Shown: positions 1 through 64,000 of the stretch, piece by piece | Numbering within the stretch: position 1 is the first letter of the stretch | How the letters are laid out: each line of letters opens with the position of its first letter | Origin: an uncultured Eubacteriales bacterium | GTDB lineage: Bacteria; Bacillota; Clostridia; TANB77; CAG-508 | Assembly: GCA_902492015.1 (NCBI GenBank) | Contig: CABUJR010000006.1 | Location: 50,421 to 114,420, forward strand | Reading direction: 5' to 3' | Length of the DNA: 64,000 nucleotides | Made by a program: the position numbers and the translations under genes | The notes under the pieces: generated by a model | Seen by the model: the letters and a program-made list of their open reading frames with translations, nothing else | Database searches by the model: none | Told to the model about the DNA's origin: nothing

Positions 1-1035
1 AACAGGATAGATTGGAGTAGATTATTAGAAAAAAGTTTCTTAACAGATGGTGTTCCACTATTTTTTATGATAACAGGATTTTTCTTAGTAAATGGACGAA
101 GTTATAAAAAAATATGGAAAAGCACAGCTTTAAAAATATTATTACCAAGTTTTTTATTTGTTATATTTACACAAGTTTTTTATCCATTTATAGTAAATCA
201 AGAAAGTTTTATGTGGTGTATAAAAAACTTTAACATAAATACTTTAGGTGTTGTGCAGTCTATTTTAAAAGCAGATGTTAAATATTTAAATCCAACTTGC
301 GCACATCTTTGGTACATTTATTCTTATGTGAAAATAGTAATATGGATTCCTGTTCTTTGGCTAGTTTGCAAAGAAACAAAAGAATCAAAGCTTGCAAGAA
401 AAATAATGATAGGTCTTTCTATTTTGAACATAGTTTTAGTAGATATACAAAGATTTGTTACAATACCAAATATTGGGGCAATTAATATTTTAAGTTTAAT
501 TCCAACAGAAATTTTATATGTTTTGTTAGGATATGAGTTATTTGTACATAAAGACAAGATTAAAAATAACAAAAAAATATGTATAATTTCTTTAATGGGA
601 TATATAGGAATTAATTTATTAAGATATAAAATAGAAATGCAATATATGGTACTTAATTATCTTACAGATATTGTAGGTAGAGAAAACTTTATGGAATGGA
701 GATATACTTCAATAAATATAATTTCTGGTTTGTTTTTATTCATGTTCTTATATTCTTTTGAAATAAAAAATAGAAGATTAAATAATATAATTTTATGGAT
801 AAGTAATAAAACTTTTGGAATATATCTAGTACATTACTTAATACTTGCAAAAATTGATTTATATAAATTTGAAAAAATAGAGAAGTTTATATTTGAACTT
901 GCATATTTAGCAATAGGTTTAATTTTAACTTTAATACTTTCAATAGTAATTGTTGTAATTTTGGAGAATATAAAGAAAGCAATAGTAAAATGTATAAAAT
1001 TCTTAAAAATAAAATTACTTGTTGAAAATAGATAG
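1..1035 (+). CDS. Acyltransferase family 3 (OatA-like) membrane protein, 5'-truncated by window edge
   Basis: Frame is open from nt 1 (NRIDWSRLLEKSFLTDGVPLFFMITGFF...). Polytopic hydrophobic protein with an acyltransferase-3-like FFxITGF motif. Confidence 0.55.
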   Translation, partial: NRIDWSRLLEKSFLTDGVPLFFMITGFFLVNGRSYKKIWKSTALKILLPSFLFVIFTQVFYPFIVNQESFMWCIKNFNINTLGVVQSILKADVKYLNPTCAHLWYIYSYVKIVIWIPVLWLVCKETKESKLARKIMIGLSILNIVLVDIQRFVTIPNIGAINILSLIPTEILYVLLGYELFVHKDKIKNNKKICIISLMGYIGINLLRYKIEMQYMVLNYLTDIVGRENFMEWRYTSINIISGLFLFMFLYSFEIKNRRLNNIILWISNKTFGIYLVHYLILAKIDLYKFEKIEKFIFELAYLAIGLILTLILSIVIVVILENIKKAIVKCIKFLKIKLLVENR

Positions 1036-1069
1036 AATAATATAATTTATTTAATTTGGAGAAATAAAT

Positions 1070-2275
1070 ATGAAAGAATCAATAAAAAATATTTTATTTG
1101 AAGTACTAATTTTTTTAGCGATAATAGTAGTAGCTATTATATGTGTATATTTGCAAAGTCATAGTATTATGATTAATTTAGATGACAATTCTACATATAT
1201 AGAAAAAAAGGATGCCAAATTAACATCAGGAGAAAAAATAACTATAGAAAAAGAACAGGGAATTGCATGTATAATTTTAGGAATAACAATTTTATTATTT
1301 ATAGTTAATTTTGATATGATGCATAGAAATGAAAAAACTAAAGAAATTTCAAGAGAAGTGGAAAATTTAATTTCGCCTTCACTTGCAGAAGTTGTAATTG
1401 ATGGAAAAATAGAAATAAAACATTTAATAATGTCAACAATTATAGATTTAAGTCTTAGGGGAAATATAGAGATAATAAATAATGATACTATAAGACTTTT
1501 ATCAACAGGAAATTTAGAACTTTATGAATCAAAAATTATAGATTTAATATTTCAAGATAGTAATGTGGTAGCTTTTAAAGATATTAATAAAATATTTAAA
1601 AAATCTAATAAAAAAACTGTAGAATTTAGTAAGCAAGTTCAGATTATTAAAAAATTAATTGTGGAAAAATTATATAATATTAAGATTTTTTCTGCTGAGA
1701 AAACCTTAATTAATAAAGTTATAACTTCTATATCTTTGTTTTTAATAATAAATTTAATTTTAATACTTTCAGGTTTCTTAAATGCAATAGAAGCTTTAGT
1801 TACAGTTAATATAATTTTAATTGTAGCATACATATATTATTTATATAAAGGTACTTCAATGTTAGAACAAAAAGAAACAAATGCATATAAAAGTGAAAAA
1901 AGAAAATTATATATTTTAATGATATGTATAGTAGTTTCTTTAATTTTAACTATAGGAAAAATCATGATTTATAAACCACAAATGATTCTTCTTGTTTTAC
2001 TAACAGTTGGCTTAAATATAATTATTATAAAAAATAGCAAAGATGTTGTTTTAACAGATAGAGGAAAAATAGAAAAATTAAAATTATTAAGACTTAAAAA
2101 TTATATTAATGAATATAGTCTAATAAAGGATAGAGATTTAAATTCGTCTGTTGTTTGGGATAAATATTTAGCTTATGCGACAGCTTTTGAGATACCAAAC
2201 AAAGTAACAGATTCTATTTATGAATCTTGGTATGACTTAAATCTTACTTTGCAATTTATTGATAGAATTTTGTAG
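1070..2275 (+). CDS. Hypothetical polytopic membrane protein
   Basis: 401-aa ORF with several hydrophobic helices and an aggaaataaat-ATG context. No recognisable catalytic motif. Confidence 0.5.
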   Translation: MKESIKNILFEVLIFLAIIVVAIICVYLQSHSIMINLDDNSTYIEKKDAKLTSGEKITIEKEQGIACIILGITILLFIVNFDMMHRNEKTKEISREVENLISPSLAEVVIDGKIEIKHLIMSTIIDLSLRGNIEIINNDTIRLLSTGNLELYESKIIDLIFQDSNVVAFKDINKIFKKSNKKTVEFSKQVQIIKKLIVEKLYNIKIFSAEKTLINKVITSISLFLIINLILILSGFLNAIEALVTVNIILIVAYIYYLYKGTSMLEQKETNAYKSEKRKLYILMICIVVSLILTIGKIMIYKPQMILLVLLTVGLNIIIIKNSKDVVLTDRGKIEKLKLLRLKNYINEYSLIKDRDLNSSVVWDKYLAYATAFEIPNKVTDSIYESWYDLNLTLQFIDRIL

Positions 2276-2451
2276 TTGAATATATTATGAAGATTAAAAA
2301 AGTTAAATTTATGTGTTAATTATAAAATCAATTTTTAAGATTAATAAAACAAGATATACAAGTTAATATATTTGCTGGACTTTTAAAAATTTATATGATA
2401 AAATGTTTTAAATTAAATTATTGTGTAAAATAAGTATAGGAGGACTAATTT

Positions 2452-2739
2452 ATGGAATTAAAAAGATGTGCTCGTTGTGGTAAATTTTTTGCATCAGATG
2501 TAGATGTATGCAACGAATGTGAGAGAAAAGATGTTGCTGATTTAAGTAAGTTAAAAGTTTTTTTTGAAGGAGGATATTCAAAAGGAATTTCAAAAATGGA
2601 AATTTCAGCTTCAACAGGTATTAGTGCAAGAAATTTAAATCGATATTTAGGCTATGAAGAATTTAGTGGTATATATGTATCAGAAGAAAATGCTGGTAGT
2701 ATAAATGAAAAAATAGTAGACGGAAAGATTAGCTTATAA
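2452..2739 (+). CDS. Small zinc-ribbon (CxxC...CxxC) plus HTH-like protein
   Basis: 95 aa with CARCGK...CNEC N-terminus. RBS aggagga 8 nt upstream. Lies directly upstream of tyrS. Confidence 0.5.
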   Translation: MELKRCARCGKFFASDVDVCNECERKDVADLSKLKVFFEGGYSKGISKMEISASTGISARNLNRYLGYEEFSGIYVSEENAGSINEKIVDGKISL

Positions 2740-2759
2740 TATTAGGAGGAATTACATAG

Positions 2760-3974
2760 ATGACAGATATAATAAAAGAACTTGAAGAAAGAGGATATAT
2801 TGAACAATTAACACATGAAGAAGAAATAAGAAAATTGTTTCAAAAAGAAAGTGTTAGTTTTTACATAGGAATTGACCCAACAGCAAATAGTATGCATATT
2901 GGACATTTTGTGGCATTAATGGTAGCTTCTAGATTACAAAAAGCTGGACACAAACCAATTATATTAATGGGTGGAGGAACAGCAACAATAGGAGATCCAT
3001 CAGGCAGAACAGATATGAGACAAATGCTTACAAGAGAACAATTAGATTCAAATGTTGAAGCAATAAAAAAACAAGCAGAAAGATTTGTTTCTTTTGAAGG
3101 AGAAAATGCAGCAATTATAGTTAATAATGCAGACTGGTTATTAGATTTAAAATACATAGATTTTATGAGAGAAATAGGATCTCATTTTACAGTAAGCAAA
3201 ATGCTTGCTCAAGAATGCTATAAAACAAGACTAGAAACAGGTTTAACATTTTTTGAAATGGGGTACTTATTATTACAAAGTTATGACTTCTTATATTTAC
3301 ATGATAAATATAATTGTAAGTTACAAATTGGTGGAAATGACCAATGGTCTAATATAATCGGCGGTGTTGAATTAATTAGAAAAATTGGTGCAGAAGATTC
3401 TTATGGATTAACATTTAAACTTCTTACAACAGCTGAAGGTAAGAAGATGGGTAAAACAGCAAAAGGTGCTTTATGGTTAAATCCAGAAAAAACTTCACCT
3501 TATGAATTTTATCAATATTGGAGAAATATTGGAGATACAGAGGTTGAAAAAGTACTAAGTTTACTAACTTTTTTACCAATGGATGAAGTAAAAAGATTAT
3601 CTTCATTAAAAGATGAAAAAATAAATGAAGCTAAAAAAATTGCTGCCTATGAAATTACAAAATTAATTCATGGTGAAGAAGAAGCTAAAAAAGCAGAAGA
3701 AGCTGCTGAAGCTTTATTTGGAAATGGTGGAAATATAGATAATATGCCTTCAACAAAATTAGAAAATATTAATATTTCAATATTAGATGCAATAATAACT
3801 GTTGGTATGGCTCCATCAAAAGGACAAGCAAAAACTTTAATTTCACAAGGTGGGATTACTTTAAATGATAATAAAGTAGAAGATATTTCATATATATTAA
3901 GTGAAACAGACTTTAAAGATGGATATGCTATTTTGAAAAAAGGTAAAAAGGTATTTCATAAATTAGAAAAATAG
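2760..3974 (+). CDS. tyrS: Tyrosyl-tRNA synthetase
   Basis: HIGH motif (SMHIGHFVAL), KMSKS-like KMGKT, and a C-terminal S4-like domain. RBS aggagga. Confidence 0.93.
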   Translation: MTDIIKELEERGYIEQLTHEEEIRKLFQKESVSFYIGIDPTANSMHIGHFVALMVASRLQKAGHKPIILMGGGTATIGDPSGRTDMRQMLTREQLDSNVEAIKKQAERFVSFEGENAAIIVNNADWLLDLKYIDFMREIGSHFTVSKMLAQECYKTRLETGLTFFEMGYLLLQSYDFLYLHDKYNCKLQIGGNDQWSNIIGGVELIRKIGAEDSYGLTFKLLTTAEGKKMGKTAKGALWLNPEKTSPYEFYQYWRNIGDTEVEKVLSLLTFLPMDEVKRLSSLKDEKINEAKKIAAYEITKLIHGEEEAKKAEEAAEALFGNGGNIDNMPSTKLENINISILDAIITVGMAPSKGQAKTLISQGGITLNDNKVEDISYILSETDFKDGYAILKKGKKVFHKLEK

Positions 3975-4015
3975 AGTTTATATGAAAACTAATTGAAAAA
4001 AGGATAAATAAAGTT

Positions 4016-4046
4016 CTAGCAAGAATATTTTGCTAGAGCTTTTTTA
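4016..4046 (+). terminator. Rho-independent terminator after tyrS
   Basis: Stem ctagcaa / ttgctag with a 7-nt loop, followed by a T-run. Confidence 0.7.
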
Positions 4047-4083
4047 TTTACTAGGAAAGTGCTCCGTACCTACTACTAAATAA
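4041..4083. repeat. ~40-nt repeat copy A (TTTTTTATTTAcTAGGAAAGTGCTCcGtaCCTaCTaCTAAATA) at left edge of GC-rich islet
   Basis: Near-identical to the 21061-21100 copy and partially to 6756-6792. All three follow a terminator hairpin. Confidence 0.6.
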
Positions 4084-4228
4084 AGGTTTACGCCCAATAT
4101 TGCACACAAGTTTTTTTCAAAAAACTTGGTAGGACGAACAAAGACGTGAACATCTTCATAAAATTTAATCTTTTGCAATTATCATAATGTACACTTTTGT
4201 TCTATGATAGAAAGGACTCTTACTTAAG

Positions 4229-4257
4229 TTGAAAATATTATGTAAATATGTTATAAT
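4229..4257 (+). promoter_or_regulatory. Sigma-A-like promoter for the rSAM islet (TTGAAA-17-TATAAT)
   Basis: TTGAAA at 4229-4234, 17-nt spacer, TATAAT at 4252-4257, about 95 nt upstream of the rSAM start. Confidence 0.5.
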
Positions 4258-4354
4258 AAAAAATGGTAATCTTTGTTAGAGAATAAGACAAGTGGATAAG
4301 CTTGTTAGGTAGATTCTCAAAACAAAAAACACAAAGTATCAAGGAGGAACGAGT

Positions 4355-5728
4355 ATGAAGCTAAGAACAAGGATGTACCTACGGAAAAGACTAAATGAAG
4401 TCAAACACACAACTTTAAACCCAAACGGGCCAGGTGTTGTTCGGATTCATTTGGTGCCACCGAAAGCTGGCAAAGAAGATGCACCAGCAGTAGTAATTAT
4501 TAACGGAAGGGATTTGCTGCCTATTAAACCTTCGTGGAGTTTACTTTTGGCAGAATTCATAACGCAAATAAACTACTATGCTGGAAAATCTCTTTCAGAG
4601 GATGACCTTCGCACAATAAGAGATAACACTTTTGTGCAGGTAACGAAGGTTTTCAGGAAAGTGGATCGCGACCTGTTAAGAGATGACCTGAAATCACTGA
4701 TGGACACGTTATGTAAGATTGCATACGGAGAAGAAGTGGACGAAGACATTCCATATATGTCTATCGGTGAATATGCATCCTACATGAGTGCTCCGCACAG
4801 AATTGATTTAATGATAAGCAGTATGACCAAATCTGGAAAATGGCATTGTAACCAGAGATGTGTTAACTGCTATGCAGCAGGTCAGACTGAAGCGGAAGTC
4901 AATGAACTTTCTACAGAAGAGTGGAAGAAAATCATTGACAAATGCAGAGCCGCATATATACCACAAATTACATTTACCGGTGGAGAACCAACAATGAGAA
5001 ATGACTTGGTAGAACTTATTGACTATTCTCAATGGTTTGTAACCAGGTTAAATACCAATGGTATTCTCCTCTCAAAGGAGCTTTGTAAGCAACTTTATGA
5101 GGCGAGCTTGGATAGTGTACAAATAACTCTATACTCATCTGACGAAGCCGAGCATGAGGCACTTACCGGTAGTTGCGGTACCTTTAAACACACAGTACAA
5201 GGAATAAAAAATGCCATAGAGGCAGGACTGAATGTGAGTATTAATACTCCGCTGTGTAAAGGAAACTCAGATTATGTAAAAACACTCAAGTTTTTGCATA
5301 GCTTGGGAGTAACTTATGTTTCTTGTTCTGGTATTATTTTTACTGGAAATGCGAGAAGCAAGACTGCAAAGGAAAAGCAACTGACAGAAGATGAGCTTTT
5401 CAAGATTCTTAAAGAAGCGACAGCATATTGCTGGCAAAATGATATGGAGATTGCATTTACATCTCCTGGGCAAGTTTCAGAAGAAAAACTTGAACAGCTC
5501 GATCTATCTCTTCCCACATGTGGTGCTTGCCTTAGTAATATGGCTATCGCACCAAATGGCAATGTTGTTCCATGTCAGAGCTGGTTAAATGGCAATTCTG
5601 TATTAGGAAACATGCTGTCTGATCCGTGGAAGAGAATTTGGAATTCCCCTAAAGCCTTAAGTATCAGGGAGTTTTCTGCTCGGATGGAGCATACATGCCC
5701 ATTAAAGACAGTAAAGGAGGACAAATAA
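4355..5728 (+). CDS. Radical SAM enzyme with SPASM/twitch-like C-terminal Cys-rich domain and ~160-aa N-terminal (RRE-like?) extension
   Basis: CNQRCVNCYAAGQ (CX3CX2C) at about aa 165. Later Cys clusters CKGNSDY, SCSG, CGAC...PC, HTCP. Strong RBS aaggaggaacgagt-ATG. About 43% GC against a 27% background. Confidence 0.85.
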   Translation: MKLRTRMYLRKRLNEVKHTTLNPNGPGVVRIHLVPPKAGKEDAPAVVIINGRDLLPIKPSWSLLLAEFITQINYYAGKSLSEDDLRTIRDNTFVQVTKVFRKVDRDLLRDDLKSLMDTLCKIAYGEEVDEDIPYMSIGEYASYMSAPHRIDLMISSMTKSGKWHCNQRCVNCYAAGQTEAEVNELSTEEWKKIIDKCRAAYIPQITFTGGEPTMRNDLVELIDYSQWFVTRLNTNGILLSKELCKQLYEASLDSVQITLYSSDEAEHEALTGSCGTFKHTVQGIKNAIEAGLNVSINTPLCKGNSDYVKTLKFLHSLGVTYVSCSGIIFTGNARSKTAKEKQLTEDELFKILKEATAYCWQNDMEIAFTSPGQVSEEKLEQLDLSLPTCGACLSNMAIAPNGNVVPCQSWLNGNSVLGNMLSDPWKRIWNSPKALSIREFSARMEHTCPLKTVKEDK

Positions 5729-5729
5729 T

Positions 5730-6689
5730 ATGAAAGCAAAAACAATGGTAACACGGATAATTATTGTTTTGGCTGTTATTTTCACTTTACTGCCAATAAC
5801 AGTATATGCCAAAGAACCCCTGGATGAAATCCAGGACTACACAGTAACAGTTGACCTTAGACCTGATGGAACAGCAGATATCAAGTATCATCTGGAATGG
5901 AAGGTACTTGATGACAGTTCAGAAGGCCCTTTGGAATGGGTAAAAATAGGTATTGCAAATGAGAATGTTGATGAAATTACAGCATTAACAAGCAATATAA
6001 GCAAGATCAAATATTACCCAGAGGGATCAGATGATTATGTTCGCATAGATTTTGATAGAAAATACTATGCGGGGGAAGTCATAAATTTTGATTTCTCACT
6101 TCATCAGAGTCATTTGTACGTAATGGATAAAGAAGAGCATCTGCTCAGATATTCTTTTACACCGGGCTGGTTTCCTGAAATTGAGGTAAAAAATATCACT
6201 ATCAAATGGAATAAAAATAATGTGATTAAAACCTCAGCAGAACAAGAAGATAGCAATGGATATTATGTTTGGAATGGAAGCTTAAGCTTTGATGAAAGGC
6301 TTAATGCATCTGTTTCTTATAATCTGGATGCTTATGCTGCTACTGAAGAAGGTCAGGCTCAAGAAAAGGAAGAAGATGGAATACCAACGATTTTGGTAAT
6401 AATTCTTATTGTACTAATTGTTATATTGGTAATAGTAGTTCTTGTAGCTATCTTTTCAAACGATGATGATTATGGTTCTGGTAGAGGTTATGGAGGAGGC
6501 TCTCATTATAGGAGCACATATATCCATACACATCATTCTTCTTGCGTAAGTAGCTGTGCTTGCGTGCATTGTGCATGTGCATGTGCATGCGCAGGCGGTG
6601 GAAGAGCAGGATGTAGCAAGAAAGACTTCTACGGTACTAATCTTAAGAAAGACATGATGGATAAGGTTCTAAGCGAAGAGCTGGACTAG
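5730..6689 (+). CDS. DUF2207-like single-pass membrane protein with cytoplasmic Cys/Gly-rich tail (putative rSAM substrate)
   Basis: Signal peptide, about 190-aa ectodomain (IQDYTVTVDLRPDGTADIKYHLEWKV), TM helix IPTILVIILIVLIVILVIVVLVAIF, and tail ...GGGSHYRSTYIHTHHSSCVSSCACVHCACACACAGGGRAGC. Start is 2 nt after the rSAM stop, with RBS aaggagg. Confidence 0.6.
   Translation: MKAKTMVTRIIIVLAVIFTLLPITVYAKEPLDEIQDYTVTVDLRPDGTADIKYHLEWKVLDDSSEGPLEWVKIGIANENVDEITALTSNISKIKYYPEGSDDYVRIDFDRKYYAGEVINFDFSLHQSHLYVMDKEEHLLRYSFTPGWFPEIEVKNITIKWNKNNVIKTSAEQEDSNGYYVWNGSLSFDERLNASVSYNLDAYAATEEGQAQEKEEDGIPTILVIILIVLIVILVIVVLVAIFSNDDDYGSGRGYGGGSHYRSTYIHTHHSSCVSSCACVHCACACACAGGGRAGCSKKDFYGTNLKKDMMDKVLSEELD
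6570..6593 (+). repeat. (TGYGCA)4 hexanucleotide microsatellite encoding the CACACACA tract
   Basis: tgtgca tgtgca tgtgca tgcgca, in frame as Cys-Ala repeats. Confidence 0.8.
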
Positions 6690-6723
6690 TAAAAGACCAA
6701 AAAAAGATTTAATTTGTGTTAAA

Positions 6724-6765
6724 GATAGCAGGGCGGAGATTTCCGCGCCTGCTATCTTTTTATTA
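6724..6765 (+). terminator. GC-rich rho-independent terminator ending the rSAM islet
   Basis: gatagcagggcgg ... ccgcgcctgctatc stem followed by tttttatta. Confidence 0.75.
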
Positions 6766-6792
6766 TATAATAGGAAAGTCCGCTTGGCTTCC
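6756..6792. repeat. Degenerate repeat copy C (ATAGGAAAGTCCGCTTGGCTTCC) at right edge of islet
   Basis: Shares the T-run plus TAGGAAAGT(G)C core with copies at 4041 and 21061. Confidence 0.4.
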
Positions 6793-6913
6793 AATTCTTA
6801 TAGTGTCCTATTTTGTTCCATTCTTCTTATTATAATTACTTTATAATTACTTGAAAAAAATTTTATAAAATAGTAAAATATTATTGTTATTTAATATTTG
6901 AAAGGAACAAGAT

Positions 6914-7690
6914 ATGAGTAAAAAGTTAAAATTTTTGATAATTATAGTAAGTTTAGCAGTAATAATAGGTTTAACATTCGGGATTATGGCAATATATAGA
7001 TTTTGTGTTATTCAAAGTATTTTTAAAAAGATAGATGAAAATATAGAGATAAAAAATTATTCATTAAAAACTACTTTAACAAATAGCAATGGAGAAAAAA
7101 CTGTTACACAAGCATATTATAAAGATGGAATTGGAAAAAATATTGCTTCAAATGGAGTTTATACTTGGGTAGATGAAAAGGATGCATATATGGTAGATGA
7201 AGATAATAATACACTATATGTTTTAGATATAGAAGGGGAAAATTCTATTTCATTAGTTTCTGATTCTATGTTTGCAAGTTTGGTACCAGGATATAATAAA
7301 AGCTTTTTTGAAAGAATTCTTATGGCATGTGATTTAAATTATAAAATTAAGTCTGAAAAATTAGATGATCAAAAATGTTATGTAATTGAAGATAATGAAC
7401 AAAAAGCTAAGAAAACAGTTTGGATTACTAAAGATAGAAAAAATCCAATTAAAGCAAAAGTAGAATTTGAAAATGGAGAAGTTTTTGAATATGATTATGA
7501 GCTAAAATTTTTAGGAACAAAATTAAGAGATGTTGAACTTCCAGATACCAAAAATTATACTTTGATAAATTATGAAACCGGAGAAGTAATTTTAGATGAA
7601 AATGATAATGTAAATTCAGAAACAAATACTGCTAATGAAAATACTAATACAACAAATACAGATGAAGCAAGTAATGTGGTAGAAAACTAG
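6914..7690 (+). CDS. Hypothetical membrane-anchored/secreted protein
   Basis: N-terminal hydrophobic anchor, RBS aaagga, and an Asn/Thr-rich C-terminus. Confidence 0.5.
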   Translation: MSKKLKFLIIIVSLAVIIGLTFGIMAIYRFCVIQSIFKKIDENIEIKNYSLKTTLTNSNGEKTVTQAYYKDGIGKNIASNGVYTWVDEKDAYMVDEDNNTLYVLDIEGENSISLVSDSMFASLVPGYNKSFFERILMACDLNYKIKSEKLDDQKCYVIEDNEQKAKKTVWITKDRKNPIKAKVEFENGEVFEYDYELKFLGTKLRDVELPDTKNYTLINYETGEVILDENDNVNSETNTANENTNTTNTDEASNVVEN

Positions 7691-7756
7691 AAATATAGTA
7701 TGAAATTGTTTTGTATATAGAATAATTATATTTATATTAAAAATAAATAAATGCAA

Positions 7757-7785
7757 CTATTTTAATAGTTGCATTTATTGTTTTA
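7757..7785. terminator. Bidirectional terminator between convergent genes
   Basis: aaatgcaacta / tagttgcattt hairpin flanked by A- and T-runs. Confidence 0.65.
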
Positions 7786-7851
7786 GTAATAGTCTAGTAT
7801 AAAAACTATATTTGAATAAATAAATTTATATTAATAGATTTTATTTAAATC

Positions 7852-10296
7852 TTAAAATTTTCCATTTGTGTAATCTGGTCCTTCAAAACAGCTACCTTGT
7901 TTAACAGTATCAATAATTTTTTGAATTTCATCAATATTTTCATCTAAAATATCAATACGGATAGAAGTTGATAAAATATCATCATATTTTACAGATAGTG
8001 TTTTACTATTAAACATTGTTGTTATAGTTGAAGTATTATCAGGTAAAATTCTAAACTTAAATCCTAATCTATCTTTTAAATAAAAGATATTATTATTTTT
8101 GCAAAGCTGTTTACAATCTTTATAACATCTGTTAGATTCTCCAAGATAACAATAATTATTTGTCATAACAGGTATTTTTCCATAAACGATTACTTCTGAA
8201 AGTATGCAAGATTTATTTAATACATCATTTATTTCAAATTTATTTAATTCTGGTGAAACAGTATATGCAGAAAAACCTAATTCTTTTAATTTATTTATAG
8301 AATAATTGTTATAAATATTCAAAGTAAAGTTTCCAATGTTTTCTAATTCTAAATCAGATATTTTTTCTAATTGAGATAAATGAGATACAATAAATCCTTT
8401 TATAGAAAAACTTTGTTTAATTTTTTTAAAATCTATATATTTTAGTTTATTATCTTTTATAATGTTCGGAAGATATATGTAAGTATTAAACCTATTTGCA
8501 AGTGATTTAAGTAGGTTTTCATAGTTTTTATCTAAAAAATAATTTAAAGGTATGTAAAGTCTATCTATATTTGATATTTCTAAATAATTAATATCTAATT
8601 TTAATATATTTAAAAGTAGAGATATTTTCTTAGATTTAGAATTATCTAGTAGAGTAGGAGATACATATTGAAGTTCTACATTTTCTAAATTATGCTTATA
8701 TTTATTTAAAACTAATTCTTCTAAAGCATTTAAAACCTTTCTTCTTAGTTCATTAAGAGCTCCAGTTTGTACAAATAAATTTTTATCTAAATTAACAAAA
8801 AGGTTTTCAAATTCAAATTCAGTATTTCCAGTTTTGGAAATTTGCTCTATAAGCTTATCTTTTGTAAGTGGTTGTCTTAAAGCTTTTTGAGGTATAGTAG
8901 AAGTAGTTAAATTCACTTCTAAATCTTTATAAAAACCATCATCTGACCAGACTTTAAGAGAGATTGGAGTTTTTGATTTTACAGTAATTTCTCCATTTAT
9001 TTTGACTTTTTTTAAGTTTTTATCTTCTTTAAAAGAAGGAGCTATGTATTTATTTAATTTTGAATCTTCTATTTTATATATTTTAGAACCAGTATATATT
9101 TTGCCTTTCATTCTACCAATTTTTACAGTATGTCCAGCATCTAGACTTTCATAATTTTGGTTATTTATCATCAATTCAGAAATAGTATAATTTTCATCAT
9201 TAATAGAAATTTTATCTCCAATAGATAAAGAATTTTCAAGAGTTAAAGTTATGTGTCCTTTATTTTCATTTATATTAGAAATAGTTCCAACATAAATACC
9301 CATATTATTTGGCTTTTCTTTGAAAATAATATTTTTATTAGGTGAAGAACTAAAATGTCCACTAGAAAATCCTCCACGATTAAATACTTGAGTTATTTCT
9401 TCTTTATCAGATAGCCCAGTTTCATTATTTATACTTTCTAAGTTTTTATTTATTAATTGTTTTAAAGTTTCATTATCTAAATTCATATTGTTAAAAATTA
9501 AATCAATATATTTTCTATAAAATCTTGTAACAACAGCAACATAAGTTGGAGTTTTCATTCGTCCTTCTATTTTTAAAGAAGATATACCTGATTTTATAAG
9601 TTCAGGTAAAAAAGTGACTCCAAAATTATCTCTAGGACTAAGAATGTATCCTTTATTTAGAACTAATTCTTTATTATCTGCCTCTTCAATAAGTTCATAT
9701 TGCAATCTACATGGTTGTGCACAAAGTCCGCGATTACCAGAACGACCACCTATCATACTAGAAAGTAAGCATTGCCCAGAATATGAAATACAAAGAGCTC
9801 CATGAATAAAAATTTCAAGTTCTAGTTTTGTGTTTTCACGAATATACTGAATTTCTTCTAAAGAAAGTTCACGAGAAAGTACAACTCTAGAGAAACCAGC
9901 TTTCTCGAGTTGATTAACACCGTCTAAATTATGAACTGTCATTTGCGTACTAGCATGTAATGGTATTTCTGGATGATTTTTATGCAAATAGCCTGCAAGT
10001 CCTAAATCTTGAACAATAATTGCATCTACTCCAAAATTATAAGCATTTATGGCTAAGTTTACAGCCTGATTAAATTCATCATTTTTTAACAAAGTATTTA
10101 AAGCAAGATGTACTTTAACATTCCTTAATTTTGCATAACAGATTGCCTCATATAATTCATTATTATCAAAATTTTTTGCTCTAGCTCTGGCACTAAATGT
10201 AGAAGCACCTAAATAAACGGCGTCAGCTCCATTTTGTACAGCAGCTTTTAGACACTCAAAGTCTCCAACAGGAGATAGTAATTCTATTTTTTCCAT
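7852..10296 (-). CDS. Peptidase U32 family protein (collagenase-like PrtC, with C-terminal extension)
   Basis: MEKIELLSPVGDFECLKAAVQNGADAVYLG is a U32 N-terminal signature. Start placed at ATG 10296 (RBS aaagga), not at the longer ORF start 10413. Confidence 0.75.
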   Translation of the reverse strand: MEKIELLSPVGDFECLKAAVQNGADAVYLGASTFSARARAKNFDNNELYEAICYAKLRNVKVHLALNTLLKNDEFNQAVNLAINAYNFGVDAIIVQDLGLAGYLHKNHPEIPLHASTQMTVHNLDGVNQLEKAGFSRVVLSRELSLEEIQYIRENTKLELEIFIHGALCISYSGQCLLSSMIGGRSGNRGLCAQPCRLQYELIEEADNKELVLNKGYILSPRDNFGVTFLPELIKSGISSLKIEGRMKTPTYVAVVTRFYRKYIDLIFNNMNLDNETLKQLINKNLESINNETGLSDKEEITQVFNRGGFSSGHFSSSPNKNIIFKEKPNNMGIYVGTISNINENKGHITLTLENSLSIGDKISINDENYTISELMINNQNYESLDAGHTVKIGRMKGKIYTGSKIYKIEDSKLNKYIAPSFKEDKNLKKVKINGEITVKSKTPISLKVWSDDGFYKDLEVNLTTSTIPQKALRQPLTKDKLIEQISKTGNTEFEFENLFVNLDKNLFVQTGALNELRRKVLNALEELVLNKYKHNLENVELQYVSPTLLDNSKSKKISLLLNILKLDINYLEISNIDRLYIPLNYFLDKNYENLLKSLANRFNTYIYLPNIIKDNKLKYIDFKKIKQSFSIKGFIVSHLSQLEKISDLELENIGNFTLNIYNNYSINKLKELGFSAYTVSPELNKFEINDVLNKSCILSEVIVYGKIPVMTNNYCYLGESNRCYKDCKQLCKNNNIFYLKDRLGFKFRILPDNTSTITTMFNSKTLSVKYDDILSTSIRIDILDENIDEIQKIIDTVKQGSCFEGPDYTNGKF

Positions 10297-10620
10297 ATTT
10301 ATATATCCTTTCAGGCATTTAACGCAAGTTACATCTATTATTAATATATGTACATATATATAATAACTTAAAAATATTAATATATCAACATATATTATAT
10401 TTTTTTGTAACATTTTGAATACAAAATTTTGTTTGGCTTGGCTGTTAGAACAAGTAAAATTTATTATATAGCTGTATATAAAGCGATAATCTAGTAAGAT
10501 GAGTATTTAAGAAAAAAACATTTTGTTGGATATATCACATATGAACTCGACGTGGTAACAGATGGAAATGTTAAGAAGCTTAAAGAGGAAGACTAGGATA
10601 TAAAAAAGTAAAAGAAGAGT

Positions 10621-10645
10621 AGAGCAGATTTCTCGTCTGCTCTAT
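10621..10645 (-). terminator. Terminator for 10667-11455 gene
   Basis: agagcaga...tctgctct hairpin with a T-run on the minus strand. Confidence 0.6.
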
Positions 10646-10666
10646 AAAATATTTGCCATATAAAAT

Positions 10667-11455
10667 TTAATTAGTATCTTTTGAAGAGTTATTTATTATT
10701 GTCTCCTTCATTTCATCACTTAACTCTAAAGAATCTTCAAGGGTATCAAATTGATATCCAGTATATATTTTTGAATATTCTAATTTATTATGATTATTGT
10801 AGTGTTCTTCTTTATTCAATAAACCATTATATGTATTAATATATATTAAAATTTTTTCATAAGTTTCATTACCATTTGTACTTAATCCATCGTTATCTTC
10901 AAATATAAAATCATTATAGTTAAAATCAATTTTTATTATTTTAGTTGGATTTAATAAAAATGAGATATTATAAAATTTTTTTAAGTTTTTATTCACTAAC
11001 TCATAAGGAGAGCTAGATTCATAAGAAAAGCCTTCTTCATAATTGTAATCATGAGTTAAATCTTCAATGCTAGTTAAACCTTGGGCCTCATTAAAGTCAT
11101 AACAATCAGTGTAGCTAGCTTTATTTTCAGGATTTGTATAATACCAAGAATTGACAACTTTATGATAATTAGTTATCGAACATTCAGAAGAAATATCATT
11201 TTTAAATTGAATATTGCTTTCTGTGAAAGATGGTTTATGTATAATTTCATCGTTTTCAATATCAATAGAAGTTATATCAAAATATGCATTACACAAATAC
11301 ATATAATTATTGGAATCCTTTATTTTCCCAATTTTGAAAGATATATAACTCATAATAAAAGCTTTATAAATTATTGTTAAAAAATATAAAATAAGTAATA
11401 TCAAGATTATATTTCTAATTAATTTTAATATACTAAATTTTTTATTCTTTTCCAT
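10667..11455 (-). CDS. Hypothetical membrane-anchored protein
   Basis: 262-aa ORF with an N-terminal TM helix. No recognisable domains. Confidence 0.45.
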   Translation of the reverse strand: MEKNKKFSILKLIRNIILILLILYFLTIIYKAFIMSYISFKIGKIKDSNNYMYLCNAYFDITSIDIENDEIIHKPSFTESNIQFKNDISSECSITNYHKVVNSWYYTNPENKASYTDCYDFNEAQGLTSIEDLTHDYNYEEGFSYESSSPYELVNKNLKKFYNISFLLNPTKIIKIDFNYNDFIFEDNDGLSTNGNETYEKILIYINTYNGLLNKEEHYNNHNKLEYSKIYTGYQFDTLEDSLELSDEMKETIINNSSKDTN

Positions 11456-11646
11456 ATAAATTTCCTCCTTTGTATAAAGAGTCTACATATATATTATACC
11501 ACAATCGGCTTGAAATAGCAAATTATAGAGAGTTTAGAAACATTTAAATAGATTAAAAAATTAATAAATATAAAACTAAAAAATAAGGTTTACAAATTAT
11601 AATTTTATATATAAAATAGATTATATTTGAAAGGTAGGTAATTAAT

Positions 11647-13359
11647 TTGGGAATAGGAAGAAGAGAGGTAGAAAGAAAAGATAGAAAAGTTAATATATTA
11701 AAAATACTTATAGTTATAATACTTATAGTAGCTGTAATTGTTGGAATATATTTTCTTGTAAAAAATCTTGGAAAACAAAGCAATGAGGATTATAATAAAA
11801 AAATTGAAGATGCTTTAGTTGAAGAGGTTGAAGAAGTAGAAAAGAAAACTATTGAAGAAATAGTATCAGAATTTGGCGGAGAAATAAAAGAACAAGTAAA
11901 TGATGATACATATTATATTATGAAAGATGGAAAAGAATATACTGCATACCTAGATGGAGATGTAGTAGAAGGAAGAATTGCAATTTGGAATGGTACTGCA
12001 AGTCAACCTGCTGTTGACGAGGCAGGAAATTTAAATATTTATAATGCAGAAGAATTAAAATGGGTTGCAGATCAAGTTATTTCTGGTGCTAAAAATTTTA
12101 GTGGTGTAACAATTACTTTAAGACAACATATAGATTTAAGTGGAAGAAAAAATGATGATGGTAGTTGGTCTGGTACTATTTGGACACCAATAGTTGGTTT
12201 TTTAGATGAATTACCAAAAACTGAAGATACAAATCAAACACAAAATCAAGTAGTAGAAGACACAACAGTTCAAGATGATTCTGTTAATATAACTAAGGAA
12301 AATTTAAAAAGATTTGCTGGTGTATTTAATGGCAATGGATTTTCTATAAGAGGGTTAAATATTGATTCAGATAAAAGATATGAAGGTTTATTTGGATTTA
12401 ATGCAGGTATAATTTCAAACTTAACAATTAAAAATAGTAACATCAAAGGTGGCACAGGAGTCGGAGCAATAGCAGGTTTGAACAGTGGAACAATAGAAAA
12501 TTGTTATCTTGAAAATGTTGAAGTTAAAGGTAATGAAAAAGTTGGTGGGTTTGCTGGAATTAGTATGGAAAATTCTAGAATAGATGGTTGCAATATAACT
12601 GGAGATAATACTTTTGTTTATGCTGACAAATATGCTGGCGGAATTATTGGTTATACAAATAATAATGCAACAATATTAAACTGTTCTAATAGAGCAAATG
12701 TTACTGGAAAAGATTATGTTGGAGGAATTTCAGGAATTATATTCTATGGTACTACAGTTCAAAGTTCTTCTAATATGGCTATAAATGTTGTTGGTGAAAA
12801 TTATGTTGGAGGTATAGCTGGTTATTCTCTAGCTCAAATTCAAAATAGCTATAATCACAATTCAGAAGACAAAAAAGGTATTGTAAGTGGAAATAATTAT
12901 GTTGGTGGAATAGTGGGATTAAATTATACCATGGGAAATATAACAGATTCTTATAATAGTGGAGAAATAATTATAAAAGCAGATAATGGCGGAGGTATTG
13001 CAGGATTAAATAATGCAAGCATTAGCAATACATATAACACAGGAAAAATAACTGCTGAAGAAGCAACTGGAATTAAGATAGGAGGCATCTGTGGTCAAAA
13101 CATATCTGAAAGCTATATATATACTTCTTATAATATTGGCGATATAATTGTAAAAAATGCTGGTGATGGAGTTGTTGGAGCAAATTTCGGAACAATAGAA
13201 AACTGTTTTTATCTAGATACTACAATTAATTCACAAAATACAGAAAATGCTAAGACTGATAATGATATGAAAACTGGTATTTTATCAAATTTAGGAGAAT
13301 CATTTAAAGAAGATGCTGAAAATAAAAATTCAGGTTATCCAATACTTGCATGGCAATAA
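11647..13359 (+). CDS. Membrane-anchored surface protein with tandem (Y)VGG(I)xG repeats (GLUG-like beta-helix repeats)
   Basis: TTG start with RBS aggtagg. N-terminal TM helix. At least 8 repeats of type NYVGGIAG / DYVGGISG / KVGGFAGI. Confidence 0.6.
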   Translation: MGIGRREVERKDRKVNILKILIVIILIVAVIVGIYFLVKNLGKQSNEDYNKKIEDALVEEVEEVEKKTIEEIVSEFGGEIKEQVNDDTYYIMKDGKEYTAYLDGDVVEGRIAIWNGTASQPAVDEAGNLNIYNAEELKWVADQVISGAKNFSGVTITLRQHIDLSGRKNDDGSWSGTIWTPIVGFLDELPKTEDTNQTQNQVVEDTTVQDDSVNITKENLKRFAGVFNGNGFSIRGLNIDSDKRYEGLFGFNAGIISNLTIKNSNIKGGTGVGAIAGLNSGTIENCYLENVEVKGNEKVGGFAGISMENSRIDGCNITGDNTFVYADKYAGGIIGYTNNNATILNCSNRANVTGKDYVGGISGIIFYGTTVQSSSNMAINVVGENYVGGIAGYSLAQIQNSYNHNSEDKKGIVSGNNYVGGIVGLNYTMGNITDSYNSGEIIIKADNGGGIAGLNNASISNTYNTGKITAEEATGIKIGGICGQNISESYIYTSYNIGDIIVKNAGDGVVGANFGTIENCFYLDTTINSQNTENAKTDNDMKTGILSNLGESFKEDAENKNSGYPILAWQ

Positions 13360-13453
13360 TAAAAAATTTAAAAGTTTGAATTTTACATATTAATAAATTT
13401 AAGAAAAAAGTCGAAAAATAGAGAAAAAACTTTTATAAAACTTTAAAAAAAGC

Positions 13454-13482
13454 TTGCAATTACTGGAAAATAAGTATATAAT
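13454..13482 (+). promoter_or_regulatory. Consensus sigma-A promoter of the rimP-nusA-infB operon (TTGCAA-17-TATAAT)
   Basis: TTGCAA at 13454-13459, 17-nt spacer, TATAAT at 13477-13482. Confidence 0.6.
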
Positions 13483-13509
13483 ATTAATGTCTTAAAATAA
13501 TGTGCTAGA

Positions 13510-13532
13510 AGAGTGGGAGCAAATCCCACTCT
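13510..13532 (+). promoter_or_regulatory. Perfect 9-bp leader hairpin (agagtggga-gcaaa-tcccactct) upstream of rimP
   Basis: Inverted repeat in the predicted 5' leader. No T-run follows. Confidence 0.5.
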
Positions 13533-13567
13533 TTACTAATGTAATCAAGCTTTTAGGAGGTGAAATC

Positions 13568-14029
13568 TTGGCATCAAATAATATAGAAACAAAAGTACAA
13601 AATCTTTTGGAAAATATTATAGAAAATTTAGGTTATGAGTTATATGATGTTAGGTATGAAAAAGAAGGAAAAGATTATTACTTAAGAATAATAATAGATA
13701 AACCAGAAGGAATAGATATTAATGATTGTGAAAGAGTAAACAATGAAATTAATGATGTTTTAGACAAAGCAGATTATATTAAAGAACAATACTTTTTAGA
13801 AGTATCTTCCCCAGGACTTGAAAGAGTTTTAAGAAAAGAAAAACATTTTTTGAGTCAAATAGGAAATGAGATAGTAGTAAAACTTTTTAAACCTATAAAC
13901 AAACAAAAAGAATTAGTTGGTATTTTACAAGAATATAACAATAATGAAATTACTTTAAAACAAGAAGAGGAATTAATTAAAATAAATTTAAAGGATATAG
14001 CTCTTGTTAAAACCACTTTTGAGTGGTAA
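13568..14029 (+). CDS. rimP: Ribosome maturation factor RimP
   Basis: LYDVRYEKEGKDYYLRIIIDKPEGIDINDCERVN is a RimP signature. TTG start with a perfect GGAGGTG RBS. The alternative GTG at 13502 would include the leader hairpin. Confidence 0.8.
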   Translation: MASNNIETKVQNLLENIIENLGYELYDVRYEKEGKDYYLRIIIDKPEGIDINDCERVNNEINDVLDKADYIKEQYFLEVSSPGLERVLRKEKHFLSQIGNEIVVKLFKPINKQKELVGILQEYNNNEITLKQEEELIKINLKDIALVKTTFEW

Positions 14030-14086
14030 AAGATAAATTAAGTAACTAAAATTTTATAAAAAGTGTTTCAAGAAAGGAAATGAAAA

Positions 14087-15226
14087 ATGAAAAAAGTTGA
14101 TGTAAAAGAAATAATTGAAGTTATGGATGAATTAGAAAAAGAAAGAGGAATAAGCAAAGACTATCTTGTATCAGCTTTGGAAGAAGCTTTAGTAAAAGCT
14201 TATAAACAAAATTTTGATGCAGATGAAAATGCTGAAAATGTTAAAGTTACTATAGACAAATCAACAGGTGAAATGCATATTTATTCTGCAAGAGAAGTGG
14301 TTTCTGAATTACCTGTACCAGAACTTGAAATTAGCCTAGAGGATGCTCAAAAAATTGATAAAAATTATAATGTTGGTGATATTGTAAACATCGAAATCGA
14401 GCCTAAAGATTTTGGTAGAATTGCTGCGCAAAAGGCAAAACAAGTAGTTGTTCAAAAAATAAGAGAAGCTGAAAAAGATATGATTTTCACAGAATTTAAT
14501 GATAAAAAAGGAGAAATTGTTTCTGGAATAATCCAAAAAGCTGACGGAAAAATTGTTGTTATGGATTTAGGAAAATTGGAAGGAGTAATGCCTTTAAAAG
14601 AACAGATTCCTACAGAAACATATAGAGTAAATGATAAAATAAGAGGATATGTTTTAGAAGTAGAAAAAGGATTAAAAGGAACACCACAAGTAATTGTTTC
14701 TAGAAGTCATCCAGATTTTGTAAGAAAATTATTTGAATTTGAAATTCCAGAGATATATGAAGGCTTAATTGAAATTAAAAGTGTTTCAAGAGATCCTGGT
14801 TCAAGAAGTAAAGTTGCAGTATATTCAAGAGATGAAAATATAGATCCTGTTGGATCTTGTGTAGGTCAAAAAGGTGTAAGAATTCAAAATATAATAAACG
14901 AGTTAAACGGAGAAAAAATTGATGTTATAGAATGGAATGAAGATCCAGCAATTTATATAGCAGCAGCTTTACTTCCAGCACAAGTTATGGCTGTTGATAT
15001 TAAAGAAGATGAAAAATTTGCCCAAGTAATTGTTCCAGATGATCAATTATCTTTAGCTATAGGTAAATCAGGACAAAATGCAAGACTTGCAGCAAGACTT
15101 ACAAACTGGAAAATAGATATTAAATCAGAATCTCAAATTAGAGAAATTTTACTAAACCAAATGCAAGAAGAAAATGAAGAAGCAGAAAATAATGAAGAAA
15201 ACAGTTCAAAAGATAGTGAAGAATAA
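14087..15226 (+). CDS. nusA: Transcription termination/antitermination factor NusA
   Basis: S1 and KH domain motifs (GSCVGQKGVRIQNI), with an acidic C-terminus. Confidence 0.92.
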   Translation: MKKVDVKEIIEVMDELEKERGISKDYLVSALEEALVKAYKQNFDADENAENVKVTIDKSTGEMHIYSAREVVSELPVPELEISLEDAQKIDKNYNVGDIVNIEIEPKDFGRIAAQKAKQVVVQKIREAEKDMIFTEFNDKKGEIVSGIIQKADGKIVVMDLGKLEGVMPLKEQIPTETYRVNDKIRGYVLEVEKGLKGTPQVIVSRSHPDFVRKLFEFEIPEIYEGLIEIKSVSRDPGSRSKVAVYSRDENIDPVGSCVGQKGVRIQNIINELNGEKIDVIEWNEDPAIYIAAALLPAQVMAVDIKEDEKFAQVIVPDDQLSLAIGKSGQNARLAARLTNWKIDIKSESQIREILLNQMQEENEEAENNEENSSKDSEE

Positions 15227-15274
15227 GCAGTATTTATGAAATAAGAAACAAAAATGAGAATAATTTATTAGGAT

Positions 15275-15550
15275 GTGATTGTTTTGATAAATAAAAAAAA
15301 ACCAGAAAGAACTTGTATAGTTTGTAATGAGCAAAAGGAAAAAAGAGAACTTTTGAGAATTGTTAAATCTAAAGATGGAATTATAGAAGTAGATTTAACA
15401 GGAAAGAAAAATGGTAGAGGAGCTTATATTTGTAAAAAAGAGGAATGCTTAGAAAAATTAATAAAAACCAAAAAACTAGAAAAAGTATTTGAAACAGAGA
15501 TAAGCTCAGAATTATATGAAAATATAAGAGGTGTAATTATTGGTAAATAA
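15275..15550 (+). CDS. ylxR: YlxR/RnpM family RNA-binding protein (DUF448)
   Basis: RTCIVCNEQKEKRELLRIV motif. Conserved position between nusA and ylxQ. Confidence 0.8.
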   Translation: MIVLINKKKPERTCIVCNEQKEKRELLRIVKSKDGIIEVDLTGKKNGRGAYICKKEECLEKLIKTKKLEKVFETEISSELYENIRGVIIGK

Positions 15551-15848
15551 AGTATATGGACTTCTCGGAATTGCATCTAAAGCAGGAAAAGTGATTTCAG
15601 GAACAGATATTATTTTAGAAAAGATGACAAGAAAAAAAGTTAAACTTGTTATTATTGCAGAAGATGCTTCAGAAAAAACTATTAAAAACATGAAGTATTA
15701 TTGTAACAAAGAAAATGTGGAAGTAATTGTATATGGTAATATTTCAGAAAATAGTAAAGCAATAGGAAAAAATAACAGAGCGACTATAGGTATTATAGAT
15801 CAAAATTTAGCTGATGCTATTAAAAAACTAATTCATGGAGGTGAATAA
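15540..15848 (+). CDS. ylxQ: L7Ae-family ribosomal-like protein YlxQ
   Basis: GLLGIASKAGKVISG is an L7Ae signature. Overlaps the ylxR stop. Confidence 0.8.
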   Translation: MVNKVYGLLGIASKAGKVISGTDIILEKMTRKKVKLVIIAEDASEKTIKNMKYYCNKENVEVIVYGNISENSKAIGKNNRATIGIIDQNLADAIKKLIHGGE

Positions 15849-15925
15849 TTTGGAAAAAATTAAAATTCATGAACTGGCTAAAAAGTTAAATGTAGAAACA
15901 AAAAAAGTTTTAGAAGTAGCGAGAA

Positions 15926-18679
15926 ATGCTCGGAATTGAAGTTAAAAGCCACTTAAGTTCAGTTACAGAAGACGAGATGAAAAAAATAGAAAAATTATTA
16001 AATAATAAAGGAGTTTCGAAAACAAAATCTATGGAAAATAAGAAAGAAAAAAATGAAGGACCAGTAATCATTAGAAGAGCAGTAATTATTAATGATGAAG
16101 AAGAAAAACAAGAAGAGAAAAAAAGAAAAGAACAAGCAAGAAAAAAAGATGTAGGATTTATCGAAAACAAGAGAAATAAGGATTATAACATCGTTTATAG
16201 AGATAAGCCAACAAAACCACTTACAGTAAGTGAATTATTAGGTATTGGAAAGAAAAAAGAAGAGAAACCTGAAAAAGCACAAGAAAAAGAGAAAGTTCAG
16301 GTTGAAGAAAAAGTTGTAACTCCAAAAGTAGAAGAGAAAGCTTCTGAAAAAGTAACTTCAGAAACTTCTGTTAATGATGTAAAAAATAAAGCAGAGGTAA
16401 ATTCTGATAAAAAGTTTGAAAATAAAAAAGAAGTAAATAATTTTAATAAATCAAATTATAATAAAGAAAGAAATAATAATTTTTCTAATAAGAGAAACTT
16501 CAATAATAATGGAAATGATCAAAAAAATAATTTCAATAAAAGAGATAATAATCAAGGACGTTCAAATAACGGATCACAAAGAAGATTAGATGATAGAGGA
16601 ATAGATAGAAAAATTAAAAATATCATGGAAGTTGATATTCCTACAGAAAAAGAAAATGTTAGAGACTTTACTAGCAATAAAGCTAAAGATAGAGCAAAGC
16701 AAAATAGACAAGAAGAATCTAAAAATAATAAGAAAGCAAATAATCGTAGAAATAATGATAATGACTTTGATTCAGATAAACTAAATAATTTGAAAAAACA
16801 AAATAAATTATCAAATATGTTTAAAGAAGGCGAAATGCTTGATTATTATGATTTAAGTACAGAAAGAGGAAGAAGAGCTAAAAAGAAAAATACAAAACAA
16901 GAAAATAGAACTAAACAAAAAATATTTAAATTAACTGAAATTACTATTCCTGAAACAATTACAGTTAAAGATTTAGCTGCAGAAATGAAAATAACAAGTA
17001 GTGATGTTATTAAAAAATTATTAAATTTAGGAATTATGGCAACAATAAATAATGAACTTGATTTTGATACAGCATATTTAATTGCACAAGAATATGGAAT
17101 AAATGCAACAAAGAAAAATGTTGTTACAGATGAAGATATATTAATAGATGAAACAGAAGACAGAGAAGAAGATTTAAAACCAAGACCACCAGTTATTGTT
17201 GTTATGGGACACGTTGACCATGGTAAAACTTCTTTACTTGATGCAATTAGAAGTACAAATGTAATCGAAGGTGAGTCTGGTGGTATTACACAACACATAG
17301 GTGCATATCAAGTAAAAATTAATGATAGAGATATAACTTTCTTAGATACACCAGGACATGAAGCATTTACTTCAATGCGTGCAAGAGGAGCAATGATAAC
17401 AGATATAGCAATATTAGTAGTTGCTGCAAATGATGGTGTAATGCCTCAAACAGTTGAAGCTATTAATCACGCAAAAGCTGCAGAAATTCCTATTATAGTT
17501 GCTGTAAATAAAATGGATTTACCAGATGCTAATTTTGAAAAAGTACAACAAGAATTAATGAAATATGAATTAGTACCAGAAGAATGGGGTGGAGATACAA
17601 TATATGTTCCTATTTCTGCTAAGAAAAAAGAAGGTATAGATAATCTTCTTGAAATGGTATTATTACAAGCAGATGTATTAGAATTGAAAGCAAACCCAAC
17701 TAAACAAGCTAAAGGTACAGTAATTGAAGCAAAACTAGATAAATCAAGAGGACCAGTTGCAACAGTTCTTGTTCAAAGAGGAAAATTAGATGTTGGAGAT
17801 ACAATTATAGTTGGTTCTTCTATTGGTAGAATTAGAACTATGCAAAATGATAAAGGTAAAAAAGTAAAAGCAGCAGGACCATCTATGCCAGTTGAAATCA
17901 CAGGTTTAACTTCAGTTCCAGAATCAGGAGATATTTTCTATGAAGTTAAAGATGAAAGAACAGCAAAACATTTAATTGAGAAAAGAAAATATGAAAAACA
18001 TCAAAAAGAAATTGGTGCAAATACAGTTGTTACACTTGATGATTTATTTAGTAAAATTGAAAGTGAAAATTTAAAACAATTAAACTTAATTGTTAAAGCA
18101 GATGTTCAAGGTTCTGTTGAAGCTTTAAAACAATCACTTGAAAAATTATCAAATGAAGAAGTAAAAGTAAAAGTTATTCACTCAAATGTTGGTGGAGTAA
18201 CAGAATCTGATGTTACACTTGCAAGAGTATCAGGAGCAATCGTAATTGCATTTAATGTAAGACCAGAAGTGGTTGCAAAATCTATTGCAGATAAAGAAGG
18301 AGTAGAAATTAAACAATATTCTGTAATTTATGATGCAATAAATGATGTTGAAGCTGCAATGAAAGGTATGCTTGATCCTATTTATAAAGAAGTTGTTATT
18401 GGTACAGCAGAAATAAGACAAACATTTAAAGTTTCAAATGTTGGAACAATAGCTGGTTCTTATGTATTAACAGGTAAAGTAGCAAGAAATGCAGGAATAA
18501 GAGTAATTAGAGATAATATAGTTGTTCATGATGGAAAATTAGTATCTTTAAAGAGATTTAAAGATGATGTTAAAGAAGTTGATAAAGGATATGAATGTGG
18601 ACTTCAAATTGATGGATTTAATGATATTAAAGAAGGAGATCAATTAGAAGTATATGTTATGGAACAAGTGAAAAGATAA
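15926..18679 (+). CDS. infB: Translation initiation factor IF-2; N-terminal 29 codons lie in another frame (15850-15939), so the gene looks frameshifted
   Basis: GTPase G-domain ([27 protein letters not shown]). The upstream short frame starts at TTG 15850 with a GGAGGTG RBS and encodes [29 protein letters not shown]. Confidence 0.9.
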
Positions 18680-18702
18680 TTCCATAAAAAAGGAGAGAAA
18701 TT

Positions 18703-19068
18703 ATGGCATCAAATAGTAATAGAATGAATAAAATAGATGAGGAGATAAAAAAAGAAATTAGTACAATTATTTCTACTGAACTTAAAAACCCTCATTTAAC
18801 AGGATTGATAAGTGTTAGTAAAGTAAAAACTACACCAGATCTTAGATTTGCAAAAGTTTATGTTACAATGATAAATGAAAAGAGTAAAAAGGAAAATTTA
18901 TCTATTTTAAAACAATCTAGTGGATATATTAGAAGTGCAATAGCTAAAAAAATAAATTTAAGATATACACCAGAACTTGTATTTGAATTTGATGAGTCTA
19001 TAGAGTATGGTTCTAGAATAGATGAAATTTTAAAAGATATTACCAAGGATTTAAAAAAAGGAGAATAA
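18703..19068 (+). CDS. rbfA: Ribosome-binding factor A
   Basis: Position after infB, with an RbfA-like sequence (RMNKIDEEIKKEISTII...). Confidence 0.85.
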   Translation: MASNSNRMNKIDEEIKKEISTIISTELKNPHLTGLISVSKVKTTPDLRFAKVYVTMINEKSKKENLSILKQSSGYIRSAIAKKINLRYTPELVFEFDESIEYGSRIDEILKDITKDLKKGE

Positions 19069-19071
19069 TAT

Positions 19072-20028
19072 ATGACTTTAGATGAGATATTAGTAGAAAT
19101 AAAAAAATCAGAAAATATAGCTATAATGGCTCATGAAGCACCAGATGGAGACTCCATAGGAAGTAGTTTGGCTATGTGCTTAGCTTTAAGAGATATGGGA
19201 AAAAATGCAGTAGTTTTAATGAAAGATGATTTTCCAGAAAATTTTTCTTACTTACCAGGTAGAGAATATATTAAAGATGAAGCTGAATTTAAAAAATATG
19301 ATATGTCTATTATTTTGGACTGTCCAAATATAAAAAGAATAAATAATGAATTTATTGAAATATTTGAAAATAGTAAAGTTACAGTCCAAATAGATCATCA
19401 TAATAAAAATGATATGTTTGCTGATTATAATGTGGTAAACCATGTTTCACCAGCAACAGCTCAAATATTAGTATCAAGTTTTCAATATCTGAATATAGAA
19501 ATAACAAAAGATATTGCAACTTGTTTATTAACTGGTGTAATAACAGATACTAATGGTTTTAGAAATTCAAATGTAACAATAGAATCTTTTGAGTTTGCTT
19601 CATGGACTTTAGAAAAAGGACTAAACTTATCTAAAATATATAAACAATCAATGCTTACTATGTCACGTTCAAAATTTGAAGCTCAAAAATTAGCTATGAA
19701 TAGAATGGAATTTTTTGCAGATGGTAAAATCTCTTTTACATATATGACAAAAGCTGATGATAAAGCTCTAGATGTAAAAGCTGGAGAACATGATGGTATT
19801 GTTGAAATTGGAAAAAGCATAGAAGGAGTTGAAGTTTCAATTTTTCTATATGAAAAAGAAAAAGGTTATAAAGCTTCACTTCGTTCTAATGAATATGTAA
19901 ATGTTTCAGAAGTTTGTTTAACTTTTGGAGGTGGAGGACATATAAAGGCTGCAGGAGCTACAATGAATATGTCTTTTGAAGAGGCTAAAAATGCAATTAT
20001 TGCAGAAGTAAAAAAACATTTAAAATAA
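19072..20028 (+). CDS. nrnA: DHH-family phosphoesterase (NrnA-like oligoribonuclease/pAp phosphatase)
   Basis: DHHNKND and GGGH motifs. Confidence 0.8.
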   Translation: MTLDEILVEIKKSENIAIMAHEAPDGDSIGSSLAMCLALRDMGKNAVVLMKDDFPENFSYLPGREYIKDEAEFKKYDMSIILDCPNIKRINNEFIEIFENSKVTVQIDHHNKNDMFADYNVVNHVSPATAQILVSSFQYLNIEITKDIATCLLTGVITDTNGFRNSNVTIESFEFASWTLEKGLNLSKIYKQSMLTMSRSKFEAQKLAMNRMEFFADGKISFTYMTKADDKALDVKAGEHDGIVEIGKSIEGVEVSIFLYEKEKGYKASLRSNEYVNVSEVCLTFGGGGHIKAAGATMNMSFEEAKNAIIAEVKKHLK

Positions 20029-20036
20029 TATAAAAC

Positions 20037-20097
20037 AAACACCTATTTAGTAAGTACATAAATAAAAAATATGTACTACTAATTATAGGTGTTTTTT
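20037..20097 (+). terminator. Operon terminator after nrnA
   Basis: Long cacctat...ataggtg hairpin followed by ttttttt. Confidence 0.7.
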
Positions 20098-20193
20098 TGT
20101 AAGATTTTGTTAATTTAAAAGTAATATTTTTGTTATTGCAAGTAGTCTTTAAATGAATTAGAATAATTATATAATAAAATTATTAATTAGGAG

Positions 20194-21042
20194 ATGCAAA
20201 TGATAAAAAATAAGTTTTTACTTATAAGTATATTAATAATTATTTTTATTAGCTTTAGTTTTAGTAGTTCTTATGCTATAGATGTACCAGAAAAGGATAT
20301 TAATTTAGTTATAAAGAATTTAACTAGAGGTTCAGAAGTATATATGTTGTTACCAGAAGATTTAGTAAGATATAATATGCAAAAATTTATTGATAATAAT
20401 ATAGAAAATGTATACTTAGTTGAAAAACAAAAAGCAGAAAAAATTAAAGATTTTTTAGATAAAAATGATTATATTGGATATTTAAATTATCTTATAGAGC
20501 AAAGTTTTGAATGTGAAGATAATGAAATAGAGATAAGGCATTATTGTTTCTGTATAGGAAAATCTGAAATTATTGATTATATGGAATATGAAGGAGTAAA
20601 ATATATCCAGATAAAAATTCATCTAAATTATAATGATGAATTTAAATTAATAATGAAAGATTATTTAACAGAGTATGATGCTTCAAATATAAAATTTATG
20701 ATTGATGAATATGGTTCTATTAGTTATATACATTTGGCTCCAGCAGAATTTAAAGTCAATCCAGATAAACCTTATATTACTGAATATAATTTGATACATA
20801 CTTTTTATAATAATGAAGACTATGGAGAAATTGAAAGAGCTACTGATTTAGCTTATATAATAATTTGGATTATATTAATTATAATTGGAGTAGTGATATT
20901 TAAAAATATTGAGGTGAAACGAAAAGCTAAAAAAGAAGAAATTGAAGCCAGAAAATTTTGGAAGAAAAAACTATCAAAAGAAGAGATTAAAGTAGCAAAA
21001 TCGCAAGCAAAAAAAGAGAAAAAAGAAAAAAATAAAAAATAG
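20194..21042 (+). CDS. Hypothetical secreted/membrane protein with Lys-rich C-terminal tail
   Basis: Signal peptide, C-terminal TM helix, KRKAKKEE... tail. Confidence 0.45.
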   Translation: MQMIKNKFLLISILIIIFISFSFSSSYAIDVPEKDINLVIKNLTRGSEVYMLLPEDLVRYNMQKFIDNNIENVYLVEKQKAEKIKDFLDKNDYIGYLNYLIEQSFECEDNEIEIRHYCFCIGKSEIIDYMEYEGVKYIQIKIHLNYNDEFKLIMKDYLTEYDASNIKFMIDEYGSISYIHLAPAEFKVNPDKPYITEYNLIHTFYNNEDYGEIERATDLAYIIIWIILIIIGVVIFKNIEVKRKAKKEEIEARKFWKKKLSKEEIKVAKSQAKKEKKEKNKK

Positions 21043-21059
21043 GAAAATTTTATTTTCCT
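21041..21059 (+). terminator. Terminator hairpin (aggaaaat...attttcct) plus T-run
   Basis: Overlaps the stop codon of the 20194 gene. Confidence 0.6.
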
Positions 21060-21060
21060 A

Positions 21061-21100
21061 TTTTTTATTTAGTAGGAAAGTGCTCTGCGCCTCCTAAATA
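21061..21100. repeat. ~40-nt repeat copy B (TTTTTTATTTAgTAGGAAAGTGCTCtGcgCCTcCTAAATA)
   Basis: About 85% identical to the 4041-4083 copy. Confidence 0.6.
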
Positions 21101-21249
21101 TTATTTTGTTAATAAATTCTTAATAATTTCTCTATTTTTTCTTAATAACTTTCTGTTATAATTAAAATAGTTAAAAAGCTTGACGAGGGAGTTATAAATT
21201 TTTATAATGAAATGAATAAAAGTAAATAAATAAGAATAGGGGATTTAAA

Positions 21250-21945
21250 ATGTATAATATTTTAGTGTGTGATGATGACAAAGAAATTGTAAAAGCTATA
21301 GAAATATACTTAAACAAAGAAGGATATAATGTTTTAAAAGCTTATGATGGAAATGAATGCTTAAAAATTCTAAATAATAATACAATTCATTTAGTTGTTT
21401 TAGATATTATGATGCCAAATAAAGATGGAATAGAAACTTTGGATGAAATTAGAAAGACTAGTTCTATACCTGTAATCATGCTTTCAGCAAAATCAGAAGA
21501 TGAAGATAAAATAAATGGTTTAAATTTAGGTGCAGATGATTATGTAACAAAACCTTTTAACCCATTAGAATTAATTGCAAGAGTAAATTCAGGTATAAGA
21601 AGATTTACTAAATTAGGTTCGGCAGACCAAACAGAAGGAAAAAATATATATAGATCTGGTGATTTAATAATTGATGATGATTTGAAAAAAGTAACGGTTG
21701 AAGGAAAAGAAGTCAAATTAACACCTACAGAATATAATATTTTAAAATTTCTATTAAAAAATAAGGGCATTGTATATTCTATAGAACAAATTTATCAAAA
21801 TGTTTGGGATGACGAAGCATATGCTGCTGAAAATATAATTGCAGTACATATAAGGCATATAAGAGAAAAAATTGAAATAAATCCTAAAGAACCAAAATAT
21901 TTAAAAGTTATATGGGGAATAGGATATAAAATAGAAAAATTATAA
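21250..21945 (+). CDS. OmpR-family two-component response regulator
   Basis: Receiver domain (DD...D...K) plus winged-helix C-terminus. Confidence 0.88.
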   Translation: MYNILVCDDDKEIVKAIEIYLNKEGYNVLKAYDGNECLKILNNNTIHLVVLDIMMPNKDGIETLDEIRKTSSIPVIMLSAKSEDEDKINGLNLGADDYVTKPFNPLELIARVNSGIRRFTKLGSADQTEGKNIYRSGDLIIDDDLKKVTVEGKEVKLTPTEYNILKFLLKNKGIVYSIEQIYQNVWDDEAYAAENIIAVHIRHIREKIEINPKEPKYLKVIWGIGYKIEKL

Positions 21946-21958
21946 AGGAGGGTGTGTT

Positions 21959-24136
21959 ATGAGAAAAAGTAAAATTTTAAAATGCTTGAGCTATATAGCA
22001 ATACCAATACTTGTTTTAATCCTGCTTGTAGCAACTTTTTATGAAATAGGAAAAGAAGCTATTAAAGGAGATAATTATAATTCAGACTATTTTCAAACAG
22101 ATGATTTTTTAAATAATTATATGTATATTTTATCAGAGGGGGCTAATGATTTAATTTATAATAATGCTACATATAATTCTGTTAAAGATGGTGAAAATAC
22201 AATACGTTATTATAAATATTTTTCAGAATATGTTTATAATGATATAAAAGATTATTTATTTTTAATACAATATAAAAACTTAGCAATAACAAATGTTGAA
22301 TTAACAGAAAATACTAATACGATTGATGAGATAAAAAATTATATTAATTCTCAAGAAGGGCAAAAGGCTAATATATTAAATGGCAATATTCAATCAAATT
22401 CAGAACTTATTAAAAATAAATCATTACAATATTTTGATAGATTTAATTTTAAATATTATACAGTAAATGTTGATAATACTACTCAAAATGTAAGTGAAGA
22501 TGAAATAGATGTTGAACTTACGGAAGTTCCGGAAGATACATATTATACAGAAGATACTGGAGAAATAATAATAGATTCTTCTGAGAATAAAACTTCTAAT
22601 GAAGTGAGAGAATATCATGAAACTAGTATAGCAGATTTTCAAATATATACAACATATAAAGAAGAAATAATAGAAAGAACAGAAAATATTATAGCAGAAC
22701 AAATAATTGATAAAATAGCACCATATGAATCAACTTTTATATATGTAATGCCAATATCAGCAGTTCTGCTTGCTTTAATACTAATATATTTAATTATAGC
22801 AATAGGTCATTCTAAAGGAAAAGAAGAAATTGATTTAAATGATTTAGATAAAATACCACTAGAAATCGTATATATAATAAGCTTTTTAATAGTAGGGTTG
22901 ATTTTATGTATTCCTATTGCTAACATTGAATATAATCATACAAATTTAAATCTTTTTATTAGCTTATTTTTACTAGCATATTTTGTATCATATATTTTTT
23001 GTATGGCAACAGCTATAACTACAATAAAAAGAATAAAAGCTAAAGTCTTATTAAAAAGTACTATTACTGGAAAGATATTTAAATGGTGTATAAACTTATG
23101 CAAGACTATATTTAGAAAAACAAAAGAAGCATATCATGGTATAACAAATAATTGGAACAGGCTTGGTAAATTATTATTAATTATATTTGGATATATAATG
23201 ATTTCAATAGTATTAATAGCACTATTTTATGTGTTAGGAATAATTATATCAATGGGTATAGGAATATATTTAATATATAAATTTAATATAAGACTAAATT
23301 GTTATCAAAATATAGAAAAACATTTAAAAGCTATTTATGAAGGAGATCATTTAAGCAAATTAAATCCAGATGATTTTACAGAAGAATTTCAAGAAATTGT
23401 AAAATATATAAATGATGTGTCAAGTGGATTTGAAAATGCAATTCAAGAAGGAATTAAAAGTGAAAGATTAAAAACAGAACTTATAACTAATGTTTCACAT
23501 GATATAAAAACACCTTTAACTTCAATTATTAATTATGTAGATTTATTGAAAAAAGAAAATATCGAAAATGAAAAAGCAAAAGAATATATAGAAATTTTAG
23601 ATGGAAAATCACAAAGATTGAAAAAATTAATTGAAGACTTAGTAGAAGCATCAAAAGCTTCTTCTGGAAATGTAAAGTTAAATATAGAAAAAATAAATAT
23701 ATCTGAACTTGTGAAACAAACAACTGGAGAATTTGAAGATAAGTTTAAAGATAAGAATTTAGATATAATAACAAGCTTTCCTGAAGACATTGTTTATATA
23801 AATGCAGATAATAGATATATGTATAGAATTATAGAAAATCTATTTAGCAATATATCAAAATATGCACTAGAAAATTCTAGAGTATATATTGATGTAAAAA
23901 CTAAAGGCAATAAAGTAAAAATTTATATTAAAAATATATCAAAAGAAAAATTAAATATTAGTGCAGACGAGTTAATGCAAAGATTTGTTAGAGGAGATAA
24001 ATCTAGAACTACAGAAGGAAGTGGACTTGGAATTTCAATTTCAAAGAGCTTAACAGAAATTCAAAATGGAAAATTTGAATTGCAAGTAGATGGAGATTTA
24101 TTTAAAGTAGAATTGGAATTTGATATAGTATATTAA
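21959..24136 (+). CDS. Sensor histidine kinase with large extracellular sensor domain
   Basis: Two TM helices, HAMP-like region, H-box HDIKTPLTSI, and an HATPase region. Confidence 0.85.
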   Translation: MRKSKILKCLSYIAIPILVLILLVATFYEIGKEAIKGDNYNSDYFQTDDFLNNYMYILSEGANDLIYNNATYNSVKDGENTIRYYKYFSEYVYNDIKDYLFLIQYKNLAITNVELTENTNTIDEIKNYINSQEGQKANILNGNIQSNSELIKNKSLQYFDRFNFKYYTVNVDNTTQNVSEDEIDVELTEVPEDTYYTEDTGEIIIDSSENKTSNEVREYHETSIADFQIYTTYKEEIIERTENIIAEQIIDKIAPYESTFIYVMPISAVLLALILIYLIIAIGHSKGKEEIDLNDLDKIPLEIVYIISFLIVGLILCIPIANIEYNHTNLNLFISLFLLAYFVSYIFCMATAITTIKRIKAKVLLKSTITGKIFKWCINLCKTIFRKTKEAYHGITNNWNRLGKLLLIIFGYIMISIVLIALFYVLGIIISMGIGIYLIYKFNIRLNCYQNIEKHLKAIYEGDHLSKLNPDDFTEEFQEIVKYINDVSSGFENAIQEGIKSERLKTELITNVSHDIKTPLTSIINYVDLLKKENIENEKAKEYIEILDGKSQRLKKLIEDLVEASKASSGNVKLNIEKINISELVKQTTGEFEDKFKDKNLDIITSFPEDIVYINADNRYMYRIIENLFSNISKYALENSRVYIDVKTKGNKVKIYIKNISKEKLNISADELMQRFVRGDKSRTTEGSGLGISISKSLTEIQNGKFELQVDGDLFKVELEFDIVY

Positions 24137-24149
24137 AATATAGAAAGGA

Positions 24150-24176
24150 TATTTCAGTAGCTGAAATATCCTTTTT
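24150..24176 (+). terminator. Terminator after histidine kinase
   Basis: ggatatttcag / ctgaaatatcc hairpin followed by ttttt. Confidence 0.65.
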
Positions 24177-24283
24177 GTATAATTTAATATTTTATATAAA
24201 GTATTTTCTTAAATATGCACAAAAAAATTTAAAAAAATTATGAAAAATGTATAAATTTCAAAAATTTACCAATAATAAGCTCT

Positions 24284-25024
24284 ATGAAGAAGAGTGTTTT
24301 TTGGAAATTTTTAATTTATTTTATTATTTATAGCATAATAGGATTTATTTTAGAAACTGTATATGGAATATTTACAAAAGGAATGTTAGAAAGTAGACAG
24401 AGTTTTTTATATGGACCTTTTTGCATTGTATATGGAATAGCAGCTATTGTTATGATAATTGTTTTAACAAAATATAAAGATAATACAAAAAAGCTATTTT
24501 TCTATGGAATTTTTGTAGGATGTTTGGTAGAGTATTTAGCCAGTTATATTGGTGAGTTAATGTTTCATGTAAAATGGTGGGATTATTCAAATGACTTTTT
24601 AAATATAAATGGAAGAACTTGTCTTTATTATGCTATTTTATGGGGAATTTTATCTATTATTTTAATAAGATATTTTAATCCTGCTTTAGATAAAGCAATA
24701 AATTTTGTAATAGAAAAAGTATCAAATCTTTTACTTAAACTCGCAATTTCAGTAGTTACATTATTTATGGCGATAGATGGATTAATTACTTGTTATGCTT
24801 TAGATGTTTTTTTAGTAAGAGTTGCCAACGAATACAATATAAATATTAACGGAATTGATAAAGAAGAGGTTAGTAATTTATACTTTGCAGAAGCATTTTC
24901 AGATGAAAAAATGATGATGACATATCCTAATATACTGGTAGTAAATGATAAAGATGAAATTATTCCTTTAGCTACAGTATTAAGTGATATTAAAAATTAT
25001 TATTACAAATTTGGGGACAAATAA
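24284..25024 (+). CDS. Hypothetical polytopic membrane protein (DUF1113-like?)
   Basis: Multiple TM helices; IIYSIIGFILETVY motif. Confidence 0.45.
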   Translation: MKKSVFWKFLIYFIIYSIIGFILETVYGIFTKGMLESRQSFLYGPFCIVYGIAAIVMIIVLTKYKDNTKKLFFYGIFVGCLVEYLASYIGELMFHVKWWDYSNDFLNINGRTCLYYAILWGILSIILIRYFNPALDKAINFVIEKVSNLLLKLAISVVTLFMAIDGLITCYALDVFLVRVANEYNININGIDKEEVSNLYFAEAFSDEKMMMTYPNILVVNDKDEIIPLATVLSDIKNYYYKFGDK

Positions 25025-25280
25025 TATTGTCCTCTTTTTATTTCTGCTTTGAACTTTATGACTTAGAAAGTATTAGAAAATCTTTTATATGAAGATTTTT
25101 AAAAAAAGTAGATAATTTTAAGTTGTCTTGTAATAATTCTGAGTTAATGATAATATAAATTATGTTAAAAGCTTATCTACATTAACTATATTAATAAATA
25201 ATTAATAAGGATTTGAAAAAAATTTAGTAGTTATTACTTATAAGTAAGACAAGTTATTTAAGGTTAAAGGAGATATCTAA

Positions 25281-25784
25281 ATGTACGATAAAATAGCAAT
25301 TATTGGAGCACCAGGCACAGGAAAAACAACTTTAGCAAACAAGCTATCCAAAATATATAATATAGAAGCAACACATATAGATGGAATACATCATCTAGAA
25401 AATTGGGTTCAAAGAGATAAAAAAGAAAGAGATGAATTAATTTTAAATATTGTAAAAAAAGAAAAATGGATAATAGATGGTACATATAAATCAACTTTAA
25501 GAGAGAGATTAGAAAGAGCTGATTTAATAATTTGGTTAGATTTTTCTACTTTCAATCAGTTAAAAGGAGTAATTACTAGATATTTAAAAAATAAGGGAAA
25601 TGAAAAACCAGAAATTCCAGGCTGCAGAGAAAAATTAGATAAAGAATTTTTATTTTATGTTCTTAATTATAATAAAAATAAGAGAAAATATATTGTAGAA
25701 AATTTAGAAAATATAGACAAAGAAAAATTGTTAGTATTTAAAAATAGGAAAATGCTTAATGATTGGTTAGAAAATATAGAATAA
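25281..25784 (+). CDS. P-loop NTPase/nucleotide kinase-like protein (AAA, FlaR/adenylate-kinase-like)
   Basis: Walker A GAPGTGKTT. Confidence 0.6.
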   Translation: MYDKIAIIGAPGTGKTTLANKLSKIYNIEATHIDGIHHLENWVQRDKKERDELILNIVKKEKWIIDGTYKSTLRERLERADLIIWLDFSTFNQLKGVITRYLKNKGNEKPEIPGCREKLDKEFLFYVLNYNKNKRKYIVENLENIDKEKLLVFKNRKMLNDWLENIE

Positions 25785-25970
25785 TCTATAAAAAATATAT
25801 TAGAGTTAATAATTTTGTATTTTTAAAACTAAATTATTTGGCTTGTAAAAATATAATTATAGTGATAATATATATAAGATAAATTTAAAATAAAGAATTT
25901 CTTATCATATAAAAAGGTTTATAGATACCATAAAATCTAAATACACAAGAAAGGTAATAACTAAGTTTTA

Positions 25971-27488
25971 ATGGCAAAGAAAAGTATTACAAGAAATTAT
26001 ATATATAATATGGTATATCAAGTGTTAATACTTATATTACCATTAGTAACAACTCCATATTTGTCTAGAGTTTTAGGAGCTGAAGGAATAGGTATATATA
26101 GTTATACTTATGCAATAGTTACATATTTTATTTTGTTTGGTTCTTTAGGAGTTGCTTTATATGGGCAAAGAGAAATTGCTTATGCACAGGAAAATCCTGA
26201 AAAAAGAAAACAAATTTTTATAGAAGTTGTTCTATTTAGAGCAATAACTATCTTAATTGCAACAATAGTATATTATTTTATTTTTGTTAATGGAAAAGAA
26301 TATCAAATATATTACAAAATTTTAATTCTAGAATTAATTGCTGCAGCTTTTGATATAAGTTGGTTTTTTCAAGGAATAGAAGAATTTAAAAAAACAGTTA
26401 CAAGAAATGTTTTGGTAAGAATTTGTAGTGTAAGCTTGGTTTTTATTTTAGTAAAAAATCAAGAAGATTTGGCAAAATTTACATTAATATATTCACTTGC
26501 AGATTTAATAGGAAATTTATCTTTATGGATATATTTACCTAAATATATTAAAGGAATAAAAATAGATGGTGTAAATATAAAAAGACATATACCTCATATA
26601 GTTTTATTATTTATTCCACAAATTGCAAATCAAATTTATAATATCTTAGATACTACTATGATTGGTTGGCTTATTGATGATAAATCTGAAACAGGTTTTT
26701 ACGAACAAGCTCACAAAGTTATTAGATTATTGCTTACTATAGTAAATTCTTTAGGAGTTGTTATGATTCCAAGAATGGCAAATGCTTTTGCTAATAATGA
26801 TAAGAAACAAATTAACGCTTATATGAGAATGTCTTTTAATTTTACATTCTTTTTATCTTTTCCAATAATGCTCGGAATTGCAAGTATTTCTAGAGAATTT
26901 GTACCAGTATTTTTTGGAGAAGGCTATGATAAAGTAAATTATATTATATATGTATTAAGTCCAATGGTGTTGCTAATGGGACTTGCTAATGTTTTAGGAA
27001 CACAATACTTGTTACCTACAAAAAGACAAAAAGAGTATACTTCTTCAGTTACAATAGGAGTAATAGTTAATTTTATATTAAATTATATTTTTATATCACT
27101 TTGGCAATCAATAGGTGCAGCTATTGCAACAGTACTTTCACAATTAGTAGTAGATGCGCTTCAATATAGACATGTAAAAAATGAAATTTCAATAAAAGAA
27201 TTATTAAAAATGGCTTGGAAATATTTGCTTTCGGCTTTAGTAATGTTTGCAGTTTGTTTCGGCATAAGAAATATTTTAGAAATTAATTTGATTTCTAATG
27301 CTATAGAAACTTTTGCTTCAAATTTAGAAATGAATAAGGTTTATATTTTTAACTGTATTTCAATAGCATGTCAAGTGATTTTAGGAGCAATAACATATTT
27401 AGTTATGCTAATAATTTTAAAAGATTCTTATGTATATAGTTTCTTGAATAAAATAAAAAATAGATTTTTAAAAAAGAAAGAAGTATAA
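25971..27488 (+). CDS. Polysaccharide biosynthesis protein / Wzx-type flippase
   Basis: About 14-TM MOP-superfamily architecture and a typical N-terminus NMVYQVLILILPLVTTPYLSRVLG. Confidence 0.75.
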   Translation: MAKKSITRNYIYNMVYQVLILILPLVTTPYLSRVLGAEGIGIYSYTYAIVTYFILFGSLGVALYGQREIAYAQENPEKRKQIFIEVVLFRAITILIATIVYYFIFVNGKEYQIYYKILILELIAAAFDISWFFQGIEEFKKTVTRNVLVRICSVSLVFILVKNQEDLAKFTLIYSLADLIGNLSLWIYLPKYIKGIKIDGVNIKRHIPHIVLLFIPQIANQIYNILDTTMIGWLIDDKSETGFYEQAHKVIRLLLTIVNSLGVVMIPRMANAFANNDKKQINAYMRMSFNFTFFLSFPIMLGIASISREFVPVFFGEGYDKVNYIIYVLSPMVLLMGLANVLGTQYLLPTKRQKEYTSSVTIGVIVNFILNYIFISLWQSIGAAIATVLSQLVVDALQYRHVKNEISIKELLKMAWKYLLSALVMFAVCFGIRNILEINLISNAIETFASNLEMNKVYIFNCISIACQVILGAITYLVMLIILKDSYVYSFLNKIKNRFLKKKEV

Positions 27489-27489
27489 A

Positions 27490-28095
27490 ATGAAAGAAAA
27501 TAGAATACTTGCAATATTTGGTGGATCTTTTAATCCACCATTAAATTCACATTTTTCACTTGCTCAACAGATAGTGAATGAATATGAAAATATAGAAAAA
27601 GTAATATTTGTACCAGTTAACTCAAAATATGAAAAAAGTGGACTAATCTCAAATGAGCATAGATATAATATGTTAAAACTAGTTTGTGATAAAAATGAAA
27701 ATTTTTTAGTCTCAGACATAGAAATAAAACAAGATAGACAATTATATACTTTAGAAACTTTAGAAATTCTTCAAAATATGTATCCACATAATACTATTTG
27801 TTTTACCCTTGGAACAGATAATTTAAAAGAATTTTCTAAATGGAATGAACCAGAAAAAATTGCATCTAAATTTAAAGTACTTGTTTTAGAACGTGATGAA
27901 GATAGTATGGAAGATATAATAGAAAATGATGAATTTTTAAAAAAATACAGAAACTCTTTTATTAAATTAAAAGAAAATATAAGAAGCAATATAAGTTCAA
28001 GTTTTGTAAGAGAAAAATTAAAGAGAAATAAAAGTATAAGATATTTAACACCTGATGAGGTTTATTATTATATTAAAGAACATAATTTATATTAA
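27490..28095 (+). CDS. nadD: Nicotinate-nucleotide adenylyltransferase
   Basis: GGSFNPPLNSH is the (H/T)xGH nucleotidyltransferase motif. Confidence 0.85.
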   Translation: MKENRILAIFGGSFNPPLNSHFSLAQQIVNEYENIEKVIFVPVNSKYEKSGLISNEHRYNMLKLVCDKNENFLVSDIEIKQDRQLYTLETLEILQNMYPHNTICFTLGTDNLKEFSKWNEPEKIASKFKVLVLERDEDSMEDIIENDEFLKKYRNSFIKLKENIRSNISSSFVREKLKRNKSIRYLTPDEVYYYIKEHNLY

Positions 28096-28192
28096 AATAA
28101 AAAATGCAAATATCGAAAAAAGAATTTAAAATAATAAATAAGGAAAATAATAGTATAAGAAGTATTATTTTGATTTGAAAGGAAAAGAAATA

Positions 28193-28960
28193 ATGTTAGA
28201 AAAACAAAAATTAATTGAAGAGGCAGAAAAAGCAATTTCTTGGATAAGAGAATATGTAGATAAAGTAGGAGCAAGTGGGGTAGTTATTGGAAATAGTGGG
28301 GGAAAGGATTCGGCTACAGTTATAGCAATGGCACACAAGGCTTTAGGAAAAGATAAAATAATTACAGTTGCTATGCCATGCAATTCTATACATGCTGATC
28401 TAGAAGATGCTAAATTGGTTTCAAAAACTTTTGATGTTCCTTTTTTAGAAATAGATTTATCTAATACTTATCAAGAATTAGAAAATGTAATTAATATAAC
28501 AGATATAAATCTAAATTCTGAAGCAAAAATAAATATAAAACCTAGATTGAGAATGACAGCACTATATGCAATAGCTCAATCTTTAAATTATCTAGTACTT
28601 GGTACAGGAAATTTATGTGAAAGAATGGTTGGATATACTACAAAATGGGGAGATAGCGCTTCTGATTTTAATCCTATTGCTAATTTTACAGTTGAAGAAG
28701 TACTTGAGATTGGAAAATACTTAGGAGTTCCCGCAAAAATAATAAAAAAAGCTCCTTCAGATGGATTAGGAACATTAACAGATGAAGAAAAAATGGGAAT
28801 CACTTATAAACAAATTTCAGAATATATAGAAACTGGAAAAACAGATGAAGATGCTATGAAAAAAATTGAATATAAAAATAGAATATCAATGCATAAAAGA
28901 GAACCAATTCCTATATATGATTTTAAGAGAACAAATTTTTTAGAAAAGAATATTAAATAA
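28193..28960 (+). CDS. nadE: NH3-dependent NAD+ synthetase
   Basis: SGGKDS PP-loop. ATG 28193 has RBS aaagga. The longer ORF from TTG 28175 is also possible. Confidence 0.85.
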   Translation: MLEKQKLIEEAEKAISWIREYVDKVGASGVVIGNSGGKDSATVIAMAHKALGKDKIITVAMPCNSIHADLEDAKLVSKTFDVPFLEIDLSNTYQELENVINITDINLNSEAKINIKPRLRMTALYAIAQSLNYLVLGTGNLCERMVGYTTKWGDSASDFNPIANFTVEEVLEIGKYLGVPAKIIKKAPSDGLGTLTDEEKMGITYKQISEYIETGKTDEDAMKKIEYKNRISMHKREPIPIYDFKRTNFLEKNIK

Positions 28961-29102
28961 TAAGTAAAGACGGTATGGATTTAATTCACATATCGTCTTT
29001 ATTTATAGGTATATTATATTTTATATAAAGTATGTCAATTTATATAAATTTTATAAAAATTATATTATAAAATTTAATTTATTCTAAAAAGTTTAAAAAA
29101 TA

Positions 29103-30530
29103 TTAGTGATTTTGTAACATTTCTTGTTTTAAATTCCATAATTTTGGGGATAAGTCCACAAAATATTTATGAGGATTATCTATACGTTTAATTTCTTCCC
29201 AGAAAGTATCTAAATCCTTTTTTGAATATTCAGCAATTTCTTCTAAAGATGGTGGATTATATACTAATTTTCCTTGTTTGAAAATTAAAGTTTGAAGTTC
29301 TTTTACATAGTAGTTATTTAGAGTTTTCTTTTTCCAAGTATCAACTGGGTCAAATATTGTATATTCATTTTCTTCAATTTTTTCATCACTTAAAGTTATT
29401 ACATCAGCTAAAGCTTTATTATCTGATTTTGAATAAAATCTAAAAACTTTTTTATAGCTAGGATTTGTAACTTTTGCAACATTTTCACTTATTTTTATTT
29501 TAGGAATAATAGTTTCGTTTTTTTCTAAAGCTACAAGTTTATAAACTCCTCCGAAAACAGGATCACTTTTAGCTGTTATTAAGTTTTCTCCAACACCGAA
29601 TAAATCAATTTGGGCATCTTGTTCGAATAAGGAAGCAATTAGTTTTTCATCTAAAGAATTTGTTACACAGATTTTGCAGTCCTCATAACCTGCATTATCT
29701 AAAAGCTTCCTAACCTCTTTAGAAAGATAAGCTAAATCACCACTATCTAATCTAACAGCAACAGGTCTTTTTCCTAAAGGCTTTAAAACTTCATTTGAAA
29801 CCCTTATCATATTTGGAATACCACTTTTTAGAGTATTATAAGTATCAACAAGAAAAGTACAGCCATCAGGATAAATTTCTGCATAAGCTTTAAAAGCTTC
29901 ATATTCAGAATCAAAACTTTGTATCCAGCTATGTGCCATTGTTCCACTTACAGGTACATTAAATTCTTTTGCTGAAACAGTGCAAGAAGTTCCAACTGCT
30001 CCACCTATTATAGCAGCTCTTGCGCCTAGAATTGCAGCATCAGGTCCATGTGCTCTTCTTGCACCAAATTCCATAACAGGTCTATTTTTTGCTTGATTTA
30101 CAATTCTTCTAGTTTTTGTTGCAATTAGGCTTTGATGATTAATAGTTAAAAGTAACATGGTTTCCAAAAGTTGAGCTTCAATAATAGGGGCTCTAACAGT
30201 AATTAAAGGTTCATTAGGAAATATAACAGTTCCTTCAGGTATTGCCCAAATATCACCTGTAAATTTAAATTTAGATAAGTAATCTATAAATTTTTCTGAA
30301 AAAATATTTCTTTCTCTTAAATATTTAATATCTTCTTTTGAAAAACTAAAATCTTTTATAAAATTTATAATTTGTTCTAATCCGGCAAAAACAGCAAAAC
30401 CACCATTATCTGGGATTTTTCTAAAAAACACATCAAAATATGCTATATCATTCATGTTTTTTTCTAAATAGCCATTTGCCATAGTAAATTCATAAAAGTC
30501 TGCAATCATCTCTAAATTTCTTTTATCCAT
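29103..30530 (-). CDS. pncB: Nicotinate phosphoribosyltransferase
   Basis: 475 aa with a NAPRTase-like N-terminus MDKRNLEMIADFYEFTMANGY. Confidence 0.8.
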   Translation of the reverse strand: MDKRNLEMIADFYEFTMANGYLEKNMNDIAYFDVFFRKIPDNGGFAVFAGLEQIINFIKDFSFSKEDIKYLRERNIFSEKFIDYLSKFKFTGDIWAIPEGTVIFPNEPLITVRAPIIEAQLLETMLLLTINHQSLIATKTRRIVNQAKNRPVMEFGARRAHGPDAAILGARAAIIGGAVGTSCTVSAKEFNVPVSGTMAHSWIQSFDSEYEAFKAYAEIYPDGCTFLVDTYNTLKSGIPNMIRVSNEVLKPLGKRPVAVRLDSGDLAYLSKEVRKLLDNAGYEDCKICVTNSLDEKLIASLFEQDAQIDLFGVGENLITAKSDPVFGGVYKLVALEKNETIIPKIKISENVAKVTNPSYKKVFRFYSKSDNKALADVITLSDEKIEENEYTIFDPVDTWKKKTLNNYYVKELQTLIFKQGKLVYNPPSLEEIAEYSKKDLDTFWEEIKRIDNPHKYFVDLSPKLWNLKQEMLQNH

Positions 30531-30751
30531 ATATTATCTCCGTTCTTAAAAATTATTAATTAATAGTATATTGCTAAAAGTTATTTTAGTCAATAAATTA
30601 AATTTTATATATTAATCCCAAATAGATATGCTACAACTAATTTGAAAATGAATTACCAAATATTTATAGATTTTCTATAAAATTATATAGACAAAAGATA
30701 GATTTTCGTATAAAATATAAATTGTTAATTTAATAACAGAAAGGATTCAAT

Positions 30752-31972
30752 ATGGAAAATAGTACAATAGATGAAGAATTAGATGAGAGTGTAAAAGTAG
30801 TTAGAAAATCAAGAAGAGCAAGAATTCAAGAAGAAGAAAAGAAAGAAGCAAGTAAAAGAAAAAATTCTAAAAAAGGAAAATCAAATAAAAAAGAAAAAAG
30901 AAATAAAAGTTCAAAAATAAATATAGTATTTACAGTTTTATTTTCTTTAGGTAGTGTTGGTATAATAACTGTACTTGTATTATTATATGGACCATTTAAT
31001 GGCTTTAGAGAATGGCTTGTAACTACTGCAATGACAACAATGACACATCAATATTTTGCAACATGGTTTTATGATGATGAAACAATTCAATACATATTAG
31101 ATAAAAATAGAGTAGTAGAAATTGATGAAACCACAGATGTTAATTCAATAAACTTTGCAAATTCAAATAAAGTAACAGAATATGAAAATGAATATGAAAG
31201 AGCTATTCTAGAAAGAGATGAAAATAATAATGATTATAAAATAATAGAAATTTCAGAAAAATCTTTTGATGGATACTTAGTTGCTGTATATGATCCATCA
31301 AGAATACATACTGTTGTAACAGAAAATTTAGGTAAATCAGGACAATATTTAACTACAATGGCTAAGAACAATGATGCTTTGATTGCTATTAATGGAGGAG
31401 GTTTTGATGATCCAAATTTTAATAGTACAGGAGGTTCACCACTTGGTATAACAGTGTGTAATGGTGAATATGTAACAACAAAATCTTATGCTGGTTCTGG
31501 AGGAATAATTGGCTTTACAGAAGATAATAAATTAGTTTTAGGAAAAATGTCTGTTAGTGAAGCAAAAAAACAAGGAATAAGAGATGCAGTAACTTTTGGT
31601 CCATTTTTAATAGTAAATGGAAAACCATCAGCAGTTTTAGGAAATGGTGGTTGGGGTGATGCCCCTAGAACAGCAATAGCTCAAAGACAAGATGGTATAG
31701 TACTATTTTTAGTATTAAATGGTAGAAAAGCTGGAAAAGTAGGTGCAGATATGAATGACTTAATAGATATACTAGAAAAATATGGAGCATATAATGCAGC
31801 TAACTTAGATGGTGGAACTTCTAGTGTTTTAGTTGTTAATGATGTAATAGTTAATGACCCTATAGATAGTACTGGTGCACATAAAACAAGACCAATTTCT
31901 ACAGGATTTATAGTAACCAAAGACGAAAGTGATGATAGTGATCATTCTTTAGTTGAAGAAAAATTAAAATAA
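30752..31972 (+). CDS. Phosphodiester glycosidase (NAGPA/DUF2233) family membrane-anchored protein
   Basis: Lys-rich N-terminus plus TM helix. GGGFDDPNFNSTGGSPLGITVCNGEYV motif. Confidence 0.55.
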   Translation: MENSTIDEELDESVKVVRKSRRARIQEEEKKEASKRKNSKKGKSNKKEKRNKSSKINIVFTVLFSLGSVGIITVLVLLYGPFNGFREWLVTTAMTTMTHQYFATWFYDDETIQYILDKNRVVEIDETTDVNSINFANSNKVTEYENEYERAILERDENNNDYKIIEISEKSFDGYLVAVYDPSRIHTVVTENLGKSGQYLTTMAKNNDALIAINGGGFDDPNFNSTGGSPLGITVCNGEYVTTKSYAGSGGIIGFTEDNKLVLGKMSVSEAKKQGIRDAVTFGPFLIVNGKPSAVLGNGGWGDAPRTAIAQRQDGIVLFLVLNGRKAGKVGADMNDLIDILEKYGAYNAANLDGGTSSVLVVNDVIVNDPIDSTGAHKTRPISTGFIVTKDESDDSDHSLVEEKLK

Positions 31973-32216
31973 TGTTATAATAATTTTGTTTTCCCAAAAT
32001 ATTAATATAAAAATGATTAGAAGGATATTGTTTTTTTCAATATCCTTTTAGTCTATATATAAAAGAAACTTATTTTTGCAAAGAATATTAATTTTTATAA
32101 CAAAATTAAGTATAAAACCTTTATTTAATTGTATTTGAAAATTTTCTATAGATATTGATTTATATATTTTTTTAAAATATAATAATAAAGAAATTGAAAT
32201 TTATTGAGGAAAAAAT

Positions 32217-33720
32217 ATGCCAGATTTTGAAATATTTAAAGGAAATACTAAAAAAATTTTAAAGATGTTTAAGCCTAAACATACATTAACTATTTTTGTA
32301 ATTTTACTTGCAATAGTTGTAGGGATTTTTTGTGCTAGTGTATTTATGTTTTATACTAGTCAACAAAAAAGTGATACTATTCAATCAGGAGTTTATATAA
32401 AAGGAATAAATGTTTCTGGTTTAACAAATGAAGAAGCAATAGCTCTTATTGAAAACGAGTTAAAAGATAAAATGGAATCACCTTTAGAATTAACCTACAA
32501 AAATAATAAATATTATTTAGAGATAGAGCAAATTGGAGCTAAATTTGATATAAAATCTTCTGTAGAATATGCTCTTTCAATAGCTAAATCTGGAGATTTT
32601 TTTAAAGATTTGCAAGAATATATATCTATATTATTAACAAATATTAACATAGAACCAAATCTTAATTATAATGATGAATCATTAACAATGTATTTGGAAA
32701 ATATTGAAGCTAACTTGCCAGATCAATTAGAAGAACCATCATACTATATTGAAGATGGAGAACTTATCATAACAAATGGAATTGATGGTGTTGGAATAGA
32801 AATGGATTCATTAAAAAAGGTAATTATTGATTCTATTTATGATTTAAGTTTTGCAGATAGTTATATGAAAATACCTACATATACAAAAAAGCCTGAACCA
32901 ATAAATGTTGAAAAAATACATGAGGAAGTTTTCAAACAAGCAGAAAATGCATATTTTACAACAGAACCTTATGCAGTTTTTGCAGATGTTGTTGGTGTAG
33001 ACTTTGATTCTGAAGTAGTAAAACAAATGATTGAAGAAGACCCATCTGCAGAAGAATATGTAACAGATTTAATATATACAACAGCAGATGTAACAGTAAA
33101 TGATTTAGGAGCTGAGGCATTTCCAGATTTACTTGCATCTTTTTCTACTAAATATTCAACTTCTAATGCGGATAGGACTACAAATCTAAGATTAGCAGCA
33201 GAAAAGATTAATGGAACAGTTGTAATGCCAGGAGAAATATTCTCATATAATACAGTTGTTGGTAAAAGAACAATAGCAGCAGGATATAAAGAAGCTGATA
33301 TATATGAAAATGGACAAGTTACTTCTGGACTTGGTGGAGGAATTTGTCAAATTTCTACTACTTTATATAATGCAGCGATTGCTGCAAACATGGAAATAGA
33401 AAGTAGAAGAAATCATATGTTTGTTCCATCTTATGCAGATGCTCGGAAAAGATGCAACAGTAGTATGGGGATCTACAGATTTTAAATTTAAAAATAGAAG
33501 AGATTATCCTGTAAAAATAGAGGCAACAGTTAGTGGTGGAATAGCTAATGTAAAATTTTATGGTTTATTAACAGATGATGAATATGATATTTATATAGGT
33601 ACTAGAGTAAAGAAAAATACATCAAATTCACTTGTCGTAGAATCTTATAGAGTCTACGAAAGAGATGGTGTTGAAGTAAAAAGAGATAAATTATATACAG
33701 ATACATATAAAAAACATTAG
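32217..33720 (+). pseudogene. VanW-family protein, split by a 1-nt frameshift near 33444 (ORFs 32217-33485 and 33421-33720)
   Basis: The VanW domain (GEIFSYN...GGGICQISTTLYNA...NHMFVPSYADA) continues in the +1 frame (GKDATVVWGSTDFKFKN). Removing the C at 33444 restores a single frame. Confidence 0.8.
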
Positions 33721-33794
33721 AATTTAGAAACTAATGTTAGTATTTAGCAAAGTTTTAGAGTGTAAAATTACTGTATTTTTATAAAGAGGTAAAG

Positions 33795-34448
33795 ATGAGA
33801 ATAAGAAGAAAAAAATGGGCAAAAGAAGAATTAGAAAATTCTAAGTTTTACATAGATAAACCAGAAGAATTTAAAGGAAAATGGAAAAATAAATTTAAAA
33901 ATGAAGCACCTCTTCATATAGAATTAGGATGTGGAAAAGGATCTTTTATTGCAGAACTTGCTTCTACTAATAAAACTATAAATTATATAGCTATTGATAT
34001 GATAGAAGCTATGCTTGGATTATCAAAAAGAAATATAGAAAAAGCTTATAATTATGAATATCCTGAAAATTTATTTTTAATTAGACAAAATGTTGAGCAA
34101 ATTTTCAATGTTTTTGACAAAACAGATTTAGTAGAAAGAATTTATATAAATTTTTGTAATCCTTGGCCTAAAAAGAAGCATAATAAGAAAAGATTAACAC
34201 ATATAAGGCAATTAGAAAATTATAAGAAATTTTTAGTATCAGGTGGAGAGATATATTTTAAAACAGATTCAGATGAATTATTTGAAGCAAGTATAGAATA
34301 TTTAGAAACTTCAGGTTTTGAAATAATTAATAAAACTTATGACTTGCATGAAGAAAATATATTTGATAAAAATATTGAAACAGAACATGAAAAAATGTTT
34401 TCTGAAGAAGGGATAAAAATTAAAGCTTTAATCGCTAAATTTAATTAA
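33795..34448 (+). CDS. trmB: tRNA (guanine46-N7)-methyltransferase
   Basis: HIELGCGKGSFIAELA SAM-binding motif; TrmB length. Confidence 0.85.
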   Translation: MRIRRKKWAKEELENSKFYIDKPEEFKGKWKNKFKNEAPLHIELGCGKGSFIAELASTNKTINYIAIDMIEAMLGLSKRNIEKAYNYEYPENLFLIRQNVEQIFNVFDKTDLVERIYINFCNPWPKKKHNKKRLTHIRQLENYKKFLVSGGEIYFKTDSDELFEASIEYLETSGFEIINKTYDLHEENIFDKNIETEHEKMFSEEGIKIKALIAKFN

Positions 34449-34539
34449 TTTAAGTTATCTAATTTTAAAATAATTTAAGATTATTTTAAGGTTAAATATA
34501 TAAAATTCTTATGAATATAAAATAAAGGAGGAAAAGACT

Positions 34540-35670
34540 TTGATAGAGGTAAAAAATGTTACTAAAAAATATGGTAATTTCTATGCAGTTAGAAATATTA
34601 ATTTCGAAGTCAAAGATGGAGAAATAGTTGGATTTCTTGGTCGTAATGGTGCAGGAAAATCTACAACTATGAACATGATTACAGGTTTTATTGAACCAAC
34701 AGAAGGAGAAATCATTGTTGGTGGCTATAATATTGATCAAAAACCTAAAAAAGTAAAATCTCAAATAGGCTATATGCCAGAAGGGACACCTTTATATTCA
34801 GATTTAACAGTTAAAGAATTTGTTAAATATATGGCTGAATTGAAACAAGTTCCTAGAAAACAAATTAAAGAAGCTGTAAAAAATGCCATTGAAAAAACAG
34901 GTCTTGAAAAAGTTCAAGATAATTTAACAAAGAATTTATCTAGAGGATATAAACAAAGGGTAAGTATGGCTGGAGCAATAGTAGGAGATCCTAAGATTTT
35001 AATTTTGGATGAACCAACTGTTGGATTAGACCCAAAACAAGTAATAGAAATAAGAGAGTTAATCAAATCTTTTGGAAAAGACCATACAGTATTAATTAGT
35101 TCACATATACTTTCAGAAGTAAGCCAATTATGTGAAAAAGTAATTATTATAGATAAAGGTGAAATAGTTGCTGTTGATACACCAGAACATTTGGAAAAAG
35201 AAACTTCAGATATAAAAGTTATAAAAGTAACTGTTGATGATATGAATGATAAGTTCACAGAAATAAAAAATGATATTAAAGAAATTGTTGATATAGTTCT
35301 TGATAAGAAAAATGAAGATGAAACTAAAGAATATACAGTAAAAACATCTAAAAAAGCTGATATTAGAAAAAATATTTTCTCTGTGTGTGCTAAGAACAAT
35401 ATTATTATATTAGAAATGAAAGAAGAAGAGCTTTCTTTGGAAAGTGCATTTATAAAACTTGTTGAAGATAGACCAGAATACAGTCAAAAAGAAATTAAGA
35501 AAATGCAATATGAAAAGGAAATTGAAGAATTAAGAGAAGAAGAAAATAGCATAAAAGAAGAAAAAGAATTTATAAAACAAGCTAAAAAAGAAGAAAAAGC
35601 TAGAAAGAAAGCTCAAAAAGAGACAAAAAAAGAGGCAAAGAAAGAAGAGAAAAAAGGAGGGAATATTTAA
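34540..35670 (+). CDS. ABC transporter ATP-binding protein with Lys/Glu-rich C-terminal extension
   Basis: Walker A GRNGAGKST, LSRGYKQR signature, Walker B ILILDEP. TTG start with RBS aggagga. Confidence 0.85.
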   Translation: MIEVKNVTKKYGNFYAVRNINFEVKDGEIVGFLGRNGAGKSTTMNMITGFIEPTEGEIIVGGYNIDQKPKKVKSQIGYMPEGTPLYSDLTVKEFVKYMAELKQVPRKQIKEAVKNAIEKTGLEKVQDNLTKNLSRGYKQRVSMAGAIVGDPKILILDEPTVGLDPKQVIEIRELIKSFGKDHTVLISSHILSEVSQLCEKVIIIDKGEIVAVDTPEHLEKETSDIKVIKVTVDDMNDKFTEIKNDIKEIVDIVLDKKNEDETKEYTVKTSKKADIRKNIFSVCAKNNIIILEMKEEELSLESAFIKLVEDRPEYSQKEIKKMQYEKEIEELREEENSIKEEKEFIKQAKKEEKARKKAQKETKKEAKKEEKKGGNI

Positions 35671-35673
35671 AAA

Positions 35674-36354
35674 ATGTGGTCAGTAATTAAAAAAGAACTA
35701 AAAAGCTATATATTATCTCCAATAGGATATATTTTTATAGGACTATTTTTAATAATGTTTAGCATATTTTTCTATTTAACTATATATCAATCTCAAATTG
35801 TTAATTTTGAATATTTATTTTATAATGGTGCAACAATTTTAACTTTTATAACACCAATTTTAACAATGAGAATGTTTGCAGAAGAAAGAAAAAATGGAAC
35901 AGAACAATTATTATTAACTTCACCTAGAAGTATTACTTCAATAGTTTTAGGAAAATTTATTGCAGCTGCTATAATAATGTTTGTAACAGAACTATGTACT
36001 TTTATGTACTTTGGAATTTTAAAATATTTTGGAAATCCATCTCTAATAGTAGCAATTAATACATTAGCAGGATTTTTCCTATTAAGTTTAGCATACATTT
36101 CTTTTGGTATGTTTGCTTCTAGTTTAACAGAAAATCAAATAGTTGCTTCTGTAATTACAATAGGTGTATTTATTGGAATGTGGTTTTTACCAGGTATTAA
36201 TGAAATATTTGGATTATTTTCTTTAATGGATAAATTTGAAAAATATAGCTATGGATTAATTTCAATTCAAGATGTTATAACATTTGTTTCATTTACTTTA
36301 ATGTTTATACTTCTTACAATAATCACATTACAAAGAAGAAAGAGTATAAAATAG
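35674..36354 (+). CDS. ABC-2 type permease
   Basis: 6-TM permease immediately downstream of the ATPase. Confidence 0.75.
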   Translation: MWSVIKKELKSYILSPIGYIFIGLFLIMFSIFFYLTIYQSQIVNFEYLFYNGATILTFITPILTMRMFAEERKNGTEQLLLTSPRSITSIVLGKFIAAAIIMFVTELCTFMYFGILKYFGNPSLIVAINTLAGFFLLSLAYISFGMFASSLTENQIVASVITIGVFIGMWFLPGINEIFGLFSLMDKFEKYSYGLISIQDVITFVSFTLMFILLTIITLQRRKSIK

Positions 36355-36369
36355 GAGGGAGAAAGCACA

Positions 36370-37848
36370 ATGAAAAATAAAGATGAAAACAAAGTTAAAT
36401 TAAGAGAAAAAATTTCATTAACTTTTAGAAGAAAATGGCTAGTAAATGGAACAAAAACATTTTTAATAGTAGCTATAATAATTGCAGCATATATTGCATT
36501 AAATTTATGGATTAAACAATTAGATTTACCAGAAATAGATATTACTGAAAACCAAATATATACATTATCAGATGCTTCAAAAGAAGCAGTAGCAAAAGTT
36601 GATCAAGAAGTAATTATATATTGTTATGGATTTCAAGAAGATTCAACTTTTGTAGATTTATTAAAACAATATAATAAAGTAAATGATAAAATTAAATATG
36701 AAATGTTAACAGAAGAATCAAATTATGAAATGATTCAAGAACATGATTTACAAGAAGGATATACTGTTTTAATATTAAAATCAGGAGATGCTGAAAAAAT
36801 TGTAGATGCCTCAACAGATTTTACAACTTATGATTTTACAACAGGACAAAGTGTTGATACAACAGAGCAAACAATGACAAATTCAATACTTGCTTTAACT
36901 GAAGAAAATAAACCAAAAATTTATTTTGTACAAGGACATAATGAATATAAGTTAGAAGAAACAACTGTACTTACAACATATTTAACAAATGAAGCATTTG
37001 AATATGATTCTTTAAACTTAGCAACTGCAGGAGCTATACCGGATGATTGTGATATTTTAGCAATATTGTCACCAGATAAAGATATATTAGATACAGAAGC
37101 TCAAGCTATAAAAGATTATATTAATAAAGGTGGAGCAATCTATTTTTCAATGGATGTAGTATCTGAGACTGTTTCTTTACCAAATTTACAATCTGTATTA
37201 GATGAATATGGCGTATCTGTAAAAAATGGATATATATTAGAATATGATGAAGGTAAAGCAAATGAATCATCTCCTTATGTATTTATACCAGAAGTTTCAT
37301 CTACTAATGAAATTACAAGAGATATTTATTCAGATAGTAATTTATGGCTTGTTTATTCAGCAAAACTAGAATTTAAAGATGATGCAACATTAGAAAGTTT
37401 AAATGTTACTAAAGAAACATTAGTTTCTTCTTCAGATGAGGCAGCCTTTATTACAGATATATCTTCAGATATGAAAACAGCTGCACAAACAGCTGAACTT
37501 GGAAAAGCTGAAATAGGTTCTTTATTAACCAAAACAATTGGTGAAGGAGAAGATGCTAAAGAGTCAAAATTAATTATAATGGCCTCAGGAAGTTTTATTT
37601 CAGATGTAATGACTAATGGTGGATATCCTTTATCATATTTAGGAAGTAATAAAGACTTTGTTATAAATGCAATGGCTTATTTAGGAGATAAAGGAAATAA
37701 CCTAACAATAAGAAAAGATATGGCAAATTCAACTTATTTACCAACTGAATCACAAGATAGAATTGTTCTAACAATTATATTTGTAATTCCTGTATTAATT
37801 ATAATAGTTGGAATAGCAATTTGGACATATAGAACTAAAAGAAAATAA
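36370..37848 (+). CDS. GldG-like ABC transporter auxiliary protein
   Basis: N- and C-terminal TM anchors around a large extracytoplasmic domain. Operon with the ABC-2 genes. Confidence 0.65.
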   Translation: MKNKDENKVKLREKISLTFRRKWLVNGTKTFLIVAIIIAAYIALNLWIKQLDLPEIDITENQIYTLSDASKEAVAKVDQEVIIYCYGFQEDSTFVDLLKQYNKVNDKIKYEMLTEESNYEMIQEHDLQEGYTVLILKSGDAEKIVDASTDFTTYDFTTGQSVDTTEQTMTNSILALTEENKPKIYFVQGHNEYKLEETTVLTTYLTNEAFEYDSLNLATAGAIPDDCDILAILSPDKDILDTEAQAIKDYINKGGAIYFSMDVVSETVSLPNLQSVLDEYGVSVKNGYILEYDEGKANESSPYVFIPEVSSTNEITRDIYSDSNLWLVYSAKLEFKDDATLESLNVTKETLVSSSDEAAFITDISSDMKTAAQTAELGKAEIGSLLTKTIGEGEDAKESKLIIMASGSFISDVMTNGGYPLSYLGSNKDFVINAMAYLGDKGNNLTIRKDMANSTYLPTESQDRIVLTIIFVIPVLIIIVGIAIWTYRTKRK

Positions 37849-37877
37849 AAAAGCATAAAATAAAACATGCATATTTG

Positions 37878-37911
37878 CTGAGATTGAATTTATTCAATCT
37901 CAGTTTTTTTC
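37878..37911 (+). terminator. Terminator after ABC operon
   Basis: ctgagattgaa / ttcaatctcag hairpin followed by ttttttt. Confidence 0.75.
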
Positions 37912-38349
37912 TTATATAATAAAAAAAATAGTAAAAAAGTCCTCTAAACTTCTTATTATATAATGGTTTCATAAAATATTATACATGAATTTTATAAACA
38001 ATAAATATTCTTATTTAATTCTTAATTTTTTATTAATTTTACTTAAAATTACTATAAAATATAAGCTTAAAAGTGCCTATTTTACAGCATTTTTAAAAAT
38101 TTTTAAATTAAGATATAAGAAAAAGAGAAAAAACGAGATATAATGAGATGATTTACAAAGAAAATGATATATTATTTGAATAATTGTTTCCAAATTTAGT
38201 ATTTTTTTCTTTTAAAAAGCTTTTTTAGGAAATTGCTTTTTATACAAAATGAGAGTATTATAGTCTTGTAGAAATGCATATATTTTCAAATCTACCCAAA
38301 TTTGAGAGTATGTACATTATTTACTATCTTTAAACAATAGGAGATTTTT

Positions 38350-39369
38350 ATGAAAAGAAAAAAGAAAAAATCAAGACCCCGAACGGTAGAAAACTTTAAT
38401 TTATTTAAAGCTGAAGCGTTCAAACATTATATTAAAGAAATGGAGGAGAGAACACAGGAGTTTACAAAAAACAATCCTAACTTATCGGATGTAAAATTTT
38501 ATTTATTCCAAACAATCAAAAATAGAGACTTATTAAGAGATATGATTTTTAATCTAACATATTTTTATGATACTAATTATACAGGAAATAAAGACTTTAT
38601 TCATATACCAGATATTAGTACTATTTTAGATAATTTGCTAAAACACCCTATAATGTTAGCTACTAGAAAAGATGAGAATAACACAGAAGAAATATTAGGA
38701 GTATGTACAGTAAAACTTGAAAGTAGTACCAATATTTCTAGTAACCCATTTTTCCCAACTAAAAATGAAAATGTTTTAATAATAAGTAATATATTAACTA
38801 AGTTAAATGCAGTAGATAAAAATGGTAATAAAGTAAAAGGAATAGGAAAAGAACTATTTAAAGCTGCAATTAGATCTGCATATAAACTAAATAAAACAAA
38901 TAAACTTAGATTAATATGTGAAGTTGACTGCAGAAATATGCAAAGTTATAGTGCTGTTTCAAAGGCAGTTATAGCCTTAAAAGATGAAGGATTAAACTTA
39001 GATTTAGCTGTTGATGGATACTATGAAATAATAGATAATACTGGAGAGTTAACAGAAGCACCTACTTTTATTTTAGAGATAGGGTTAGATAGCAATAGAG
39101 TCATATCAGACGAAAAACATGAATTTAATTATTTAGATTGTAAAGCTACAGAATTATTTTCAGATTTAAATAGTGTAATAGAAAAAAATACAAAAGAACT
39201 AAGCGAGTTTGTTAATATAAAAGACGAAAAAGTAGTTATTTACCATGAGTTAGAAGCTTTTAATGCTCTAAATGTTGAATTTAATATAGGAAATACTGCT
39301 GAAGGAAATGAAAGAGTTCCACAAATTCAAAGTCTTCAATATCAAACAGCTCAAAATGATATAAAATAA
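38350..39369 (+). CDS. Hypothetical protein with GNAT-like acetyltransferase fold
   Basis: Basic N-terminus. Central region VLIISNILT...KGIGKELFKAAIRSAY resembles GNAT motif A. Confidence 0.4.
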   Translation: MKRKKKKSRPRTVENFNLFKAEAFKHYIKEMEERTQEFTKNNPNLSDVKFYLFQTIKNRDLLRDMIFNLTYFYDTNYTGNKDFIHIPDISTILDNLLKHPIMLATRKDENNTEEILGVCTVKLESSTNISSNPFFPTKNENVLIISNILTKLNAVDKNGNKVKGIGKELFKAAIRSAYKLNKTNKLRLICEVDCRNMQSYSAVSKAVIALKDEGLNLDLAVDGYYEIIDNTGELTEAPTFILEIGLDSNRVISDEKHEFNYLDCKATELFSDLNSVIEKNTKELSEFVNIKDEKVVIYHELEAFNALNVEFNIGNTAEGNERVPQIQSLQYQTAQNDIK

Positions 39370-39391
39370 TTGTAGAAAAGAGAGAATAAAT

Positions 39392-41149
39392 ATGAATCAA
39401 GGAAAATTTAATATTTGTTTAGAAAGAATGGTTTTGAGATGCAACAAGGATAAAAAGATTAGTGCTACAAAATATCCAAAAGCATTTGGAAATAAGGAAA
39501 AAAATAATTTTATTAGAAGTGAGAATGAAGAATATATATTAAAATTAAAATCACCAACTTCTTCAAGTATATCTGAAGCATATTACAAACTTCAAGAAAT
39601 AACTAATGTTGTATATTCAGAATTATATAATTTGAAGGAAATAGTTTGGCCATTTTCTAGTTTTAATAACATAAACTTAAATAGTAAAATTACTTTATCT
39701 ATAAACAAAGCAAATTATGAAGAATTAAAAAAAGTAAATAAAGTTTTACCAGAGAAATTAGAAGATGCTTTTAAAAATTTAAAAAATGAATTTAAAAATA
39801 AAGCTTATATATTAGAAAAATTATATGGAAAATGTACAATAAAAGTTTTAAAAAATAATGTTGAATTATCTGAATTAAAAAATAATTACAAAACAAGAAT
39901 GGGAATGACTTATGATGATGTGTGCTTTTTAGTTACTTTTTTATTTAGTTTATTAGAAAAAAATGAAGCTAAATCAATAAAAGAGGAATTTAAAGTGCTT
40001 GAAAATATAAGTGAAAAATATTCCTTAAAAACTAAAGAATCTTTAAAAAATATCTTATCAGAAATTGAAAGTAAAAAATCAAGACTACAACAAGAAGCAG
40101 AATTGACAGATCAAGAAAAAGCAGATTTAATAGATAAATATATGGAAGAAGGATATGAAACAAGATATGCTCTTTTGAAATATAAGAAACTAGAAAAAGC
40201 TGCTGTTGTTTTAATAAAAGATGCTATATATCAAGGAATTGATTATAAAGTTTTAAATGAATCTAAGAGTATAGTAGAATTTGAATTAAATGGACATAAA
40301 GAGTATGTAATAGAGGGAAATAAAACAGATAGAGATACTTATATTTTTCCAATTATAACTGATGATAAATTAATTTCAAAACAAATAATGGCAGATTATG
40401 GACTAAATGTTCCAAAAGCAATTCTTCTAGATTCAGAAATGGATAAAGAAGATATTGAAGAACTTGCTAGTAAATTTTTTAATAAAACAGCAGTTATAAA
40501 ACCTAGAAATACTAACTATGGTACAGGAATAAGTGTATTTGATAGAAAAGCAAGTAGAGAAGAAATATTAACAGCTATAGAATATGCTTTTAAGTTTGAT
40601 AACAATGTTTTAATAGAAGAATTTGCAAAAGGTATGGAATATAGATTCCTAGTAATTGATGGGAAATGCCTAAGTGTTGCACATAGAAGAGCAGCAAGTG
40701 TAGTTGGAGATGGAAAATCTACTATAAAAGAATTAATGATTCAAAAAAGTAATGAATATTGGCATAGATTAGTTGGTTCTCCTTTAAAAATGGATTTGCC
40801 ATTAGAAGAACATTTAAAATCACAAGGATATAATTATGAAACAGTAATACCAGAAGGAAAAAGAGTATTTTTAAGAACAAATTCAAATTGTTCATCTGGT
40901 GGAGAAGCAGTAGATGTTACAGATGAAATGCCAAATAAATTTAAAAAAATTGCAGAAAAAGCTGCTAAAGCATTTGATGCTAAAATTTGTGGAGTAGATA
41001 TTATAGTTGAAGATTTCAAAAAAGATAACTATTCTATAGTCGAGATAAATGATAATCCAGGATATTCGATTAGTGAATGGCCTTATGAAGGAAAAGAACA
41101 AAAAATAGGTTTAGGTATATTTAAACTTTTAGGATTAGTACAAGAATAG
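39392..41149 (+). CDS. ATP-grasp ligase (RimK/cyanophycin-synthetase-like C-terminal domain) fused to an uncharacterised ~330-aa N-terminal domain
   Basis: C-terminal RTNSNCSSGGEAVDVTDEMP...ICGVDII...VEINDNPGY are ATP-grasp motifs. Co-oriented with and 22 nt after the preceding gene. Confidence 0.6.
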   Translation: MNQGKFNICLERMVLRCNKDKKISATKYPKAFGNKEKNNFIRSENEEYILKLKSPTSSSISEAYYKLQEITNVVYSELYNLKEIVWPFSSFNNINLNSKITLSINKANYEELKKVNKVLPEKLEDAFKNLKNEFKNKAYILEKLYGKCTIKVLKNNVELSELKNNYKTRMGMTYDDVCFLVTFLFSLLEKNEAKSIKEEFKVLENISEKYSLKTKESLKNILSEIESKKSRLQQEAELTDQEKADLIDKYMEEGYETRYALLKYKKLEKAAVVLIKDAIYQGIDYKVLNESKSIVEFELNGHKEYVIEGNKTDRDTYIFPIITDDKLISKQIMADYGLNVPKAILLDSEMDKEDIEELASKFFNKTAVIKPRNTNYGTGISVFDRKASREEILTAIEYAFKFDNNVLIEEFAKGMEYRFLVIDGKCLSVAHRRAASVVGDGKSTIKELMIQKSNEYWHRLVGSPLKMDLPLEEHLKSQGYNYETVIPEGKRVFLRTNSNCSSGGEAVDVTDEMPNKFKKIAEKAAKAFDAKICGVDIIVEDFKKDNYSIVEINDNPGYSISEWPYEGKEQKIGLGIFKLLGLVQE

Positions 41150-41216
41150 TAGAGAATATATAAAATTTTAAATTCGTTATAAATTTTATTTTAATTGAAT
41201 ATGTAAAATATGATAT

Positions 41217-41251
41217 CCCCTTTAATTAAGTTTAAAGGGGACTTTTATTTT
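41217..41251. terminator. Bidirectional terminator
   Basis: cccctttaa...ttaaagggg hairpin flanked by T/A runs. Confidence 0.7.
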
Positions 41252-41279
41252 AGTATAAATATATATAATACTTTTATAT

Positions 41280-41861
41280 TCATAAAAGTATTGGTTGAAT
41301 TTGTTCTTTATCTAAAGCATATTCTAGAGTTTTTATAATATATGTCGGATCAAATACTAGAGAATTTGGTTTAGTTATAGGATTATCTTGTTTAAAAGGC
41401 ACAAAATAATAATTTTTTCTATTAAGTAATTTGCCAATATTTTCAGCTGAGCCAGATAAAGCATTGTTTGTAGATATAGCAATTACAACTGGTCTGTTGT
41501 TTCTTAAATGAGATTTTACTGCCATAGTAACAGGAGTATCAATAATATCATTTGCAAGTTTAGCTATTGTATTTCCAGAACATGGAGCAACAATTAATAT
41601 GTCAAACATTTTTTTTGGTCCAATAGGTTCTGCTGATTGTATTGAGCTTATTATTTTATGACTTGTTAAGTTTTCTATTTTATCAATAAAATCCTGAGCT
41701 TTTCCAAATTTAGTATCCAAATTATAACTATTAAAACTCATGATTGGAGTAATATCAGTATCTTCAATTTGCTTTATTTTTTCAAGTTCAAGGATAGTTT
41801 TTTCAAAAGTGCAAAAAGAACCTGTTAATGCAAATCCAATTTTTTTACCATTTAATTTCAC
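41280..41861 (-). CDS. dpaB: Dipicolinate synthase subunit B (SpoVFB/DpaB flavoprotein)
   Basis: Colinear similarity to B. subtilis SpoVFB recalled from memory: KGKKIGFALTGSFCT, VIAPCSGNTIAKLAN, RNNRPVV..ISTNNAL, PFKQDNPITKPNS, LQPIL. Confidence 0.75.
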   Translation of the reverse strand: MKLNGKKIGFALTGSFCTFEKTILELEKIKQIEDTDITPIMSFNSYNLDTKFGKAQDFIDKIENLTSHKIISSIQSAEPIGPKKMFDILIVAPCSGNTIAKLANDIIDTPVTMAVKSHLRNNRPVVIAISTNNALSGSAENIGKLLNRKNYYFVPFKQDNPITKPNSLVFDPTYIIKTLEYALDKEQIQPILL

Positions 41862-42144
41862 AAATACACCTCCTTTTTATTTATTTAGAGTATATATTTT
41901 TATATTCTCTTATATATTTTATGAATTTATGTTAATTAAGTTATAAGCAAAATATAATTCTTTCATATTTTTTATATTAGAAAAAAGTAATCTTATAATA
42001 ATTAAATATCGAAAAATTTTATGGGATTAATCATGTTTTTTGCTTGAATCCTAAATTTTATTTTAAGAATTATTCACTTGTTTTTTTAAAAATAAGATGA
42101 TATAATTTCATAGATTGTTAAAAATTAATGATTAGAGGTAAATT

Positions 42145-42870
42145 ATGTTTGTAGAACACAAATTTTATGTAGGATTAAGTGATATAAATCCTTTAAAAGA
42201 ATTAAATAATACATGTTTATTAAGATATTTAGAAGATACAGCTGGAATACATTCAGAGATAGCAGGATATGGAATTACAGATATGAATAAAACAAGAAAA
42301 ACTTGGATTTTATTATCTTGGAAAGTTAAAATAAATAAAAGACCACTTATTAATGACACTATAAGTGTAAAAACTTGGTCAAGGTCAATAGATAAGTTTT
42401 ATGCATATCGTGATTTTGAAGTAAAAAATCAGTATAATGAAATTATTGCAATAATAACTTCTAAATGGGTATTTATAGATATAGATAAAAGAAAATTAAT
42501 AAAGGTTTCTGAAGATGTTGCAAAAAGATATGAAACAGAGACTGAAACAGCAGTTTTTGAAGAAAAAGATTTAGAAAAATTATCAGAACCTAAAGAATAT
42601 TCTAGCAGTATTTTATTTAAAATTACTAGAAACATGATAGATTTAAATAAACATCTTCATAATATATATTATTTAGATATTGCAAAAGAAGCTTTGCCAG
42701 AGGAAATTGCTTTTGGAAATGAATTAAATAATTTTGAAATCATGTATAAAAAAGAGATAAAACTAGGAGAAACAGTTAAAGCTTTATATAGTTTTGAAAA
42801 TGGATATCATTATGTAACAATAAAAAGTGAAGACGAAAGTACTATACATTCAATAATAAGACTAAAATAA
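42145..42870 (+). CDS. Acyl-ACP thioesterase
   Basis: About 240-aa hot-dog fold thioesterase; FatA-like N-terminus. Confidence 0.65.
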   Translation: MFVEHKFYVGLSDINPLKELNNTCLLRYLEDTAGIHSEIAGYGITDMNKTRKTWILLSWKVKINKRPLINDTISVKTWSRSIDKFYAYRDFEVKNQYNEIIAIITSKWVFIDIDKRKLIKVSEDVAKRYETETETAVFEEKDLEKLSEPKEYSSSILFKITRNMIDLNKHLHNIYYLDIAKEALPEEIAFGNELNNFEIMYKKEIKLGETVKALYSFENGYHYVTIKSEDESTIHSIIRLK

Positions 42871-42966
42871 ATTATAGACATGATTAAAAGAAAATTTAAT
42901 TTATGAATGTAAAATAATACTTAATAATAAAACTTATAAACAAAAGAATTTTAGAGGGATTTAAAT

Positions 42967-43617
42967 ATGAAATATAAAATAGATAGTATTAAAAAATTTT
43001 TAAGAAAAAATCTGAGATGGATTATATTATTTGTATGCATGCTAATATTTTTAGAAACAGCAGAAGATGTTTTTGAAAATGAAATAATGAAAAGAGATAT
43101 TATAGGTTATAACTTAATATCAACATATTTAATGTCAGATTTTATTACACCAATAGCAAAATTTATTACAAATCTTGGAGGAGCAATATTTTTAATATCT
43201 TTAGCGACAATACTGTTTATAGTAATAAAAAATAAAAGAATAGGAATTTGCATATATCTTAACTTATTTATTGTTACCAGTTTAAATTTAATTTTAAAAA
43301 ATATAGTACAAAGACCTAGACCAACAGAATATAGATTGATAAATGAGTCAGGCTATAGTTTTCCATCAGGACATTCCATGGCAAGTGCTGCTTTTTATGG
43401 TTTTTTAATTTATCTAATATATAAAAAAATAGAAAATAGAAAATTAAAAATAACATTAATAACAATACTTAGTTTATTAATATTATTAATAGGAACAAGT
43501 AGAATATATTTAGGTGTTCATTATACGAGTGATGTTTTTGCTGGATTTTGTGTTTCAATATCTTATCTTGTAATATATACAAATATAATAGATGATTTTA
43601 TAAATAAAAAGAATTAA
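42967..43617 (+). CDS. PAP2-family phosphatase (undecaprenyl-diphosphatase-like)
   Basis: KxxxxxxRP (QRPRP), PSGHS and SRIYLGVHYTSD motifs. Confidence 0.8.
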   Translation: MKYKIDSIKKFLRKNLRWIILFVCMLIFLETAEDVFENEIMKRDIIGYNLISTYLMSDFITPIAKFITNLGGAIFLISLATILFIVIKNKRIGICIYLNLFIVTSLNLILKNIVQRPRPTEYRLINESGYSFPSGHSMASAAFYGFLIYLIYKKIENRKLKITLITILSLLILLIGTSRIYLGVHYTSDVFAGFCVSISYLVIYTNIIDDFINKKN

Positions 43618-43704
43618 TATAAAGAAGATATTTTATACAATAACTCTTTTATACTAAACTTTATAAAAATGAGTTATTTATAATATATCTTTTTTTATAC
43701 GAAA

Positions 43705-43725
43705 TAAAAGCGAACATTTTTTTGT
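43705..43725 (+). promoter_or_regulatory. Possible degenerate LexA/Cheo-like box upstream of dinB
   Basis: aaaagCGAACAttttttTGTTT. Shares the 14-mer AAAAGCGAACATTT with 46902-46915. Confidence 0.3.
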
Positions 43726-43798
43726 TTAATTATTGACTTTTAATAATACTCATGATAAAATCCCAATATAGGAACTAATGTTTGTATAGGAGAGAAAA

Positions 43799-45016
43799 TT
43801 GGAAAGACAAATTTTGCATGTAGATGTTAATAATGCTTTTTTATCTTGGACAGCTGTTAATATGTTAAAAAATGGCTATCCAATAGATATTAGAACAATT
43901 CCATCTATAATTGGAGGAGATGAAGAAAGACGTTCAGGAATTGTACTTGCTAAAAGTCCAGTTGCCAAAAAATTCGGAATAGTAACAGGAGAACCAATAT
44001 ATTTTGCAAAGAAAAAATGCAATAAATTAGAAATTTTTCAAGGTGATTTTGAAGTTTTTAATAAATATTCTAATGATTTATATAATTTACTTTTAGAATA
44101 TACAGATAAAATAGAAAGATTCAGTATAGATGAATGTTTTTTAGACTTAACAGAATTTTTGCAAGGTAGAAGATTGATAGATATTGCAAAAGAAATCAAT
44201 TCTAGAGTTGAAAAAGAATTAGGATTTACTGTAAATGTTGGTGTTTCAACAAATAAATTATTAGCAAAAATGGCTTCAGATTTTGAAAAGCCAAATAAAG
44301 TACATACATTATACGAATATGAGATAGAAGATAAAATGTGGCTACTACCTGTATCTGAATTGTTTATGATAGGCAGAAAAACAGTTCCAAAATTACATAA
44401 TTTAAGAATAAAAACCATAGGAGATTTAGCAAAAACAAATAAAGATATTTTAATAAAACGTTTTGGAAAACATGGATTGCTAATGTGGAACTATGCAAAT
44501 GGAATAGATGATGAAGAGGTAAATTCTAAAATAGAAGCACCAAAAAGTATAGGTAATTCTGTGACTTTGCCAAAAGATATTTCAGGTCTAGAAGATATAT
44601 ATAAAATTGTAATAGCTTTGTGTGAGCAAGTTTCATATAGATTAAGAAAACATAATTTAACAGCAAATACAATAAGTGTGCAACTTAGAACTAAAGACTT
44701 TAAAGATTATTCTCACCAAAGACCATTAAACTATTCTACAGCATCAACAAAAGAACTTTTAAAAATAGCAAAAGAAATTTTAACAGAGATGTATAAAGAT
44801 GAACCTATAAGGCTTGTAGGAGTGAGAGCTGATAATTTAGAAAATAAAGATGAAGTACAATTATCATTTTTTCAAAATGATAATAAACAAGAAAAAATAG
44901 ATAAAGTTTTAGATAATTTAAAAAACCAATATGGATATGGAATAGTAACTAGAGCAGGAGATTTAGAAATAAAAAATATTGTAAAAGGCAAGGATAAAAA
45001 ATTTAAAAACAAGTAG
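43799..45016 (+). CDS. dinB: DNA polymerase IV (Y-family)
   Basis: ILHVDVNNAFLSW and SIDECFLDLT motifs. TTG start with RBS aggagag. Confidence 0.88.
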   Translation: MERQILHVDVNNAFLSWTAVNMLKNGYPIDIRTIPSIIGGDEERRSGIVLAKSPVAKKFGIVTGEPIYFAKKKCNKLEIFQGDFEVFNKYSNDLYNLLLEYTDKIERFSIDECFLDLTEFLQGRRLIDIAKEINSRVEKELGFTVNVGVSTNKLLAKMASDFEKPNKVHTLYEYEIEDKMWLLPVSELFMIGRKTVPKLHNLRIKTIGDLAKTNKDILIKRFGKHGLLMWNYANGIDDEEVNSKIEAPKSIGNSVTLPKDISGLEDIYKIVIALCEQVSYRLRKHNLTANTISVQLRTKDFKDYSHQRPLNYSTASTKELLKIAKEILTEMYKDEPIRLVGVRADNLENKDEVQLSFFQNDNKQEKIDKVLDNLKNQYGYGIVTRAGDLEIKNIVKGKDKKFKNK

Positions 45017-45112
45017 TACAATTCTACTAACAAATTTTGTGCAAAGTTATTGTAACTAAAATAAATTATATATATAATAATAATATAAATTATATTTAAA
45101 AAGGAGCCACAA

Positions 45113-46114
45113 ATGATAGAACCAGACGAAAATCCAGAGTTTGTAAATGATTTTTTAGCATATAGTTTAACAATATTAAATAAATCTCAAAATTCAGTTA
45201 AAGAATACAACTATGATATTGCACATTTCTTGAAATTTATTAAATTTAAGTATAAATTAACAGATGTTAAAGATGAAGAATTTATTAAAATAATAAAAAT
45301 AAATGATTTTGATTTAGATACTTTAAAAAGAGTAACTTTACAGGATATTCATGCATTTTTGCAATATTTAAAAATATGTTATCAAAGTAAACCAGCAACT
45401 CTTGCTAGAAAAGCTTCTACTATACGAATATTTTTTAAATATATGTGTAATAAAACTAAAAAAATTCCAACAAATCCTGCACAAGATTTAGAAACTCCTA
45501 AAATCGGGCAAAGATTACCTAAATATCTTACATTAGAACAAAGTAAAGAATTATTGGAAACAGCAGCTAAACCAAACGCTTCTCATGGTAATCATGATAA
45601 TACAGAAAGAAATTTTGCAATGATAACATTGCTTTTAAATTGTGGTTTGCGTTTATCGGAACTTATAGGAATAAATATTAGTGATATAGATTTTGAAAAT
45701 AATAAACTTAATGTTATAGGAAAAGGTAATAAAGAAAGAACGATTTATTTAAATAATGCTTGTATAAAAGCAATTAATTCCTATTTGGCTGTTAGACAAA
45801 ATGATAGAGTAAAATTTAATTCAAAAGATGCATTGTTTTTAAGTGAACAAAACAAAAGAATAAGCAGAAGAACAGTTCAGTATATTATAAAACAAGAATT
45901 AAAACTTGCAGGAATTGAAAAAGCAGATAAATATTCTGTACATAAATTAAGACACACAGCAGCAACATTGATGTATAAATATGGAAATGTAGATATTAGA
46001 GCTTTACAAGAATTGTTAGGGCATGAATCTATTTCTACTACTCAAATTTATACTCATGTAGATAACGAACAAATAAGGAGTGCTGTTGAAAACAATCCAT
46101 TAGCAGATATGTAA
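45113..46114 (+). CDS. Tyrosine recombinase, XerC/XerD family
   Basis: R...HxxR...Y catalytic region (LRHTAATLMYKYG...LLGHESISTTQIYTHV). Confidence 0.8.
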   Translation: MIEPDENPEFVNDFLAYSLTILNKSQNSVKEYNYDIAHFLKFIKFKYKLTDVKDEEFIKIIKINDFDLDTLKRVTLQDIHAFLQYLKICYQSKPATLARKASTIRIFFKYMCNKTKKIPTNPAQDLETPKIGQRLPKYLTLEQSKELLETAAKPNASHGNHDNTERNFAMITLLLNCGLRLSELIGINISDIDFENNKLNVIGKGNKERTIYLNNACIKAINSYLAVRQNDRVKFNSKDALFLSEQNKRISRRTVQYIIKQELKLAGIEKADKYSVHKLRHTAATLMYKYGNVDIRALQELLGHESISTTQIYTHVDNEQIRSAVENNPLADM

Positions 46115-46194
46115 TTATAGAGAGAAAATAAAAAATATATTCTCTAAAAATTTAGCATTGTTTTAGAAAAATAGTAATTAAAAAGTGAAATGAA

Positions 46195-46611
46195 ATGTTG
46201 AACATAGAATACATAGAAAATGCGAATAAAGAAATTTACAAAATAATAGATGAAGAATTTAATAAATTTGCTACTAAAAATGAAGTTATTTGTAATTATA
46301 AGCCATTTTCTTTTATTGCTAAAGAAAATAATAAAATTGTTGGAATTATAACAGGAAATTCATATTATAAAGAAATTTATATATCTGATTTAATTGTATT
46401 GGAAGAGTATAGAAATAAACATATTGGAAGTAAACTAATAGAAAAAGTTGAAAATTACTTTAGAAATAAAGAATTTGAAAATATAAATTTAACTACTTAT
46501 GCTTTTCAAGCTCCTGAATTTTACCAAAAGTGTGGCTATAAAATAGAATTCGTCAGAAGAAATAAAGAAAATCCAAAACTTGATAAATATTATTTAATTA
46601 AATATTTTTAA
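46195..46611 (+). CDS. GNAT family N-acetyltransferase
   Basis: 138 aa; motif A region RNKHIGSKLIEKVE. Confidence 0.7.
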   Translation: MLNIEYIENANKEIYKIIDEEFNKFATKNEVICNYKPFSFIAKENNKIVGIITGNSYYKEIYISDLIVLEEYRNKHIGSKLIEKVENYFRNKEFENINLTTYAFQAPEFYQKCGYKIEFVRRNKENPKLDKYYLIKYF

Positions 46612-46799
46612 TAATATAAAAATAGTATGTTTTTAGAACATGTAATTTTATTATTTATATAAAAGAGGTAGAGTAGGGGGAATAGTACATTTTTAATATA
46701 TAAAAAATATGAAAATATATTAAAAAATTTTGTGCAATCTCTTAAAAAATTTTTTTAATAATTTAGTAAAAAGAAATTTTAAGAACTAAAATTAATTTA

Positions 46800-46869
46800 C
46801 AGAATTTTATAGAATATAATTTTTAAATTTTACAAAATTTTATAGAATATAATTTTTAAATTTTACAAA
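46800..46869. repeat. 35-bp tandem direct repeat x2 (AATTTTATAGAATATAATTTTTAAATTTTACAAA)
   Basis: Two adjacent near-identical copies. Degenerate copies of AAATTTTATAGAAT at 46927 and inverted at 47120. Confidence 0.8.
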
Positions 46870-48049
46870 TAATTAATAATTTTAAAATTATAATTTCATA
46901 ATATCAAAAAGCGAACATTTGTTGTTTTGTAAATTTTATAGAATTTATATAATATTCTAATTAAAAATTATCGTTTTGTTAAATTTAAAATCGATTTTAA
47001 GCAATTTTAATTATTGAATAATAAAATTAATCGTTATTATATAAAATTTGATTTTAATGAATTATATTTTTAGATTTATATAAATTCAAATTGCATAATT
47101 AAATTTTATATTTTGTCTAATTCTATAAATTTATATAACAATTACAATAACTGTATTACAATATAAAATTATACAAAATAATGACCTTCTAAAATCAAAT
47201 TTAAGCTGTTTTTATTTTTAGGTCGACAAATTACTTGTTTGAAAATTAAAGCTAAATAGTGATTTTAGAAAATCATATTAAAAATGTAGATTTTTATAAA
47301 GAAATCATGGATATATATAAATATACAAAAAAAGCCTAAAAAGTGCTAAAAATACGACGCACGAGAATCGATTTTAAGGCGTTTTTAAAAATTAGCCATA
47401 TAGTTTGTTGTCTATAAAATACGGCAAATATAGAGAATTAGTCATTTTTGAGATTTTTGAAAAAATATAAATATAAATTCAATATATAAATATGAAAATT
47501 ATAATTAGAAAAAATTATAGATATAAATTTAAATTCTAATAAATAAAAATAATATAGTAATGAAATTATATAAGTAAAACAAAAAATGTTTTAAAATTGA
47601 TTTTAGCAAATCATATAAATATTATAGTAATAATTAGTAATGAATATGAAATAAAAATATAATAATAAAATAAAGTTATATAAATGAATATTAGTATATA
47701 ATAAACAGCTAAAAGCCTTGAAATAACAGAAGTATAGGTTTATAGTTGTTTTATATATTAGTCCTACTCCTTTTTGCACAAAACTTTGATTTTGCGCAAT
47801 GTTATATATAATAAAAATACCTTCAAAATTGTTTTAACCCTCTATTCTCCGCTTATTATATAGAATAAATATTAATATTTTTTATAATAAAATAAAATTA
47901 CTTTTTAATTTTATTTGTTTCATTTTATTTTACCTAAAATTCCTAATGTAAATTAAACACCTCTACTTTCCCTATTTGTTATTTGTATAACTTTGCATAT
48001 ATTTAATAATTATATATTCTCATTTTATATTTTACTAATTTTTAACAAA

Positions 48050-48086
48050 AAGCCCCAAGTCAGTATGACTCAGGGCTTTTTGCAGT
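48050..48086. terminator. Bidirectional terminator downstream of ftsH
   Basis: gccccaagtcagtatgactcagggc hairpin flanked by A/T runs. Confidence 0.7.
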
Positions 48087-48098
48087 TTATAGGGTGAT

Positions 48099-49949
48099 TT
48101 ACTTAACGGTATTACCTACCGAAGCATTTTTCTTATATTCTGTAAATAGTGAATCTAGCTCATCTCCCATTACTGTTTCTTGATCTAAAAGAAGTTTTGT
48201 AAGTGCTTTTGTGAGTTCCATATTTCCGTTGATAAGCTCTATCGCCTTCTTTTCAGACTCTTTAAGGATACTTGCCACTTTATTCCAGATTGCGTCAAGA
48301 GTATGTTGACCCAGATAATCGGTACTTGGTGCATCATCTCTAAATGATATAGGTCCTAACTCCTCGTCCATACCATACTGCATAACCATCCTTCGAGCTT
48401 TTTCTGTAGCAACTTCAAGATCGTTTGAAGCTCCTGTAGAGATATCTCCGATTAAGATTGATTCAGCAGCTCTACCAGCAAGCAAAACAATTAAACTTTC
48501 AGTAAATTCCTGTTTGCTGATATATTGTTTATCCTCTGTGCTTTCATGCATAGTGTATCCACCAGCAGTTCCTCTGGGAACGATTGATATTTCCTTTACA
48601 TTTGACTGCGTTGGAAGTAACTTGCCAACTATTGCGTGTCCTGATTCATGAACTGCAGTAATTTTTCTTTCTTTTTCTGAGATAATTCTTCCAGTTTTCT
48701 GAAGTCCTACTAATAATTTCTTTTGGGCTTCATCAATATCAGATTTATGAATAATCTCATGATTGTTCCTTGCAGCCATGAGAGCGGACTCATTAAGCAA
48801 ATTCTCAAGTTCTGCACCTGAATATCCCGCTGTGTTACACGCAATTCTATAGAAATCCACATCCTCGTAGAATTTCTTGTTTCTGGCATGCACGTGTAGA
48901 ATTTCCATTCTACCTTTTACATCAGGCAAATTCACAGTAACTTTTCTGTCGAATCTACCGGGCCTTACTAATGCAGGATCTAAGCTATCAAAGCGGTTGG
49001 TAGCACCAAGAATCACTATATCGGTTCTGTCCTTAAAGCCATCAAGTTCGATTAACAGCTGTTCGAGAGTTTGATTTCTCTCGTCATTGCTGTCTCCTCG
49101 TTTTGCTCCTATAGAATCAATTTCATCAATGAAAATGATACATGGAGCTTGCTTTCTGGCTTCTTTGAACAATCCTCTAATACGTTGAGCTCCAACTCCA
49201 ACATATTTTTCTACGAACTCTGAACCAGATACAGCAAGATATGCTACATCTGCTTCACCAGCCACAGCCTTTGCAAGTAATGTTTTACCAGTTCCAGGGT
49301 TTCCTGAAAGAAGTATTCCTCTAGGGATTTTTGCACCTAACTTTAAATATTTATCAGGATTTTTGATGAAGTCAACAACTTCCTCTAATTCTTTCTTTTC
49401 TTCGTCTAATGCTGCAACATCTGAGAACCGAACATCACTTTTGGTAAGTTTTTCCATAAAGTTAATGTCAGTATTTAGAACATTTGCAAAACTTAGAAAG
49501 TTAGAATTATCTGATTTTTTATTATTTCCTGTAAATTGTTTCGTTAGATATTTAAGCCCCATGATAAGAGCTGATCCCAAGTATACTGAAGCTACCAGAG
49601 TTAACAAGAAACCTAATATCAAATCACTAATGCTTGATTCTTCAGGTATTACTTCTAAATTTACAGGATTACCATAATAGATAATTTCATCCTGTATAAA
49701 ATTTAGAAAAACCTCCTCATTTGGAACTTCAGCCATTACTATTGTGTTATCAAGTAGTATTGCATTCACTAAGCTATCTCCCTCTTGTAGCTCAACAGAA
49801 GCAACTTTTTCTGATTCTATTAAGCTAATAAAGTCAGAGTATGACACGCTAACAGGCTTGGTTTTGGTTGGTGAATTTAAAAGCCGTACTCCTGCAAAGA
49901 TAAGAAGTGCGATTAAACCCATAAATGCTACAATTTTTAATTTTTTCAT
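48099..49949 (-). CDS. ftsH: ATP-dependent zinc metalloprotease FtsH
   Basis: Two TM helices, AAA Walker A GPPGTGKT, SRH, HESGH zinc motif. Confidence 0.92.
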   Translation of the reverse strand: MKKLKIVAFMGLIALLIFAGVRLLNSPTKTKPVSVSYSDFISLIESEKVASVELQEGDSLVNAILLDNTIVMAEVPNEEVFLNFIQDEIIYYGNPVNLEVIPEESSISDLILGFLLTLVASVYLGSALIMGLKYLTKQFTGNNKKSDNSNFLSFANVLNTDINFMEKLTKSDVRFSDVAALDEEKKELEEVVDFIKNPDKYLKLGAKIPRGILLSGNPGTGKTLLAKAVAGEADVAYLAVSGSEFVEKYVGVGAQRIRGLFKEARKQAPCIIFIDEIDSIGAKRGDSNDERNQTLEQLLIELDGFKDRTDIVILGATNRFDSLDPALVRPGRFDRKVTVNLPDVKGRMEILHVHARNKKFYEDVDFYRIACNTAGYSGAELENLLNESALMAARNNHEIIHKSDIDEAQKKLLVGLQKTGRIISEKERKITAVHESGHAIVGKLLPTQSNVKEISIVPRGTAGGYTMHESTEDKQYISKQEFTESLIVLLAGRAAESILIGDISTGASNDLEVATEKARRMVMQYGMDEELGPISFRDDAPSTDYLGQHTLDAIWNKVASILKESEKKAIELINGNMELTKALTKLLLDQETVMGDELDSLFTEYKKNASVGNTVK

Positions 49950-50160
49950 GAAAGTCTCTCCTTTTCTTTTCTTTATTGTAGTTCACATTGCAGCTATCAC
50001 CCTATAAAATTTTCAATGTGCTAACTTTCATATTATAACATAAATTTATGTAAATTACAATCTTATCTTCTTTATTAACTGACAATTTAATTTGCATAAG
50101 GCACTTATAATTTTGGTAATTGTGCTATATATATAAGTTTTGGATGATTTTATATTTTTA

Positions 50161-51903
50161 TTATCCTAAATTTTCATAATAAGAATTATATAATTTTGAA
50201 TAATAGCCGCCTTTTTTAACCAATTCCTTATGATTTCCTTGTTCTATGATTTTACCATTATTTAAAACTATAATTTTATCAACATTAACTATTGTAGATA
50301 ATCTATGTGCTATGAAAATAGCTGTTTTTTGTGCTGACAAAATTTCAATAGATTTTTGAATTAAATGTTCTGTATAAGTATCTATATTAGCTGTAGCTTC
50401 ATCTAAAATAAATATATCAGGATTATGAGCAAATATTCTAGCAAATGCTAATAATTGCTTTTGACCAGCAGAATATGATTCTCCCCTTTCTTTAGATACA
50501 TGATTTATGCCATCTGGAAGAGAATATACAAATTCATCTGCTGATGATAGTTTGATTGCTTTTTTTATATCTTCTTCTGATATTTTTTTATTTAACTTAA
50601 TATTATCTTTTATTGTTCTTGCAAATATAAATGGGTCTTGTAAAACTGTTCCAATATGCTCTCTTAAATTTCTTTTATTTATTTCCTGAATATTAATTCC
50701 ATCTAAAAGAATTTCACCTTTTTGTATATCATAAAATCTATTTAATAAATTGGTTATAGTGGTTTTTCCAGAACCTGTTTTACCTACTAATGCAATGGTT
50801 TCTCCTGGATTTATTTCAAAGCTAATATCTTTTAAAACCCAATTTTCTTTTTCATAGGCAAACCAGACATGTTTAAATTCAATTTTTCCTTTTACTTTTT
50901 CAAGTTTTATTCCTGATTCGAAGTCTTCTAAATATTCAGTATGTTCTAATATGTCATAGATTTTATTCATAGAAACAATAGCTTCTTGAACAACTTCTAT
51001 ATTATCTATTGTTCTATTAATTGGCTCGAATAAAGATTTTATATAACTTACAAATATGTATATTGAACCAACTTCTACGTTTATTCCAAACCAATTATTT
51101 ATAGAAGCTACTATTATTATTGTTATTGCTATATTTTCAAATAAAGACATTAGACCTGGAAATAATCCAGTATAAACATTTATTGGCATTCTTGCTTTGA
51201 AAAATTGGCCTGTTAAATTTTCGCATTCTTCTTGTTTTTCTTTTTGAATATTAAAAATCTTTATTAACTTAACTCCATAAATGGATTCTGCTAAAAATGT
51301 ATTAAGGTTTGTTCTTATTACTTTAGACATATCATAAAACTTATTTAAGACTATTGTTAATAGAACTGATGTTACTATAACAAAAGGTATTATTATGAAG
51401 GATAAAAAGCTTAATTTTATACTAAAATATATCATAATAAAAACAGTTGCAATAATAGAAAAAACATCTTTGAAAATAGTTGTTATAACATCTTTAAAAA
51501 GAGCTGATATATCTTCAACATCATTTGTTATTCTAGCAAAAAGTTTTCCAGCAGGAGTTTTGTCATGAAATTGAATATTTGCATTTTGAGTATATTTATA
51601 TAGTTTATTTCTAATTGTAAATAAAATTTCTTCACCCATAATATTTGTCTTTGTCCTAGTAAAGAAATCTAAAATATTTCCAAATACAACTATTGCAAGA
51701 TATATAATTCCAATTGTTGTTATTGTTATAATACCTTTATTAAAAATATTTTGACTTAAAAAATCATCAATTACTATTTTTACTAAGTATGGCTTAGAAA
51801 TTTCTAATAAATCAATTATAATTGCTAAAACAGATACTAGAAAAATAGTTTTTATATGTGGTTTAGCAATTTTACACCATCTAGAAAAAGTTTTATTTTT
51901 CAT
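50161..51903 (-). CDS. ABC exporter, fused permease/ATPase (heterodimeric multidrug-type)
   Basis: 6-TM domain plus NBD (GKTGSGKTT, LSAGQKQ, ILDEAT). Start trimmed to ATG 51903 (RBS aaaggagt). Confidence 0.8.
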   Translation of the reverse strand: MKNKTFSRWCKIAKPHIKTIFLVSVLAIIIDLLEISKPYLVKIVIDDFLSQNIFNKGIITITTIGIIYLAIVVFGNILDFFTRTKTNIMGEEILFTIRNKLYKYTQNANIQFHDKTPAGKLFARITNDVEDISALFKDVITTIFKDVFSIIATVFIMIYFSIKLSFLSFIIIPFVIVTSVLLTIVLNKFYDMSKVIRTNLNTFLAESIYGVKLIKIFNIQKEKQEECENLTGQFFKARMPINVYTGLFPGLMSLFENIAITIIIVASINNWFGINVEVGSIYIFVSYIKSLFEPINRTIDNIEVVQEAIVSMNKIYDILEHTEYLEDFESGIKLEKVKGKIEFKHVWFAYEKENWVLKDISFEINPGETIALVGKTGSGKTTITNLLNRFYDIQKGEILLDGINIQEINKRNLREHIGTVLQDPFIFARTIKDNIKLNKKISEEDIKKAIKLSSADEFVYSLPDGINHVSKERGESYSAGQKQLLAFARIFAHNPDIFILDEATANIDTYTEHLIQKSIEILSAQKTAIFIAHRLSTIVNVDKIIVLNNGKIIEQGNHKELVKKGGYYSKLYNSYYENLG

Positions 51904-51928
51904 AGCCATACTCCTTTCATTTTCTATA

Positions 51929-53665
51929 TTAAGATAATAAGAAATTTTCTTTTGAAGATTGTTGATTATAAAATTTAGTATATAACCCATTATTTTGTAA
52001 TAATTGTACATGAATACCTTGTTCTACTATTTTTCCAGAATCTAGTACAATTATTTTATCAGCATCCTTTACATCTGATATTCTGTTTGAAATAATTATG
52101 CAAGTTTTTCCTTTTACTAATTCTTTTATATTATTTAATAAATTCTCTTCTGTTTTATTATCTAAAGCAGAAAAAGTATCATCAAAAATTACAATATCAC
52201 TTTTATTTAAGAAAGCACGCGAAATTACAACCCTTTGTTTTTGACCTCCAGAAAGATCTATTCCCCTCTCTCCAATTACTGTATAAATTCCATTTTTCAT
52301 ATTTTTTAGGTCAGAAGAAAGCATAGCTTGTTCTGTACTTTCTTCAATTTCTGAATCTTTAAATCTATTTTGAAATAAACTTATATTTTCTTTGATAGTT
52401 GTTGAAAATAAGAAATTATCCTGTGTTATATAACAAATACTTTTTCTAAGAAATTGTAGGTCAATCTTATTTATATCTGTTCCATTTATAAAAATTTTAT
52501 TATCTGGAACTGGGTAAAGTCTTAAAAGTAAATTCATGAGTGTAGTTTTTCCACTACCTATAGTTCCGATAATTCCAAGTGTCTCTCCTTCTTTTACATG
52601 GATGGTTATATTTTCAAGAACTTTTTCTATATTACCTGGATAATTAAAAGATAAATTATTAATTAATATATTTCCATGTAATTTTGGTTCATTTTTTTCT
52701 GCTAGCATTAAGTTTTCTTTTTCTAAATTAAAGACATTTTCTAATCTTTTATAAGAAATTTTTGCTCTTTTTATTTTTGCTATTATTCCTGGTAACCAAG
52801 AAATTGGAGTAAAAAATAAATCTATATATCCATTAAATGCAACAAAATCTCCTATAGAAATTTCTTTATTTAATACTAATTTTGAACCATATAAAATAGT
52901 AATTCCATAACAGCATCCAAAGCATATATTGACTGATGTAGATAATAAAGTTGAATAAATATCTACAGCAATATTACTTCTTTTTAATAAATTATTTTTT
53001 TTGATAAATTTTTTATACTGATTTATTTCACCAGAATATGCTTTAGTTGTTCTTATTGCATCTGTGCTTTCCTGGACATATTCAGAAAGATTTGTAAAAT
53101 ATTTTTGAGATTTAGCAAAACTTTTTTCTACATATTTTTTTAATATAATTATTATAATTGCTGTTATTACCATTGGACATAATGTAGCTATTGTAAGTTT
53201 AGTATTAACAGTTTGCATTGTGTATGTAGCAATTATTAGAATGAATACTATTCTAGTACCATGAGACAATAGTCTATAAAATAATGTTCTAATTTCTCCA
53301 ATATCTTTTACAAAATAGGACATTATTTCTCCATTTTTTATATTTTGAATACTACTTAATTTTAATTTTAAAAAATTGTCAAAAAGCTTGTCTTTAAGTA
53401 CTTTTTCTAATCTTCTAGTAGTTTTTCCTACTAAGCTTTTCCAGACTACTCTTATTATTAAAGAAAATATAGAAAATAAAATTAAAAATACTATGTATTT
53501 TATGATAGTTGTTTTATGTGCTTCAATGTTATATAGTAAATCAATAATTTTTCCTAAAATTTTAGATGGGAAAGTAAGAAAATAAACATTTAATGCAACA
53601 AAAATAATTATGGCTAATATTGTAAGTCGCTCTTCTTTAAAAAAAGTATTTAAAATCTTTTTCAT
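51929..53665 (-). CDS. ABC exporter, fused permease/ATPase (partner subunit)
   Basis: 6-TM domain plus NBD (GTIGSGKTT, LSGGQKQR, IFDD). Confidence 0.85.
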   Translation of the reverse strand: MKKILNTFFKEERLTILAIIIFVALNVYFLTFPSKILGKIIDLLYNIEAHKTTIIKYIVFLILFSIFSLIIRVVWKSLVGKTTRRLEKVLKDKLFDNFLKLKLSSIQNIKNGEIMSYFVKDIGEIRTLFYRLLSHGTRIVFILIIATYTMQTVNTKLTIATLCPMVITAIIIIILKKYVEKSFAKSQKYFTNLSEYVQESTDAIRTTKAYSGEINQYKKFIKKNNLLKRSNIAVDIYSTLLSTSVNICFGCCYGITILYGSKLVLNKEISIGDFVAFNGYIDLFFTPISWLPGIIAKIKRAKISYKRLENVFNLEKENLMLAEKNEPKLHGNILINNLSFNYPGNIEKVLENITIHVKEGETLGIIGTIGSGKTTLMNLLLRLYPVPDNKIFINGTDINKIDLQFLRKSICYITQDNFLFSTTIKENISLFQNRFKDSEIEESTEQAMLSSDLKNMKNGIYTVIGERGIDLSGGQKQRVVISRAFLNKSDIVIFDDTFSALDNKTEENLLNNIKELVKGKTCIIISNRISDVKDADKIIVLDSGKIVEQGIHVQLLQNNGLYTKFYNQQSSKENFLLS

Positions 53666-53693
53666 CTTTCCCCTCCTTTTTTAGTACAAGGTT

Positions 53694-55013
53694 TTATTTC
53701 AAATAATTATTAATTATTTGTATAAATTCCTTATTGTTTTTGGTATTCATCATTTTATTTAACAATTTTTCTGTTAAATCACTTGTAGTTAAAGTAGCTA
53801 AAGATTTTCTAATTTTGTTAGCAATATCATATTCTTCTTGTGTAAGTAAAAGTTCATCTCTTCTTGTACCAGATTTGCTTACATCTATTGCTGGAAAAAT
53901 TCTTTTTTCAGAAAGACTTCTATCTAAGAATACTTCCATGTTTCCAGTTCCTTTAAATTCTTCAAAGATAACTTCGTCCATTCTACTACCAGTTTCTACT
54001 AAAGCTGTTCCTAATACTGTTAAACTTCCAGCATCTTCTGTATTTCTTGCAGCTCCGAAAAAACGTTTTGGTTTATGAAGAGCAGCTGGATCAAAACCAC
54101 CAGATAAAGTTCTACCAGATGAAGGAATAACTAAGTTATAAGCTCTTGCTAAACGTGTTATACTATCTAATAAAACAACAACATCTTTGTTTTGCTCTGT
54201 TAATCTTTTAGCTCTTTCGATTACCATTTCAGCAACTTTTACATGATGTTCTGGTTGTTCATCAAAAGTAGAATATATAACATCTCCTCTAATAGAACGC
54301 TTCATTTCTGTAACTTCTTCTGGTCTTTCATCTATTAATAATACTATTAAATATACTTCTGGGTTGTTTGTTGTTATACTATTTGCAATTTTCTTTAAAA
54401 TTGTTGTTTTTCCTGCTTTTGGAGGAGCAACAATCATACCTCTTTGTCCTTTTCCAATAGGAGACATTAAATCCATTAATCTCATAGTATAATCTGTTGA
54501 AGTTGTTTCTAATCTTAATCTTTCTTGAGGAAATATAGGAATTAAGTCATCAAAGCTTACTCTTTTCATTGCTTTTTCGGGATGTTCTCCATTTACTTCA
54601 CCTACATATATAAGTGCTGGAAATTTTTCACCATCTTTTGGAGTTCTTTTAATTCCTTTTATCATATCTCCAGTATCTAATTTAAATCTTCTTATTTGAA
54701 CAGGTGAAACATAAACGTCTTTATTAGTAGATAAGTAATTATCTCCTCTTAAAAATCCATATCCATCAGGTAATAATTCTAGAATTCCTTCAACATATTC
54801 ATCATCTTCACCAGTAATTTTATATTCAATTTCATTTTGAGAATCTTGTGAATTTTCAAGTTTTTCTTCTATTTTACCTTCATTTTTATTATTATTATAA
54901 TTTTCTAATATTTTTTCAATTAGCTCTGATTTTTTAAGTTTAGAGATATTAGAAATTCCTTTATCTTTTGCTAAATTTCTTAAATCTACAAGTGATAGAC
55001 TTTCTAATTCCAT
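53694..55013 (-). CDS. rho: Transcription termination factor Rho
   Basis: Rho_N, OB-fold RNA-binding and RecA-like ATPase (Walker A PPKAGKT). Confidence 0.93.
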
Positions 55014-55126
55014 ACGATTGCCCCCTTTAATTTTTTTATTAATTTTATGTGGAATTTTATTAGAAAAAATAAGAAAAGTAATTTAATAATACTATTAAAT
55101 TACTCTATTAAACAAATATATAAAGA

Positions 55127-55420
55127 TTATTTATTACTATCTACATAGACAGTTTCATTAGGTAAGTACATATCTAATTTTTCTCTTGCCACTTTTTCAA
55201 TATATTCTGGAGAATTAACATTTTCTTGAGTAGCTAAAAGTTCTTCTTGCTTATCCTTTAAATCTTCGATTTGACTAGAGTAATATGAAATATCTTGATT
55301 ATAAACATTTAATTTTGATTGTTGATTTATAAAAGTAAAAATTGCATAAATGACAACAAATATTAATATTAAATTGATTATTTTATTAATTTTAAAAATA
55401 TTCATCCTAAGTATCTCCAT
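55127..55420 (-). CDS. divIC: Septum formation initiator DivIC/FtsB
   Basis: N-terminal TM helix plus coiled coil. Position after yabP-yabQ. Confidence 0.7.
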   Translation of the reverse strand: MEILRMNIFKINKIINLILIFVVIYAIFTFINQQSKLNVYNQDISYYSSQIEDLKDKQEELLATQENVNSPEYIEKVAREKLDMYLPNETVYVDSNK

Positions 55421-55457
55421 TAATTATCTTATCTTACTTTATTATTCTACAAAAACA

Positions 55458-55844
55458 TTAAAAATCCTTTTTAATAATGCTTTTTGTTGTTTTTAAAAAC
55501 TTAATTATACACAAAAAAGGAATTTTAAATATTTTTTTACAGATTTTTACAAATTCATAAAAAATTATAACATATAAATTACTTATTGTCAAAGAATATA
55601 TTAATCCTCCAAGAAAAATTCCTAAAAAAAGATAAAATCTTACTTCTCCTCCATTTATTTTTATAATGCCTCCAATTATTAAGATACTACTTATGAATAA
55701 AAAAATTATATCTTCTATTAGAGTAATGAAATCTGTTGTTTTGAAAGATTTTCTTATCACTCTAAAAAAATCAAAGATAAAACCTATAATAATTCCTATA
55801 ATAAAAAAGAATATAAAAATTTGCTCTTGAGAAAAATAATGCAT
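55458..55844 (-). CDS. yabQ: Spore cortex biosynthesis protein YabQ
   Basis: Small multi-TM protein between yabP and divIC. Confidence 0.6.
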   Translation of the reverse strand: MHYFSQEQIFIFFFIIGIIIGFIFDFFRVIRKSFKTTDFITLIEDIIFLFISSILIIGGIIKINGGEVRFYLFLGIFLGGLIYSLTISNLYVIIFYEFVKICKKIFKIPFLCIIKFLKTTKSIIKKDF

Positions 55845-55855
55845 TATAAAACCCC

Positions 55856-56146
55856 TTATTTAAAAATTTTACTTAAAATATTTTTATTCTTTTTACTATT
55901 TATTTCTGAATTAGAATACGCTAAACTATCTATTTTTCCATCAACTGTAAAATCAGAAGTATCAATACTTAATTTATTTATTTTTAAATTTTCTCCTTTT
56001 ATTGTTAATAATCCTAAATCAGTTTCTATTATTATAATTTGGTCATCAAAACTGAATACATCAACAATTCCTGTAATATTAAGTCTTTCTCTATTTTCAA
56101 GCACAATATTTTGAAATGTATTAATGTTCTTTTTTAATTCTTCCAT
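55856..56146 (-). CDS. yabP: Sporulation protein YabP
   Basis: LENRERLNITGIVDVFSFDDQIIIIETDLGLLTIKGENLKI matches YabP family. Confidence 0.75.
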   Translation of the reverse strand: MEELKKNINTFQNIVLENRERLNITGIVDVFSFDDQIIIIETDLGLLTIKGENLKINKLSIDTSDFTVDGKIDSLAYSNSEINSKKNKNILSKIFK

Positions 56147-56356
56147 GTGTTTTTCCTCCTATTTAAAAACTTCTATATTATATTTATTCTGCAAGCTTAA
56201 ATTTAGAACATTAAGCTTTTAAAAGATAAAAGAAGAGTAGATATATAAAAATGGAAATATAATAAATTACTAAATAAGAAACTATATGTAAATATAGGCA
56301 TTTTCATACAAAAAAACAGATAAAGAATAAATCTTTATCTGTTACATATTTTAATA

Positions 56357-57565
56357 TTATTTTCCAAAAAATTTATGATGAATTTTTCTTACTGCTAAAT
56401 CTGCTTGATTAGAATCTACTAATACGGAAATTTTTATTTCTGATGTAGTTACCATGTGCATATTAATATTATTTTCATAAAGAGCTTCAAACATATCTGC
56501 AGCAACACCAGGTTTATTAGCTATTCCAACACCAATTATAGATACTTTTGCTAAATTTTCACTGTGAAGTATTTCTTTTGCTCCTAATTTTTCTTTATTT
56601 TCCTCTAAAACTTTTAAAGTTTTTTCTAAATCATTCATTTTTACAGTAAAAGCAATATCTTTAGTAATATATTCTCCAAAGGATTGTACAATAATATCTA
56701 CATTTATTAAATTTTCTGATAATAATTTAAATAATTTGTAAGTTTTTCCTATTTTATTTTCTAAACCTACAATAGTTATTCTAGAAATATAATCATCCTT
56801 TGTAACGCCATTTATTACCAAATCTTCTAAATTTTTATTATTAACTAATGTACCTATACTATTTTTTTCAAATGTAGATTTTACATATATAGGAACATTA
56901 TATTTTTTTCCTATTTCAACACATCTATTATGAAGGACTTTTGCTCCCATACTAGACATTTCAAGCATCTCATCATAAGATATTGTTTTTAATTTGATTA
57001 CATCTTCTACTATTCTAGGATCAGAAGTATAAACTCCATCTACATCAGTAAAAATATCACATCTTTCTGCTCCTAAACTAGCTGCTAAAGCTACTGCTGT
57101 TGTGTCTGAGCCTCCTCTACCAAAAGTTGTTATGTTTCCATTTTCATCAATACCTTGAAATCCAGCTACAATAACAATATTTCCTGAATCTAGATATTCA
57201 TTAATTGTATCATTATGGATATACCTAATTCTACTGTTAGAAAATTCACTATTTGTTATTATAGGTATTTGCCACCCAGCAAGTGATACTGCTTTATAAT
57301 TTTTTTCAATTAATAACATAGCAAGTTTTGCTATTGTTATTTGTTCACCAGTTGATACTAGTACATCATGCTCCCTTCTATCAGGATTTTTAGTGATTTC
57401 AGCTTCCTCTGCGATTAGTTTATCTGTAGTTTTTCCTTGTGCTGAAACTACTACTACAAGTTTGTTTCCCCTTTCTACTTCTTTAATAATATGTTCTGAG
57501 ACTATTTCTAATTTTTCTAGATTGGCAACAGAACTACCTCCAAATTTTTGTACAATAATTCCCAT
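56357..57565 (-). CDS. Aspartate kinase
   Basis: MGIIVQKFGGSSV N-terminus; amino-acid kinase plus ACT domains. Confidence 0.88.
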   Translation of the reverse strand: MGIIVQKFGGSSVANLEKLEIVSEHIIKEVERGNKLVVVVSAQGKTTDKLIAEEAEITKNPDRREHDVLVSTGEQITIAKLAMLLIEKNYKAVSLAGWQIPIITNSEFSNSRIRYIHNDTINEYLDSGNIVIVAGFQGIDENGNITTFGRGGSDTTAVALAASLGAERCDIFTDVDGVYTSDPRIVEDVIKLKTISYDEMLEMSSMGAKVLHNRCVEIGKKYNVPIYVKSTFEKNSIGTLVNNKNLEDLVINGVTKDDYISRITIVGLENKIGKTYKLFKLLSENLINVDIIVQSFGEYITKDIAFTVKMNDLEKTLKVLEENKEKLGAKEILHSENLAKVSIIGVGIANKPGVAADMFEALYENNINMHMVTTSEIKISVLVDSNQADLAVRKIHHKFFGK

Positions 57566-57764
57566 TTGTTGTACCTCTTTTTGTAATAGTAATAGTAAAT
57601 TTTAAATCTAAAAATTACTATGTAATATTCATAAATAATGTTATAAAAACTTTCTTATTAATAGTATATTACTAAAAAATTAAAAAGTGTTTTATTATAA
57701 ATATTTTATGAATTTCAAACATTATAACATATATTTTAATATAATACCATTTTTTATAAAAAAA

Positions 57765-57787
57765 ATATCTCTTTTATAAGAGATATT
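57765..57787. terminator. Terminator downstream of small Cys-rich ORF
   Basis: atatctctt-ttat-aagagatat hairpin flanked by A/T runs. Confidence 0.6.
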
Positions 57788-57795
57788 TTTAAAAA

Positions 57796-57930
57796 CTATT
57801 TTTTTGCATATTTTCCGCAATCACATTCATCATTGTATTTTTTATATCTGCCTGTTTTATCACAATCTGCTTTTGTAGTAGAGTGATTACCTTTCCAGTA
57901 ATAACAATATTGACACTCTTGAGTTGCCAT
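57796..57930 (-). CDS. Unannotated small cysteine-rich protein (44 aa: MATQECQYCYYWKGNHSTTKADCDKTGRYKKYNDECDCGKYAKK)
   Basis: Perfect RBS GGAGGTG 7 nt upstream of ATG. 5 Cys in CxxC / CxC arrangement. Has its own terminator. Below the 60-aa ORF-track cutoff. Confidence 0.6.
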   Translation of the reverse strand: MATQECQYCYYWKGNHSTTKADCDKTGRYKKYNDECDCGKYAKK

Positions 57931-58071
57931 ATTACTTCACCTCCGATTAGATTGTTCTTAATTAGGTTTAAATGGGCTTTTAATTTTTATGCTAATTTAA
58001 TACCAATTAAACTAAATTTAGAATTATTTCTAATAATTATTTTAACAGAAAAAACATAAAACGTCAACTTT

Positions 58072-58776
58072 CTATAAATCTTCACCTTTTAAAATAATTT
58101 CTGCATTATCATTTGATATTTTTTTAAACTCTTCTTCTGAAATAATTTTTTCAATCCTTTTTATTGCTTTTGGAATTTTAGGATATATACTGTTTTCTCT
58201 GTGAACATCTGATCCTAACAAAGATATTAAGTTTTCTTTAAACATTCTCTTTACAGTTTTTTTTGCTGCTCCTCCATATACTCCTAAAATACTACCATAA
58301 TTACTTTGAAAAATAACTCCTAATTCTTTAAGTTCATAAAGCAAATTAAAATTTTTATGAACTATACTATATCTTTCAGGATGAGCTAAAATTAATTTAT
58401 AATCATTATTTTTTAGGTTATTTAAAACATCCTTTAAATTTGGAAAATTAAGTCTTAAAGGCAATTCTATAAGTATGTAATTAGTTCCATTTATGGTAGA
58501 TGCTTTGTATTCTTTCAATAAATCTACTATATTATAAGTTAAAAATATTTCACTACCTAAAACAATATCTAAAGTTTCTTTTTCTTGTTTTAAATCCTCT
58601 ATTAATTTCTTTCTTTTGTATTCTGGGACTTCAAAACAATCTACAGCATAATGAGAAGTTGAAACTATTTTACTAAATCCGGCTTGTTTTGCTTCTATTA
58701 ATAGCCTTGTACTTTCATCATAATCTTTAGAGCCATCATCAATAGCTGGTAGTATATGAGAATGAAAATCAATCAT
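58072..58776 (-). CDS. Capsular polysaccharide tyrosine-protein phosphatase (CpsB/YwqE PHP family)
   Basis: MIDFHSHILPAIDDG N-terminal motif. Confidence 0.85.
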   Translation of the reverse strand: MIDFHSHILPAIDDGSKDYDESTRLLIEAKQAGFSKIVSTSHYAVDCFEVPEYKRKKLIEDLKQEKETLDIVLGSEIFLTYNIVDLLKEYKASTINGTNYILIELPLRLNFPNLKDVLNNLKNNDYKLILAHPERYSIVHKNFNLLYELKELGVIFQSNYGSILGVYGGAAKKTVKRMFKENLISLLGSDVHRENSIYPKIPKAIKRIEKIISEEEFKKISNDNAEIILKGEDL

Positions 58777-58793
58777 TTTTATTTTGTTTCCTT

Positions 58794-59522
58794 TTACTTT
58801 CTACGTTTTGGTTTAAAATTTGTTAATCTTTCACCATAATAATATGAATTTTCATAAGTTTTTGATGACATTTGAACTTTATTTAAAACAATTCCTGCTA
58901 CTTTTCCACCAACTTTTTCAATAGTGTCTCTAGCTTTTATTAAGTCCTCTTTTTTAGTAATATTTTGAGCAGAAACAATTATATTAAAGTCTACTAATCT
59001 TGATATAATTAGGGCATCAGCAACTATTAAGCAAGGTGGAGCATCAAAAATTATTACATCAAACTTATCCATTAATTTATCTTTTATTTTTTCCATTTTA
59101 GAAGATACTAATAATTCAGATGGATTTGGTGGAACACTTCCAGCTGCAATTAAATACAAATTATCTATATATGTTGCTTGTATATAGTTTTCTATATTAT
59201 CTTTATTACCTTTAAAATCTTGGTCAACAACACCTGATAAATAATTTGATAATCCTGGTCTTGGACGTAAATTGAATAATGTATATTGACGTCCTTTTCT
59301 CATATCTGTATCAATTATTAAAACTTTTTTATCTATTTGCGCAAATGCTGCTGCTAAATTTGCTGATACAAAGCTTTTTCCTTCACCAGGTACTGTACTT
59401 GTTACAACCATAACTTTTTTTTCAGAGTCTGCATTCATAAATTGAATATTTGTTCTTAAGTTTCTAAACATCTCTGCTTCAGGAGATTTTGGAGTTTCAT
59501 AAACTACGATTTCGCTTTTCAT
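58794..59522 (-). CDS. Capsular tyrosine-protein kinase (CpsD/Wze/YwqD)
   Basis: Walker A TSTVPGEGKS, BY-kinase; C-terminal Tyr cluster YYYGERL. Confidence 0.85.
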   Translation of the reverse strand: MKSEIVVYETPKSPEAEMFRNLRTNIQFMNADSEKKVMVVTSTVPGEGKSFVSANLAAAFAQIDKKVLIIDTDMRKGRQYTLFNLRPRPGLSNYLSGVVDQDFKGNKDNIENYIQATYIDNLYLIAAGSVPPNPSELLVSSKMEKIKDKLMDKFDVIIFDAPPCLIVADALIISRLVDFNIIVSAQNITKKEDLIKARDTIEKVGGKVAGIVLNKVQMSSKTYENSYYYGERLTNFKPKRRK

Positions 59523-60361
59523 TATCTCTTTCCTCCTTTTCTTTTTACATTTCTTCTAGATTGTGTTCTCCTTGAATCATCATTTTCATCTTTTCTAGTA
59601 CTAGATTCACGCTCTATATTTTTGAAATCTAATTCTGATAATTTTACATTTTTTGTATATTTTGATTTTTTCTTATAACTGTCATCAGTTAATGCAATAG
59701 AAGCTAGTACTGGTAAATTCAAAGCTTTTTCTATATCTATATCTGATTTTACAGTTGTGTCTAACATATTGATTAATAATATATAGGCAAATACTAATAT
59801 TGCTCCAACAAAAGCAAAAATTAAAACATTTTTTGATAAATGAATATTACATGGCTCTTGTGGTAATTGAGCTTCATCTAATATGTGAACATTTCTTATA
59901 TTATATAATCCCTCAACTTTATCAGCAAAAACTTTAGCAAATTCTGTTGCAATGTCATAAGCAAGTTTAGGATCTTCATTTGTAACTGTAACTCTAATTA
60001 ATTCAGTATCTGAAATAGAATTTACAGCTATGTTTTCTTGTATTTCTGATGTTGGAATATCAAGATGCAAATTTTCTTTTACTGTATCTGCGACAATTCT
60101 ACTTTTTGCAATTTCTCTATAATTTTCAACTAGCTTTGAGTTTATTGTTATATCTGTAGTTGAAATAGATGTTGTTGAATCTGTTGTAGCTTCTGTTCCT
60201 AATTGGACTAAAACTAAACTTATTGAAGCCTCATATTCTGGTACAATAAATTTTAAAGTGTAAATTGCTCCCATTATAGCAAAAATAATTATTACTAAAA
60301 TTATTAGTAATTTTTTTTCTAAAAACATTGATATTAGTTCTTTTAAATCTAGTTCTTCCAT
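59522..60361 (-). CDS. Chain-length determinant/BY-kinase activator (Wzz/CpsC/YwqC)
   Basis: Two TM helices flanking an extracytoplasmic domain. Overlaps the wze start. Confidence 0.75.
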   Translation of the reverse strand: MEELDLKELISMFLEKKLLIILVIIIFAIMGAIYTLKFIVPEYEASISLVLVQLGTEATTDSTTSISTTDITINSKLVENYREIAKSRIVADTVKENLHLDIPTSEIQENIAVNSISDTELIRVTVTNEDPKLAYDIATEFAKVFADKVEGLYNIRNVHILDEAQLPQEPCNIHLSKNVLIFAFVGAILVFAYILLINMLDTTVKSDIDIEKALNLPVLASIALTDDSYKKKSKYTKNVKLSELDFKNIERESSTRKDENDDSRRTQSRRNVKRKGGKR

Positions 60362-60613
60362 GACCCCTCCAATTAAAATAATAGTTAATTAAAAAAAGCA
60401 ACTACTAATAATCAATTAATAGTTGTTTTTTTCCAATTATTATACATCTATTACTGATTTTCATTTGTTCAACCAAATTATATATTATATATATTTTTTT
60501 TGCAATATATTTTTTATTTTTACTATCATAATTTCTTTTTTATTAAAAATTACTTCAAGCTTTATATAAATGAGAAGATTAAAGACGAATTATGTCGTAT
60601 AAAATTTTCATTT

Positions 60614-61714
60614 TTACAAAATTTTTTTCAAATATTCATACATAAATTGATTTAAATCTCCATCCATAACTGCTTCTACATTTCCAACTTCATAATTTGT
60701 TCTATGATCTTTTACCAAAGTATATGGACAAAAAACATAAGAACGTATTTGACTTCCCCAAGCTATGTCCTTTTGTTCTCCTTTTAATTCGTCTATTGTT
60801 TCTTTATTTTGTTTTTCTTTCAAATCTAATAATTTAGATTTTAGCATTTTCATTGCTGTTTCTTTATTCATTGTTTGAGAACGTTCAGATTGACAAGCTA
60901 CAACAATATTTGTTGGAATATGTGTTATTCTTACGGCAGAATCTGTCTTGTTTATATGTTGTCCACCTGCTCCAGAAGCTCTATAAGTATCTATTCTTAA
61001 ATCTTCAGGATTTATTTGTACTTCTAAATCATCTGTTATCTCTGGTAAAACTTCAACAGAAGCAAAAGAAGTATGTCTCCTTCCCCCACTATCAAAAGGA
61101 GATATCCTTACTAATCTATGAACTCCCATTTCCCCTTTTAAATATCCATAGGCATTATCACCAGATATTAAAGCAGTAACACTTTTTATTCCTGCCTCAT
61201 CACCTTCTAAATAATCTAATTCTTTAAGAATAAATCCATTTGATGAAGCCCATTTTCCATACATTCTATATAACATTTGCACCCAGTCCTGTGATTCAGT
61301 GCCACCAGCACCAGGATGTAATGTAATAATTGCATTATTTGAATCATATTTTCCAGAAAACAATGTTTGGATTTCTAAATCTTCTAATTTTTTTTCTATC
61401 TTTTTCGAATTTGAAATTAATTCATTTAATAATTCTTCATCTAATTCTATTTCTAATAATTTATTTATTTCAAACAAATTATTTAATTCGGAAAAAATAT
61501 CTTCAAATGTTTTTATTTTTTTTTGTAAATTTTTTATTTTAGAAAAAATTTTGGTAGAATTTTCAGAATCTTGCCAAAAGTTTTCTTCTAAGGATTTGTT
61601 TTCTAGATTTTTAAGTTCTGATTTTAATTCTTCGATTTTTATAGATTTTTTTATTTCTAAGAGTTTTTTATTTAAATTATTTAAAAATTTAAGATTTTCT
61701 TCTAGCTCTAACAC
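60614..61714 (-). CDS. prfB: Peptide chain release factor 2 (single frame, no programmed +1 frameshift)
   Basis: SPF-like and GGQ motif (RASGAGGQHINK). GTG start. Confidence 0.88.
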   Translation of the reverse strand: MLELEENLKFLNNLNKKLLEIKKSIKIEELKSELKNLENKSLEENFWQDSENSTKIFSKIKNLQKKIKTFEDIFSELNNLFEINKLLEIELDEELLNELISNSKKIEKKLEDLEIQTLFSGKYDSNNAIITLHPGAGGTESQDWVQMLYRMYGKWASSNGFILKELDYLEGDEAGIKSVTALISGDNAYGYLKGEMGVHRLVRISPFDSGGRRHTSFASVEVLPEITDDLEVQINPEDLRIDTYRASGAGGQHINKTDSAVRITHIPTNIVVACQSERSQTMNKETAMKMLKSKLLDLKEKQNKETIDELKGEQKDIAWGSQIRSYVFCPYTLVKDHRTNYEVGNVEAVMDGDLNQFMYEYLKKIL

Positions 61715-61840
61715 TTTAAAAATTATCCTTTCAAAAAATTACTAACATATTATATCATACTGCATAAATGAAAACAAGAATAATAAAGTCAATAGATATA
61801 GTATGATTTTGGACAAAAAAACATATCATTGCATGGAAAA

Positions 61841-61868
61841 GCACCTGCAAGACAAGTCTCACAGGTGC
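61841..61868 (-). terminator. GC-rich hairpin (gcacctg...caggtgc) downstream of 61890-62630 gene
   Basis: 7-bp GC-rich stem, atypical for this genome; short U-run on the minus strand. Confidence 0.45.
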
Positions 61869-61889
61869 ATAGTAACTCTAGAGTTAGAG

Positions 61890-62630
61890 TTAGATTTCCA
61901 TCAATCTAATCATTTCCGATTTTTTTGATGGTTCAATTTTGGCAATCTTAAATACATTAGGTGTGATCCATTCCTTTGCAGGGGAGCTCCCTTGTATTAA
62001 TTCACCAAAGTCGTCTTGCTGCTCGCTCCAGGTCTCCTTGATTTCATCCGGGACAATAAACAGAAACTCTGGCTTGAGTAAAACGTTCCCTCTCACCAGG
62101 TCAGCTTCTTTTAGCTCATTCCAAAGCTCATCAAGCTTTCTTTCTGTTTCTTTCAGTTTCTCCATGTCTATAGGATGTATCCCCATATAGCGGATATAAT
62201 CTTGGCTACGAAATTTGTAATTCAGTTCTATGCATTCGTAAATCTTATCAGAGCACATAATTGCTTTCGTAGCAGTTTCTTTTGATTCTACGTAATCGGA
62301 AGACAACTGTAAAATGAAATTTTCATTTTTCCATTTGGTTTTTACTTCTCCCAAAAATGGAAAAGTTCCTAGTATGGGGATGTCGTCTCCGCCGCTATAG
62401 AAATGGGGCTCCATTTCGTTATAAGATATTTCCAGCAACGTGTGGGAACTTGAATCTAGTGTTGATATACATTCGCCACAACAAAATGCAATTGGAAAAA
62501 TTTCAATCTCTCCTTTTTTATTTACATGGACATTCCGAATAAATGTGATCGGAGTTACTTTGTAGCTGTAGCATTTTTCCATAATTTTCTCCTCCTTGGG
62601 AATAAATGTTTTTATGTTAACTCTAAACAT
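61890..62630 (-). CDS. Hypothetical cytoplasmic protein in GC-elevated islet
   Basis: 246-aa ORF at about 40% GC against a 27% background. No recognisable motifs; FCCGEC Cys cluster. Confidence 0.5.
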   Translation of the reverse strand: MFRVNIKTFIPKEEKIMEKCYSYKVTPITFIRNVHVNKKGEIEIFPIAFCCGECISTLDSSSHTLLEISYNEMEPHFYSGGDDIPILGTFPFLGEVKTKWKNENFILQLSSDYVESKETATKAIMCSDKIYECIELNYKFRSQDYIRYMGIHPIDMEKLKETERKLDELWNELKEADLVRGNVLLKPEFLFIVPDEIKETWSEQQDDFGELIQGSSPAKEWITPNVFKIAKIEPSKKSEMIRLMEI

Positions 62631-62699
62631 TATAACATTTTTTTACATATTTTTCAAGTTACAAGGATTTTCCATTTATTATTGTTTAATATTTCTTTT

Positions 62700-62876
62700 T
62701 TAGCTTGCTCCACTTAAAGAAATTATAAATAGGAAAGGCAATGATAATATTAAGATACATAAAACAACAGATAATGTTATTATTAATAAAATAAATATTA
62801 TTCCAGATATTTTAAACTTTTTATGTTTTTTAAGCCTAGTTATATCTTCTTCTAATTCTTTTTCCCATTTATCCAT
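62700..62876 (-). CDS. Unannotated small membrane protein (58 aa, MDKWEKELEEDITRLKKHKKFKISGIIFILLIITLSVVLCILILSLPFLFIISLSGAS)
   Basis: ATG with aaagga 11 nt upstream. One or two TM helices. Below the ORF-track cutoff. Confidence 0.4.
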   Translation of the reverse strand: MDKWEKELEEDITRLKKHKKFKISGIIFILLIITLSVVLCILILSLPFLFIISLSGAS

Positions 62877-62922
62877 TTATTTTTATATTCCTTTCAAGCT
62901 CAATAGTACATACTGATTTAAA

Positions 62923-63624
62923 TTATTCCATGTTTTCTGTAATTTGATTAGCAGTTAATTGAAATTGATTTTTTGAGTTTAATAAATTGTCATTATATTC
63001 TACTAAATTTTCTGTCCTATTATGTAAAATATATATAATTAGACTAAATGCAATTATTGTTACTAACATGCTTATTATTATCATATTTTTTTTATGTTTA
63101 ATCTTATTGTTTTCTATATTTACAGTATTTAAATATCCTATAAAAATAAGTATTAAACTTATTATTAAAAATTTTATAATATTTATGATTCTTTTGTATA
63201 TATTGGCATTACTCATTATATTTCCTAATGTAGAGTAACCATCATCAAATATATGTATTCTTATAATGCATATATAATTATTATCATCATATTCTTTCTT
63301 ACCTTTAAGTGTCATCTCTGGTGAATCAAAATCTTGCATATACTCTAATTTATTTTTTTCATATTCTTCTTTAGATATTTTAAATATTAATTCTCTATTC
63401 TTACCATGGCTAGACAAATCAGAAAAGCTGTTAGCACTTATTAATTCCAAACTATTAGTATATGTCTTATATAATCCTAGCCAATTTATAATTTGTTCCT
63501 TCATGTTTTCAGAAATAAATTTAAGATTATTTTGAGAATACCAAAGATCTAATCTATAATCAACAAATAAAACAATTATAATGCTAATAATAGCAATAAT
63601 ATTGGCAACATTAATTTTTTTCAT
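62923..63624 (-). CDS. Hypothetical membrane protein
   Basis: N- and C-terminal TM helices. No domains recognised. Confidence 0.45.
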   Translation of the reverse strand: MKKINVANIIAIISIIIVLFVDYRLDLWYSQNNLKFISENMKEQIINWLGLYKTYTNSLELISANSFSDLSSHGKNRELIFKISKEEYEKNKLEYMQDFDSPEMTLKGKKEYDDNNYICIIRIHIFDDGYSTLGNIMSNANIYKRIINIIKFLIISLILIFIGYLNTVNIENNKIKHKKNMIIISMLVTIIAFSLIIYILHNRTENLVEYNDNLLNSKNQFQLTANQITENME

Positions 63625-63742
63625 CTTTTCTCCTATAGCCTATGCATAATTTATAATAATACTTAATTAAATATATATTTATTATAAACTATATTTACCT
63701 CAATATTATCCTTTTAATTTTATTTATTATTGAAATTATGTA

Positions 63743-64000
63743 CTAATAATCAATTCTCTCAATTTTGAAAATAACAGGTCTAGTTCCATCAGAACAACAA
63801 GCTATCATCGTATTTTCTTTTTTCATCCATCCTTTCATAATAGAACCACCTTGTAACCCTGTATAAATATATCTTGAAATTGCATCCCATAATTCTGAAC
63901 AATGTGGCATTTTAGGTCCTCCCGCAACAGTATCAGGATTAGCATTTGTTTTTACTAAGGTATTTAATCCCATATGCCAAAAATCGTCTTTTTCTCCGTC
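63743..64000 (-). CDS. C-terminal part of an unidentified enzyme (ORF continues past window end)
   Basis: Minus-strand frame stays open to nt 64000 (..DGEKDDFWHMGLNTLVK..GGPKMPHCSELW..). Confidence 0.4.
   Translation of the reverse strand, partial: DGEKDDFWHMGLNTLVKTNANPDTVAGGPKMPHCSELWDAISRYIYTGLQGGSIMKGWMKKENTMIACCSDGTRPVIFKIERIDY

Follow-up and report, generated by a model that had tools for sequence, protein, structure and literature searches.

Positions 4355..6689 of the 64,000-nucleotide stretch of DNA analyzed here (the window) hold one self-contained two-gene operon with its own promoter and a strong terminator. It encodes a radical SAM enzyme (gene 1) and a membrane partner (gene 2) whose predicted cytoplasmic tail carries a Cys-Ala-rich motif. 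Conservation of the pair extends to thousands of anaerobes in several phyla. We found no Pfam, NCBIfam or PADLOC model and no paper that describes it, in line with the original prediction, which knew of no DUF2207/radical SAM pairing. Because the pair is conserved across phyla yet unnamed and unstudied, it is probably a new enzyme-plus-protein-substrate system. We lean toward the view that the enzyme modifies the tail motif of its partner by radical chemistry, probably thioether cross-linking.

Both predicted open reading frames are present on the forward strand, at 4355..5728 (gene 1, 457 aa, from the ORF, Pfam and an AF2 model) and 5730..6689 (gene 2, 319 aa, from the ORF and an AF2 model). 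Positions 3975-4354 form an ordinary A+T-rich spacer that contains the operon promoter at 4229..4257 (+). This sigma-70-type promoter consists of TTGAAA, a 17-nt spacer with TG, and TATAAT, matching the consensus at 11 of 12 positions and having an extended -10 element. The 29-nt stretch, TTGAAAATATTATGTAAATATGnTATAAT, is invariant in two syntenic relatives (loci L052 and L054), while the remaining spacer varies. Strong GGAGG ribosome-binding sites, claimed for both genes, were located on the same strand at 4343..4347, 7 nt 5' of the gene 1 ATG, and at 5716..5720, within the 3' end of gene 1. The genes are 1 nt apart (TAA-T-ATG) rather than the 2 nt first given, and in relatives the enzyme and partner genes abut or overlap by 1-4 nt. 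The expected G+C-rich terminator is an intrinsic one at 6721..6759 (+), with perfect 12-nt arms extending to a 17-bp G+C-rich stem. Its hairpin (-27.6 kcal/mol, z = -6.1 relative to shuffles) is followed by UUUUUAUUAU.

The G+C content is 0.403 in gene 1 and 0.372 in gene 2, against 0.256 in the window, and their GC3 values (0.36 and 0.28) compare with about 0.10 in almost all other window ORFs, the flanking genes included. The compositional islet is therefore real and far outside the local distribution. Its figures shift somewhat: the genes have about 37-40% G+C rather than 43%, with a peak of 0.425 in a 400-nt window; the host has about 26% rather than 27%; and the G+C-rich part begins at the start codon, near 4350, rather than at 4040. 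We consider it quite improbable that this 2.4-kb G+C-rich pair arrived by recent horizontal transfer, with a composition that reflects the donor. The GC3 difference, the pair's own promoter and its unusually G+C-rich terminator would fit such an event. However, L052 and L054 carry the pair at the corresponding site, in the order tyrS, pair, a 258-aa gene and a U32 peptidase, and the presence of the pair at one site in diverged relatives weakens the claim of recent transfer. The identities of the pair to its L052 and L054 counterparts (77/73% and 66/61%, respectively) lie inside the span of the flanking genes (44-92%) and rank the two relatives in the same way. Between the window and L054, substitution at four-fold sites has reached saturation, yet the raised G+C of these sites persists in either genome (0.20-0.35). 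We found neither an integrase or transposase nor a tRNA feature at the pair in the window, and flanking direct repeats are only 76-77% matches over 30-33 nt. Among the marks of a genomic island, atypical composition is present, whereas absence from relatives, mobility genes and convincing flanking repeats are not. The proposal of horizontal acquisition thus keeps its compositional basis but not as a recent event; an ancient acquisition by the lineage's ancestor is possible.

Gene 1 is a member of the radical SAM superfamily, whose mark is a CX3CX2C cluster motif set in a partial TIM-barrel core. The canonical CX3CX2C cluster motif claimed at residue 165 is C165-x3-C169-x2-C172 (4847..4870, +), invariant in 30 homologues, and Pfam Radical_SAM (PF04055) matches residues 165-306 with 76.2 bits (gathering score 29.5). 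The core of the AF2 model (pLDDT 84, pTM 0.86) superposes on many radical SAM structures, with SkfB as the top fold match and SuiB, anSME and CteB (5wgg) also among the best. The predicted fold is closest to SkfB, SuiB and CteB, which are peptide maturases with an N-terminal recognition domain. In NCBIfam, no family exceeded its cut-off, the best being NirJ2 (115.9 bits against 500), and 25 listed families (SkfB, StsB, PqqE, MftC, ScmE/F, HxsC, WgkB, NirJ/AhbC/D and others) all scored far lower than required. These scores rule out a named NCBIfam radical SAM maturase, and no housekeeping classification, which would have spoken against the original prediction, emerged with a best score of about 116 bits against cut-offs of at least 500. 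PADLOC returned only a generic core match of gene 1 to viperin models (55 bits) and no match for gene 2; with no specific model matched, a known anti-phage defense system was rejected.

The C-terminus of gene 1 is Twitch-like by its Cys pattern, with one putative auxiliary cluster. This region (5519..5698, +) contains C389-x2-C392, G402-x4-C407 and C448, and Cys 389, 392, 407 and 448 are invariant in the homologue alignment together with the CX12GX4C signature (C389...G402...C407). C407 aligns with the Cys of BtrN 'GNVLPC', and C389/C407 align with SuiB. The SPASM domain, as Haft & Basu 2011 and Grell et al. 2015 are said to define it, has seven Cys in the pattern CX9-15GX4C ... CX2CX5CX3C ... 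C. The CX2CX5CX3C element was sought 3' of CX12GX4C in gene 1 and is absent, C392 and C448 being the only additional invariant Cys; a full SPASM domain with two auxiliary clusters was therefore rejected. Pfam SPASM (PF13186) still matches residues 389-448 (36.8 bits, threshold 21.5) because the model also covers Twitch-like sequences. Twitch is a truncated SPASM with a CX9-15GX4C hairpin and a single auxiliary cluster, as in BtrN, MoaA and SkfB (PMC10114670). Of the SPASM/Twitch assignment made at the outset, the Twitch part stands.

The N-terminal domain (aa 1 to ~145; 4355..4789, +) is a candidate RRE-like peptide-recognition domain. DSSP of the AF2 model gives four strands and three helices (E17-21, E29-34, E45-49, E53-57, H59-75, H82-97 and H105-123). 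Its conservation equals that of the catalytic core, with H18, T20, P23, G27, R30, H32, N50, G51, D53 and W61 invariant. An RRE was taken to be a substrate-binding winged helix-turn-helix of three strands followed by three helices, with a match to PF05402 or an RRE profile. In the model, the fold lies at the position where SkfB, SuiB and CteB bear their RRE. The predicted topology and the fold neighbors thus favor the RRE suggested for this position, but no sequence model does: the domain has no Pfam match at E<=10 and no PDB sequence match.

Gene 2 has the predicted layout of signal peptide, ectodomain, one transmembrane helix and cytoplasmic tail, as judged from the ORF and the AF2 model. The signal peptide (aa 1-27; 5730..5810, +) has a basic N-terminus, a hydrophobic helix at residues 2-20 and an A-x-A-like site, with predicted cleavage between VYA and KEP. 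A putative extracellular beta-sandwich follows (aa 28 to ~205; 5811..6344, +), modeled with 13 strands at a pLDDT of ~90, and its Foldseek matches include OST1/ribophorin I and the N-domain of M1 aminopeptidases. The transmembrane helix (aa 220-243; 6387..6458, +) leads into a tail (aa 244-319; 6459..6686, +) that is predicted to be disordered, with pLDDT <50 at residues 245-305. In distant homologues, basic residues lie on the cytoplasmic side after the helix, and many homologues have zinc ribbons and basic residues in the linker there. A signal peptide and one transmembrane helix would leave tail and enzyme in one compartment. At E<=0.001, 3204 database clusters match gene 2, and a precomputed Pfam domain is found in none of the best 120 of them. 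The ectodomain is distantly DUF2207-N-like. PF09972, the DUF2207 N-terminal domain, matches this part only, with 22.6 bits against a threshold of 24.4, although it also matches 14 of 27 relatives of gene 2 at E<0.01. The DUF2207-like label therefore survives as a weak resemblance of the N-terminal domain below the Pfam threshold. With PF20990 (the C-terminal multi-TM domain of DUF2207) also absent from gene 2, membership in DUF2207 was rejected. PF20990 is present in a separate gene of the window, at 1070..2275.

The tail reads exactly as originally quoted (...GSGRGYGGGSHYRSTYIHTHHSSCVSSCACVHCACACACAGGGRAGCSKKDFY...). Its core motif, CACACACAGGGRAGCSKKDFY (aa 281-301; 6570..6632, +), is the proposed site of gene 1 action, and further Cys lie directly upstream (SSCVSSCACVHC). 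The core is partly encoded by a (TGTGCA)n hexanucleotide repeat at 6564-6593. Across 293 distinct tails, the consensus CACACACAGGGRAGCSxKDFY is 88-100% conserved per position. It is the most conserved part of the partner, in which ectodomain identity drops as low as 24% and linker length ranges from ~60 to 250 aa. The core is invariant in 27 aligned partner homologues and occurs in all 120 best partner protein matches and in all 45 loci of a genome scan; CACACACA was one of the two patterns that the scan searched for, so the 45 loci are skewed toward motif-bearing members, whereas the 120 protein matches were not chosen in this way. A tail-only search of 1.84 billion representative proteins found the motif nowhere but at the C-terminal end of proteins that have this ectodomain (90/90 full-length matches). 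The only motif-bearing ORF in each of the 45 loci is a membrane protein of 285-526 aa, and none of the small ORFs upstream of gene 1 has the tail motif. Gene 2 is accordingly not a short precursor peptide, as had been claimed, and a sactipeptide or ranthipeptide cluster with a short leader-core precursor was rejected on the same count. The Cys-x3-Asp spacing (C295...D299) is invariant in Bacillota members and lost in non-Bacillota, so a cross-link of that type cannot be universal.

The pairing of enzyme and partner is obligate. An enzyme homologue adjoins the partner in 44 of the 45 loci, in at least six phyla, and in the exception the contig is cut at the partner start. These loci span Bacillota (including Lachnospiraceae, Oscillospiraceae and Bacilli), Chloroflexota (including Dehalococcoidia), Aminicenantes, Zixibacteria, Krumholzibacteriia and Chitinivibrionia. 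Reverse look-ups from enzyme homologues agree, since all three have a ~310-aa gene without a Pfam domain that abuts or overlaps the enzyme stop. The neighborhood is thus conserved across genomes, as the predicted partnership would have it. The central inference of the original prediction, a maturase-like enzyme acting on the tail, withstood every computational check suggested at the outset. The distance matrices of enzyme and partner are correlated (r = 0.86, Mantel 0/999). At loci L010, L016 and L018, two or three partner paralogues accompany one enzyme, an arrangement usual for substrates, not for fixed subunits. No third conserved gene was found beside the pair among the loci examined.

We propose that gene 1 is a cytoplasmic peptide-maturase-type enzyme with a peptide-binding-like N-domain, a SAM-cleaving core and a Twitch domain holding one auxiliary Fe-S cluster. 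Gene 2 would be exported via its signal peptide, placing the beta-sandwich outside the cell, with the single helix spanning the membrane and the disordered tail of ~75 aa staying in the cytoplasm. The N-domain of the enzyme may then bind the tail motif, and 5'-deoxyadenosyl radical chemistry would modify the bound motif. The tail is most likely the substrate of gene 1, and by analogy with the closest structural relatives of the enzyme and with other Cys-rich substrates the most probable change would be one or more intramolecular Cys-derived thioether cross-links of the sactionine/ranthionine type. Twitch and SPASM enzymes that act on Cys-rich peptides make thioethers, as SkfB does on SkfA and QhpD on the protein QhpC (PMC10114670). 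As a guess, the matured membrane protein might serve an envelope or membrane function on the LemA/TPM/DUF2207 theme.

The alternating Cys run might just as well bind a metal or an Fe-S cluster. We regard it as unlikely that the motif stays unmodified and binds metal or an Fe-S cluster, or docks the N-domain, tethering or regulating an enzyme whose substrate is something else (for instance a lipid, another protein or a precursor of the envelope). Cys-x-Cys repeats resemble metallothionein-type metal sites, and the tight translational coupling, in which the enzyme gene leads, points to near-equimolar synthesis, a pattern commoner among subunits of one complex than between enzyme and substrate. 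Tetraether lipid synthase is among the generic radical SAM matches of gene 1, and all four Twitch Cys are present, which leaves no evident open coordination site for a Cys of the substrate. However, the closest fold relatives are peptide or protein maturases, not lipid enzymes, and there is no other conserved gene to supply a substrate or pathway. The partner paralogues that share one enzyme also argue against a fixed complex, and the invariance of the non-ligand residues A, G, R, K, D, F and Y over 21 positions exceeds what metal binding needs.

The position of the motif near the C-terminus, where RiPP cores sit, the resemblance of the enzyme to sacti- and ranthipeptide synthases, and the SCIFF modules of Clostridia, which are also two-gene and lack a transporter, might suggest that gene 2 is a very long membrane-anchored precursor whose modified Cys-rich C-terminus is cleaved off as a RiPP or an intracellular effector. 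We find this very doubtful. No conserved protease or exporter lies nearby, the tail is on the cytoplasmic side, and ectodomain and helix are kept with the motif in every full-length protein of the tail-only search, a constraint without purpose if they served only as a leader. The apparent short tail-only peptides seem to stem from faulty gene calls: P0292 is a chimera, and the single short-peptide context that we inspected (P0307, locus L058) is a contig of 866 nt fragmented into tiny ORFs. There is next to no chance that a housekeeping radical SAM enzyme merely neighbors an unrelated membrane protein. The surrounding genes are indeed housekeeping genes (truB, ispG, tyrS, nusA and infB), but the two genes stay adjacent in at least six phyla although their surroundings are otherwise unrelated, and the enzyme fits no named housekeeping family; the neighborhood data already contradict this explanation.

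If modification of the tail by gene 1 is correct, a receptor-like protein with a single membrane span has a dedicated enzyme for its cytoplasmic tail, in a system that is widespread among anaerobes of gut, rumen and sediment across several phyla, and the chemistry may fit no known sactionine or ranthionine pattern. We suggest, tentatively and with less than even confidence, that the pair is an unrecognized class of modified membrane proteins in which the Cys-Ala ladder becomes a cross-linked knot, a protein-derived cofactor or a metal site.

Among known systems, the sactisynthase SkfB of Bacillus subtilis (PDB 6efn) has only ~21% identity to gene 1, and its N-domain has no detectable sequence similarity to that of gene 1. 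SkfA, a short secreted peptide, shares its operon with genes for export, immunity and processing; the partner here, in contrast, is a 319-aa membrane protein without conserved accessory genes. The pair resembles CteB/SCIFF, PapB and NxxcB in having a radical SAM maturase, an N-terminal recognition domain (a candidate here) and a Cys-rich sequence. SCIFF, a two-gene module widespread among Clostridia, has no exporter of its own, and PapB-type ranthipeptides have a Cys-X3-Asp acceptor pattern, which the C295...D299 spacing of the Bacillota tail motif matches. However, the SPASM domain of CteB is complete and holds two auxiliary clusters, while gene 1 has the Twitch pattern, SCIFF is a soluble ~45-aa peptide, unlike gene 2, and the listed NCBIfam models of sacti- and ranthipeptide-type maturases score gene 1 far below their cut-offs. 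anSME, unlike gene 1, lacks an N-terminal recognition domain and has a full SPASM; its target motif, C/S-x-P/A-x-R, is absent from the gene 2 tail, and its NCBIfam and PDB sequence scores for gene 1 are marginal.

The likeness to DUF2207 is a weak but recurrent match of the ectodomain to the N-terminal domain of that family. DUF2207 proteins have a C-terminal domain and extra TM helices that are absent here, and they have neither the Cys-Ala motif nor a radical SAM partner. Gly-rich cytoplasmic tails are common in the DUF2207, LemA and TPM families, and in the Zixibacteria and Aminicenantes loci TPM-domain and LemA genes lie 3' of the pair. The sole functional study of DUF2207 that we found concerns stress tolerance in S. 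mutans (PMC10457818).

For radical SAM modification of a whole-protein substrate, QhpD/QhpC (maturation of the quinohemoprotein amine dehydrogenase gamma-subunit) is a precedent. QhpC is a small periplasmic enzyme subunit of ~100 aa. Its modification takes place before export, within a multi-gene qhp operon, and QhpD is a SPASM enzyme; we found no sequence relationship to the present pair beyond the superfamily. In that system, Cys thioethers are installed in a lasting functional protein and not in a released peptide (PMC10114670).

Gene 1 (4355..5728, plus strand), an ORF for a 457-aa radical SAM enzyme with the motif C165-x3-C169-x2-C172, is followed by gene 2 (5730..6689, plus strand), an ORF for a 319-aa membrane protein referred to here as the partner. 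Across genomes, the adjacency of enzyme and partner is obligate. Scanning one genome per species with two patterns, one of which was CACACACA, gave 45 partner-bearing loci, a set biased toward motif carriers, from Lachnospiraceae, Oscillospiraceae, other Clostridia, one Bacilli MAG, Dehalococcoidia, Aminicenantes, Zixibacteria, Krumholzibacteriia, and Chitinivibrionia; relatives of Marvinbryantia, Gemmiger, and Allofournierella are represented in the set. An enzyme homolog (31-58% identity) adjoins the partner in 44/45 loci, nearly always directly upstream on the same strand, and the sole locus without one is a 2-kb contig that starts inside the partner gene. In the reverse look-up, three of three enzyme homologs abut or overlap a gene of about 310 aa without a Pfam domain, in otherwise unrelated surroundings. 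The conserved pairing that the original prediction put forward for checking thus holds from either gene. Enzyme and partner distance matrices correlate with r = 0.86 (Mantel 0 of 999), the enzyme evolving more slowly than the partner. The protein database contains 3204 partner clusters at E<=0.001, with a precomputed Pfam domain in 0/120 of the matches listed, and close homologs of the enzyme occur on contigs that match those of the partner in length.

When all neighboring ORFs were clustered, no further gene proved to be conserved along with the pair; a candidate "ABC ATPase" group (10 loci) was dismissed, being heterogeneous and variable in placement. Several partner paralogs may accompany a single enzyme, namely two in loci L010 and L016 and three in L018. 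At these loci of some Lachnospiraceae/Clostridium (L010 5482-9584, L016 2001-6120, L018 7499-10136), two partners flank one enzyme gene or three partners stand in tandem, and one L018 paralog (8443-9183) lacks the Cys tail. A 572-aa database protein (P0210), considered as a natural fusion, was found to be an assembly duplication.

The C-terminal tail of the partner (aa 244-319) contains the segment SSCACVSSCACACACAGGGRAGCSKKDFY, which is essentially invariant (27 partner homologs, 51-73% identity). Its core motif occurs in 120/120 best protein matches, chosen independently of the tail, and in 45/45 loci of the motif-biased scan, two of which have an assembly frameshift splitting the motif from the ectodomain ORF. 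Over 293 distinct tails, the motif C-A-C-A-C-A-C-A-G-G-G-R-A-G-C-S-x-K-D-F-Y is 88-100% conserved per position. Members outside Bacillota keep CACACACAGGG[RGA][AV]GC, and the sequence after it differs. Between the transmembrane helix and the motif lies a linker of variable length (about 60-250 aa), in which a zinc ribbon is frequently found.

When the 75-aa tail alone was searched with HMMER against 1.84 billion representative proteins, 178 hits were obtained, and the same ectodomain is present in 90/90 hits of at least 250 aa. Among the 59-120 aa hits, possible stand-alone tail peptides, P0292 is a chimera of the enzyme N-terminus and the tail, and P0307 comes from a fragmented contig of 866 nt with tiny ORFs; the remaining short hits are taken to be fragments likewise. 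A six-frame scan of the 45 loci found no motif outside partner genes or their frameshifted 3' ends (L008, L028). Since all long hits share the ectodomain and the two short hits that were checked closely are artifacts, the motif appears to be confined to the partner scaffold, always beside the enzyme. A hexanucleotide array, (TGTGCA)n with ~4.8 repeat units (6564-6593), codes for part of the motif, and homologs have 4 to 7 Cys-Ala units. In-frame slippage at this repeat could alter the unit number, which may explain its variability.

The enzyme matches Pfam Radical_SAM with 76 bits (165-306) and SPASM with 36.8 bits (389-448), and it exceeds the cut-off of no NCBIfam family (the highest score, 116 bits, falls short of a cut-off of 500). 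Its best sequence match among solved structures is SkfB. In the AF2 model (pLDDT 84, pTM 0.86), residues 17-123 form four strands and then three helices, standing where SkfB, SuiB, and CteB have their peptide-recognition domain, and this N-terminal domain is conserved to the same degree as the catalytic core. Because no PqqD/RRE sequence model matches the domain, we call it RRE-like by its modeled position and topology only. In the C-terminal region, C389-x2-C392, G402-x4-C407, and C448 are invariant, and C407 aligns with the equivalent cysteine of BtrN and SuiB. A Twitch domain is a truncated SPASM domain with a single auxiliary cluster, examples being BtrN, MoaA, and SkfB (PMC10114670). Judged by its cysteine pattern, the C-terminal region of the enzyme is a putative Twitch domain. 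Of the SPASM/twitch assignment made originally, the Twitch pattern therefore stands and the full SPASM motif does not, CX2CX5CX3C being absent. As a PADLOC defense system, the enzyme showed only generic viperin-core similarity.

The AF2 model of the partner comprises a signal peptide, a beta-sandwich (32-198, pLDDT ~90), a helix (220-243), and a disordered tail (pLDDT <50, residues 245-305). The signal peptide and single helix put the tail in the cytoplasm in this model, and distant partners, with basic residues after the helix and zinc ribbons in their linkers, agree with such a location. In fold, the sandwich is similar to the OST1/ribophorin I luminal domain and to the M1 aminopeptidase N-domain. 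A DUF2207-like identity is borne out only by weak, recurrent matches to the N-terminal domain, which scores 22.6 bits in the window partner (threshold 24.4) and is matched at E<0.01 by 14/27 relatives; neither the Pfam threshold nor the C-domain supports it. TPM-domain and LemA families often accompany DUF2207, and such genes follow the pair in Zixibacteria (pair, TPM-domain gene, LemA) and Aminicenantes (pair, LemA), at loci L048 (10930-12132) and L046 (2152-2793), where the members end in an extra H-x-C-P-x-C after the motif. A zinc-ribbon subfamily of ~400-490 aa (L015 9776-11152; P0394, P0406, P0439-P0558; 2369 clusters) has an inserted CPxCG...CxYC and a conserved "SPNTY[IV]RV" segment in the linker before the Cys motif. 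In the window itself, the DUF2207 halves lie in separate genes: gene 2 is N-domain-like, and a 401-aa membrane protein three genes upstream of the pair (1070-2275, plus strand) has only the C-terminal domain (PF20990, 89.9 bits). The latter gene occurs in the syntenic relative L052 and not in the other, L054.

Regarding the operon itself, both ORFs sit where the original prediction placed them, the C-terminal part of gene 2 is identical to its quotation, and the plus-strand GGAGG ribosome-binding sites were confirmed at 4343-4347 (gene 1) and 5716-5720 (gene 2). The close spacing holds as well, at 1 nt from stop to start instead of 2. The G+C contrast is real (gene 1 0.403, gene 2 0.372, window 0.256; GC3 0.36 and 0.28, against ~0.10 in almost all other window ORFs), although a G+C content of 43% and a start at 4040 were not reproduced: 3975-4354 is ordinary spacer, and the G+C-rich part starts at the gene 1 start codon. 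Small ORFs in this spacer, considered as a hidden short precursor peptide, are on the minus strand and lack the motif. The operon ends in a G+C-rich 17-bp hairpin followed by a U-run (6721-6759, plus strand; -27.6 kcal/mol, z = -6.1). No riboswitch or leader RNA was detected upstream of gene 1; over window 1-12000 (Rfam E<=1), the sole match is a sub-threshold viral pseudoknot on the terminator. A promoter-like site with an extended -10 lies at 4229-4257 (plus strand; 11/12 consensus positions). These 29 nt, whole spacer included (TTGAAAATATTATGTAAATATGnTATAAT), are identical in the window, L052, and L054 amid diverged intergenic DNA, a sign that the promoter may overlap the binding site of a regulator.

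The horizontal acquisition of the islet that was originally proposed is not supported as a recent event. The gene order truB ... ispG ... tyrS, pair, 258-aa gene, U32 peptidase is common to the three genomes. The pair proteins are 77/73% and 66/61% identical to those of the two relatives, against 44-92% for flanking genes, and keep the flanking genes' order of relatedness. No mobility genes flank the pair, and direct repeats at 4031-4060/6750-6779 and 4173-4205/6789-6821, considered as insertion scars, are 76-77% matches without convincing duplication in pairwise alignment. Given the shared site, flank-like identities, and invariant promoter, together with the lack of mobility genes and convincing repeats, a recent insertion of the pair is improbable, although the pair may have been acquired long ago. 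GC3 of the pair is raised in all three genomes (0.20-0.36 for window 4355-6689, L052 6626-8951, and L054 6622-8963; flanking genes ~0.10), while four-fold sites of the window and L054 show an identity of 0.33 against a composition-only expectation of 0.31. Since GC3 stays high at saturated sites, it is not accounted for by simple amelioration following transfer; candidate causes are selection acting on synonymous sites and repeated replacement. Elsewhere in the window, an FtsH homolog (48099-49949, minus strand; AAA + Peptidase_M41, 616 aa) has GC3 0.26 versus ~0.10 (GC 0.365), and a 246-aa ORF without a Pfam match (61890-62630, minus strand), which may be another compositionally foreign gene, has the highest GC3 of the window, 0.39 (GC 0.37). 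Located 20 nt upstream of tyrS, a position conserved in the relatives, the gene at 2452-2739 (plus strand) encodes a 95-aa protein whose N-terminus carries a CxxC...CxxC zinc ribbon; no T-box leader was found upstream of tyrS (Rfam E<=1).

We propose, as the best-supported reading, that the cytoplasmic enzyme uses radical chemistry to modify the invariant tail motif, which it would recognize. The motif is adjacent to the enzyme, exclusive to the partner, invariant, and in the enzyme's compartment, and the enzyme has a maturase-like fold; we infer that this motif serves as the enzyme's substrate and that the chemistry is thioether cross-linking. The Bacillota spacing C295-S-x-K-D299 fits the Cys-X3-Asp pattern seen in PapB substrates. 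Because the C295-x3-D299 spacing is lost outside Bacillota, such a cross-link cannot be common to all members. SkfB, acting on Cys-containing peptides, and QhpD, acting on a protein, are published precedents (PMC10114670).

In the main alternative to modification, the motif would serve as a metal- or cluster-binding site, or only as a membrane dock for the enzyme. Such a role would suit a translationally coupled operon in which the enzyme gene comes first, and an auxiliary cluster of the enzyme that is fully ligated. Against it count the maturase-like fold of the enzyme, the invariance of the motif's non-ligand residues, the several partner paralogs that can share one enzyme, and the absence of any other conserved pathway gene. 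Alternatively, the modified tail could be released as a peptide, a less likely reading given that neither a protease nor an exporter is conserved and that motif and ectodomain always go together.

Neither the partner nor the motif has a model in Pfam (2025), NCBIfam (June 2026), or PADLOC, and source annotations read "hypothetical protein", "zinc ribbon domain-containing protein", or "radical SAM protein". Full-text literature searches gave no description of the pair, no "GGGRAGC", and no radical SAM with DUF2207, and "membrane" appears nowhere in the main text of a compendium of ~15,000 RiPP radical SAM proteins. To our knowledge, almost all known substrates of radical SAM maturases are short secreted peptides, the others being a few soluble proteins such as sulfatases and QhpC. 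Here, a membrane protein of full length appears to be the substrate, and its modified portion would be kept intracellular. Genome-mining tools would miss the partner family, since they look for short precursors. The family has >3,000 clusters (90% identity) in the short form and >2,300 in the longer zinc-ribbon form, roughly 5,500 in all, and is widely found among Clostridia of the human gut and the rumen. If true, our proposal would provide radical SAM enzymology with a new substrate class and possibly new chemistry, and would offer a first way into the function of the DUF2207/LemA/TPM group of envelope proteins, which is poorly understood.

We regard the pair as a probable radical SAM maturase together with its own dedicated substrate, new in that the substrate would be the cytoplasmic tail of a membrane protein with a new motif. 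The enzyme differs from the named radical SAM maturase families, scoring below NCBIfam cut-offs and lacking the full SPASM motif, and the partner differs from DUF2207 proteins in its sub-threshold score and missing C-domain. In its working, the pair may be likened to QhpD/QhpC and to the Twitch-type synthases of sacti- or ranthipeptides and their precursors, although it belongs to none of these families; a membrane protein stands here in place of the short precursor.

Follow-up and report, generated by a model that had tools for sequence, protein, structure and literature searches.

The closest described analogue of the repeat family reported here appears, going by published descriptions, to be SPRITE of the pneumococcus, which consists of an 18-bp duplex and a U-rich tract and lies near the 3' ends of genes (PMC3049150). 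SPRITE has no convincing terminal inverted repeat (TIR) beyond runs of T and A and no detectable target duplication, its transposase is not known, and it occurs in tens of copies (PMC3049150). Our literature search for terminator-targeting MITEs in Firmicutes yielded nothing specific, and SPRITE is the nearest description. BOX of the pneumococcus and BIME/REP are intergenic repeats near genes, built of hairpin modules that are recombined, lost and duplicated and whose stems show compensatory changes (PMC3049150, PMC3733652). REP itself is defined as a palindrome of 20-40 nt with an unpaired GTAG or CGTC at one end (PMC3733652). For the IS200/IS605-derived PATEs, the criterion that we used was similar subterminal hairpins at both ends, one TnpA, and a fixed left-flank target of 4-5 nt. 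Class C (IIC) group II introns insert in a strand-specific manner just downstream of intrinsic terminator hairpins. Classical MITEs, such as Correia/NEMIS, RUP and bcr1, are small, non-coding, multicopy and strongly structured, and expand in subfamily bursts; bcr1 is flanked by TTTAT.

We analysed a 64-kb stretch of DNA (the window) from an organism close to Candidatus (Ca.) Scatovivens faecipullorum, of the Clostridia (98% amino acid identity in tyrS, ~90-92% identity in DNA). A first-pass annotation of this DNA had recorded a repeat of about 40 nt at positions 4041, 6756 and 21061 (hereafter copies A, B and C). It took A and B, which flank an rSAM cassette, for a duplicated target or att-like pair, and offered a small dispersed repeat family as a fallback. 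As far as alignment can tell, the 40-mer represents the hairpin at the left end (HP1) of an element that is modular and non-coding. The family is new; the kind of element is already known.

The three copies are present where they had been placed. Copies A (4041-4083) and C (21061-21100) were identical in 36 of 43 aligned columns (~84%, in line with the 85% or so first estimated) and have in common a gap-free block of 27 nt with one mismatch, TTTTTTATTTA[C/G]TAGGAAAGTGCTC[C/T]G. Copy B (6756-6792) shares with A and C only the T-run and TAGGAAAGT, just as the annotation had said. The 5' arm of B, TATATAATAGGAAAGT, is identical at 16 of 16 positions to a copy of a diverged subfamily in the MAG CASKJV01 (locus L022, 5790-5624), and we read B, from its sequence, as a real, diverged family member of another HP1 subfamily. 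A covariance model of HP1 was built from 16 diverse copies. Copies A, B and C were in its training set, so that their scores (Table 1) are matches by construction. The model also recovered a fourth copy, D, which was outside the training set, at 37908-37967 (E ~0.008); it can be aligned across HP1 and the linker to A and to the copy that a sister species has at its tyrS site (locus L064). This brings the count in the window to four, or roughly one copy every 16 kb; each lies on the + strand and behind a terminator.

Table 1. Coordinates of the repeat copies, their modules and the host terminators that they abut, in positions of the window.
Feature	Position	Strand	Evidence and remarks
tyrS intrinsic terminator (15-bp stem) and T-tract	4010..4045	+	Host sequence abutted by A; terminator scan, fold -17 kcal/mol
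Copy A, complete element	4040..4203	+	nhmmer; aligns end to end with copies of CASKJV01, CANEMG01 and CANOVB01 (72-75% identity)
T-run of copy A	4040-4045	+	
HP1 of copy A (the 40-mer first noted), stem ~19 bp, loop TCC	4043..4084	+	Predicted fold; covariance model 62.5 bits (training copy)
HP2 of copy A, CAAGTTTTTT-TC-AAAAAACTTG	4107..4128	+	Compensatory pairs; sequence unlike HP2 of other lineages, pairing kept
HP3 of copy A, GAACAAA..GTGAACAT / ATGTACAC..TTTGTTC, with terminator-like T-tract	4136..4203	+	Right end of the element
Weakly conserved tail past the right end of A, ATGATAGAAAGGAC	4204..4217	+	Resembles the start of a B-type HP1
Terminator of the rSAM-partner operon and T-tract	6724..6761	+	Host sequence abutted by B; -27.6 kcal/mol
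Copy B, short degenerate form	6757..6819	+	Covariance model 50.3 bits (training copy); 16/16 match in L022; orthologous copy in L062
Terminator of ORF 20194-21042 and T-tract	21041..21066	+	Host sequence abutted by C
Copy C, short form, internally deleted	21061..21110	+	Covariance model 55.0 bits (training copy); architecture as in L018
Copy D, decayed, after the terminator of ORF 36370-37848	37904..37999	+	Covariance model 25.8 bits; alignment

Copy A is ~156-160 nt long and runs from ATTTAC (4046) to ..CACTTTTGTT (4201), followed by CT. A full-copy model searched against the window with nhmmer matched 4035-4223 with 143 bits, copy A being one of the 15 sequences of that model. Since A aligns end to end with the family unit, the repeat first noticed corresponds to the first 43 nt of a complete element of ~160 nt. 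The extents given in the annotation need correction: the 40-mer is only the first module, and the copies continue to 4203 (A), to about 6819 (B) and to 21110 (C). The right end of A, ..GTACACTTTTGTTCT at 4203, lies ~25 nt upstream of a promoter-like site of the rSAM gene at 4229-4257. The other copies in the window are reduced. B consists of an HP1 of its own subfamily (TATATAATAGGAAAGTC..GCTTCC..TTATA) followed by a right-end remnant, GTGTCCTATTTTGTTCC. In C, HP1 is directly joined to the right-end T-tract TTATTTTGTT, the same short architecture that was found at locus L018 (HP1 plus ATATCGTCCATTTTTGTTCT). D retains an HP1 with an A-rich insertion, then the linker, then a part resembling HP2.

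Alignment of complete copies defined a unit of ~153-165 nt, composed of HP1, a linker, HP2, HP3 and a T-tract, with flanks that are unrelated between copies. The consensus HP1 is ATTTAGTAGGAAAGTGC-TCT-GCACTTCCTACTAAATAAA, a stem of ~19 bp with one bulged A, preceded by the host terminator and a T-run. It is followed by the linker AGCTTCGCTAATTTTTGCACA, by HP2 (CGATTTTGT-ACA-ACAAAATCG, then GCGCTTC), and by HP3 (GAACAAA-TAC-GTGGACGAT ... ATCGTCCAC-TTTTGTTC). Indels between copies rule out a conserved ORF. HP1 by itself is a near-perfect 19-bp inverted repeat, found in flip/flop state in 3 of ~22 copies. The terminal sequences of the full element show an inverted match of only ~6-7 nt (AAAGTG / CACTTT), so that the element does not look like the TIR-bounded MITE of the textbooks.

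For 14 full copies, RNAalifold predicted HP1, HP2 and the inner stem of HP3, with double compensatory changes in 10 of the 35 predicted pairs (for example, GC to AU in five sequences, in both HP2 and HP3). In HP1 taken alone, 87.6% of cells were paired and seven pairs showed double changes; none of 500 shuffles reached the observed covariation, and slid controls paired at 37-51%. HP2 has three distinct sequences in three lineages (the window, CANOVB01 and CASKJV01), every one of them palindromic. These predicted structures and their compensatory changes fit a hairpin that would function in single-stranded DNA or RNA; the same changes could also stem from self-correction of palindromes without selection. 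A riboswitch, a leader or a known sRNA was also considered and rejected: Rfam gave no match in the window at gathering threshold and only noise at E<=10 for copy A and one CASKJV01 copy, and the distance from a copy to the downstream gene varies from 6 to 755 nt.

To determine the distribution of the family, 185,579 species genomes were scanned for exact occurrences of the 18-mer TTTASTAGGAAAGTGCTC; 27 loci were returned. CASKJV01, from an uncultured Clostridia bacterium, accounts for fifteen of these exact matches, spread over 10 contigs; CANEMG01 and MGOU01 have three each, and CAOTKV01, CAORJJ01 and CANOVB01 one each. At the remaining loci (Nanopelagicus, Saccharibacteria, Nonlabens, Okeania and an Actinobacteria MAG among them) there was no extended similarity. 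CASKJV01 holds further, diverged copies beyond the at least 15 with the exact motif. The 90-94% mutual identity of its main subfamily points to recent amplification; the identity of window copy A to that subfamily is 72-75%. No exact-motif copy was found in ~60 kb of Ca. S. faecipullorum loci, against at least 15 in CASKJV01. A metagenome scan for further lineages or an autonomous copy re-found the same two organisms plus chance matches. A viral scan gave six isolated single matches, and plasmid and phage collections gave no family match. Short or truncated forms are recurrent, at loci L017, L018, L019, L021, L033 and L040 as well as in copies B, C and D of the window. The search of related genomes thus revealed dozens of dispersed, terminator-associated copies unrelated to insertion boundaries, and the fallback of the annotation, a small dispersed repeat family, is borne out.

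These counts also bear on the simplest explanation of the resemblance between copies, chance similarity among AT-rich terminator tails. With a GC content of only 25.6% in the window, AT-rich similarity is cheap, and TTTTTATTTA, the T-run plus ATTTA, gave 12 matches alone where 8 were expected; it is not enriched in the window, and we rejected it as a general terminator tail. The core TAGGAAAGTGCTC, allowing up to two mismatches, gave 5 matches against 1.1 expected. Against chance, the 27-nt block of A and C, with its one mismatch, spans a GC-containing core, 22 of the 27 exact 18-mer matches fall in one MAG clade, and homology extends over ~155 nt. We consider that chance can be set aside with near certainty.

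The annotation had placed all three of its copies directly 3' of a terminator hairpin, and folding confirmed this. The 44 nt upstream of A, B and C fold at -17.0, -27.6 and -9.7 kcal/mol, whereas random windows average -3.0. Each of these three copies then folds into an imperfect hairpin of its own, the second in the row. A hairpin of -8 kcal/mol or lower was present in the 44 nt upstream of 20 of the 28 listed sites, compared with 4.75% of random windows; the sites without one were mostly wrong-strand palindrome matches or second members of tandems. The upstream ORF was co-oriented in 20 of the 21 copies for which it could be called, with mostly ~35-80 nt from stop codon to copy, and one copy follows a tRNA gene. 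The T-run before ATTTAG measures 5-8 nt and the stems upstream differ at every site; since they are all different, the terminators are host sequence and lie outside the repeat. No copy-specific direct repeat was found at the junctions of 13 full copies. That copies abut the T-tract exactly, at more than 20 independent sites and always in the same orientation, suggests that a hairpin plus T-tract is really recognised; survivorship plus selection for a host function could also account for it.

We then considered the proposal that HP1 sites are att-, attC- or dif-like and that the 4041/6756 pair arose when the rSAM cassette integrated at a site resembling 21061, or mediates such integration. Two family members in direct orientation do flank a 2.7-kb islet of raised GC content (rSAM 40%, partner 37%, neighbours 25-28%), the islet is missing in the closest relatives, and HP1 is a predicted folded hairpin with a bulged base, superficially attC-like. 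The copies themselves argue against a duplicated pair. A is a whole element of ~160 nt that ends ahead of the predicted promoter of the rSAM operon (4229-4257), with its own right end, and A and B differ in both subfamily and form. In Ca. S. faecipullorum, tyrS is directly followed by the orthologue of the 6914 gene, with no cassette, and window positions 3989-6839 correspond to 224 nt. The edges of this indel do not coincide with those of the repeats: 3989 lies 52 nt before A, and 6839 ~20 nt after B. The single uninterrupted copy predicted for relatives that lack the cassette was not found either, as no HP1 motif follows tyrS in five cassette-free lineages (Ca. S. faecipullorum and four with tyrS identities of 98%, 96%, 92% and 91%).

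In two more distant lineages, the cassette occupies the same site. At locus L062 (tyrS 92%, rSAM 77%), the orthologous B is kept and A is not recognisable; at L064 (tyrS 91%, rSAM 70%), A is truncated and B is absent. This makes the cassette a long-standing resident of the locus that some lineages have lost; in the two lineages just named, only B or only A has been kept beside it. The stem of the tyrS terminator in the window is related to that of the tyrS terminator of L062, where HP1 is not recognisable. We conclude that A and B inserted independently and long ago, each behind one of two consecutive terminators, and are decaying separately. With about one copy per 16 kb, and confinement to terminators, two neighbouring occupied terminators are unsurprising. 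Four Logan contigs that end 151 nt after tyrS were examined as evidence of an empty site and discounted, since all four stop inside the HP2 palindrome and represent an assembler artefact.

The site at 21061, which had been regarded as an unoccupied target of the cassette, proved to hold an internally deleted family copy, and elsewhere the element follows housekeeping genes unrelated to tyrS and a tRNA gene. At the orthologous site, Ca. S. faecipullorum has a different remnant, resembling the right end (..TATCAAGCTTTGTTCTTTATAAATAG), and was accordingly rejected as a clean empty site. Orthologous sites of sister species thus carry differing remnants, and at site C this implies an old full copy inherited by both. 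An integron-like cassette does not agree with the lack of a GTTRRRY core at the ends of both HP1 and the whole element, with the rSAM operon having a promoter of its own, or with copies behind housekeeping genes; the cassette contains neither integrase nor transposase, as the annotation had observed. A Xer-dependent cassette fares no better, as HP1 has no 11-6-11 dif architecture and is not followed by an XerD-arm-like sequence. The sole resemblance of HP1 to dif is an 8-nt match, ACTTCCTA, to the left arm of Bacillus dif. Taken together, these results make cassette integration a highly improbable origin of the A/B pair.

The strict position and orientation of the copies at terminators would also be expected of a structural module useful to the host, with copies kept by selection. 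Possible roles for such a module include a back-up terminator or insulator, protection of mRNA 3' ends, or a binding site for a protein of the nucleoid or topoisomerase type, as proposed for REP/BIME. The short forms of HP1 plus T-tract, and HP3 plus T-tract, in which the stem is followed by TTTTGTT, resemble intrinsic terminators; stems are maintained through compensatory changes; and the 24-nt left end is conserved even in the different element of MGOU01 described below. Conservation of individual copies is poor, however. The window has the full copy at the tyrS site and L064 a truncated one; in L062 it cannot be recognised, and five lineages lack it. Site C holds different fragments in two species, and copy number is as uneven as at least 15 in CASKJV01 against none in ~60 kb of Ca. 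S. faecipullorum. Non-conserved orthologous copies and uneven copy number are easier to reconcile with a drifting selfish repeat than with a function that is maintained, and we regard the host module as possible, though unlikely.

The explanation that we favour, and consider probable, is that the family is a selfish, non-autonomous MITE/SPRITE-like repeat, and that A and B are not products of cassette integration. The absence of coding capacity, the burst in one genome, decayed remnants in relatives, uneven copy number and a harmless position all speak for it. We infer that a separate enzyme would copy the element in trans, with the conserved left end ATTTASTAGGAAAGTGCTC and a right end of hairpin plus T-tract as its recognition sequences. 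New copies would land at the 3' edge of terminator T-tracts through active targeting, or else survive only there, as this edge would be a transcriptionally quiet and harmless site where a copy may be neutral. Internal deletion of old copies would then leave HP1-only remnants.

A mobilising enzyme or autonomous partner was sought in loci of up to ~8 kb around the matches, and none was found; nor was there a RAYT gene in these windows of up to ~8 kb. Inspection of translated ORFs beside eight truncated copies revealed no transposase-like ORF; the neighbours of truncated copies, like the genes lying between isolated left and right ends, are housekeeping genes. An isolated left end (L033) and an isolated right end (L029) on one contig were considered as the ends of an autonomous element, and rejected, since the 2.7 kb between them contain no transposase; the ORFs in this interval encode a 189-aa predicted membrane protein and a 503-aa product that is IMP dehydrogenase-like by eye. 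The two head-to-tail dimers at locus L015 were likewise rejected as insertions behind the HP3 and T-tract of the element itself. In one of them, the two partners share 95.5% identity, as against 85% at most with any other copy, which points to local tandem duplication, probably formed between flanking T-runs.

A second element provided further evidence on which part of the repeat may be recognised. MGOU01 (Clostridiales bacterium GWD2_32_19, from groundwater) contains a 155-nt element with the same 24-nt left end, TTTATTTASTAGGAAAGTGCTCYG. It is otherwise unrelated to the present family, save for a right end of GCAC plus a T-run, and lies behind terminators in two of its three copies. We take this to argue that the left end is the recognised part. 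A more specific reading, which we put forward only tentatively, is a terminator-homing non-autonomous element of a kind not described before: the left end TTTATTTASTAGGAAAGTGCTCYG would be shared by two otherwise unrelated 155-nt elements, and an enzyme would insert them strand-specifically at the 3' edge of hairpin plus T-tract, a niche for which no occupants other than class C group II introns are known. If so, the flip/flop of HP1 hints at a hairpin or single-strand intermediate.

Comparison with the systems described above places the selfish repeat closest to SPRITE. By description, both are AT-rich, non-coding and shorter than 200 nt, with a duplex of ~18-19 bp followed by a T/U-rich tract near gene 3' ends, and in both no clear TIR, target duplication or transposase has been found; both occur in tens of copies. 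They differ in host clade and probably in sequence, homology not being expected between hosts so distant. The present family is modular, HP1 being joined to a 110-nt body with two more conserved hairpins, and sits behind an existing terminator, whereas SPRITE apparently serves as one. The orientation bias is 20/21 here, against a leading-strand bias of ~63% in SPRITE (PMC3049150). With BOX and BIME/REP the family shares an intergenic position beside genes, stems preserved by compensatory change, and modularity. The last is seen in its short forms, in tandem dimers and in a fourth hairpin that some copies (L027, L029) form from the counterpart of the weakly conserved tail of A at 4204-4217; there is no sequence relationship by eye. 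The GTAG of REP lies outside the stem, whereas GTAG here is paired inside the HP1 stem, and copy A has CTAG at this position, where both copy B and the L022 variant have ATAG.

The classical MITEs resemble the family in being small, non-coding, multicopy and strongly structured with subfamily bursts, and bcr1 also measures ~155 bp. Unlike them, the full element has no clear inverted repeat at its ends, and neither a target-site duplication nor a parent IS was found. Group IIC introns occupy the same target niche; the element differs from them in its length of ~155 nt, and shows no ribozyme domains, no RT and no Rfam intron match at E<=10. As for PATEs, HP1 and HP3 are unrelated in sequence and no TnpA was found; a fixed left-flank target would be compatible with the T-run that invariably precedes the element.

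As the rSAM/SPASM operon at the tyrS locus is not bounded by integration scars, its patchy distribution would have to be explained otherwise, by old acquisition followed by loss or by replacement through recombination. Repeats of this kind break short-read assemblies, as seen from the four Logan contigs that stop inside HP2. Our results add a repeat family for poorly known uncultured gut Clostridia, Ca. Scatovivens and its relatives. If the abutment to terminators represents true targeting, this family would lend itself, as a compact system, to the study of how terminator structure is recognised by a mobile element.

Both genes of the rSAM cassette, which lies between tyrS and the 6914 gene, differ in composition from their surroundings: GC content is 40% in the rSAM/SPASM gene and 37% in its 319-aa partner, compared with 25-28% in the neighbours (window 4355-6689). 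Orthologous cassettes in the sister lineages (L062 and L064) have GC contents of 35% and 31%, and the cassette is missing from the two closest lineages. The partner protein gave a weak DUF2207 N-terminal match. No ORF of at least 20 aa was found on the + strand of window 4204-4354, and this interval therefore contains no obvious precursor-peptide ORF.

Other differences were detected around tyrS. In Ca. Scatovivens faecipullorum, the DUF2207_C gene and the 95-aa gene are separated by a 324-aa gene of the choloylglycine-hydrolase family (PF02275, CBAH; L042 8551-9518), which is cleanly missing from the window (site ~2279/2280). The DUF2207_C gene upstream of tyrS encodes 401 aa in the window (1070-2275); in several contigs with identical tyrS (L002, L003, L006, L007), two ORFs of 209 and 179 aa are called in its place, suggesting a within-species frameshift or pseudogene polymorphism. 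The spacer between tyrS and the next gene varies within Ca. S. faecipullorum by a 109-nt indel, TAAGTGTTAAAATCAG...AAATGAAATAAT, directly past the terminator (L042 ~11350-11460 versus L045/L056). This small insertion polymorphism shows no sequence relationship with the HP1 family.

Further downstream, Ca. S. faecipullorum has ~41 nt in place of a 1.15-kb stretch (window 10436-11582). This stretch is not flanked by any HP1-like copy, and no Pfam match was recorded for the 262-aa L001 gene matching its 262-aa ORF. Within the 570-aa ORF lie direct repeats 33-56 nt long, spaced 87-177 nt apart (window 12696-13180); this repetitive gene probably encodes a surface protein.

Coordinates of ORFs, flipped HP1 hairpins and MGOU01 repeat copies
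Feature	Sequence	Position	Strand	Remark
262-aa ORF	window	10667-11455	minus	within the 1.15-kb replaced stretch
570-aa ORF	window	11647-13359		faint Glug match recorded on the 570-aa orthologue in related contigs
Flipped HP1	L027	~500-552		
Flipped HP1	L034	~2562-2611		
Flipped HP1	L040	~5955-6005		
MGOU01 repeat	L020	4407		
MGOU01 repeat	L026	5231		
MGOU01 repeat	L041	1900		

Four Logan contigs (L002, L003, L007, L008) all end within the HP2 palindrome of the terminator-associated element, CAAGTTTTTTTCAAAAAACTTG (window 4107-4128), 151 nt past tyrS. Strain variation was rejected as the cause of these ends: the palindrome is a perfect inverted repeat, at which the assembly broke.

In the CANOVB01 copy of the element, ~52 nt are inserted between HP2 and HP3 (L036 7034-7086), and because a second, weak copy lies just upstream (6762-6833), the locus forms a nested or tandem cluster. 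Clostridiales bacterium GWD2_32_19 (MGOU01) harbors a distinct ~155-nt repeat, of which only the first 24 nt (TTTATTTACTAGGAAAGTGCTCCG) are common to the window element; a long hairpin (GTCATTGCGAGGAACGAAGCAATC...GATTGCTTCGTTCCTCGCAATGAC) follows, and the repeat terminates in GTGCGATAGCACATTTTTTAT. One copy contains a 59-nt insertion.

The left-end hairpin itself is variable. HP1 is flipped relative to the remainder of the element in 3 of ~22 copies, which show the loop AGA rather than TCT and carry the bulged base on the opposite arm. HP1 of L015b and L022 forms a perfect stem without the bulge. These flipped and bulge-free forms look like the products of hairpin loop inversion or arm-to-arm correction.

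Follow-up and report, generated by a model that had tools for sequence, protein, structure and literature searches.

A Cys-Ala tail on a single-pass membrane protein as the candidate substrate of an adjacently encoded radical SAM/SPASM enzyme

Radical SAM/SPASM enzymes are mostly makers of secreted peptide natural products, together with a few protein cofactor maturases. The seven-cysteine SPASM motif, CX9-15GX4C ... CX2CX5CX3C ... C, binds two auxiliary clusters, and the PqqD-like RRE consists of a three-strand sheet and a three-helix winged HTH. Among the described systems, SkfB, a Twitch enzyme with a single auxiliary cluster, acts on the adjacently encoded, Cys-containing SkfA, a short peptide that is exported and bears a single Cys-to-Met thioether. 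The SPASM radical SAM enzymes CteB and PapB, associated with SCIFF (CteA) and freyrasin, respectively, possess an N-terminal RRE and act on the Cys-rich C-terminal region of soluble peptides of ~45 aa that have a conserved N-terminal leader; in CteB the auxiliary cluster is coordinated by a Cys of the substrate, and PapB crosslinks C-x3-D motifs. Moreover, QhpD and anSME set a precedent for SPASM enzymes modifying Cys residues of proteins that keep the modification, with QhpC bearing thioethers and sulfatases undergoing conversion of Cys to formylglycine.

The locus considered here is a two-gene cassette within a 64,000-nt stretch of DNA that was analysed as a whole (the window). Its features are as follows.

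4010-4042: terminator-like hairpin closing the tyrS gene, upstream of the promoter-like site
4229..4257, + strand: promoter-like site, TTGAAA-17-TATAAT with TG extension, 11/12 consensus matches (a consensus match only)
4343-4348, + strand: ribosome-binding site AGGAGG ahead of the two-gene cassette (from sequence)
4355..5728, + strand: radical SAM/SPASM (Twitch-like) enzyme, 457 aa (Pfam, alignment, AF2 model)
5730..6689, + strand: gene for the motif-bearing 319-aa single-pass membrane protein, starting 2 nt after the enzyme stop codon (junction TAATATG)
5730..5810, + strand: signal peptide or N-terminal hydrophobic helix, aa 1-27, ...VYA|KEP (from sequence; model helix 2-20; predicted cleavage)
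5817..6329, + strand: extracellular beta-sandwich, aa 30-200, like DUF2207-N, ribophorin-I and the M1 aminopeptidase N-domain
6387..6464, + strand: transmembrane helix, aa 220-245 (model helix 220-245; hydrophobic run ILVIILIVLIVILVIVVLVAIF)
6465..6617, + strand: disordered tail, aa 246-296, with juxtamembrane DDDY..G.GGG and then a Cys-rich segment (pLDDT <50 for 246-296)
6570..6593, + strand: (TGYGCA)4 tract encoding (Cys-Ala)4 (sequence, TRF, pattern count)
6570..6632, + strand: conserved motif CACACACA-GGG-RAGC-S-K-KDFY, aa 281-301 (alignment of homologues)
6721..6763, + strand: intrinsic terminator closing the cassette, a GC-rich stem with a bulge and then a U-run (RNA fold)

The start and stop codons of the enzyme and membrane-protein genes abut or overlap, and the cassette is probably a tight, translationally coupled two-gene operon. 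RNA folding of the terminator at 6721-6763 gives -27.7 kcal/mol (z -6.7), a value that none of 200 shuffled sequences reached.

The upstream gene product belongs to the radical SAM superfamily. Pfam returns Radical_SAM (PF04055) at 76.2 bits against a cut-off of 29.5 and SPASM (PF13186) at 36.8 against 21.5, the CxxxCxxC element (C165-x3-C169-x2-C172) is invariant in 36 enzyme homologues, and in the AF2 model (pLDDT 80.9, pTM 0.82) strands and helices alternate much as in a barrel. The SPASM region is reduced, comprising C389, C392, C407 and C448. Because C392-x9-G-x4-C407 is kept while CX2CX5CX3C is cut to one Cys (C448-P-L), the window enzyme is probably Twitch-like with one auxiliary cluster, as in SkfB and unlike CteB and PapB; this reduction is general in the Clostridial clade, and homologues from other phyla retain CSDCEFKQTCGGGC. 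SkfB is also the best match of the enzyme in PDB sequence searches (6efn, E 9e-13, identity ~20%) and in Foldseek (E 6e-14), the latter also returning SuiB, anSME and CteB. Alignments to SkfB, SuiB and CteB extend over 420-450 columns and include an N-terminal domain of ~135 aa, modeled with strands at 17-21, 29-34, 45-49 and 53-57 and helices at 59-75, 82-99 and 105-123. On the basis of this topology and the global Foldseek alignment the domain appears RRE-like; Pfam found no match, and hence no PqqD-like domain, in residues 1-145. NCBIfam places the enzyme in no family at cut-off when maturase models such as SkfB, PqqE, MftC, StsB, WgkB, HxsC, ScmE/F, NirJ/AhbD and others are weighed, the best scores being 115.9 bits against 500 for NirJ2 and 58 against 300 for SkfB (TIGR04403), and two non-Clostridial homologues (Zixibacteria, Dehalococcoidales) likewise match none at cut-off. 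A role in a known defence system was considered and rejected, PADLOC giving just a generic viperin-core similarity for the enzyme.

Since the second-best PDB sequence match is the lipid-modifying enzyme GDGT-MAS, a non-peptide substrate deserves consideration: the enzyme's target could be a small molecule or a lipid, in which case the membrane protein would serve only as anchor or regulator and its motif as a docking peptide. Such a role would suit a membrane-embedded partner, the additional similarity to MoaA and BlsE, and the fact that NirJ/AhbD-like models top the NCBIfam list, albeit all far under their cut-offs. The best structural matches, however, are peptide maturases, the N-terminal domain is RRE-like, conservation in the partner's tail is highest in a Cys-rich peptide such as SPASM enzymes modify, and no other biosynthetic genes are conserved near the cassette. 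We therefore regard action on a small molecule or lipid as distinctly improbable.

The partner has 3204 homologues at E<=1e-3, which form 746 clusters at 50% identity. A preliminary description of this DNA had called its C-terminal segment a Cys/Gly-rich tail, and this holds for the gene product: the flexible, Gly-rich segment contains 5-10 Cys residues, often with His-, Tyr- and Ser-rich flanks. The signal peptide and single transmembrane helix would place this tail in the cytoplasm. In 46 homologues C281-A288, R292, A293, G294, C295, K298 and D299 are invariant, as are D246, Y248 and G253 near the transmembrane helix, and within the motif Ala is conserved just as strictly as Cys. The family motif can be written (CA)n-GGGRAGCS.KDFY, with variants outside Clostridia such as CSRKxxH, CSVKNF and CAERGY, and members from other phyla carry an extra HxCPxC element in the tail. 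The stretch GGGRAGCSKKDFY is a segment of this candidate substrate tail. One locus taken at first to lack the motif (L010) was rejected as such, the motif being present in another reading frame as a result of a frameshift or sequencing error. NCBIfam yields no matches for the membrane protein, Pfam none for the tail alone, and the DUF2207 N-domain (PF09972) is matched weakly, below the gathering score, while the ectodomain fold corresponds to OST1/M1-N. DUF2207 proteins such as S. mutans SMU.243 (PMC10457818) share with it an N-terminal extracellular beta-sandwich and a Gly-rich C-terminal tail, and members of the present family from other phyla keep GGGGGFGG before the Cys motif. In contrast, the protein has a single modeled transmembrane helix (220-245) rather than the multi-helix DUF2207_C domain (PF20990, for which Pfam gives no match in this protein), and neither the (CA)n-GGGRAGC motif nor a radical SAM partner has been described for DUF2207. 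A genuine DUF2207_C gene lies elsewhere in the window, at 1070-2275.

The enzyme and the membrane protein are co-inherited over large evolutionary distances. Of 45 distant loci, 44 have a radical SAM homologue (31-58% identity) next to the gene for the membrane protein. These loci come from Lachnospiraceae, Oscillospiraceae, Dehalococcoidia, Aminicenantes, Zixibacteria, Krumholzibacteriia and Chitinivibrionia, and the sole exception is on a contig without upstream sequence. In the reverse direction, three radical SAM homologues each have a motif gene of ~310 aa directly downstream (3/3), with differing flanking genes. An adjacent, co-inherited candidate substrate gene, as belongs to an RRE-dependent peptide maturase, is thus found from both sides, and this conserved placement beside a radical SAM/SPASM gene strongly backs the description of the tail as a putative maturase substrate. 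Hundreds of sequence clusters contain the pair; gut and rumen Clostridia account for many of these, and several other phyla are represented as well.

Alternation of Cys with a second residue in a CxC pattern also resembles a metal-binding site. The tail might accordingly be an unmodified, metallothionein-like site for metal or Fe-S, with the radical SAM protein docking there or exchanging a cluster and making no covalent change. The abundance of Cys in a flexible Gly-rich segment, the common His-, Tyr- and Ser-rich flanks, the HxCPxC element of other phyla and the loss of three of the CX2CX5CX3C ligands from the Clostridial enzymes would all be in keeping with such a function. On the other hand, metal sites usually accept varied spacers, whereas here every spacer is Ala and a radical SAM gene lies next door in 44/45 loci; the enzyme lacks none of the features of a catalytic peptide maturase, and a strict one-to-one pairing of neighboring genes across phyla is what enzyme-substrate pairs typically show. 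A purely metal-binding tail hence seems to us unlikely.

We favor, with somewhat better than even confidence, the explanation that the disordered Cys-Ala tail is a substrate of the paired enzyme. From gene context and fold, we infer that the modification would be covalent: the radical SAM/SPASM enzyme would bind the tail of the membrane protein inside the cell and modify it post-translationally, and, as in CteB, a Cys of the substrate would probably engage the auxiliary Fe-S cluster through its thiol. Our best guess at the chemistry is the formation of thioether crosslinks from Cys sulfur to carbon, for which the Ala residues, invariant like the Cys residues, or the Asp in the C-x3-D element (CSKKD) are candidate acceptors. 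This element recalls the motif that PapB crosslinks, although the specific idea of a C-x3-D crosslink is weakened because C-x3-D is not conserved outside Clostridia. The product may be a ladder of thioethers or a metal- or redox-active site derived from Cys, and the tail, once modified, would remain part of the membrane protein without export as a peptide. SCIFF, sactipeptide and ranthipeptide precursors are soluble, leader-bearing and shorter than ~100 aa; the 319-aa protein has a signal peptide, a folded ectodomain and a transmembrane helix, its likeness to a core peptide being restricted to the Cys-rich disordered C-terminal region, where an alternating (CA)n run follows the transmembrane helix. 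Unlike the SkfB/SkfA system, moreover, no peptidase or exporter genes are conserved near the cassette, and in contrast to the QhpD and anSME precedents the tail is disordered and membrane-anchored, with neither a C/S-x-P/A-x-R sulfatase motif nor a quinohemoprotein context.

In the literature, CACACAGGG, GGGRAGC and CACACACAGGGRAGC matched DNA primers only, a full-text search combining 'DUF2207' with 'radical SAM' found no paper, and a broader search on radical SAM enzymes, membrane tails and Cys-Ala gave nothing relevant. With no Pfam or NCBIfam model covering the pair and no paper on it found, it looks like an undescribed enzyme-substrate pair. Our fuller proposal is more tentative, and we hold it as a possibility of less than even weight: that the pair is an undescribed radical SAM modification system, present in Clostridia and in at least five further lineages of phylum level, which acts on the cytoplasmic tail of a bitopic membrane protein and converts (Cys-Ala)n to a crosslinked or rewired structure tethered under an extracellular beta-sandwich. 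A dedicated SPASM-type enzyme is here paired one-to-one with a membrane protein whose sole deeply conserved cytoplasmic feature is the Cys-Ala run with GGGRAGC. The substrate hypothesis can be tested directly, as the peptide is short and open to synthesis, and the pair may offer a first functional handle on DUF2207-like proteins.

At the DNA level, the Cys-Ala run had drawn attention as a microsatellite. The sequence TGTGCA TGTGCA TGTGCA TGCGCA at 6570-6593 is in frame with the + strand ORF 5730-6689 and encodes C-A-C-A-C-A-C-A as codons 281-288, immediately 3' of TGC GTG CAT (C-V-H) at 6561-6569; sequence inspection, TRF (6564-6593, period 6, 4.8 copies, score 44) and pattern counting all bear out four in-frame hexamers. 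Their placement in the C-terminal third of the gene is true but loose, as the tract falls in the last eighth. A search of the window for TGYGCA x4 that tolerated 2 mismatches still gave this single site, and none of 100 dinucleotide-preserving shuffles of the window contained one. The homogeneous spelling of the tract agrees with local codon preference: across the long ORFs of the window, TGT makes up 71% of Cys codons and GCA makes up 51% of Ala codons. As to the palindromic unit reported earlier, TGCGCA is indeed palindromic, but TGTGCA is not, its reverse complement being TGCACA. A hairpin or cruciform had also been suggested from a self-complementary 20-mer, raising the idea that the tract acts as nucleic acid on replication, transcription or translation. 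Self-complementarity is partial, at 16/20 positions, and the hairpin or cruciform was rejected since three spans around the tract, folded as single-stranded DNA, are indistinguishable in energy from shuffled sequences (z +0.74, +0.69 and -0.18; 158, 153 and 83 of 200 shuffles, respectively, fold at least as well). In addition, the many synonymous codons used by homologues break the palindrome and leave the peptide invariant. Codon comparison has, in effect, already refuted a nucleic-acid role, and we attach next to no probability to it.

The remaining proposal was that hexamer slippage makes this a length-variable tract, a contingency microsatellite whose copy number tunes crosslink number or metal capacity among strains. 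Simple-sequence contingency loci, such as the phase-variable repeats of Neisseria, Haemophilus and Campylobacter, likewise involve short tandem repeats within coding sequence, and short tracts do not reach high slippage rates. Hexamer or repeat-mediated indels do alter the Cys-Ala number in frame: one related species-level cluster has alleles of +6, -18, -24 and -30 nt (+1 unit, -6, -8 and -10 aa), and the three of these four that were seen at the DNA level are all bounded by TGTGCA-type repeats. The contiguous run also ranges from 3 to 7 units across the wider family. Against this stand the 20 contigs, from at least 8 samples, that carry the exact protein with identical sequence throughout, and a 90% cluster that contains one sequence only. 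Two syntenic relatives (60-73% identity) have exactly (CA)4 spelled with different synonymous codons, all 120 best homologues (46-100% identity) have invariant CACACACAGGGRAGC with a (CA)4 run, and 9 of 10 species-level clusters are without a length variant. Across 45 distant loci, too, the tract codons differ synonymously and the peptide is unchanged. The repeat polymorphism among close strains that marks contingency loci is thus absent at assembly level, and identical repeat number in related sequences, which the preliminary description had named as contrary to its proposal, is seen for this lineage at that level. Just three units of the tract are perfect, too few for high slippage rates, and, unlike the contingency loci, its 3-4 hexamers stay in frame and allow no on/off switching, and it is conserved at the protein level across phyla. 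At assembly level, contingency slippage is largely refuted and we consider it very unlikely.

We instead interpret the hexamer repeat, at the same strength as the substrate assignment with which it forms one joint explanation, as what a protein motif under strong purifying selection inevitably leaves in the DNA; this selection would hold the copy number so that slippage gives only rare variants. A coding 'microsatellite' of Cys and Ala codons can therefore come from protein conservation and need not mean hypermutability. The largest deletion belongs to a lineage (P0223; 8 contigs from at least 5 samples) in which the first 870 nt of the radical SAM gene, cluster motif included, are gone; its tail has lost 10 residues and retains (CA)2 only, whereas neighboring alleles with an intact radical SAM gene have (CA)4, with or without an upstream CAC unit. 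Coincidence with loss of the enzyme makes this deletion resemble decay rather than tuning. As a natural knockout, the lineage also speaks for the tail as the enzyme's substrate, though the correlation of truncated enzyme and decayed tract represents one evolutionary event.

The cassette genes have a GC content of 40% and 37%, against about 25%, and thus form a GC island. Recent horizontal transfer was considered as its origin, and 'recent' was rejected, two relatives holding the cassette at the same tyrS-U32 locus. In these two relatives the cassette (60-77%) and the genes beside it are similarly diverged, and the same GC3 excess is nevertheless seen.

The tail of a 319-residue membrane protein contains four tandem TGYGCA hexamers (TGT GCA TGT GCA TGT GCA TGC GCA), directly preceded by TGC GTG CAT encoding Cys-Val-His. 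The gene stands second in a two-gene cassette with the following features.

4229-4257, promoter-like site ahead of the cassette
4355-5728, radical SAM (rSAM)/SPASM gene, 457 aa, stopping 2 nt before the membrane-protein start
5730-6689 (+), membrane-protein ORF, 319 aa
6570-6593 (+), (TGYGCA)4 tract in frame with that ORF, encoding CACACACA, residues 281-288
6721-6763, strong terminator closing the cassette

Tandem Repeats Finder reports the repeat at 6564-6593 (period 6, 4.8 copies, score 44). TGYGCA x4 occurs only once in the window, even at two mismatches, and in 0 of 100 dinucleotide-preserving shuffles of it, and the tract described initially is therefore real rather than a chance product of composition. 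Its uniform spelling follows local codon preference: in the window's long ORFs, 71% of Cys residues are encoded by TGT and 51% of Ala residues by GCA. The preliminary description also called the unit palindromic, which holds for TGCGCA, its own reverse complement, but not for TGTGCA, and proposed a hairpin. Although the quoted 20-mer is self-complementary at 16 of 20 positions, no excess folding as single-stranded DNA relative to shuffles was found for three spans around the tract (z +0.74, +0.69 and -0.18). The hairpin is thus not borne out, and we regard a function of DNA secondary structure at this site as wholly improbable.

The encoded peptide is strongly conserved. The membrane protein comprises the following segments.

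N-terminus, signal-peptide-like segment
residues 30-200, beta-sandwich, modelled confidently (pLDDT above 90)
residues 220-245, single transmembrane helix in the structure model
residues 246-296, disordered tail containing the Cys motif (pLDDT below 50)
C-terminal end, two short helices in the structure model

It has 3204 homologues at E<=1e-3, the best 120 of which (46-100% identity) all carry CACACACAGGGRAGC followed by S/A/T-x-K-D-F-Y. Residues C281 to A288, R292, A293, G294, C295, K298 and D299 are invariant in a 46-sequence alignment, the tract alanines being as invariant as the cysteines. Searching 1.84 billion cluster representatives with a profile returns 746 clusters at E<=1e-3; the motif is visible in 111 of the best 150 representatives, and those without it are mostly fragments, near-variants or sequences with the tract in another reading frame. 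Across 45 distant genomic loci the tract codons occur in every mixture of TGT/TGC with GCA/GCC/GCG/GCT. Moreover, two relatives sharing the window's gene order at the same tyrS-U32 locus (L074 and L076; membrane proteins 73% and 60% identical to the window's) keep exactly (CA)4, with Ala codons GCT GCT GCA GCA and GCT GCT GCC GCC, respectively. Such synonymous changes at constant peptide imply that selection acts on the peptide, the DNA repeat being a by-product.

Several family members differ around the motif. Many Lachnospiraceae loci, including L011, L014, L015, L022 and L029, have an insert of ~100 aa between the transmembrane helix and the Cys motif, bearing a zinc-ribbon-like CPxCG...CPYCG element. 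Non-Clostridial partner proteins have an additional HxCPxC following the motif, as in L048, L050, L052 and L053 (Aminicenantes, Zixibacteria, Krumholzibacteriia, Chitinivibrionia), which read CACACVSCACACACAGGGGAGCSRK, then HxCPxC. In L010 (around 4855), P0406, P0420 and P0482 the tract is frame-shifted (tails such as RVRVHVHAQAEEEQ) or the motif lies right after a frame change; such members are pseudogenes or else reflect misassembly at the repeat.

Slippage was proposed to vary the number of Cys-Ala dipeptides and so to tune crosslinking or metal binding. At least 20 contigs, drawn from 8 or more samples, encode the exact window protein. They represent one clone and are a weak test at ordinary mutation rates, but variation even within one clone is expected of a true contingency tract. 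The eight retrieved contigs are 99.98-100% identical to the window, the protein's 90% cluster is a single sequence, and no copy-number variation was found in these assembly sequences. Ten further species-level clusters, with about 140 full-length members, were compared: (CA)4 is invariant in nine, and the variable one, around the homologue P0098, has four alleles.

P0230, one additional TGTGCA unit
P0224, loss of 18 nt between TGTGCATGTG repeats (8 contigs, an NCBI genome among them)
P0228, 24-nt deletion (a fragment, with protein-level evidence alone)
P0223, 30-nt deletion (8 contigs)

In-frame, repeat-mediated indels are thus real but rare. Across the family, contiguous runs of 3 to 7 units have arisen over long evolutionary times: 8, 44 and 59 cluster representatives have runs of 3, 4 and 5, and some Lachnospiraceae loci have 6-7. 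Hypervariability is not supported at the window locus and amounts at most to an infrequent background process, and these copy-number comparisons yield no support for a tuning or phase-variation role. Despite the P0098-cluster indels, a contingency repeat is therefore very unlikely given a window lineage without variants and nine of ten clusters fixed at (CA)4.

The aside that the protein is a maturase substrate has fared better, being well supported by comparative genomics. Of the 45 distant loci, which span Lachnospiraceae, Oscillospiraceae, other Clostridia, Dehalococcoidia, Aminicenantes, Zixibacteria, Krumholzibacteriia and Chitinivibrionia, 44 have an rSAM homologue (31-58% identity) next to the membrane-protein gene; the sole exception is on a contig without upstream sequence. 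In most the homologue is directly upstream, usually overlapping or abutting its partner, and it is divergent at two loci and downstream at one. In the reverse look-up, all three rSAM homologues on long contigs lie directly 5' of a gene of ~310 aa whose product ends with the motif, among flanking genes that are unrelated between the loci. No protease, exporter or third conserved gene was found accompanying the pair at the inspected loci. The window's pair has a ribosome-binding site. At L020 (3917-6554), three tandem membrane-protein paralogues follow one rSAM gene; two carry the motif, one as CACACACAGGGGGGCACAGSGRAGC, and the third is truncated just past the transmembrane helix.

A natural knockout is provided by the P0223 lineage. 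On all retrieved contigs reaching that point (L058-L062), similarity to the reference locus (L064) starts at nucleotide 2003, within the rSAM gene (1134-2504); the 5'-terminal 870 nt of that gene, with the cluster motif, have given way to unrelated context, here Peptidase_M19. It is also in this lineage that the tail deletion is largest, leaving only SSCACAGGGRAGC, i.e. (CA)2, in an otherwise intact gene, and the P0224 allele has an intact rSAM gene and retains (CA)4. This co-loss, a single event, is consistent with a tract maintained for the enzyme.

The rSAM enzyme has an invariant CxxxCxxC motif (C165/C169/C172) and further invariant cysteines at C244, C301, C324, C389, C392, C407 and C448 in the homologue alignment. 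Scores against the NCBIfam maturase families all stay far below the cut-offs, for the window enzyme and for the homologues scanned. By sequence, the window enzyme's top PDB match is SkfB (E 9e-13), with GDGT-MAS, PqqE, BlsE, MoaA, CteB and SuiB next. The AF2 model (pLDDT 80.9, pTM 0.82) matches SkfB, SuiB, anSME and CteB in Foldseek; for those that bear an RRE, the alignments cover 420-450 columns. Residues 17-123 are modelled as four strands then three helices, a topology like that of a RiPP recognition element, and Pfam finds no PqqD-like domain in this N-domain. The non-Clostridial homologues inspected (L049, L050, L052) keep the full CX2CX5CX3C SPASM element, of which only the last Cys is left in the Clostridial clade including the window, suggesting a single auxiliary cluster, as in SkfB.

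A conserved, disordered, Cys/Ala-alternating and presumably cytoplasmic tail is thus co-inherited with a peptide-maturase-like rSAM enzyme, and the tail is probably its substrate. An unmodified metal or Fe-S site, which could also employ the conserved cysteines, is distinctly less probable. That the enzyme acts on a non-peptide substrate, with the single-pass membrane protein as anchor, is less probable still. If the tail is the substrate, the rSAM N-domain would dock on the GGGRAGCSxKDFY segment and the enzyme would modify the (CA)n strand, probably with a substrate thiol in contact with the auxiliary cluster by analogy with CteB, for which such contact is established. Thioether formation is our tentative best guess at the chemistry, because the nearest characterised relatives perform it and the Ala is invariant; the acceptor may be the Ala alpha-carbon (sactionine-type) or Asp299 of a C-x3-D element (ranthionine-type).

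Although the pair would work like SkfB/SkfA, CteB/SCIFF and QhpD/QhpC, it fails membership of each family: the enzyme falls far below curated cut-offs, its SPASM motif is reduced, and the candidate substrate is a 319-aa membrane protein rather than a short peptide. The membrane protein is DUF2207-N-like but lacks the DUF2207_C domain. We found no literature linking DUF2207 or the Cys-Ala motif to radical SAM enzymes, and PADLOC does not recognise the pair. Among systems of a radical SAM maturase with a Cys-rich substrate, the membrane-tethered substrate and simple alternating core are unusual. The value of the locus lies in this uncharacterised, putative enzyme-substrate pair, not in a microsatellite.

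The cassette (4355-6689) has GC contents of 40% and 37% for its two genes versus about 25% in the flanks, and GC3 of 0.36 and 0.28 versus a window median of 0.105. L074 (6626-8951) and L076 (6622-8963) show the same GC3 excess (0.20-0.35 versus about 0.10), with cassette divergence similar to that of flanking genes. The anomaly is thus an old one that has persisted, and does not reflect recent transfer. Five independent Logan contigs of the window clone all start within 4157-4161. This position lies past the tyrS terminator and ahead of the cassette promoter, where the GC island has its left edge; the starts may mark an assembly-graph branch at a junction that varies between strains. On the far side of tyrS, 2 kb upstream of the DUF2207-N-like cassette gene, the window encodes a genuine membrane protein with a DUF2207_C domain (1070-2275, +; Pfam E 2.7e-25), whose composition is AT-rich and native; a homologue occupies the same position in L074, and none is called there in L076. 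The strongest other compositional outlier, a 246-aa ORF at 61890-62630 (-) with GC 0.37 and GC3 0.39 versus about 0.10, has no Pfam match, and the FtsH gene (48099-49949) has a somewhat raised GC3 of 0.26. The 64-kb window yielded no tRNA or tmRNA genes. Near 48 kb the cumulative GC skew flips sign and the genes turn from mostly + to mostly -.

Follow-up and report, generated by a model that had tools for sequence, protein, structure and literature searches.

A 44-residue cysteine-rich mini-protein of uncultured gut Clostridia with a candidate four-cysteine metal site

A short open reading frame (ORF) on the minus strand of a 64-kb stretch of DNA from an uncultured bacterium (the window, which here means this stretch at its full length) is a genuine protein-coding gene. 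Its product of 44 amino acids (aa), MATQECQYCYYWKGNHSTTKADCDKTGRYKKYNDECDCGKYAKK, is read here, on balance and with moderate confidence, as a stand-alone mini-protein of a previously undescribed family, in which four cysteines (Cys4) would hold Zn or Fe.

The reading frame had been picked out in an earlier note on this DNA, and both the sequence and the ORF list bear out its description: 44 codons that open with an ATG at 57930 and close with a TAG at 57798–57796 (Table 1). The product has a computed mass of 5.2 kDa, a GRAVY value of −1.5 and a pI of 8.6, and its composition includes 14% Tyr (6 of the 44 residues), 18% Lys and 11% Cys. Sequence computation found no signal peptide or hydrophobic segment; since the mini-protein is hydrophilic, mildly basic and devoid of a hydrophobic segment, it should be cytoplasmic. 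The exact window peptide is present on 523 contigs of public gene-call collections, where it appears as an unnamed gene call; the term uncharacterized is correct for it. The gene is chromosomal and single-copy in the window, and tblastn searches of phage and plasmid collections returned no copy of it.

Table 1. Positions of the small gene, its predicted expression signals and other features of the window discussed in the text
Feature	Position	Strand	Basis or remark
Coding sequence of the 44-aa Cys-rich mini-protein	57796..57930 (stop included)	−	ORF list and homologs
Shine-Dalgarno sequence GGAGGTG	57938..57944	−	7 nt before ATG; sequence read
Predicted sigma-A-type promoter with extended −10	58039..58067	−	10/12 consensus matches plus TG
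−35 element	58067–58062	−	
Extended −10 element	58047–58039	−	
5′ leader, about 90–100 nt	57945..58038	−	Comparison of upstream regions
Inverted repeat in the 5′ leader	58033–58018	−	
Intrinsic terminator, AU-rich hairpin and U-run	57758..57790	−	RNA fold; starts 6 nt past stop codon
Arms of the terminator stem	57790–57778 and 57773–57761	−	
Promoter of the aspartokinase gene, TGTTATAAT	57729–57721	−	
Palindrome upstream of aspartokinase	57594–57619	−	26–30 nt, AT-only
Wzz/CpsD/CpsB tyrosine-kinase module	58072–60361	−	
Radical-SAM/SPASM gene	4355–5728	+	457 aa
Radical-SAM gene with adjoining DUF2207-like gene	4355–6689	+	

The start codon is preceded by the Shine-Dalgarno (SD) sequence GGAGGTG at the good spacing that had been claimed for it. 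This heptamer has only 5 copies in the window when both strands are counted, and it is identical at every homologous locus read. Further upstream, a predicted sigma-A-type promoter begins 5 nt past the cpsB stop codon and combines the −35 element TTGACG with a 17-nt spacer and the extended −10 element TGtTAAAAT. Placing the putative transcription start from this promoter sequence gives a 5′ leader ~60 nt longer than that of most relatives, the extra part being common only to locus L006 (Ca. Scatovivens faecipullorum); within this extra part, the inverted repeat TTAGAA-ATAA-TTCTAA is followed by the palindrome CTAAATTTAG. A scan of the region between 56 and 59 kb against Rfam (E ≤ 1) gave no match, that is, no riboswitch or known sRNA over the ORF, its leader or the aspartokinase leader.

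Downstream of the stop codon, an intrinsic terminator is predicted to fold into a 13-bp stem with a 4-nt loop, followed by a run of eight U, at −11.9 kcal/mol (z = −3.2 relative to shuffled sequences); a consensus terminator scanner misses this hairpin because the stem has fewer than three G-C pairs. The terminator placed at 57765–57787 in the earlier note is therefore a real hairpin, if slightly larger than was given there, and its description as bidirectional is formally true (an A-run before it, a T-run after it) but irrelevant, the neighbouring genes all lying on the same strand. The claim of an independent transcription unit holds for the window, where the gene has its own promoter and its own terminator, and the gene is probably monocistronic and well expressed.

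The same signals were recognized among relatives. The sequence TTGAC-N17-TGTTAAAAT lies upstream of the ORF at ~16 of 23 close loci and at the distant loci L026, L027, L033 and L036, the pattern among relatives being TTGAyn-N17-TG(T/A)TA(A/G)AAT, and a hairpin with a T-run lies 3′ of the ORF in most relatives, with hairpin sequences that differ between loci. The arrangement of promoter, ORF and terminator is kept in about two thirds of relatives, the most distant included, and promoter, full SD and terminator are kept even in members with just 39–55% identity. Given the presence of promoter and hairpin in most close loci and in distant members, the monocistronic sigma-A unit appears to be ancestral. 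In one subclade (L003, L014, L018, L019, L021, L023, L043 and L049), the ORF is positioned 19–47 nt behind cpsB without a promoter; among the subclade loci folded downstream, L003 and L043 retain a terminator and L014, L018, L019, L021 and L023 have none. Judged from this layout, the ORF became part of an operon with cpsB in the promoterless subclade.

Homologs were collected in several searches of increasing depth. A word-indexed search of 5.8 billion proteins identified 8 close relatives, a scan of 185,579 species-representative genomes identified 20 loci, and an exhaustive profile search with HMMER, run over 1.84 billion representatives, added the distant members (39–55% identity) and nothing beyond this small family; a second profile search and a metagenome scan brought the total to 46 distinct full-length homologs of 41–45 aa, all with the same start and stop. 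All homologs are stand-alone proteins (41–46 aa), the mini-protein never being a domain of a larger protein. Two candidates from the HMMER search, P0013 and P0015, were rejected as repeat or low-complexity artefacts. In two further sequences, P0010 (on a 62.9-kb contig) and P0007, the first 27–30 residues of the family, MASNECQYCYYWKGDYKTTKADCDKTG, are followed by divergence to DIKNIMTIV..., and by their sequences these two are frameshifted copies, either assembly errors or rare pseudogenes.

The earlier note had named in advance the outcome that would speak against a gene, namely conservation of the nucleotides and not of the ORF; it is the ORF itself that is conserved. Among the 23 close loci, the variable columns fall at 33 of 45 third codon positions, as compared with 14 first and 19 second positions, the pooled pN/pS amounts to 0.21, and corrected dN/dS has a median of 0.14. 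Since start, stop and SD are conserved, third positions vary most and the ratios lie at ~0.14–0.21, purifying selection acts on the protein itself. This selection, the invariant SD and the conserved ORF boundaries make it almost certain that the ORF is translated, as had been proposed. Peptide identity across the genus is 72–98%, on par with Rho and aspartokinase, and the flanking proteins are far less conserved (CpsB, 56–89%; Wzz, about 50–60%).

The named matches are metagenome-assembled genomes (MAGs) of Ca. Scatovivens or of "uncultured Clostridia/Clostridium", from gut samples of chicken, rabbit, mouse, roe deer and other hosts. In GTDB, Scatovivens belongs to order TANB77, family CAG-508 (PMC13106387). 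On the evidence of these searches, the family is restricted to one clade of uncultured gut Clostridia, which comprises Ca. Scatovivens and its relatives (GTDB TANB77/CAG-508).

In the window, the gene order is prfB, wzz, cpsD, cpsB, ORF, aspartokinase, yabP, yabQ, divIC and rho, with the Wzz/CpsD/CpsB tyrosine-kinase module seated between prfB and the small ORF. This module is absent in the distant relatives L026–L039 and variably complete among Scatovivens species (L013, L024, L025, L046 and L055); as the distant members carry the ORF between prfB and aspartokinase without cps genes, the module appears to be a later insertion. At three loci (L016, L057 and L064), the ORF is kept adjoining yabP in the absence of aspartokinase. 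A second context, found at L040, L041, L042, L045, L060 and L061, consists of an M18 aminopeptidase gene, a gene for a 38-aa rubredoxin (PF21349 and PF00301, both above cutoff), a gap of 30–46 nt, the ORF and a terminator; the rubredoxin–ORF pairing occurs on contigs with differing downstream genes, and the units were located at 3559–3840 of L040 and 4491–4788 of L045. By this layout, rubredoxin and ORF form an apparent operon closed by the terminator in one sub-lineage. At L040, the unit is followed by genes for a small RelA/SpoT-type alarmone synthetase and a response regulator. Taken over all loci, the context does not reveal a consistent functional partner, the neighbours being housekeeping genes inherited by synteny.

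A separate observation concerns the middle of the window. Near 47–49 kb, the GC skew and the AT skew flip sign and the gene orientation turns from plus to minus; the GC content is 17.7% in the very AT-rich 46–48 kb bin and 35.9% in the GC-rich 48–50 kb bin. The segment from about 46000 to 50000 could correspond to an origin or terminus of replication or to a cluster of RNA genes.

Comparison of the 46 distinct sequences identified six invariant residues (C6, C9, W12, C23, G27 and C38) and nine that are almost invariant (E5, Q7, Y10, K20, A21, K25, T26, Y32 and D34). Position 41 is aromatic in all members, and conservation is high for Tyr 10, 29 and 32; variation is greatest in the central loop 14–19. 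The five cysteines listed in the earlier note (CxxC, a lone C and CxC) are indeed present in the window peptide, but only four of them are invariant: C36 is missing in 6 of the 46 sequences, four of which have Ala in its place and two a deletion (L036, one of the latter, has an adjacent CC instead), and four members contain exactly the four cysteines C6, C9, C23 and C38. Because C36 is dispensable, the core is one of four cysteines, not five, and, as far as the sequence comparison indicates, the functional core is CxxC, 13–14 residues, C, 12–14 residues, C. Depending on the member, residue 5 or residue 6 is the first Cys, and C38 is isolated or lies within CxC or CC. At the second site, C23-x-x-T26-G27, Thr is present in 43 of the 46 sequences and Cys in one; C23-D-K-T-G resembles a rubredoxin-type knuckle with its second Cys replaced by Thr, and the natural variant L063 has the canonical CxxCG in this place (C-D-K-C-G).

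The most economical reading of four invariant cysteines among 44 residues in the cytoplasm of a strict anaerobe is one tetrahedral metal site. In the model proposed here, C6, C9, C23 and C38 would coordinate a single metal ion, Zn2+ or Fe, with C6 and C9 contributing a CxxC knuckle, C23 lying in the knuckle-like C-x-x-T-G turn and C38 completing the site. The metal would fold an otherwise unstructured 44-residue chain, and the folded peptide would show a surface rich in aromatic residues and Lys (Y10, Y/W11, W12, Y29, Y32, F/Y41, K20, K25, K30 and K40) that might bind a partner or transfer electrons. The mini-protein would act alone, neither as a precursor for post-translational modification nor as a leader peptide of aspartokinase. 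Metal binding, ligand identity and mode of action are inferred from sequence.

As in Cys4 mini-proteins, four strictly conserved candidate ligands were found in all 46 sequences, and in place of two CxxC (CPxCG-like) knuckles there is one canonical CxxC (C6, C9), so that the ligand spacing (CxxC, 13 residues, C, 12–14 residues, C) differs from that of the classical two-knuckle ribbon. The likeness to small Zn-ribbon proteins drawn in the earlier note is nevertheless plausible, as the four invariant Cys and the knuckle-like motif C-x-x-T/C-G agree with it. Searches of Pfam with 17 members (E ≤ 1) revealed no zinc-ribbon, rubredoxin, desulforedoxin or other metal-site profile; those of Pfam, NCBIfam and PHROGs returned only sub-threshold noise, such as conotoxin models; and sequence and profile searches of the PDB (E ≤ 10) matched no solved structure. 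AlphaFold2 reached a pLDDT of 47.9 with 9 sequences and 50.7 with 17, and the models are too poor for use. When literature and supplements, a 2026 multi-omics paper on gut smORFs among them, were searched for the signature motifs, no mention turned up. From its sequence, then, the mini-protein appears to resemble rubredoxin and zinc-finger micro-proteins in kind and to depart from both in sequence and in the make-up of its knuckles.

A sharper version of the metal-binding model would take the metal to be iron and the function to be electron transfer in place of partner binding. The mini-protein would then be a small redox protein of the Fe(Cys)4 or thiol-based type, a new electron carrier akin to rubredoxin or desulforedoxin, and would work with rubredoxin in the oxidative-stress defence of a strict anaerobe. 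The P0022/P0024 lineage, in which the ORF follows the 38-aa rubredoxin gene, favours this version, and the pairing fits a metal or redox role of the mini-protein. The CxxC (C-Q-Y-C-Y-Y-W) and the C-terminal C-G-K-F/Y both have aromatic residues beside them, as in rubredoxins. One member, P0025, carries an adjacent CC, as does desulforedoxin. Against this, the family has no profile similarity to rubredoxin, the pairing is confined to one sub-lineage, the mini-rubredoxin is absent from the window, and 43 of the 46 sequences have C-x-x-T-G in place of CxxCG as their second knuckle. Homology of the mini-protein to the adjoining 38-aa rubredoxin was rejected, the two being aligned by hhalign with a probability of 2.4%. 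The electron-carrier version is, on this evidence, unlikely.

The synteny with aspartokinase raises another possibility, in which the peptide would act in trans as a small regulator of an enzyme encoded next to it, or would be an accessory subunit of that enzyme, be it aspartokinase, the CpsD tyrosine kinase or the CpsB phosphatase; with its six Tyr, it might be a substrate or modulator of CpsD/CpsB. The synteny is long-range, a subclade has the ORF 22–47 nt behind cpsB and without a promoter of its own, and the conservation of Tyr 10, 29 and 32 points the same way. However, this synteny is seen within one organism family and spans unrelated housekeeping genes (prfB, yabP and rho), the cps genes, which distant members lack, were inserted later, and in three lineages aspartokinase does not adjoin the ORF; regulation of a neighbour therefore seems improbable. 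A more ambitious combination with the metal site, argued by analogy and still rather doubtful, would be a metal-folded micro-regulator of a specific protein, or else a new minimal Fe(Cys)4 redox class that operates with rubredoxin. Aspartokinase would be the most attractive target of such a regulator because the adjacency has been kept since before divergence to ~40% identity and because of the analogy with anti-TRAP (see below).

The ORF might instead be a leader peptide or regulatory upstream ORF, the translation of which, coupled to the terminator, would control read-through into aspartokinase. It does lie upstream of aspartokinase in nearly all lineages, distant ones included, it is rich in Lys and Thr, its terminator abuts the stop codon, and the aspartokinase leader contains no lysine riboswitch according to the Rfam scan. 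Yet selection acts on the amino acids (dN/dS 0.14–0.21, with invariant Cys, Trp and Gly), the ORF persists in the rubredoxin context and where aspartokinase is not adjoining (L016, L057 and L064), and the terminator is not conserved in sequence and is missing from five subclade loci. In addition, aspartokinase has its own promoter past the terminator, in relatives as well as in the window, and its own conserved leader palindrome. Protein-level selection, persistence without aspartokinase or cps genes, and separate promoters argue that the ORF is not a leader peptide, a role that we regard as highly improbable.

The leader palindrome of aspartokinase deserves description of its own. This AT-only sequence, AGTAATTTTTAGATTTAAAATTTACT, is located between the TGTTATAAT promoter of aspartokinase and its ribosome-binding site (RBS), AAAGAGGT, ~25–55 nt upstream of the ATG. 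The window contains it once, where 0 copies are expected by chance, and it was found at 19 loci, distant ones included, always upstream of aspartokinase and never in the ORF-only contexts. Some changes in its arms look compensatory (AATAA/TTATT in L013 and AGTAG/CTACT in L017), and Rfam contains no match to it. The palindrome may serve as an operator, or it may form an RNA hairpin in place of the usual lysine riboswitch. The idea that it links the ORF to aspartokinase was rejected, since it tracks aspartokinase and not the ORF.

The earlier note had also likened the peptide to precursors of the SCIFF/ranthipeptide type. On this account, the ORF would encode the precursor of a ribosomally synthesized and post-translationally modified peptide (RiPP) of the SCIFF, ranthipeptide or sactipeptide type, the cysteines of which are cross-linked in trans by a radical-SAM (rSAM)/SPASM maturase such as the one encoded in the window. 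The resemblance to SCIFF (TIGR03973) and the ranthipeptides extends to a length of ~45 aa, occurrence in Clostridia, several Cys, some of them adjoining Asp, Glu or Thr, and an "ECQ" motif, and the window does contain an rSAM/SPASM enzyme without an assigned family. The evidence from homologous loci runs against the idea. NCBIfam precursor models, SCIFF among them, gave 0 matches at E ≤ 10; the 312 kb flanking 45 loci contain neither a homolog of the window rSAM nor an ORF of at least 200 aa with CxxxCxxC; PF04055 is absent among the Pfam-listed neighbours; and the neighbour tables of homologous loci show no conserved peptidase or exporter, so that the check for a maturase, peptidase or exporter suggested in the note found none in any context. 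Conservation is uniform over residues 5–41, the span that also holds the cysteines, without the division into leader and core, whereas in SCIFF and ranthipeptides the Cys lie in a C-terminal core behind a leader. A RiPP precursor accordingly has very little to recommend it.

As for the suggested maturase, it is the sole rSAM gene of the window and scores below all NCBIfam family cutoffs. It lies 53 kb from the ORF in an island of 38% GC, as compared with ~25% elsewhere, and has a more obvious candidate substrate beside it: 2 nt downstream begins a gene for a 319-aa DUF2207-like membrane protein, which gives a weak YxzE-like bacteriocin match and the C-terminal tail of which, HHSSCVSSCACVHCACACACAGGG, is rich in Cys. 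This composition and this Cys-rich neighbour disfavour the proposal that the mini-protein is its trans substrate. By its sequence, the pair has the look of an acquired cassette, with the DUF2207-like tail as a possible substrate of the rSAM enzyme.

A Tyr/Lys/Cys-rich structural component of the spore coat, with a composition like that of CotC/CotU and with the sporulation genes yabP, yabQ and divIC among its neighbours, is scarcely credible, as the promoter, assigned by the consensus sequences of sigma-A, sigma-E and sigma-K, is of the sigma-A type (TTGAC, 17 nt, TGnTAAAAT) and not sigma-E or sigma-K, and the Cys positions are strictly fixed, unlike those of low-complexity coat proteins.

The favoured reading of a Cys4 mini-protein describes a solid new small-protein family, not a surprising mechanism. 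Pfam, NCBIfam, PHROGs and the PDB have no entry for the family, which is also unnamed in public sources. Its gene nevertheless bears the marks of importance, with a perfect SD behind a strong promoter, conservation at the level of Rho and retention through several local rearrangements, all in the reduced, very AT-rich genome of an uncultured yet frequently sampled gut lineage. A peptide of 44 residues can be synthesized and is experimentally tractable; its characterization would extend the small metal-site proteins by a new arrangement of ligands (CxxC, C, C) and provide a first functional handle on the biology of CAG-508. Should the micro-regulator or rubredoxin-partner reading be true, it would constitute a new functional family of bacterial micro-proteins.

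Among known systems, the zinc-binding small ribosomal proteins bL36, bL33 and bL32 also belong to the 40–60-aa class, are basic, combine a CxxC with further Cys or His ligands, and have a strong SD and promoter; the mini-protein differs in having no profile match to them and in the family pI of 7.6–8.6, which is far less basic, and, since its distribution does not extend beyond a single bacterial family, it is no core component of the ribosome. Like rubredoxin and desulforedoxin (PF00301, PF21349 and PF06397), it is very small, soluble and stand-alone, with four invariant Cys, a CxxC knuckle followed by aromatics, and a C-terminal Cys followed by G-K-F/Y, and it departs from them in the single-Cys second knuckle C-x-x-T-G and the lone fourth Cys 12–14 residues on. 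The zinc-finger micro-proteins HVO_2753 and HVO_0758 of Haloferax volcanii are one-domain proteins with canonical C(P)xCG pairs. They share with the mini-protein a length below 60 aa with little beyond the candidate metal site, a short gene of their own that is easily overlooked by annotation, and, as proposed for the mini-protein, a function that depends on partners; the mini-protein has one CxxC and two single Cys, is bacterial and is unrelated in sequence. Finally, anti-TRAP (RtpA) of Bacillus subtilis is a Zn(Cys)4 protein of 53 aa, which controls an amino-acid pathway through its binding to another protein. The mini-protein is likewise a tiny candidate Cys4 protein encoded near amino-acid biosynthesis genes and shares no sequence similarity with anti-TRAP, the DnaJ-type CxxCxGxG motifs being those of anti-TRAP; by analogy, anti-TRAP offers a possible model for how a metal-folded peptide of 44 residues might act.
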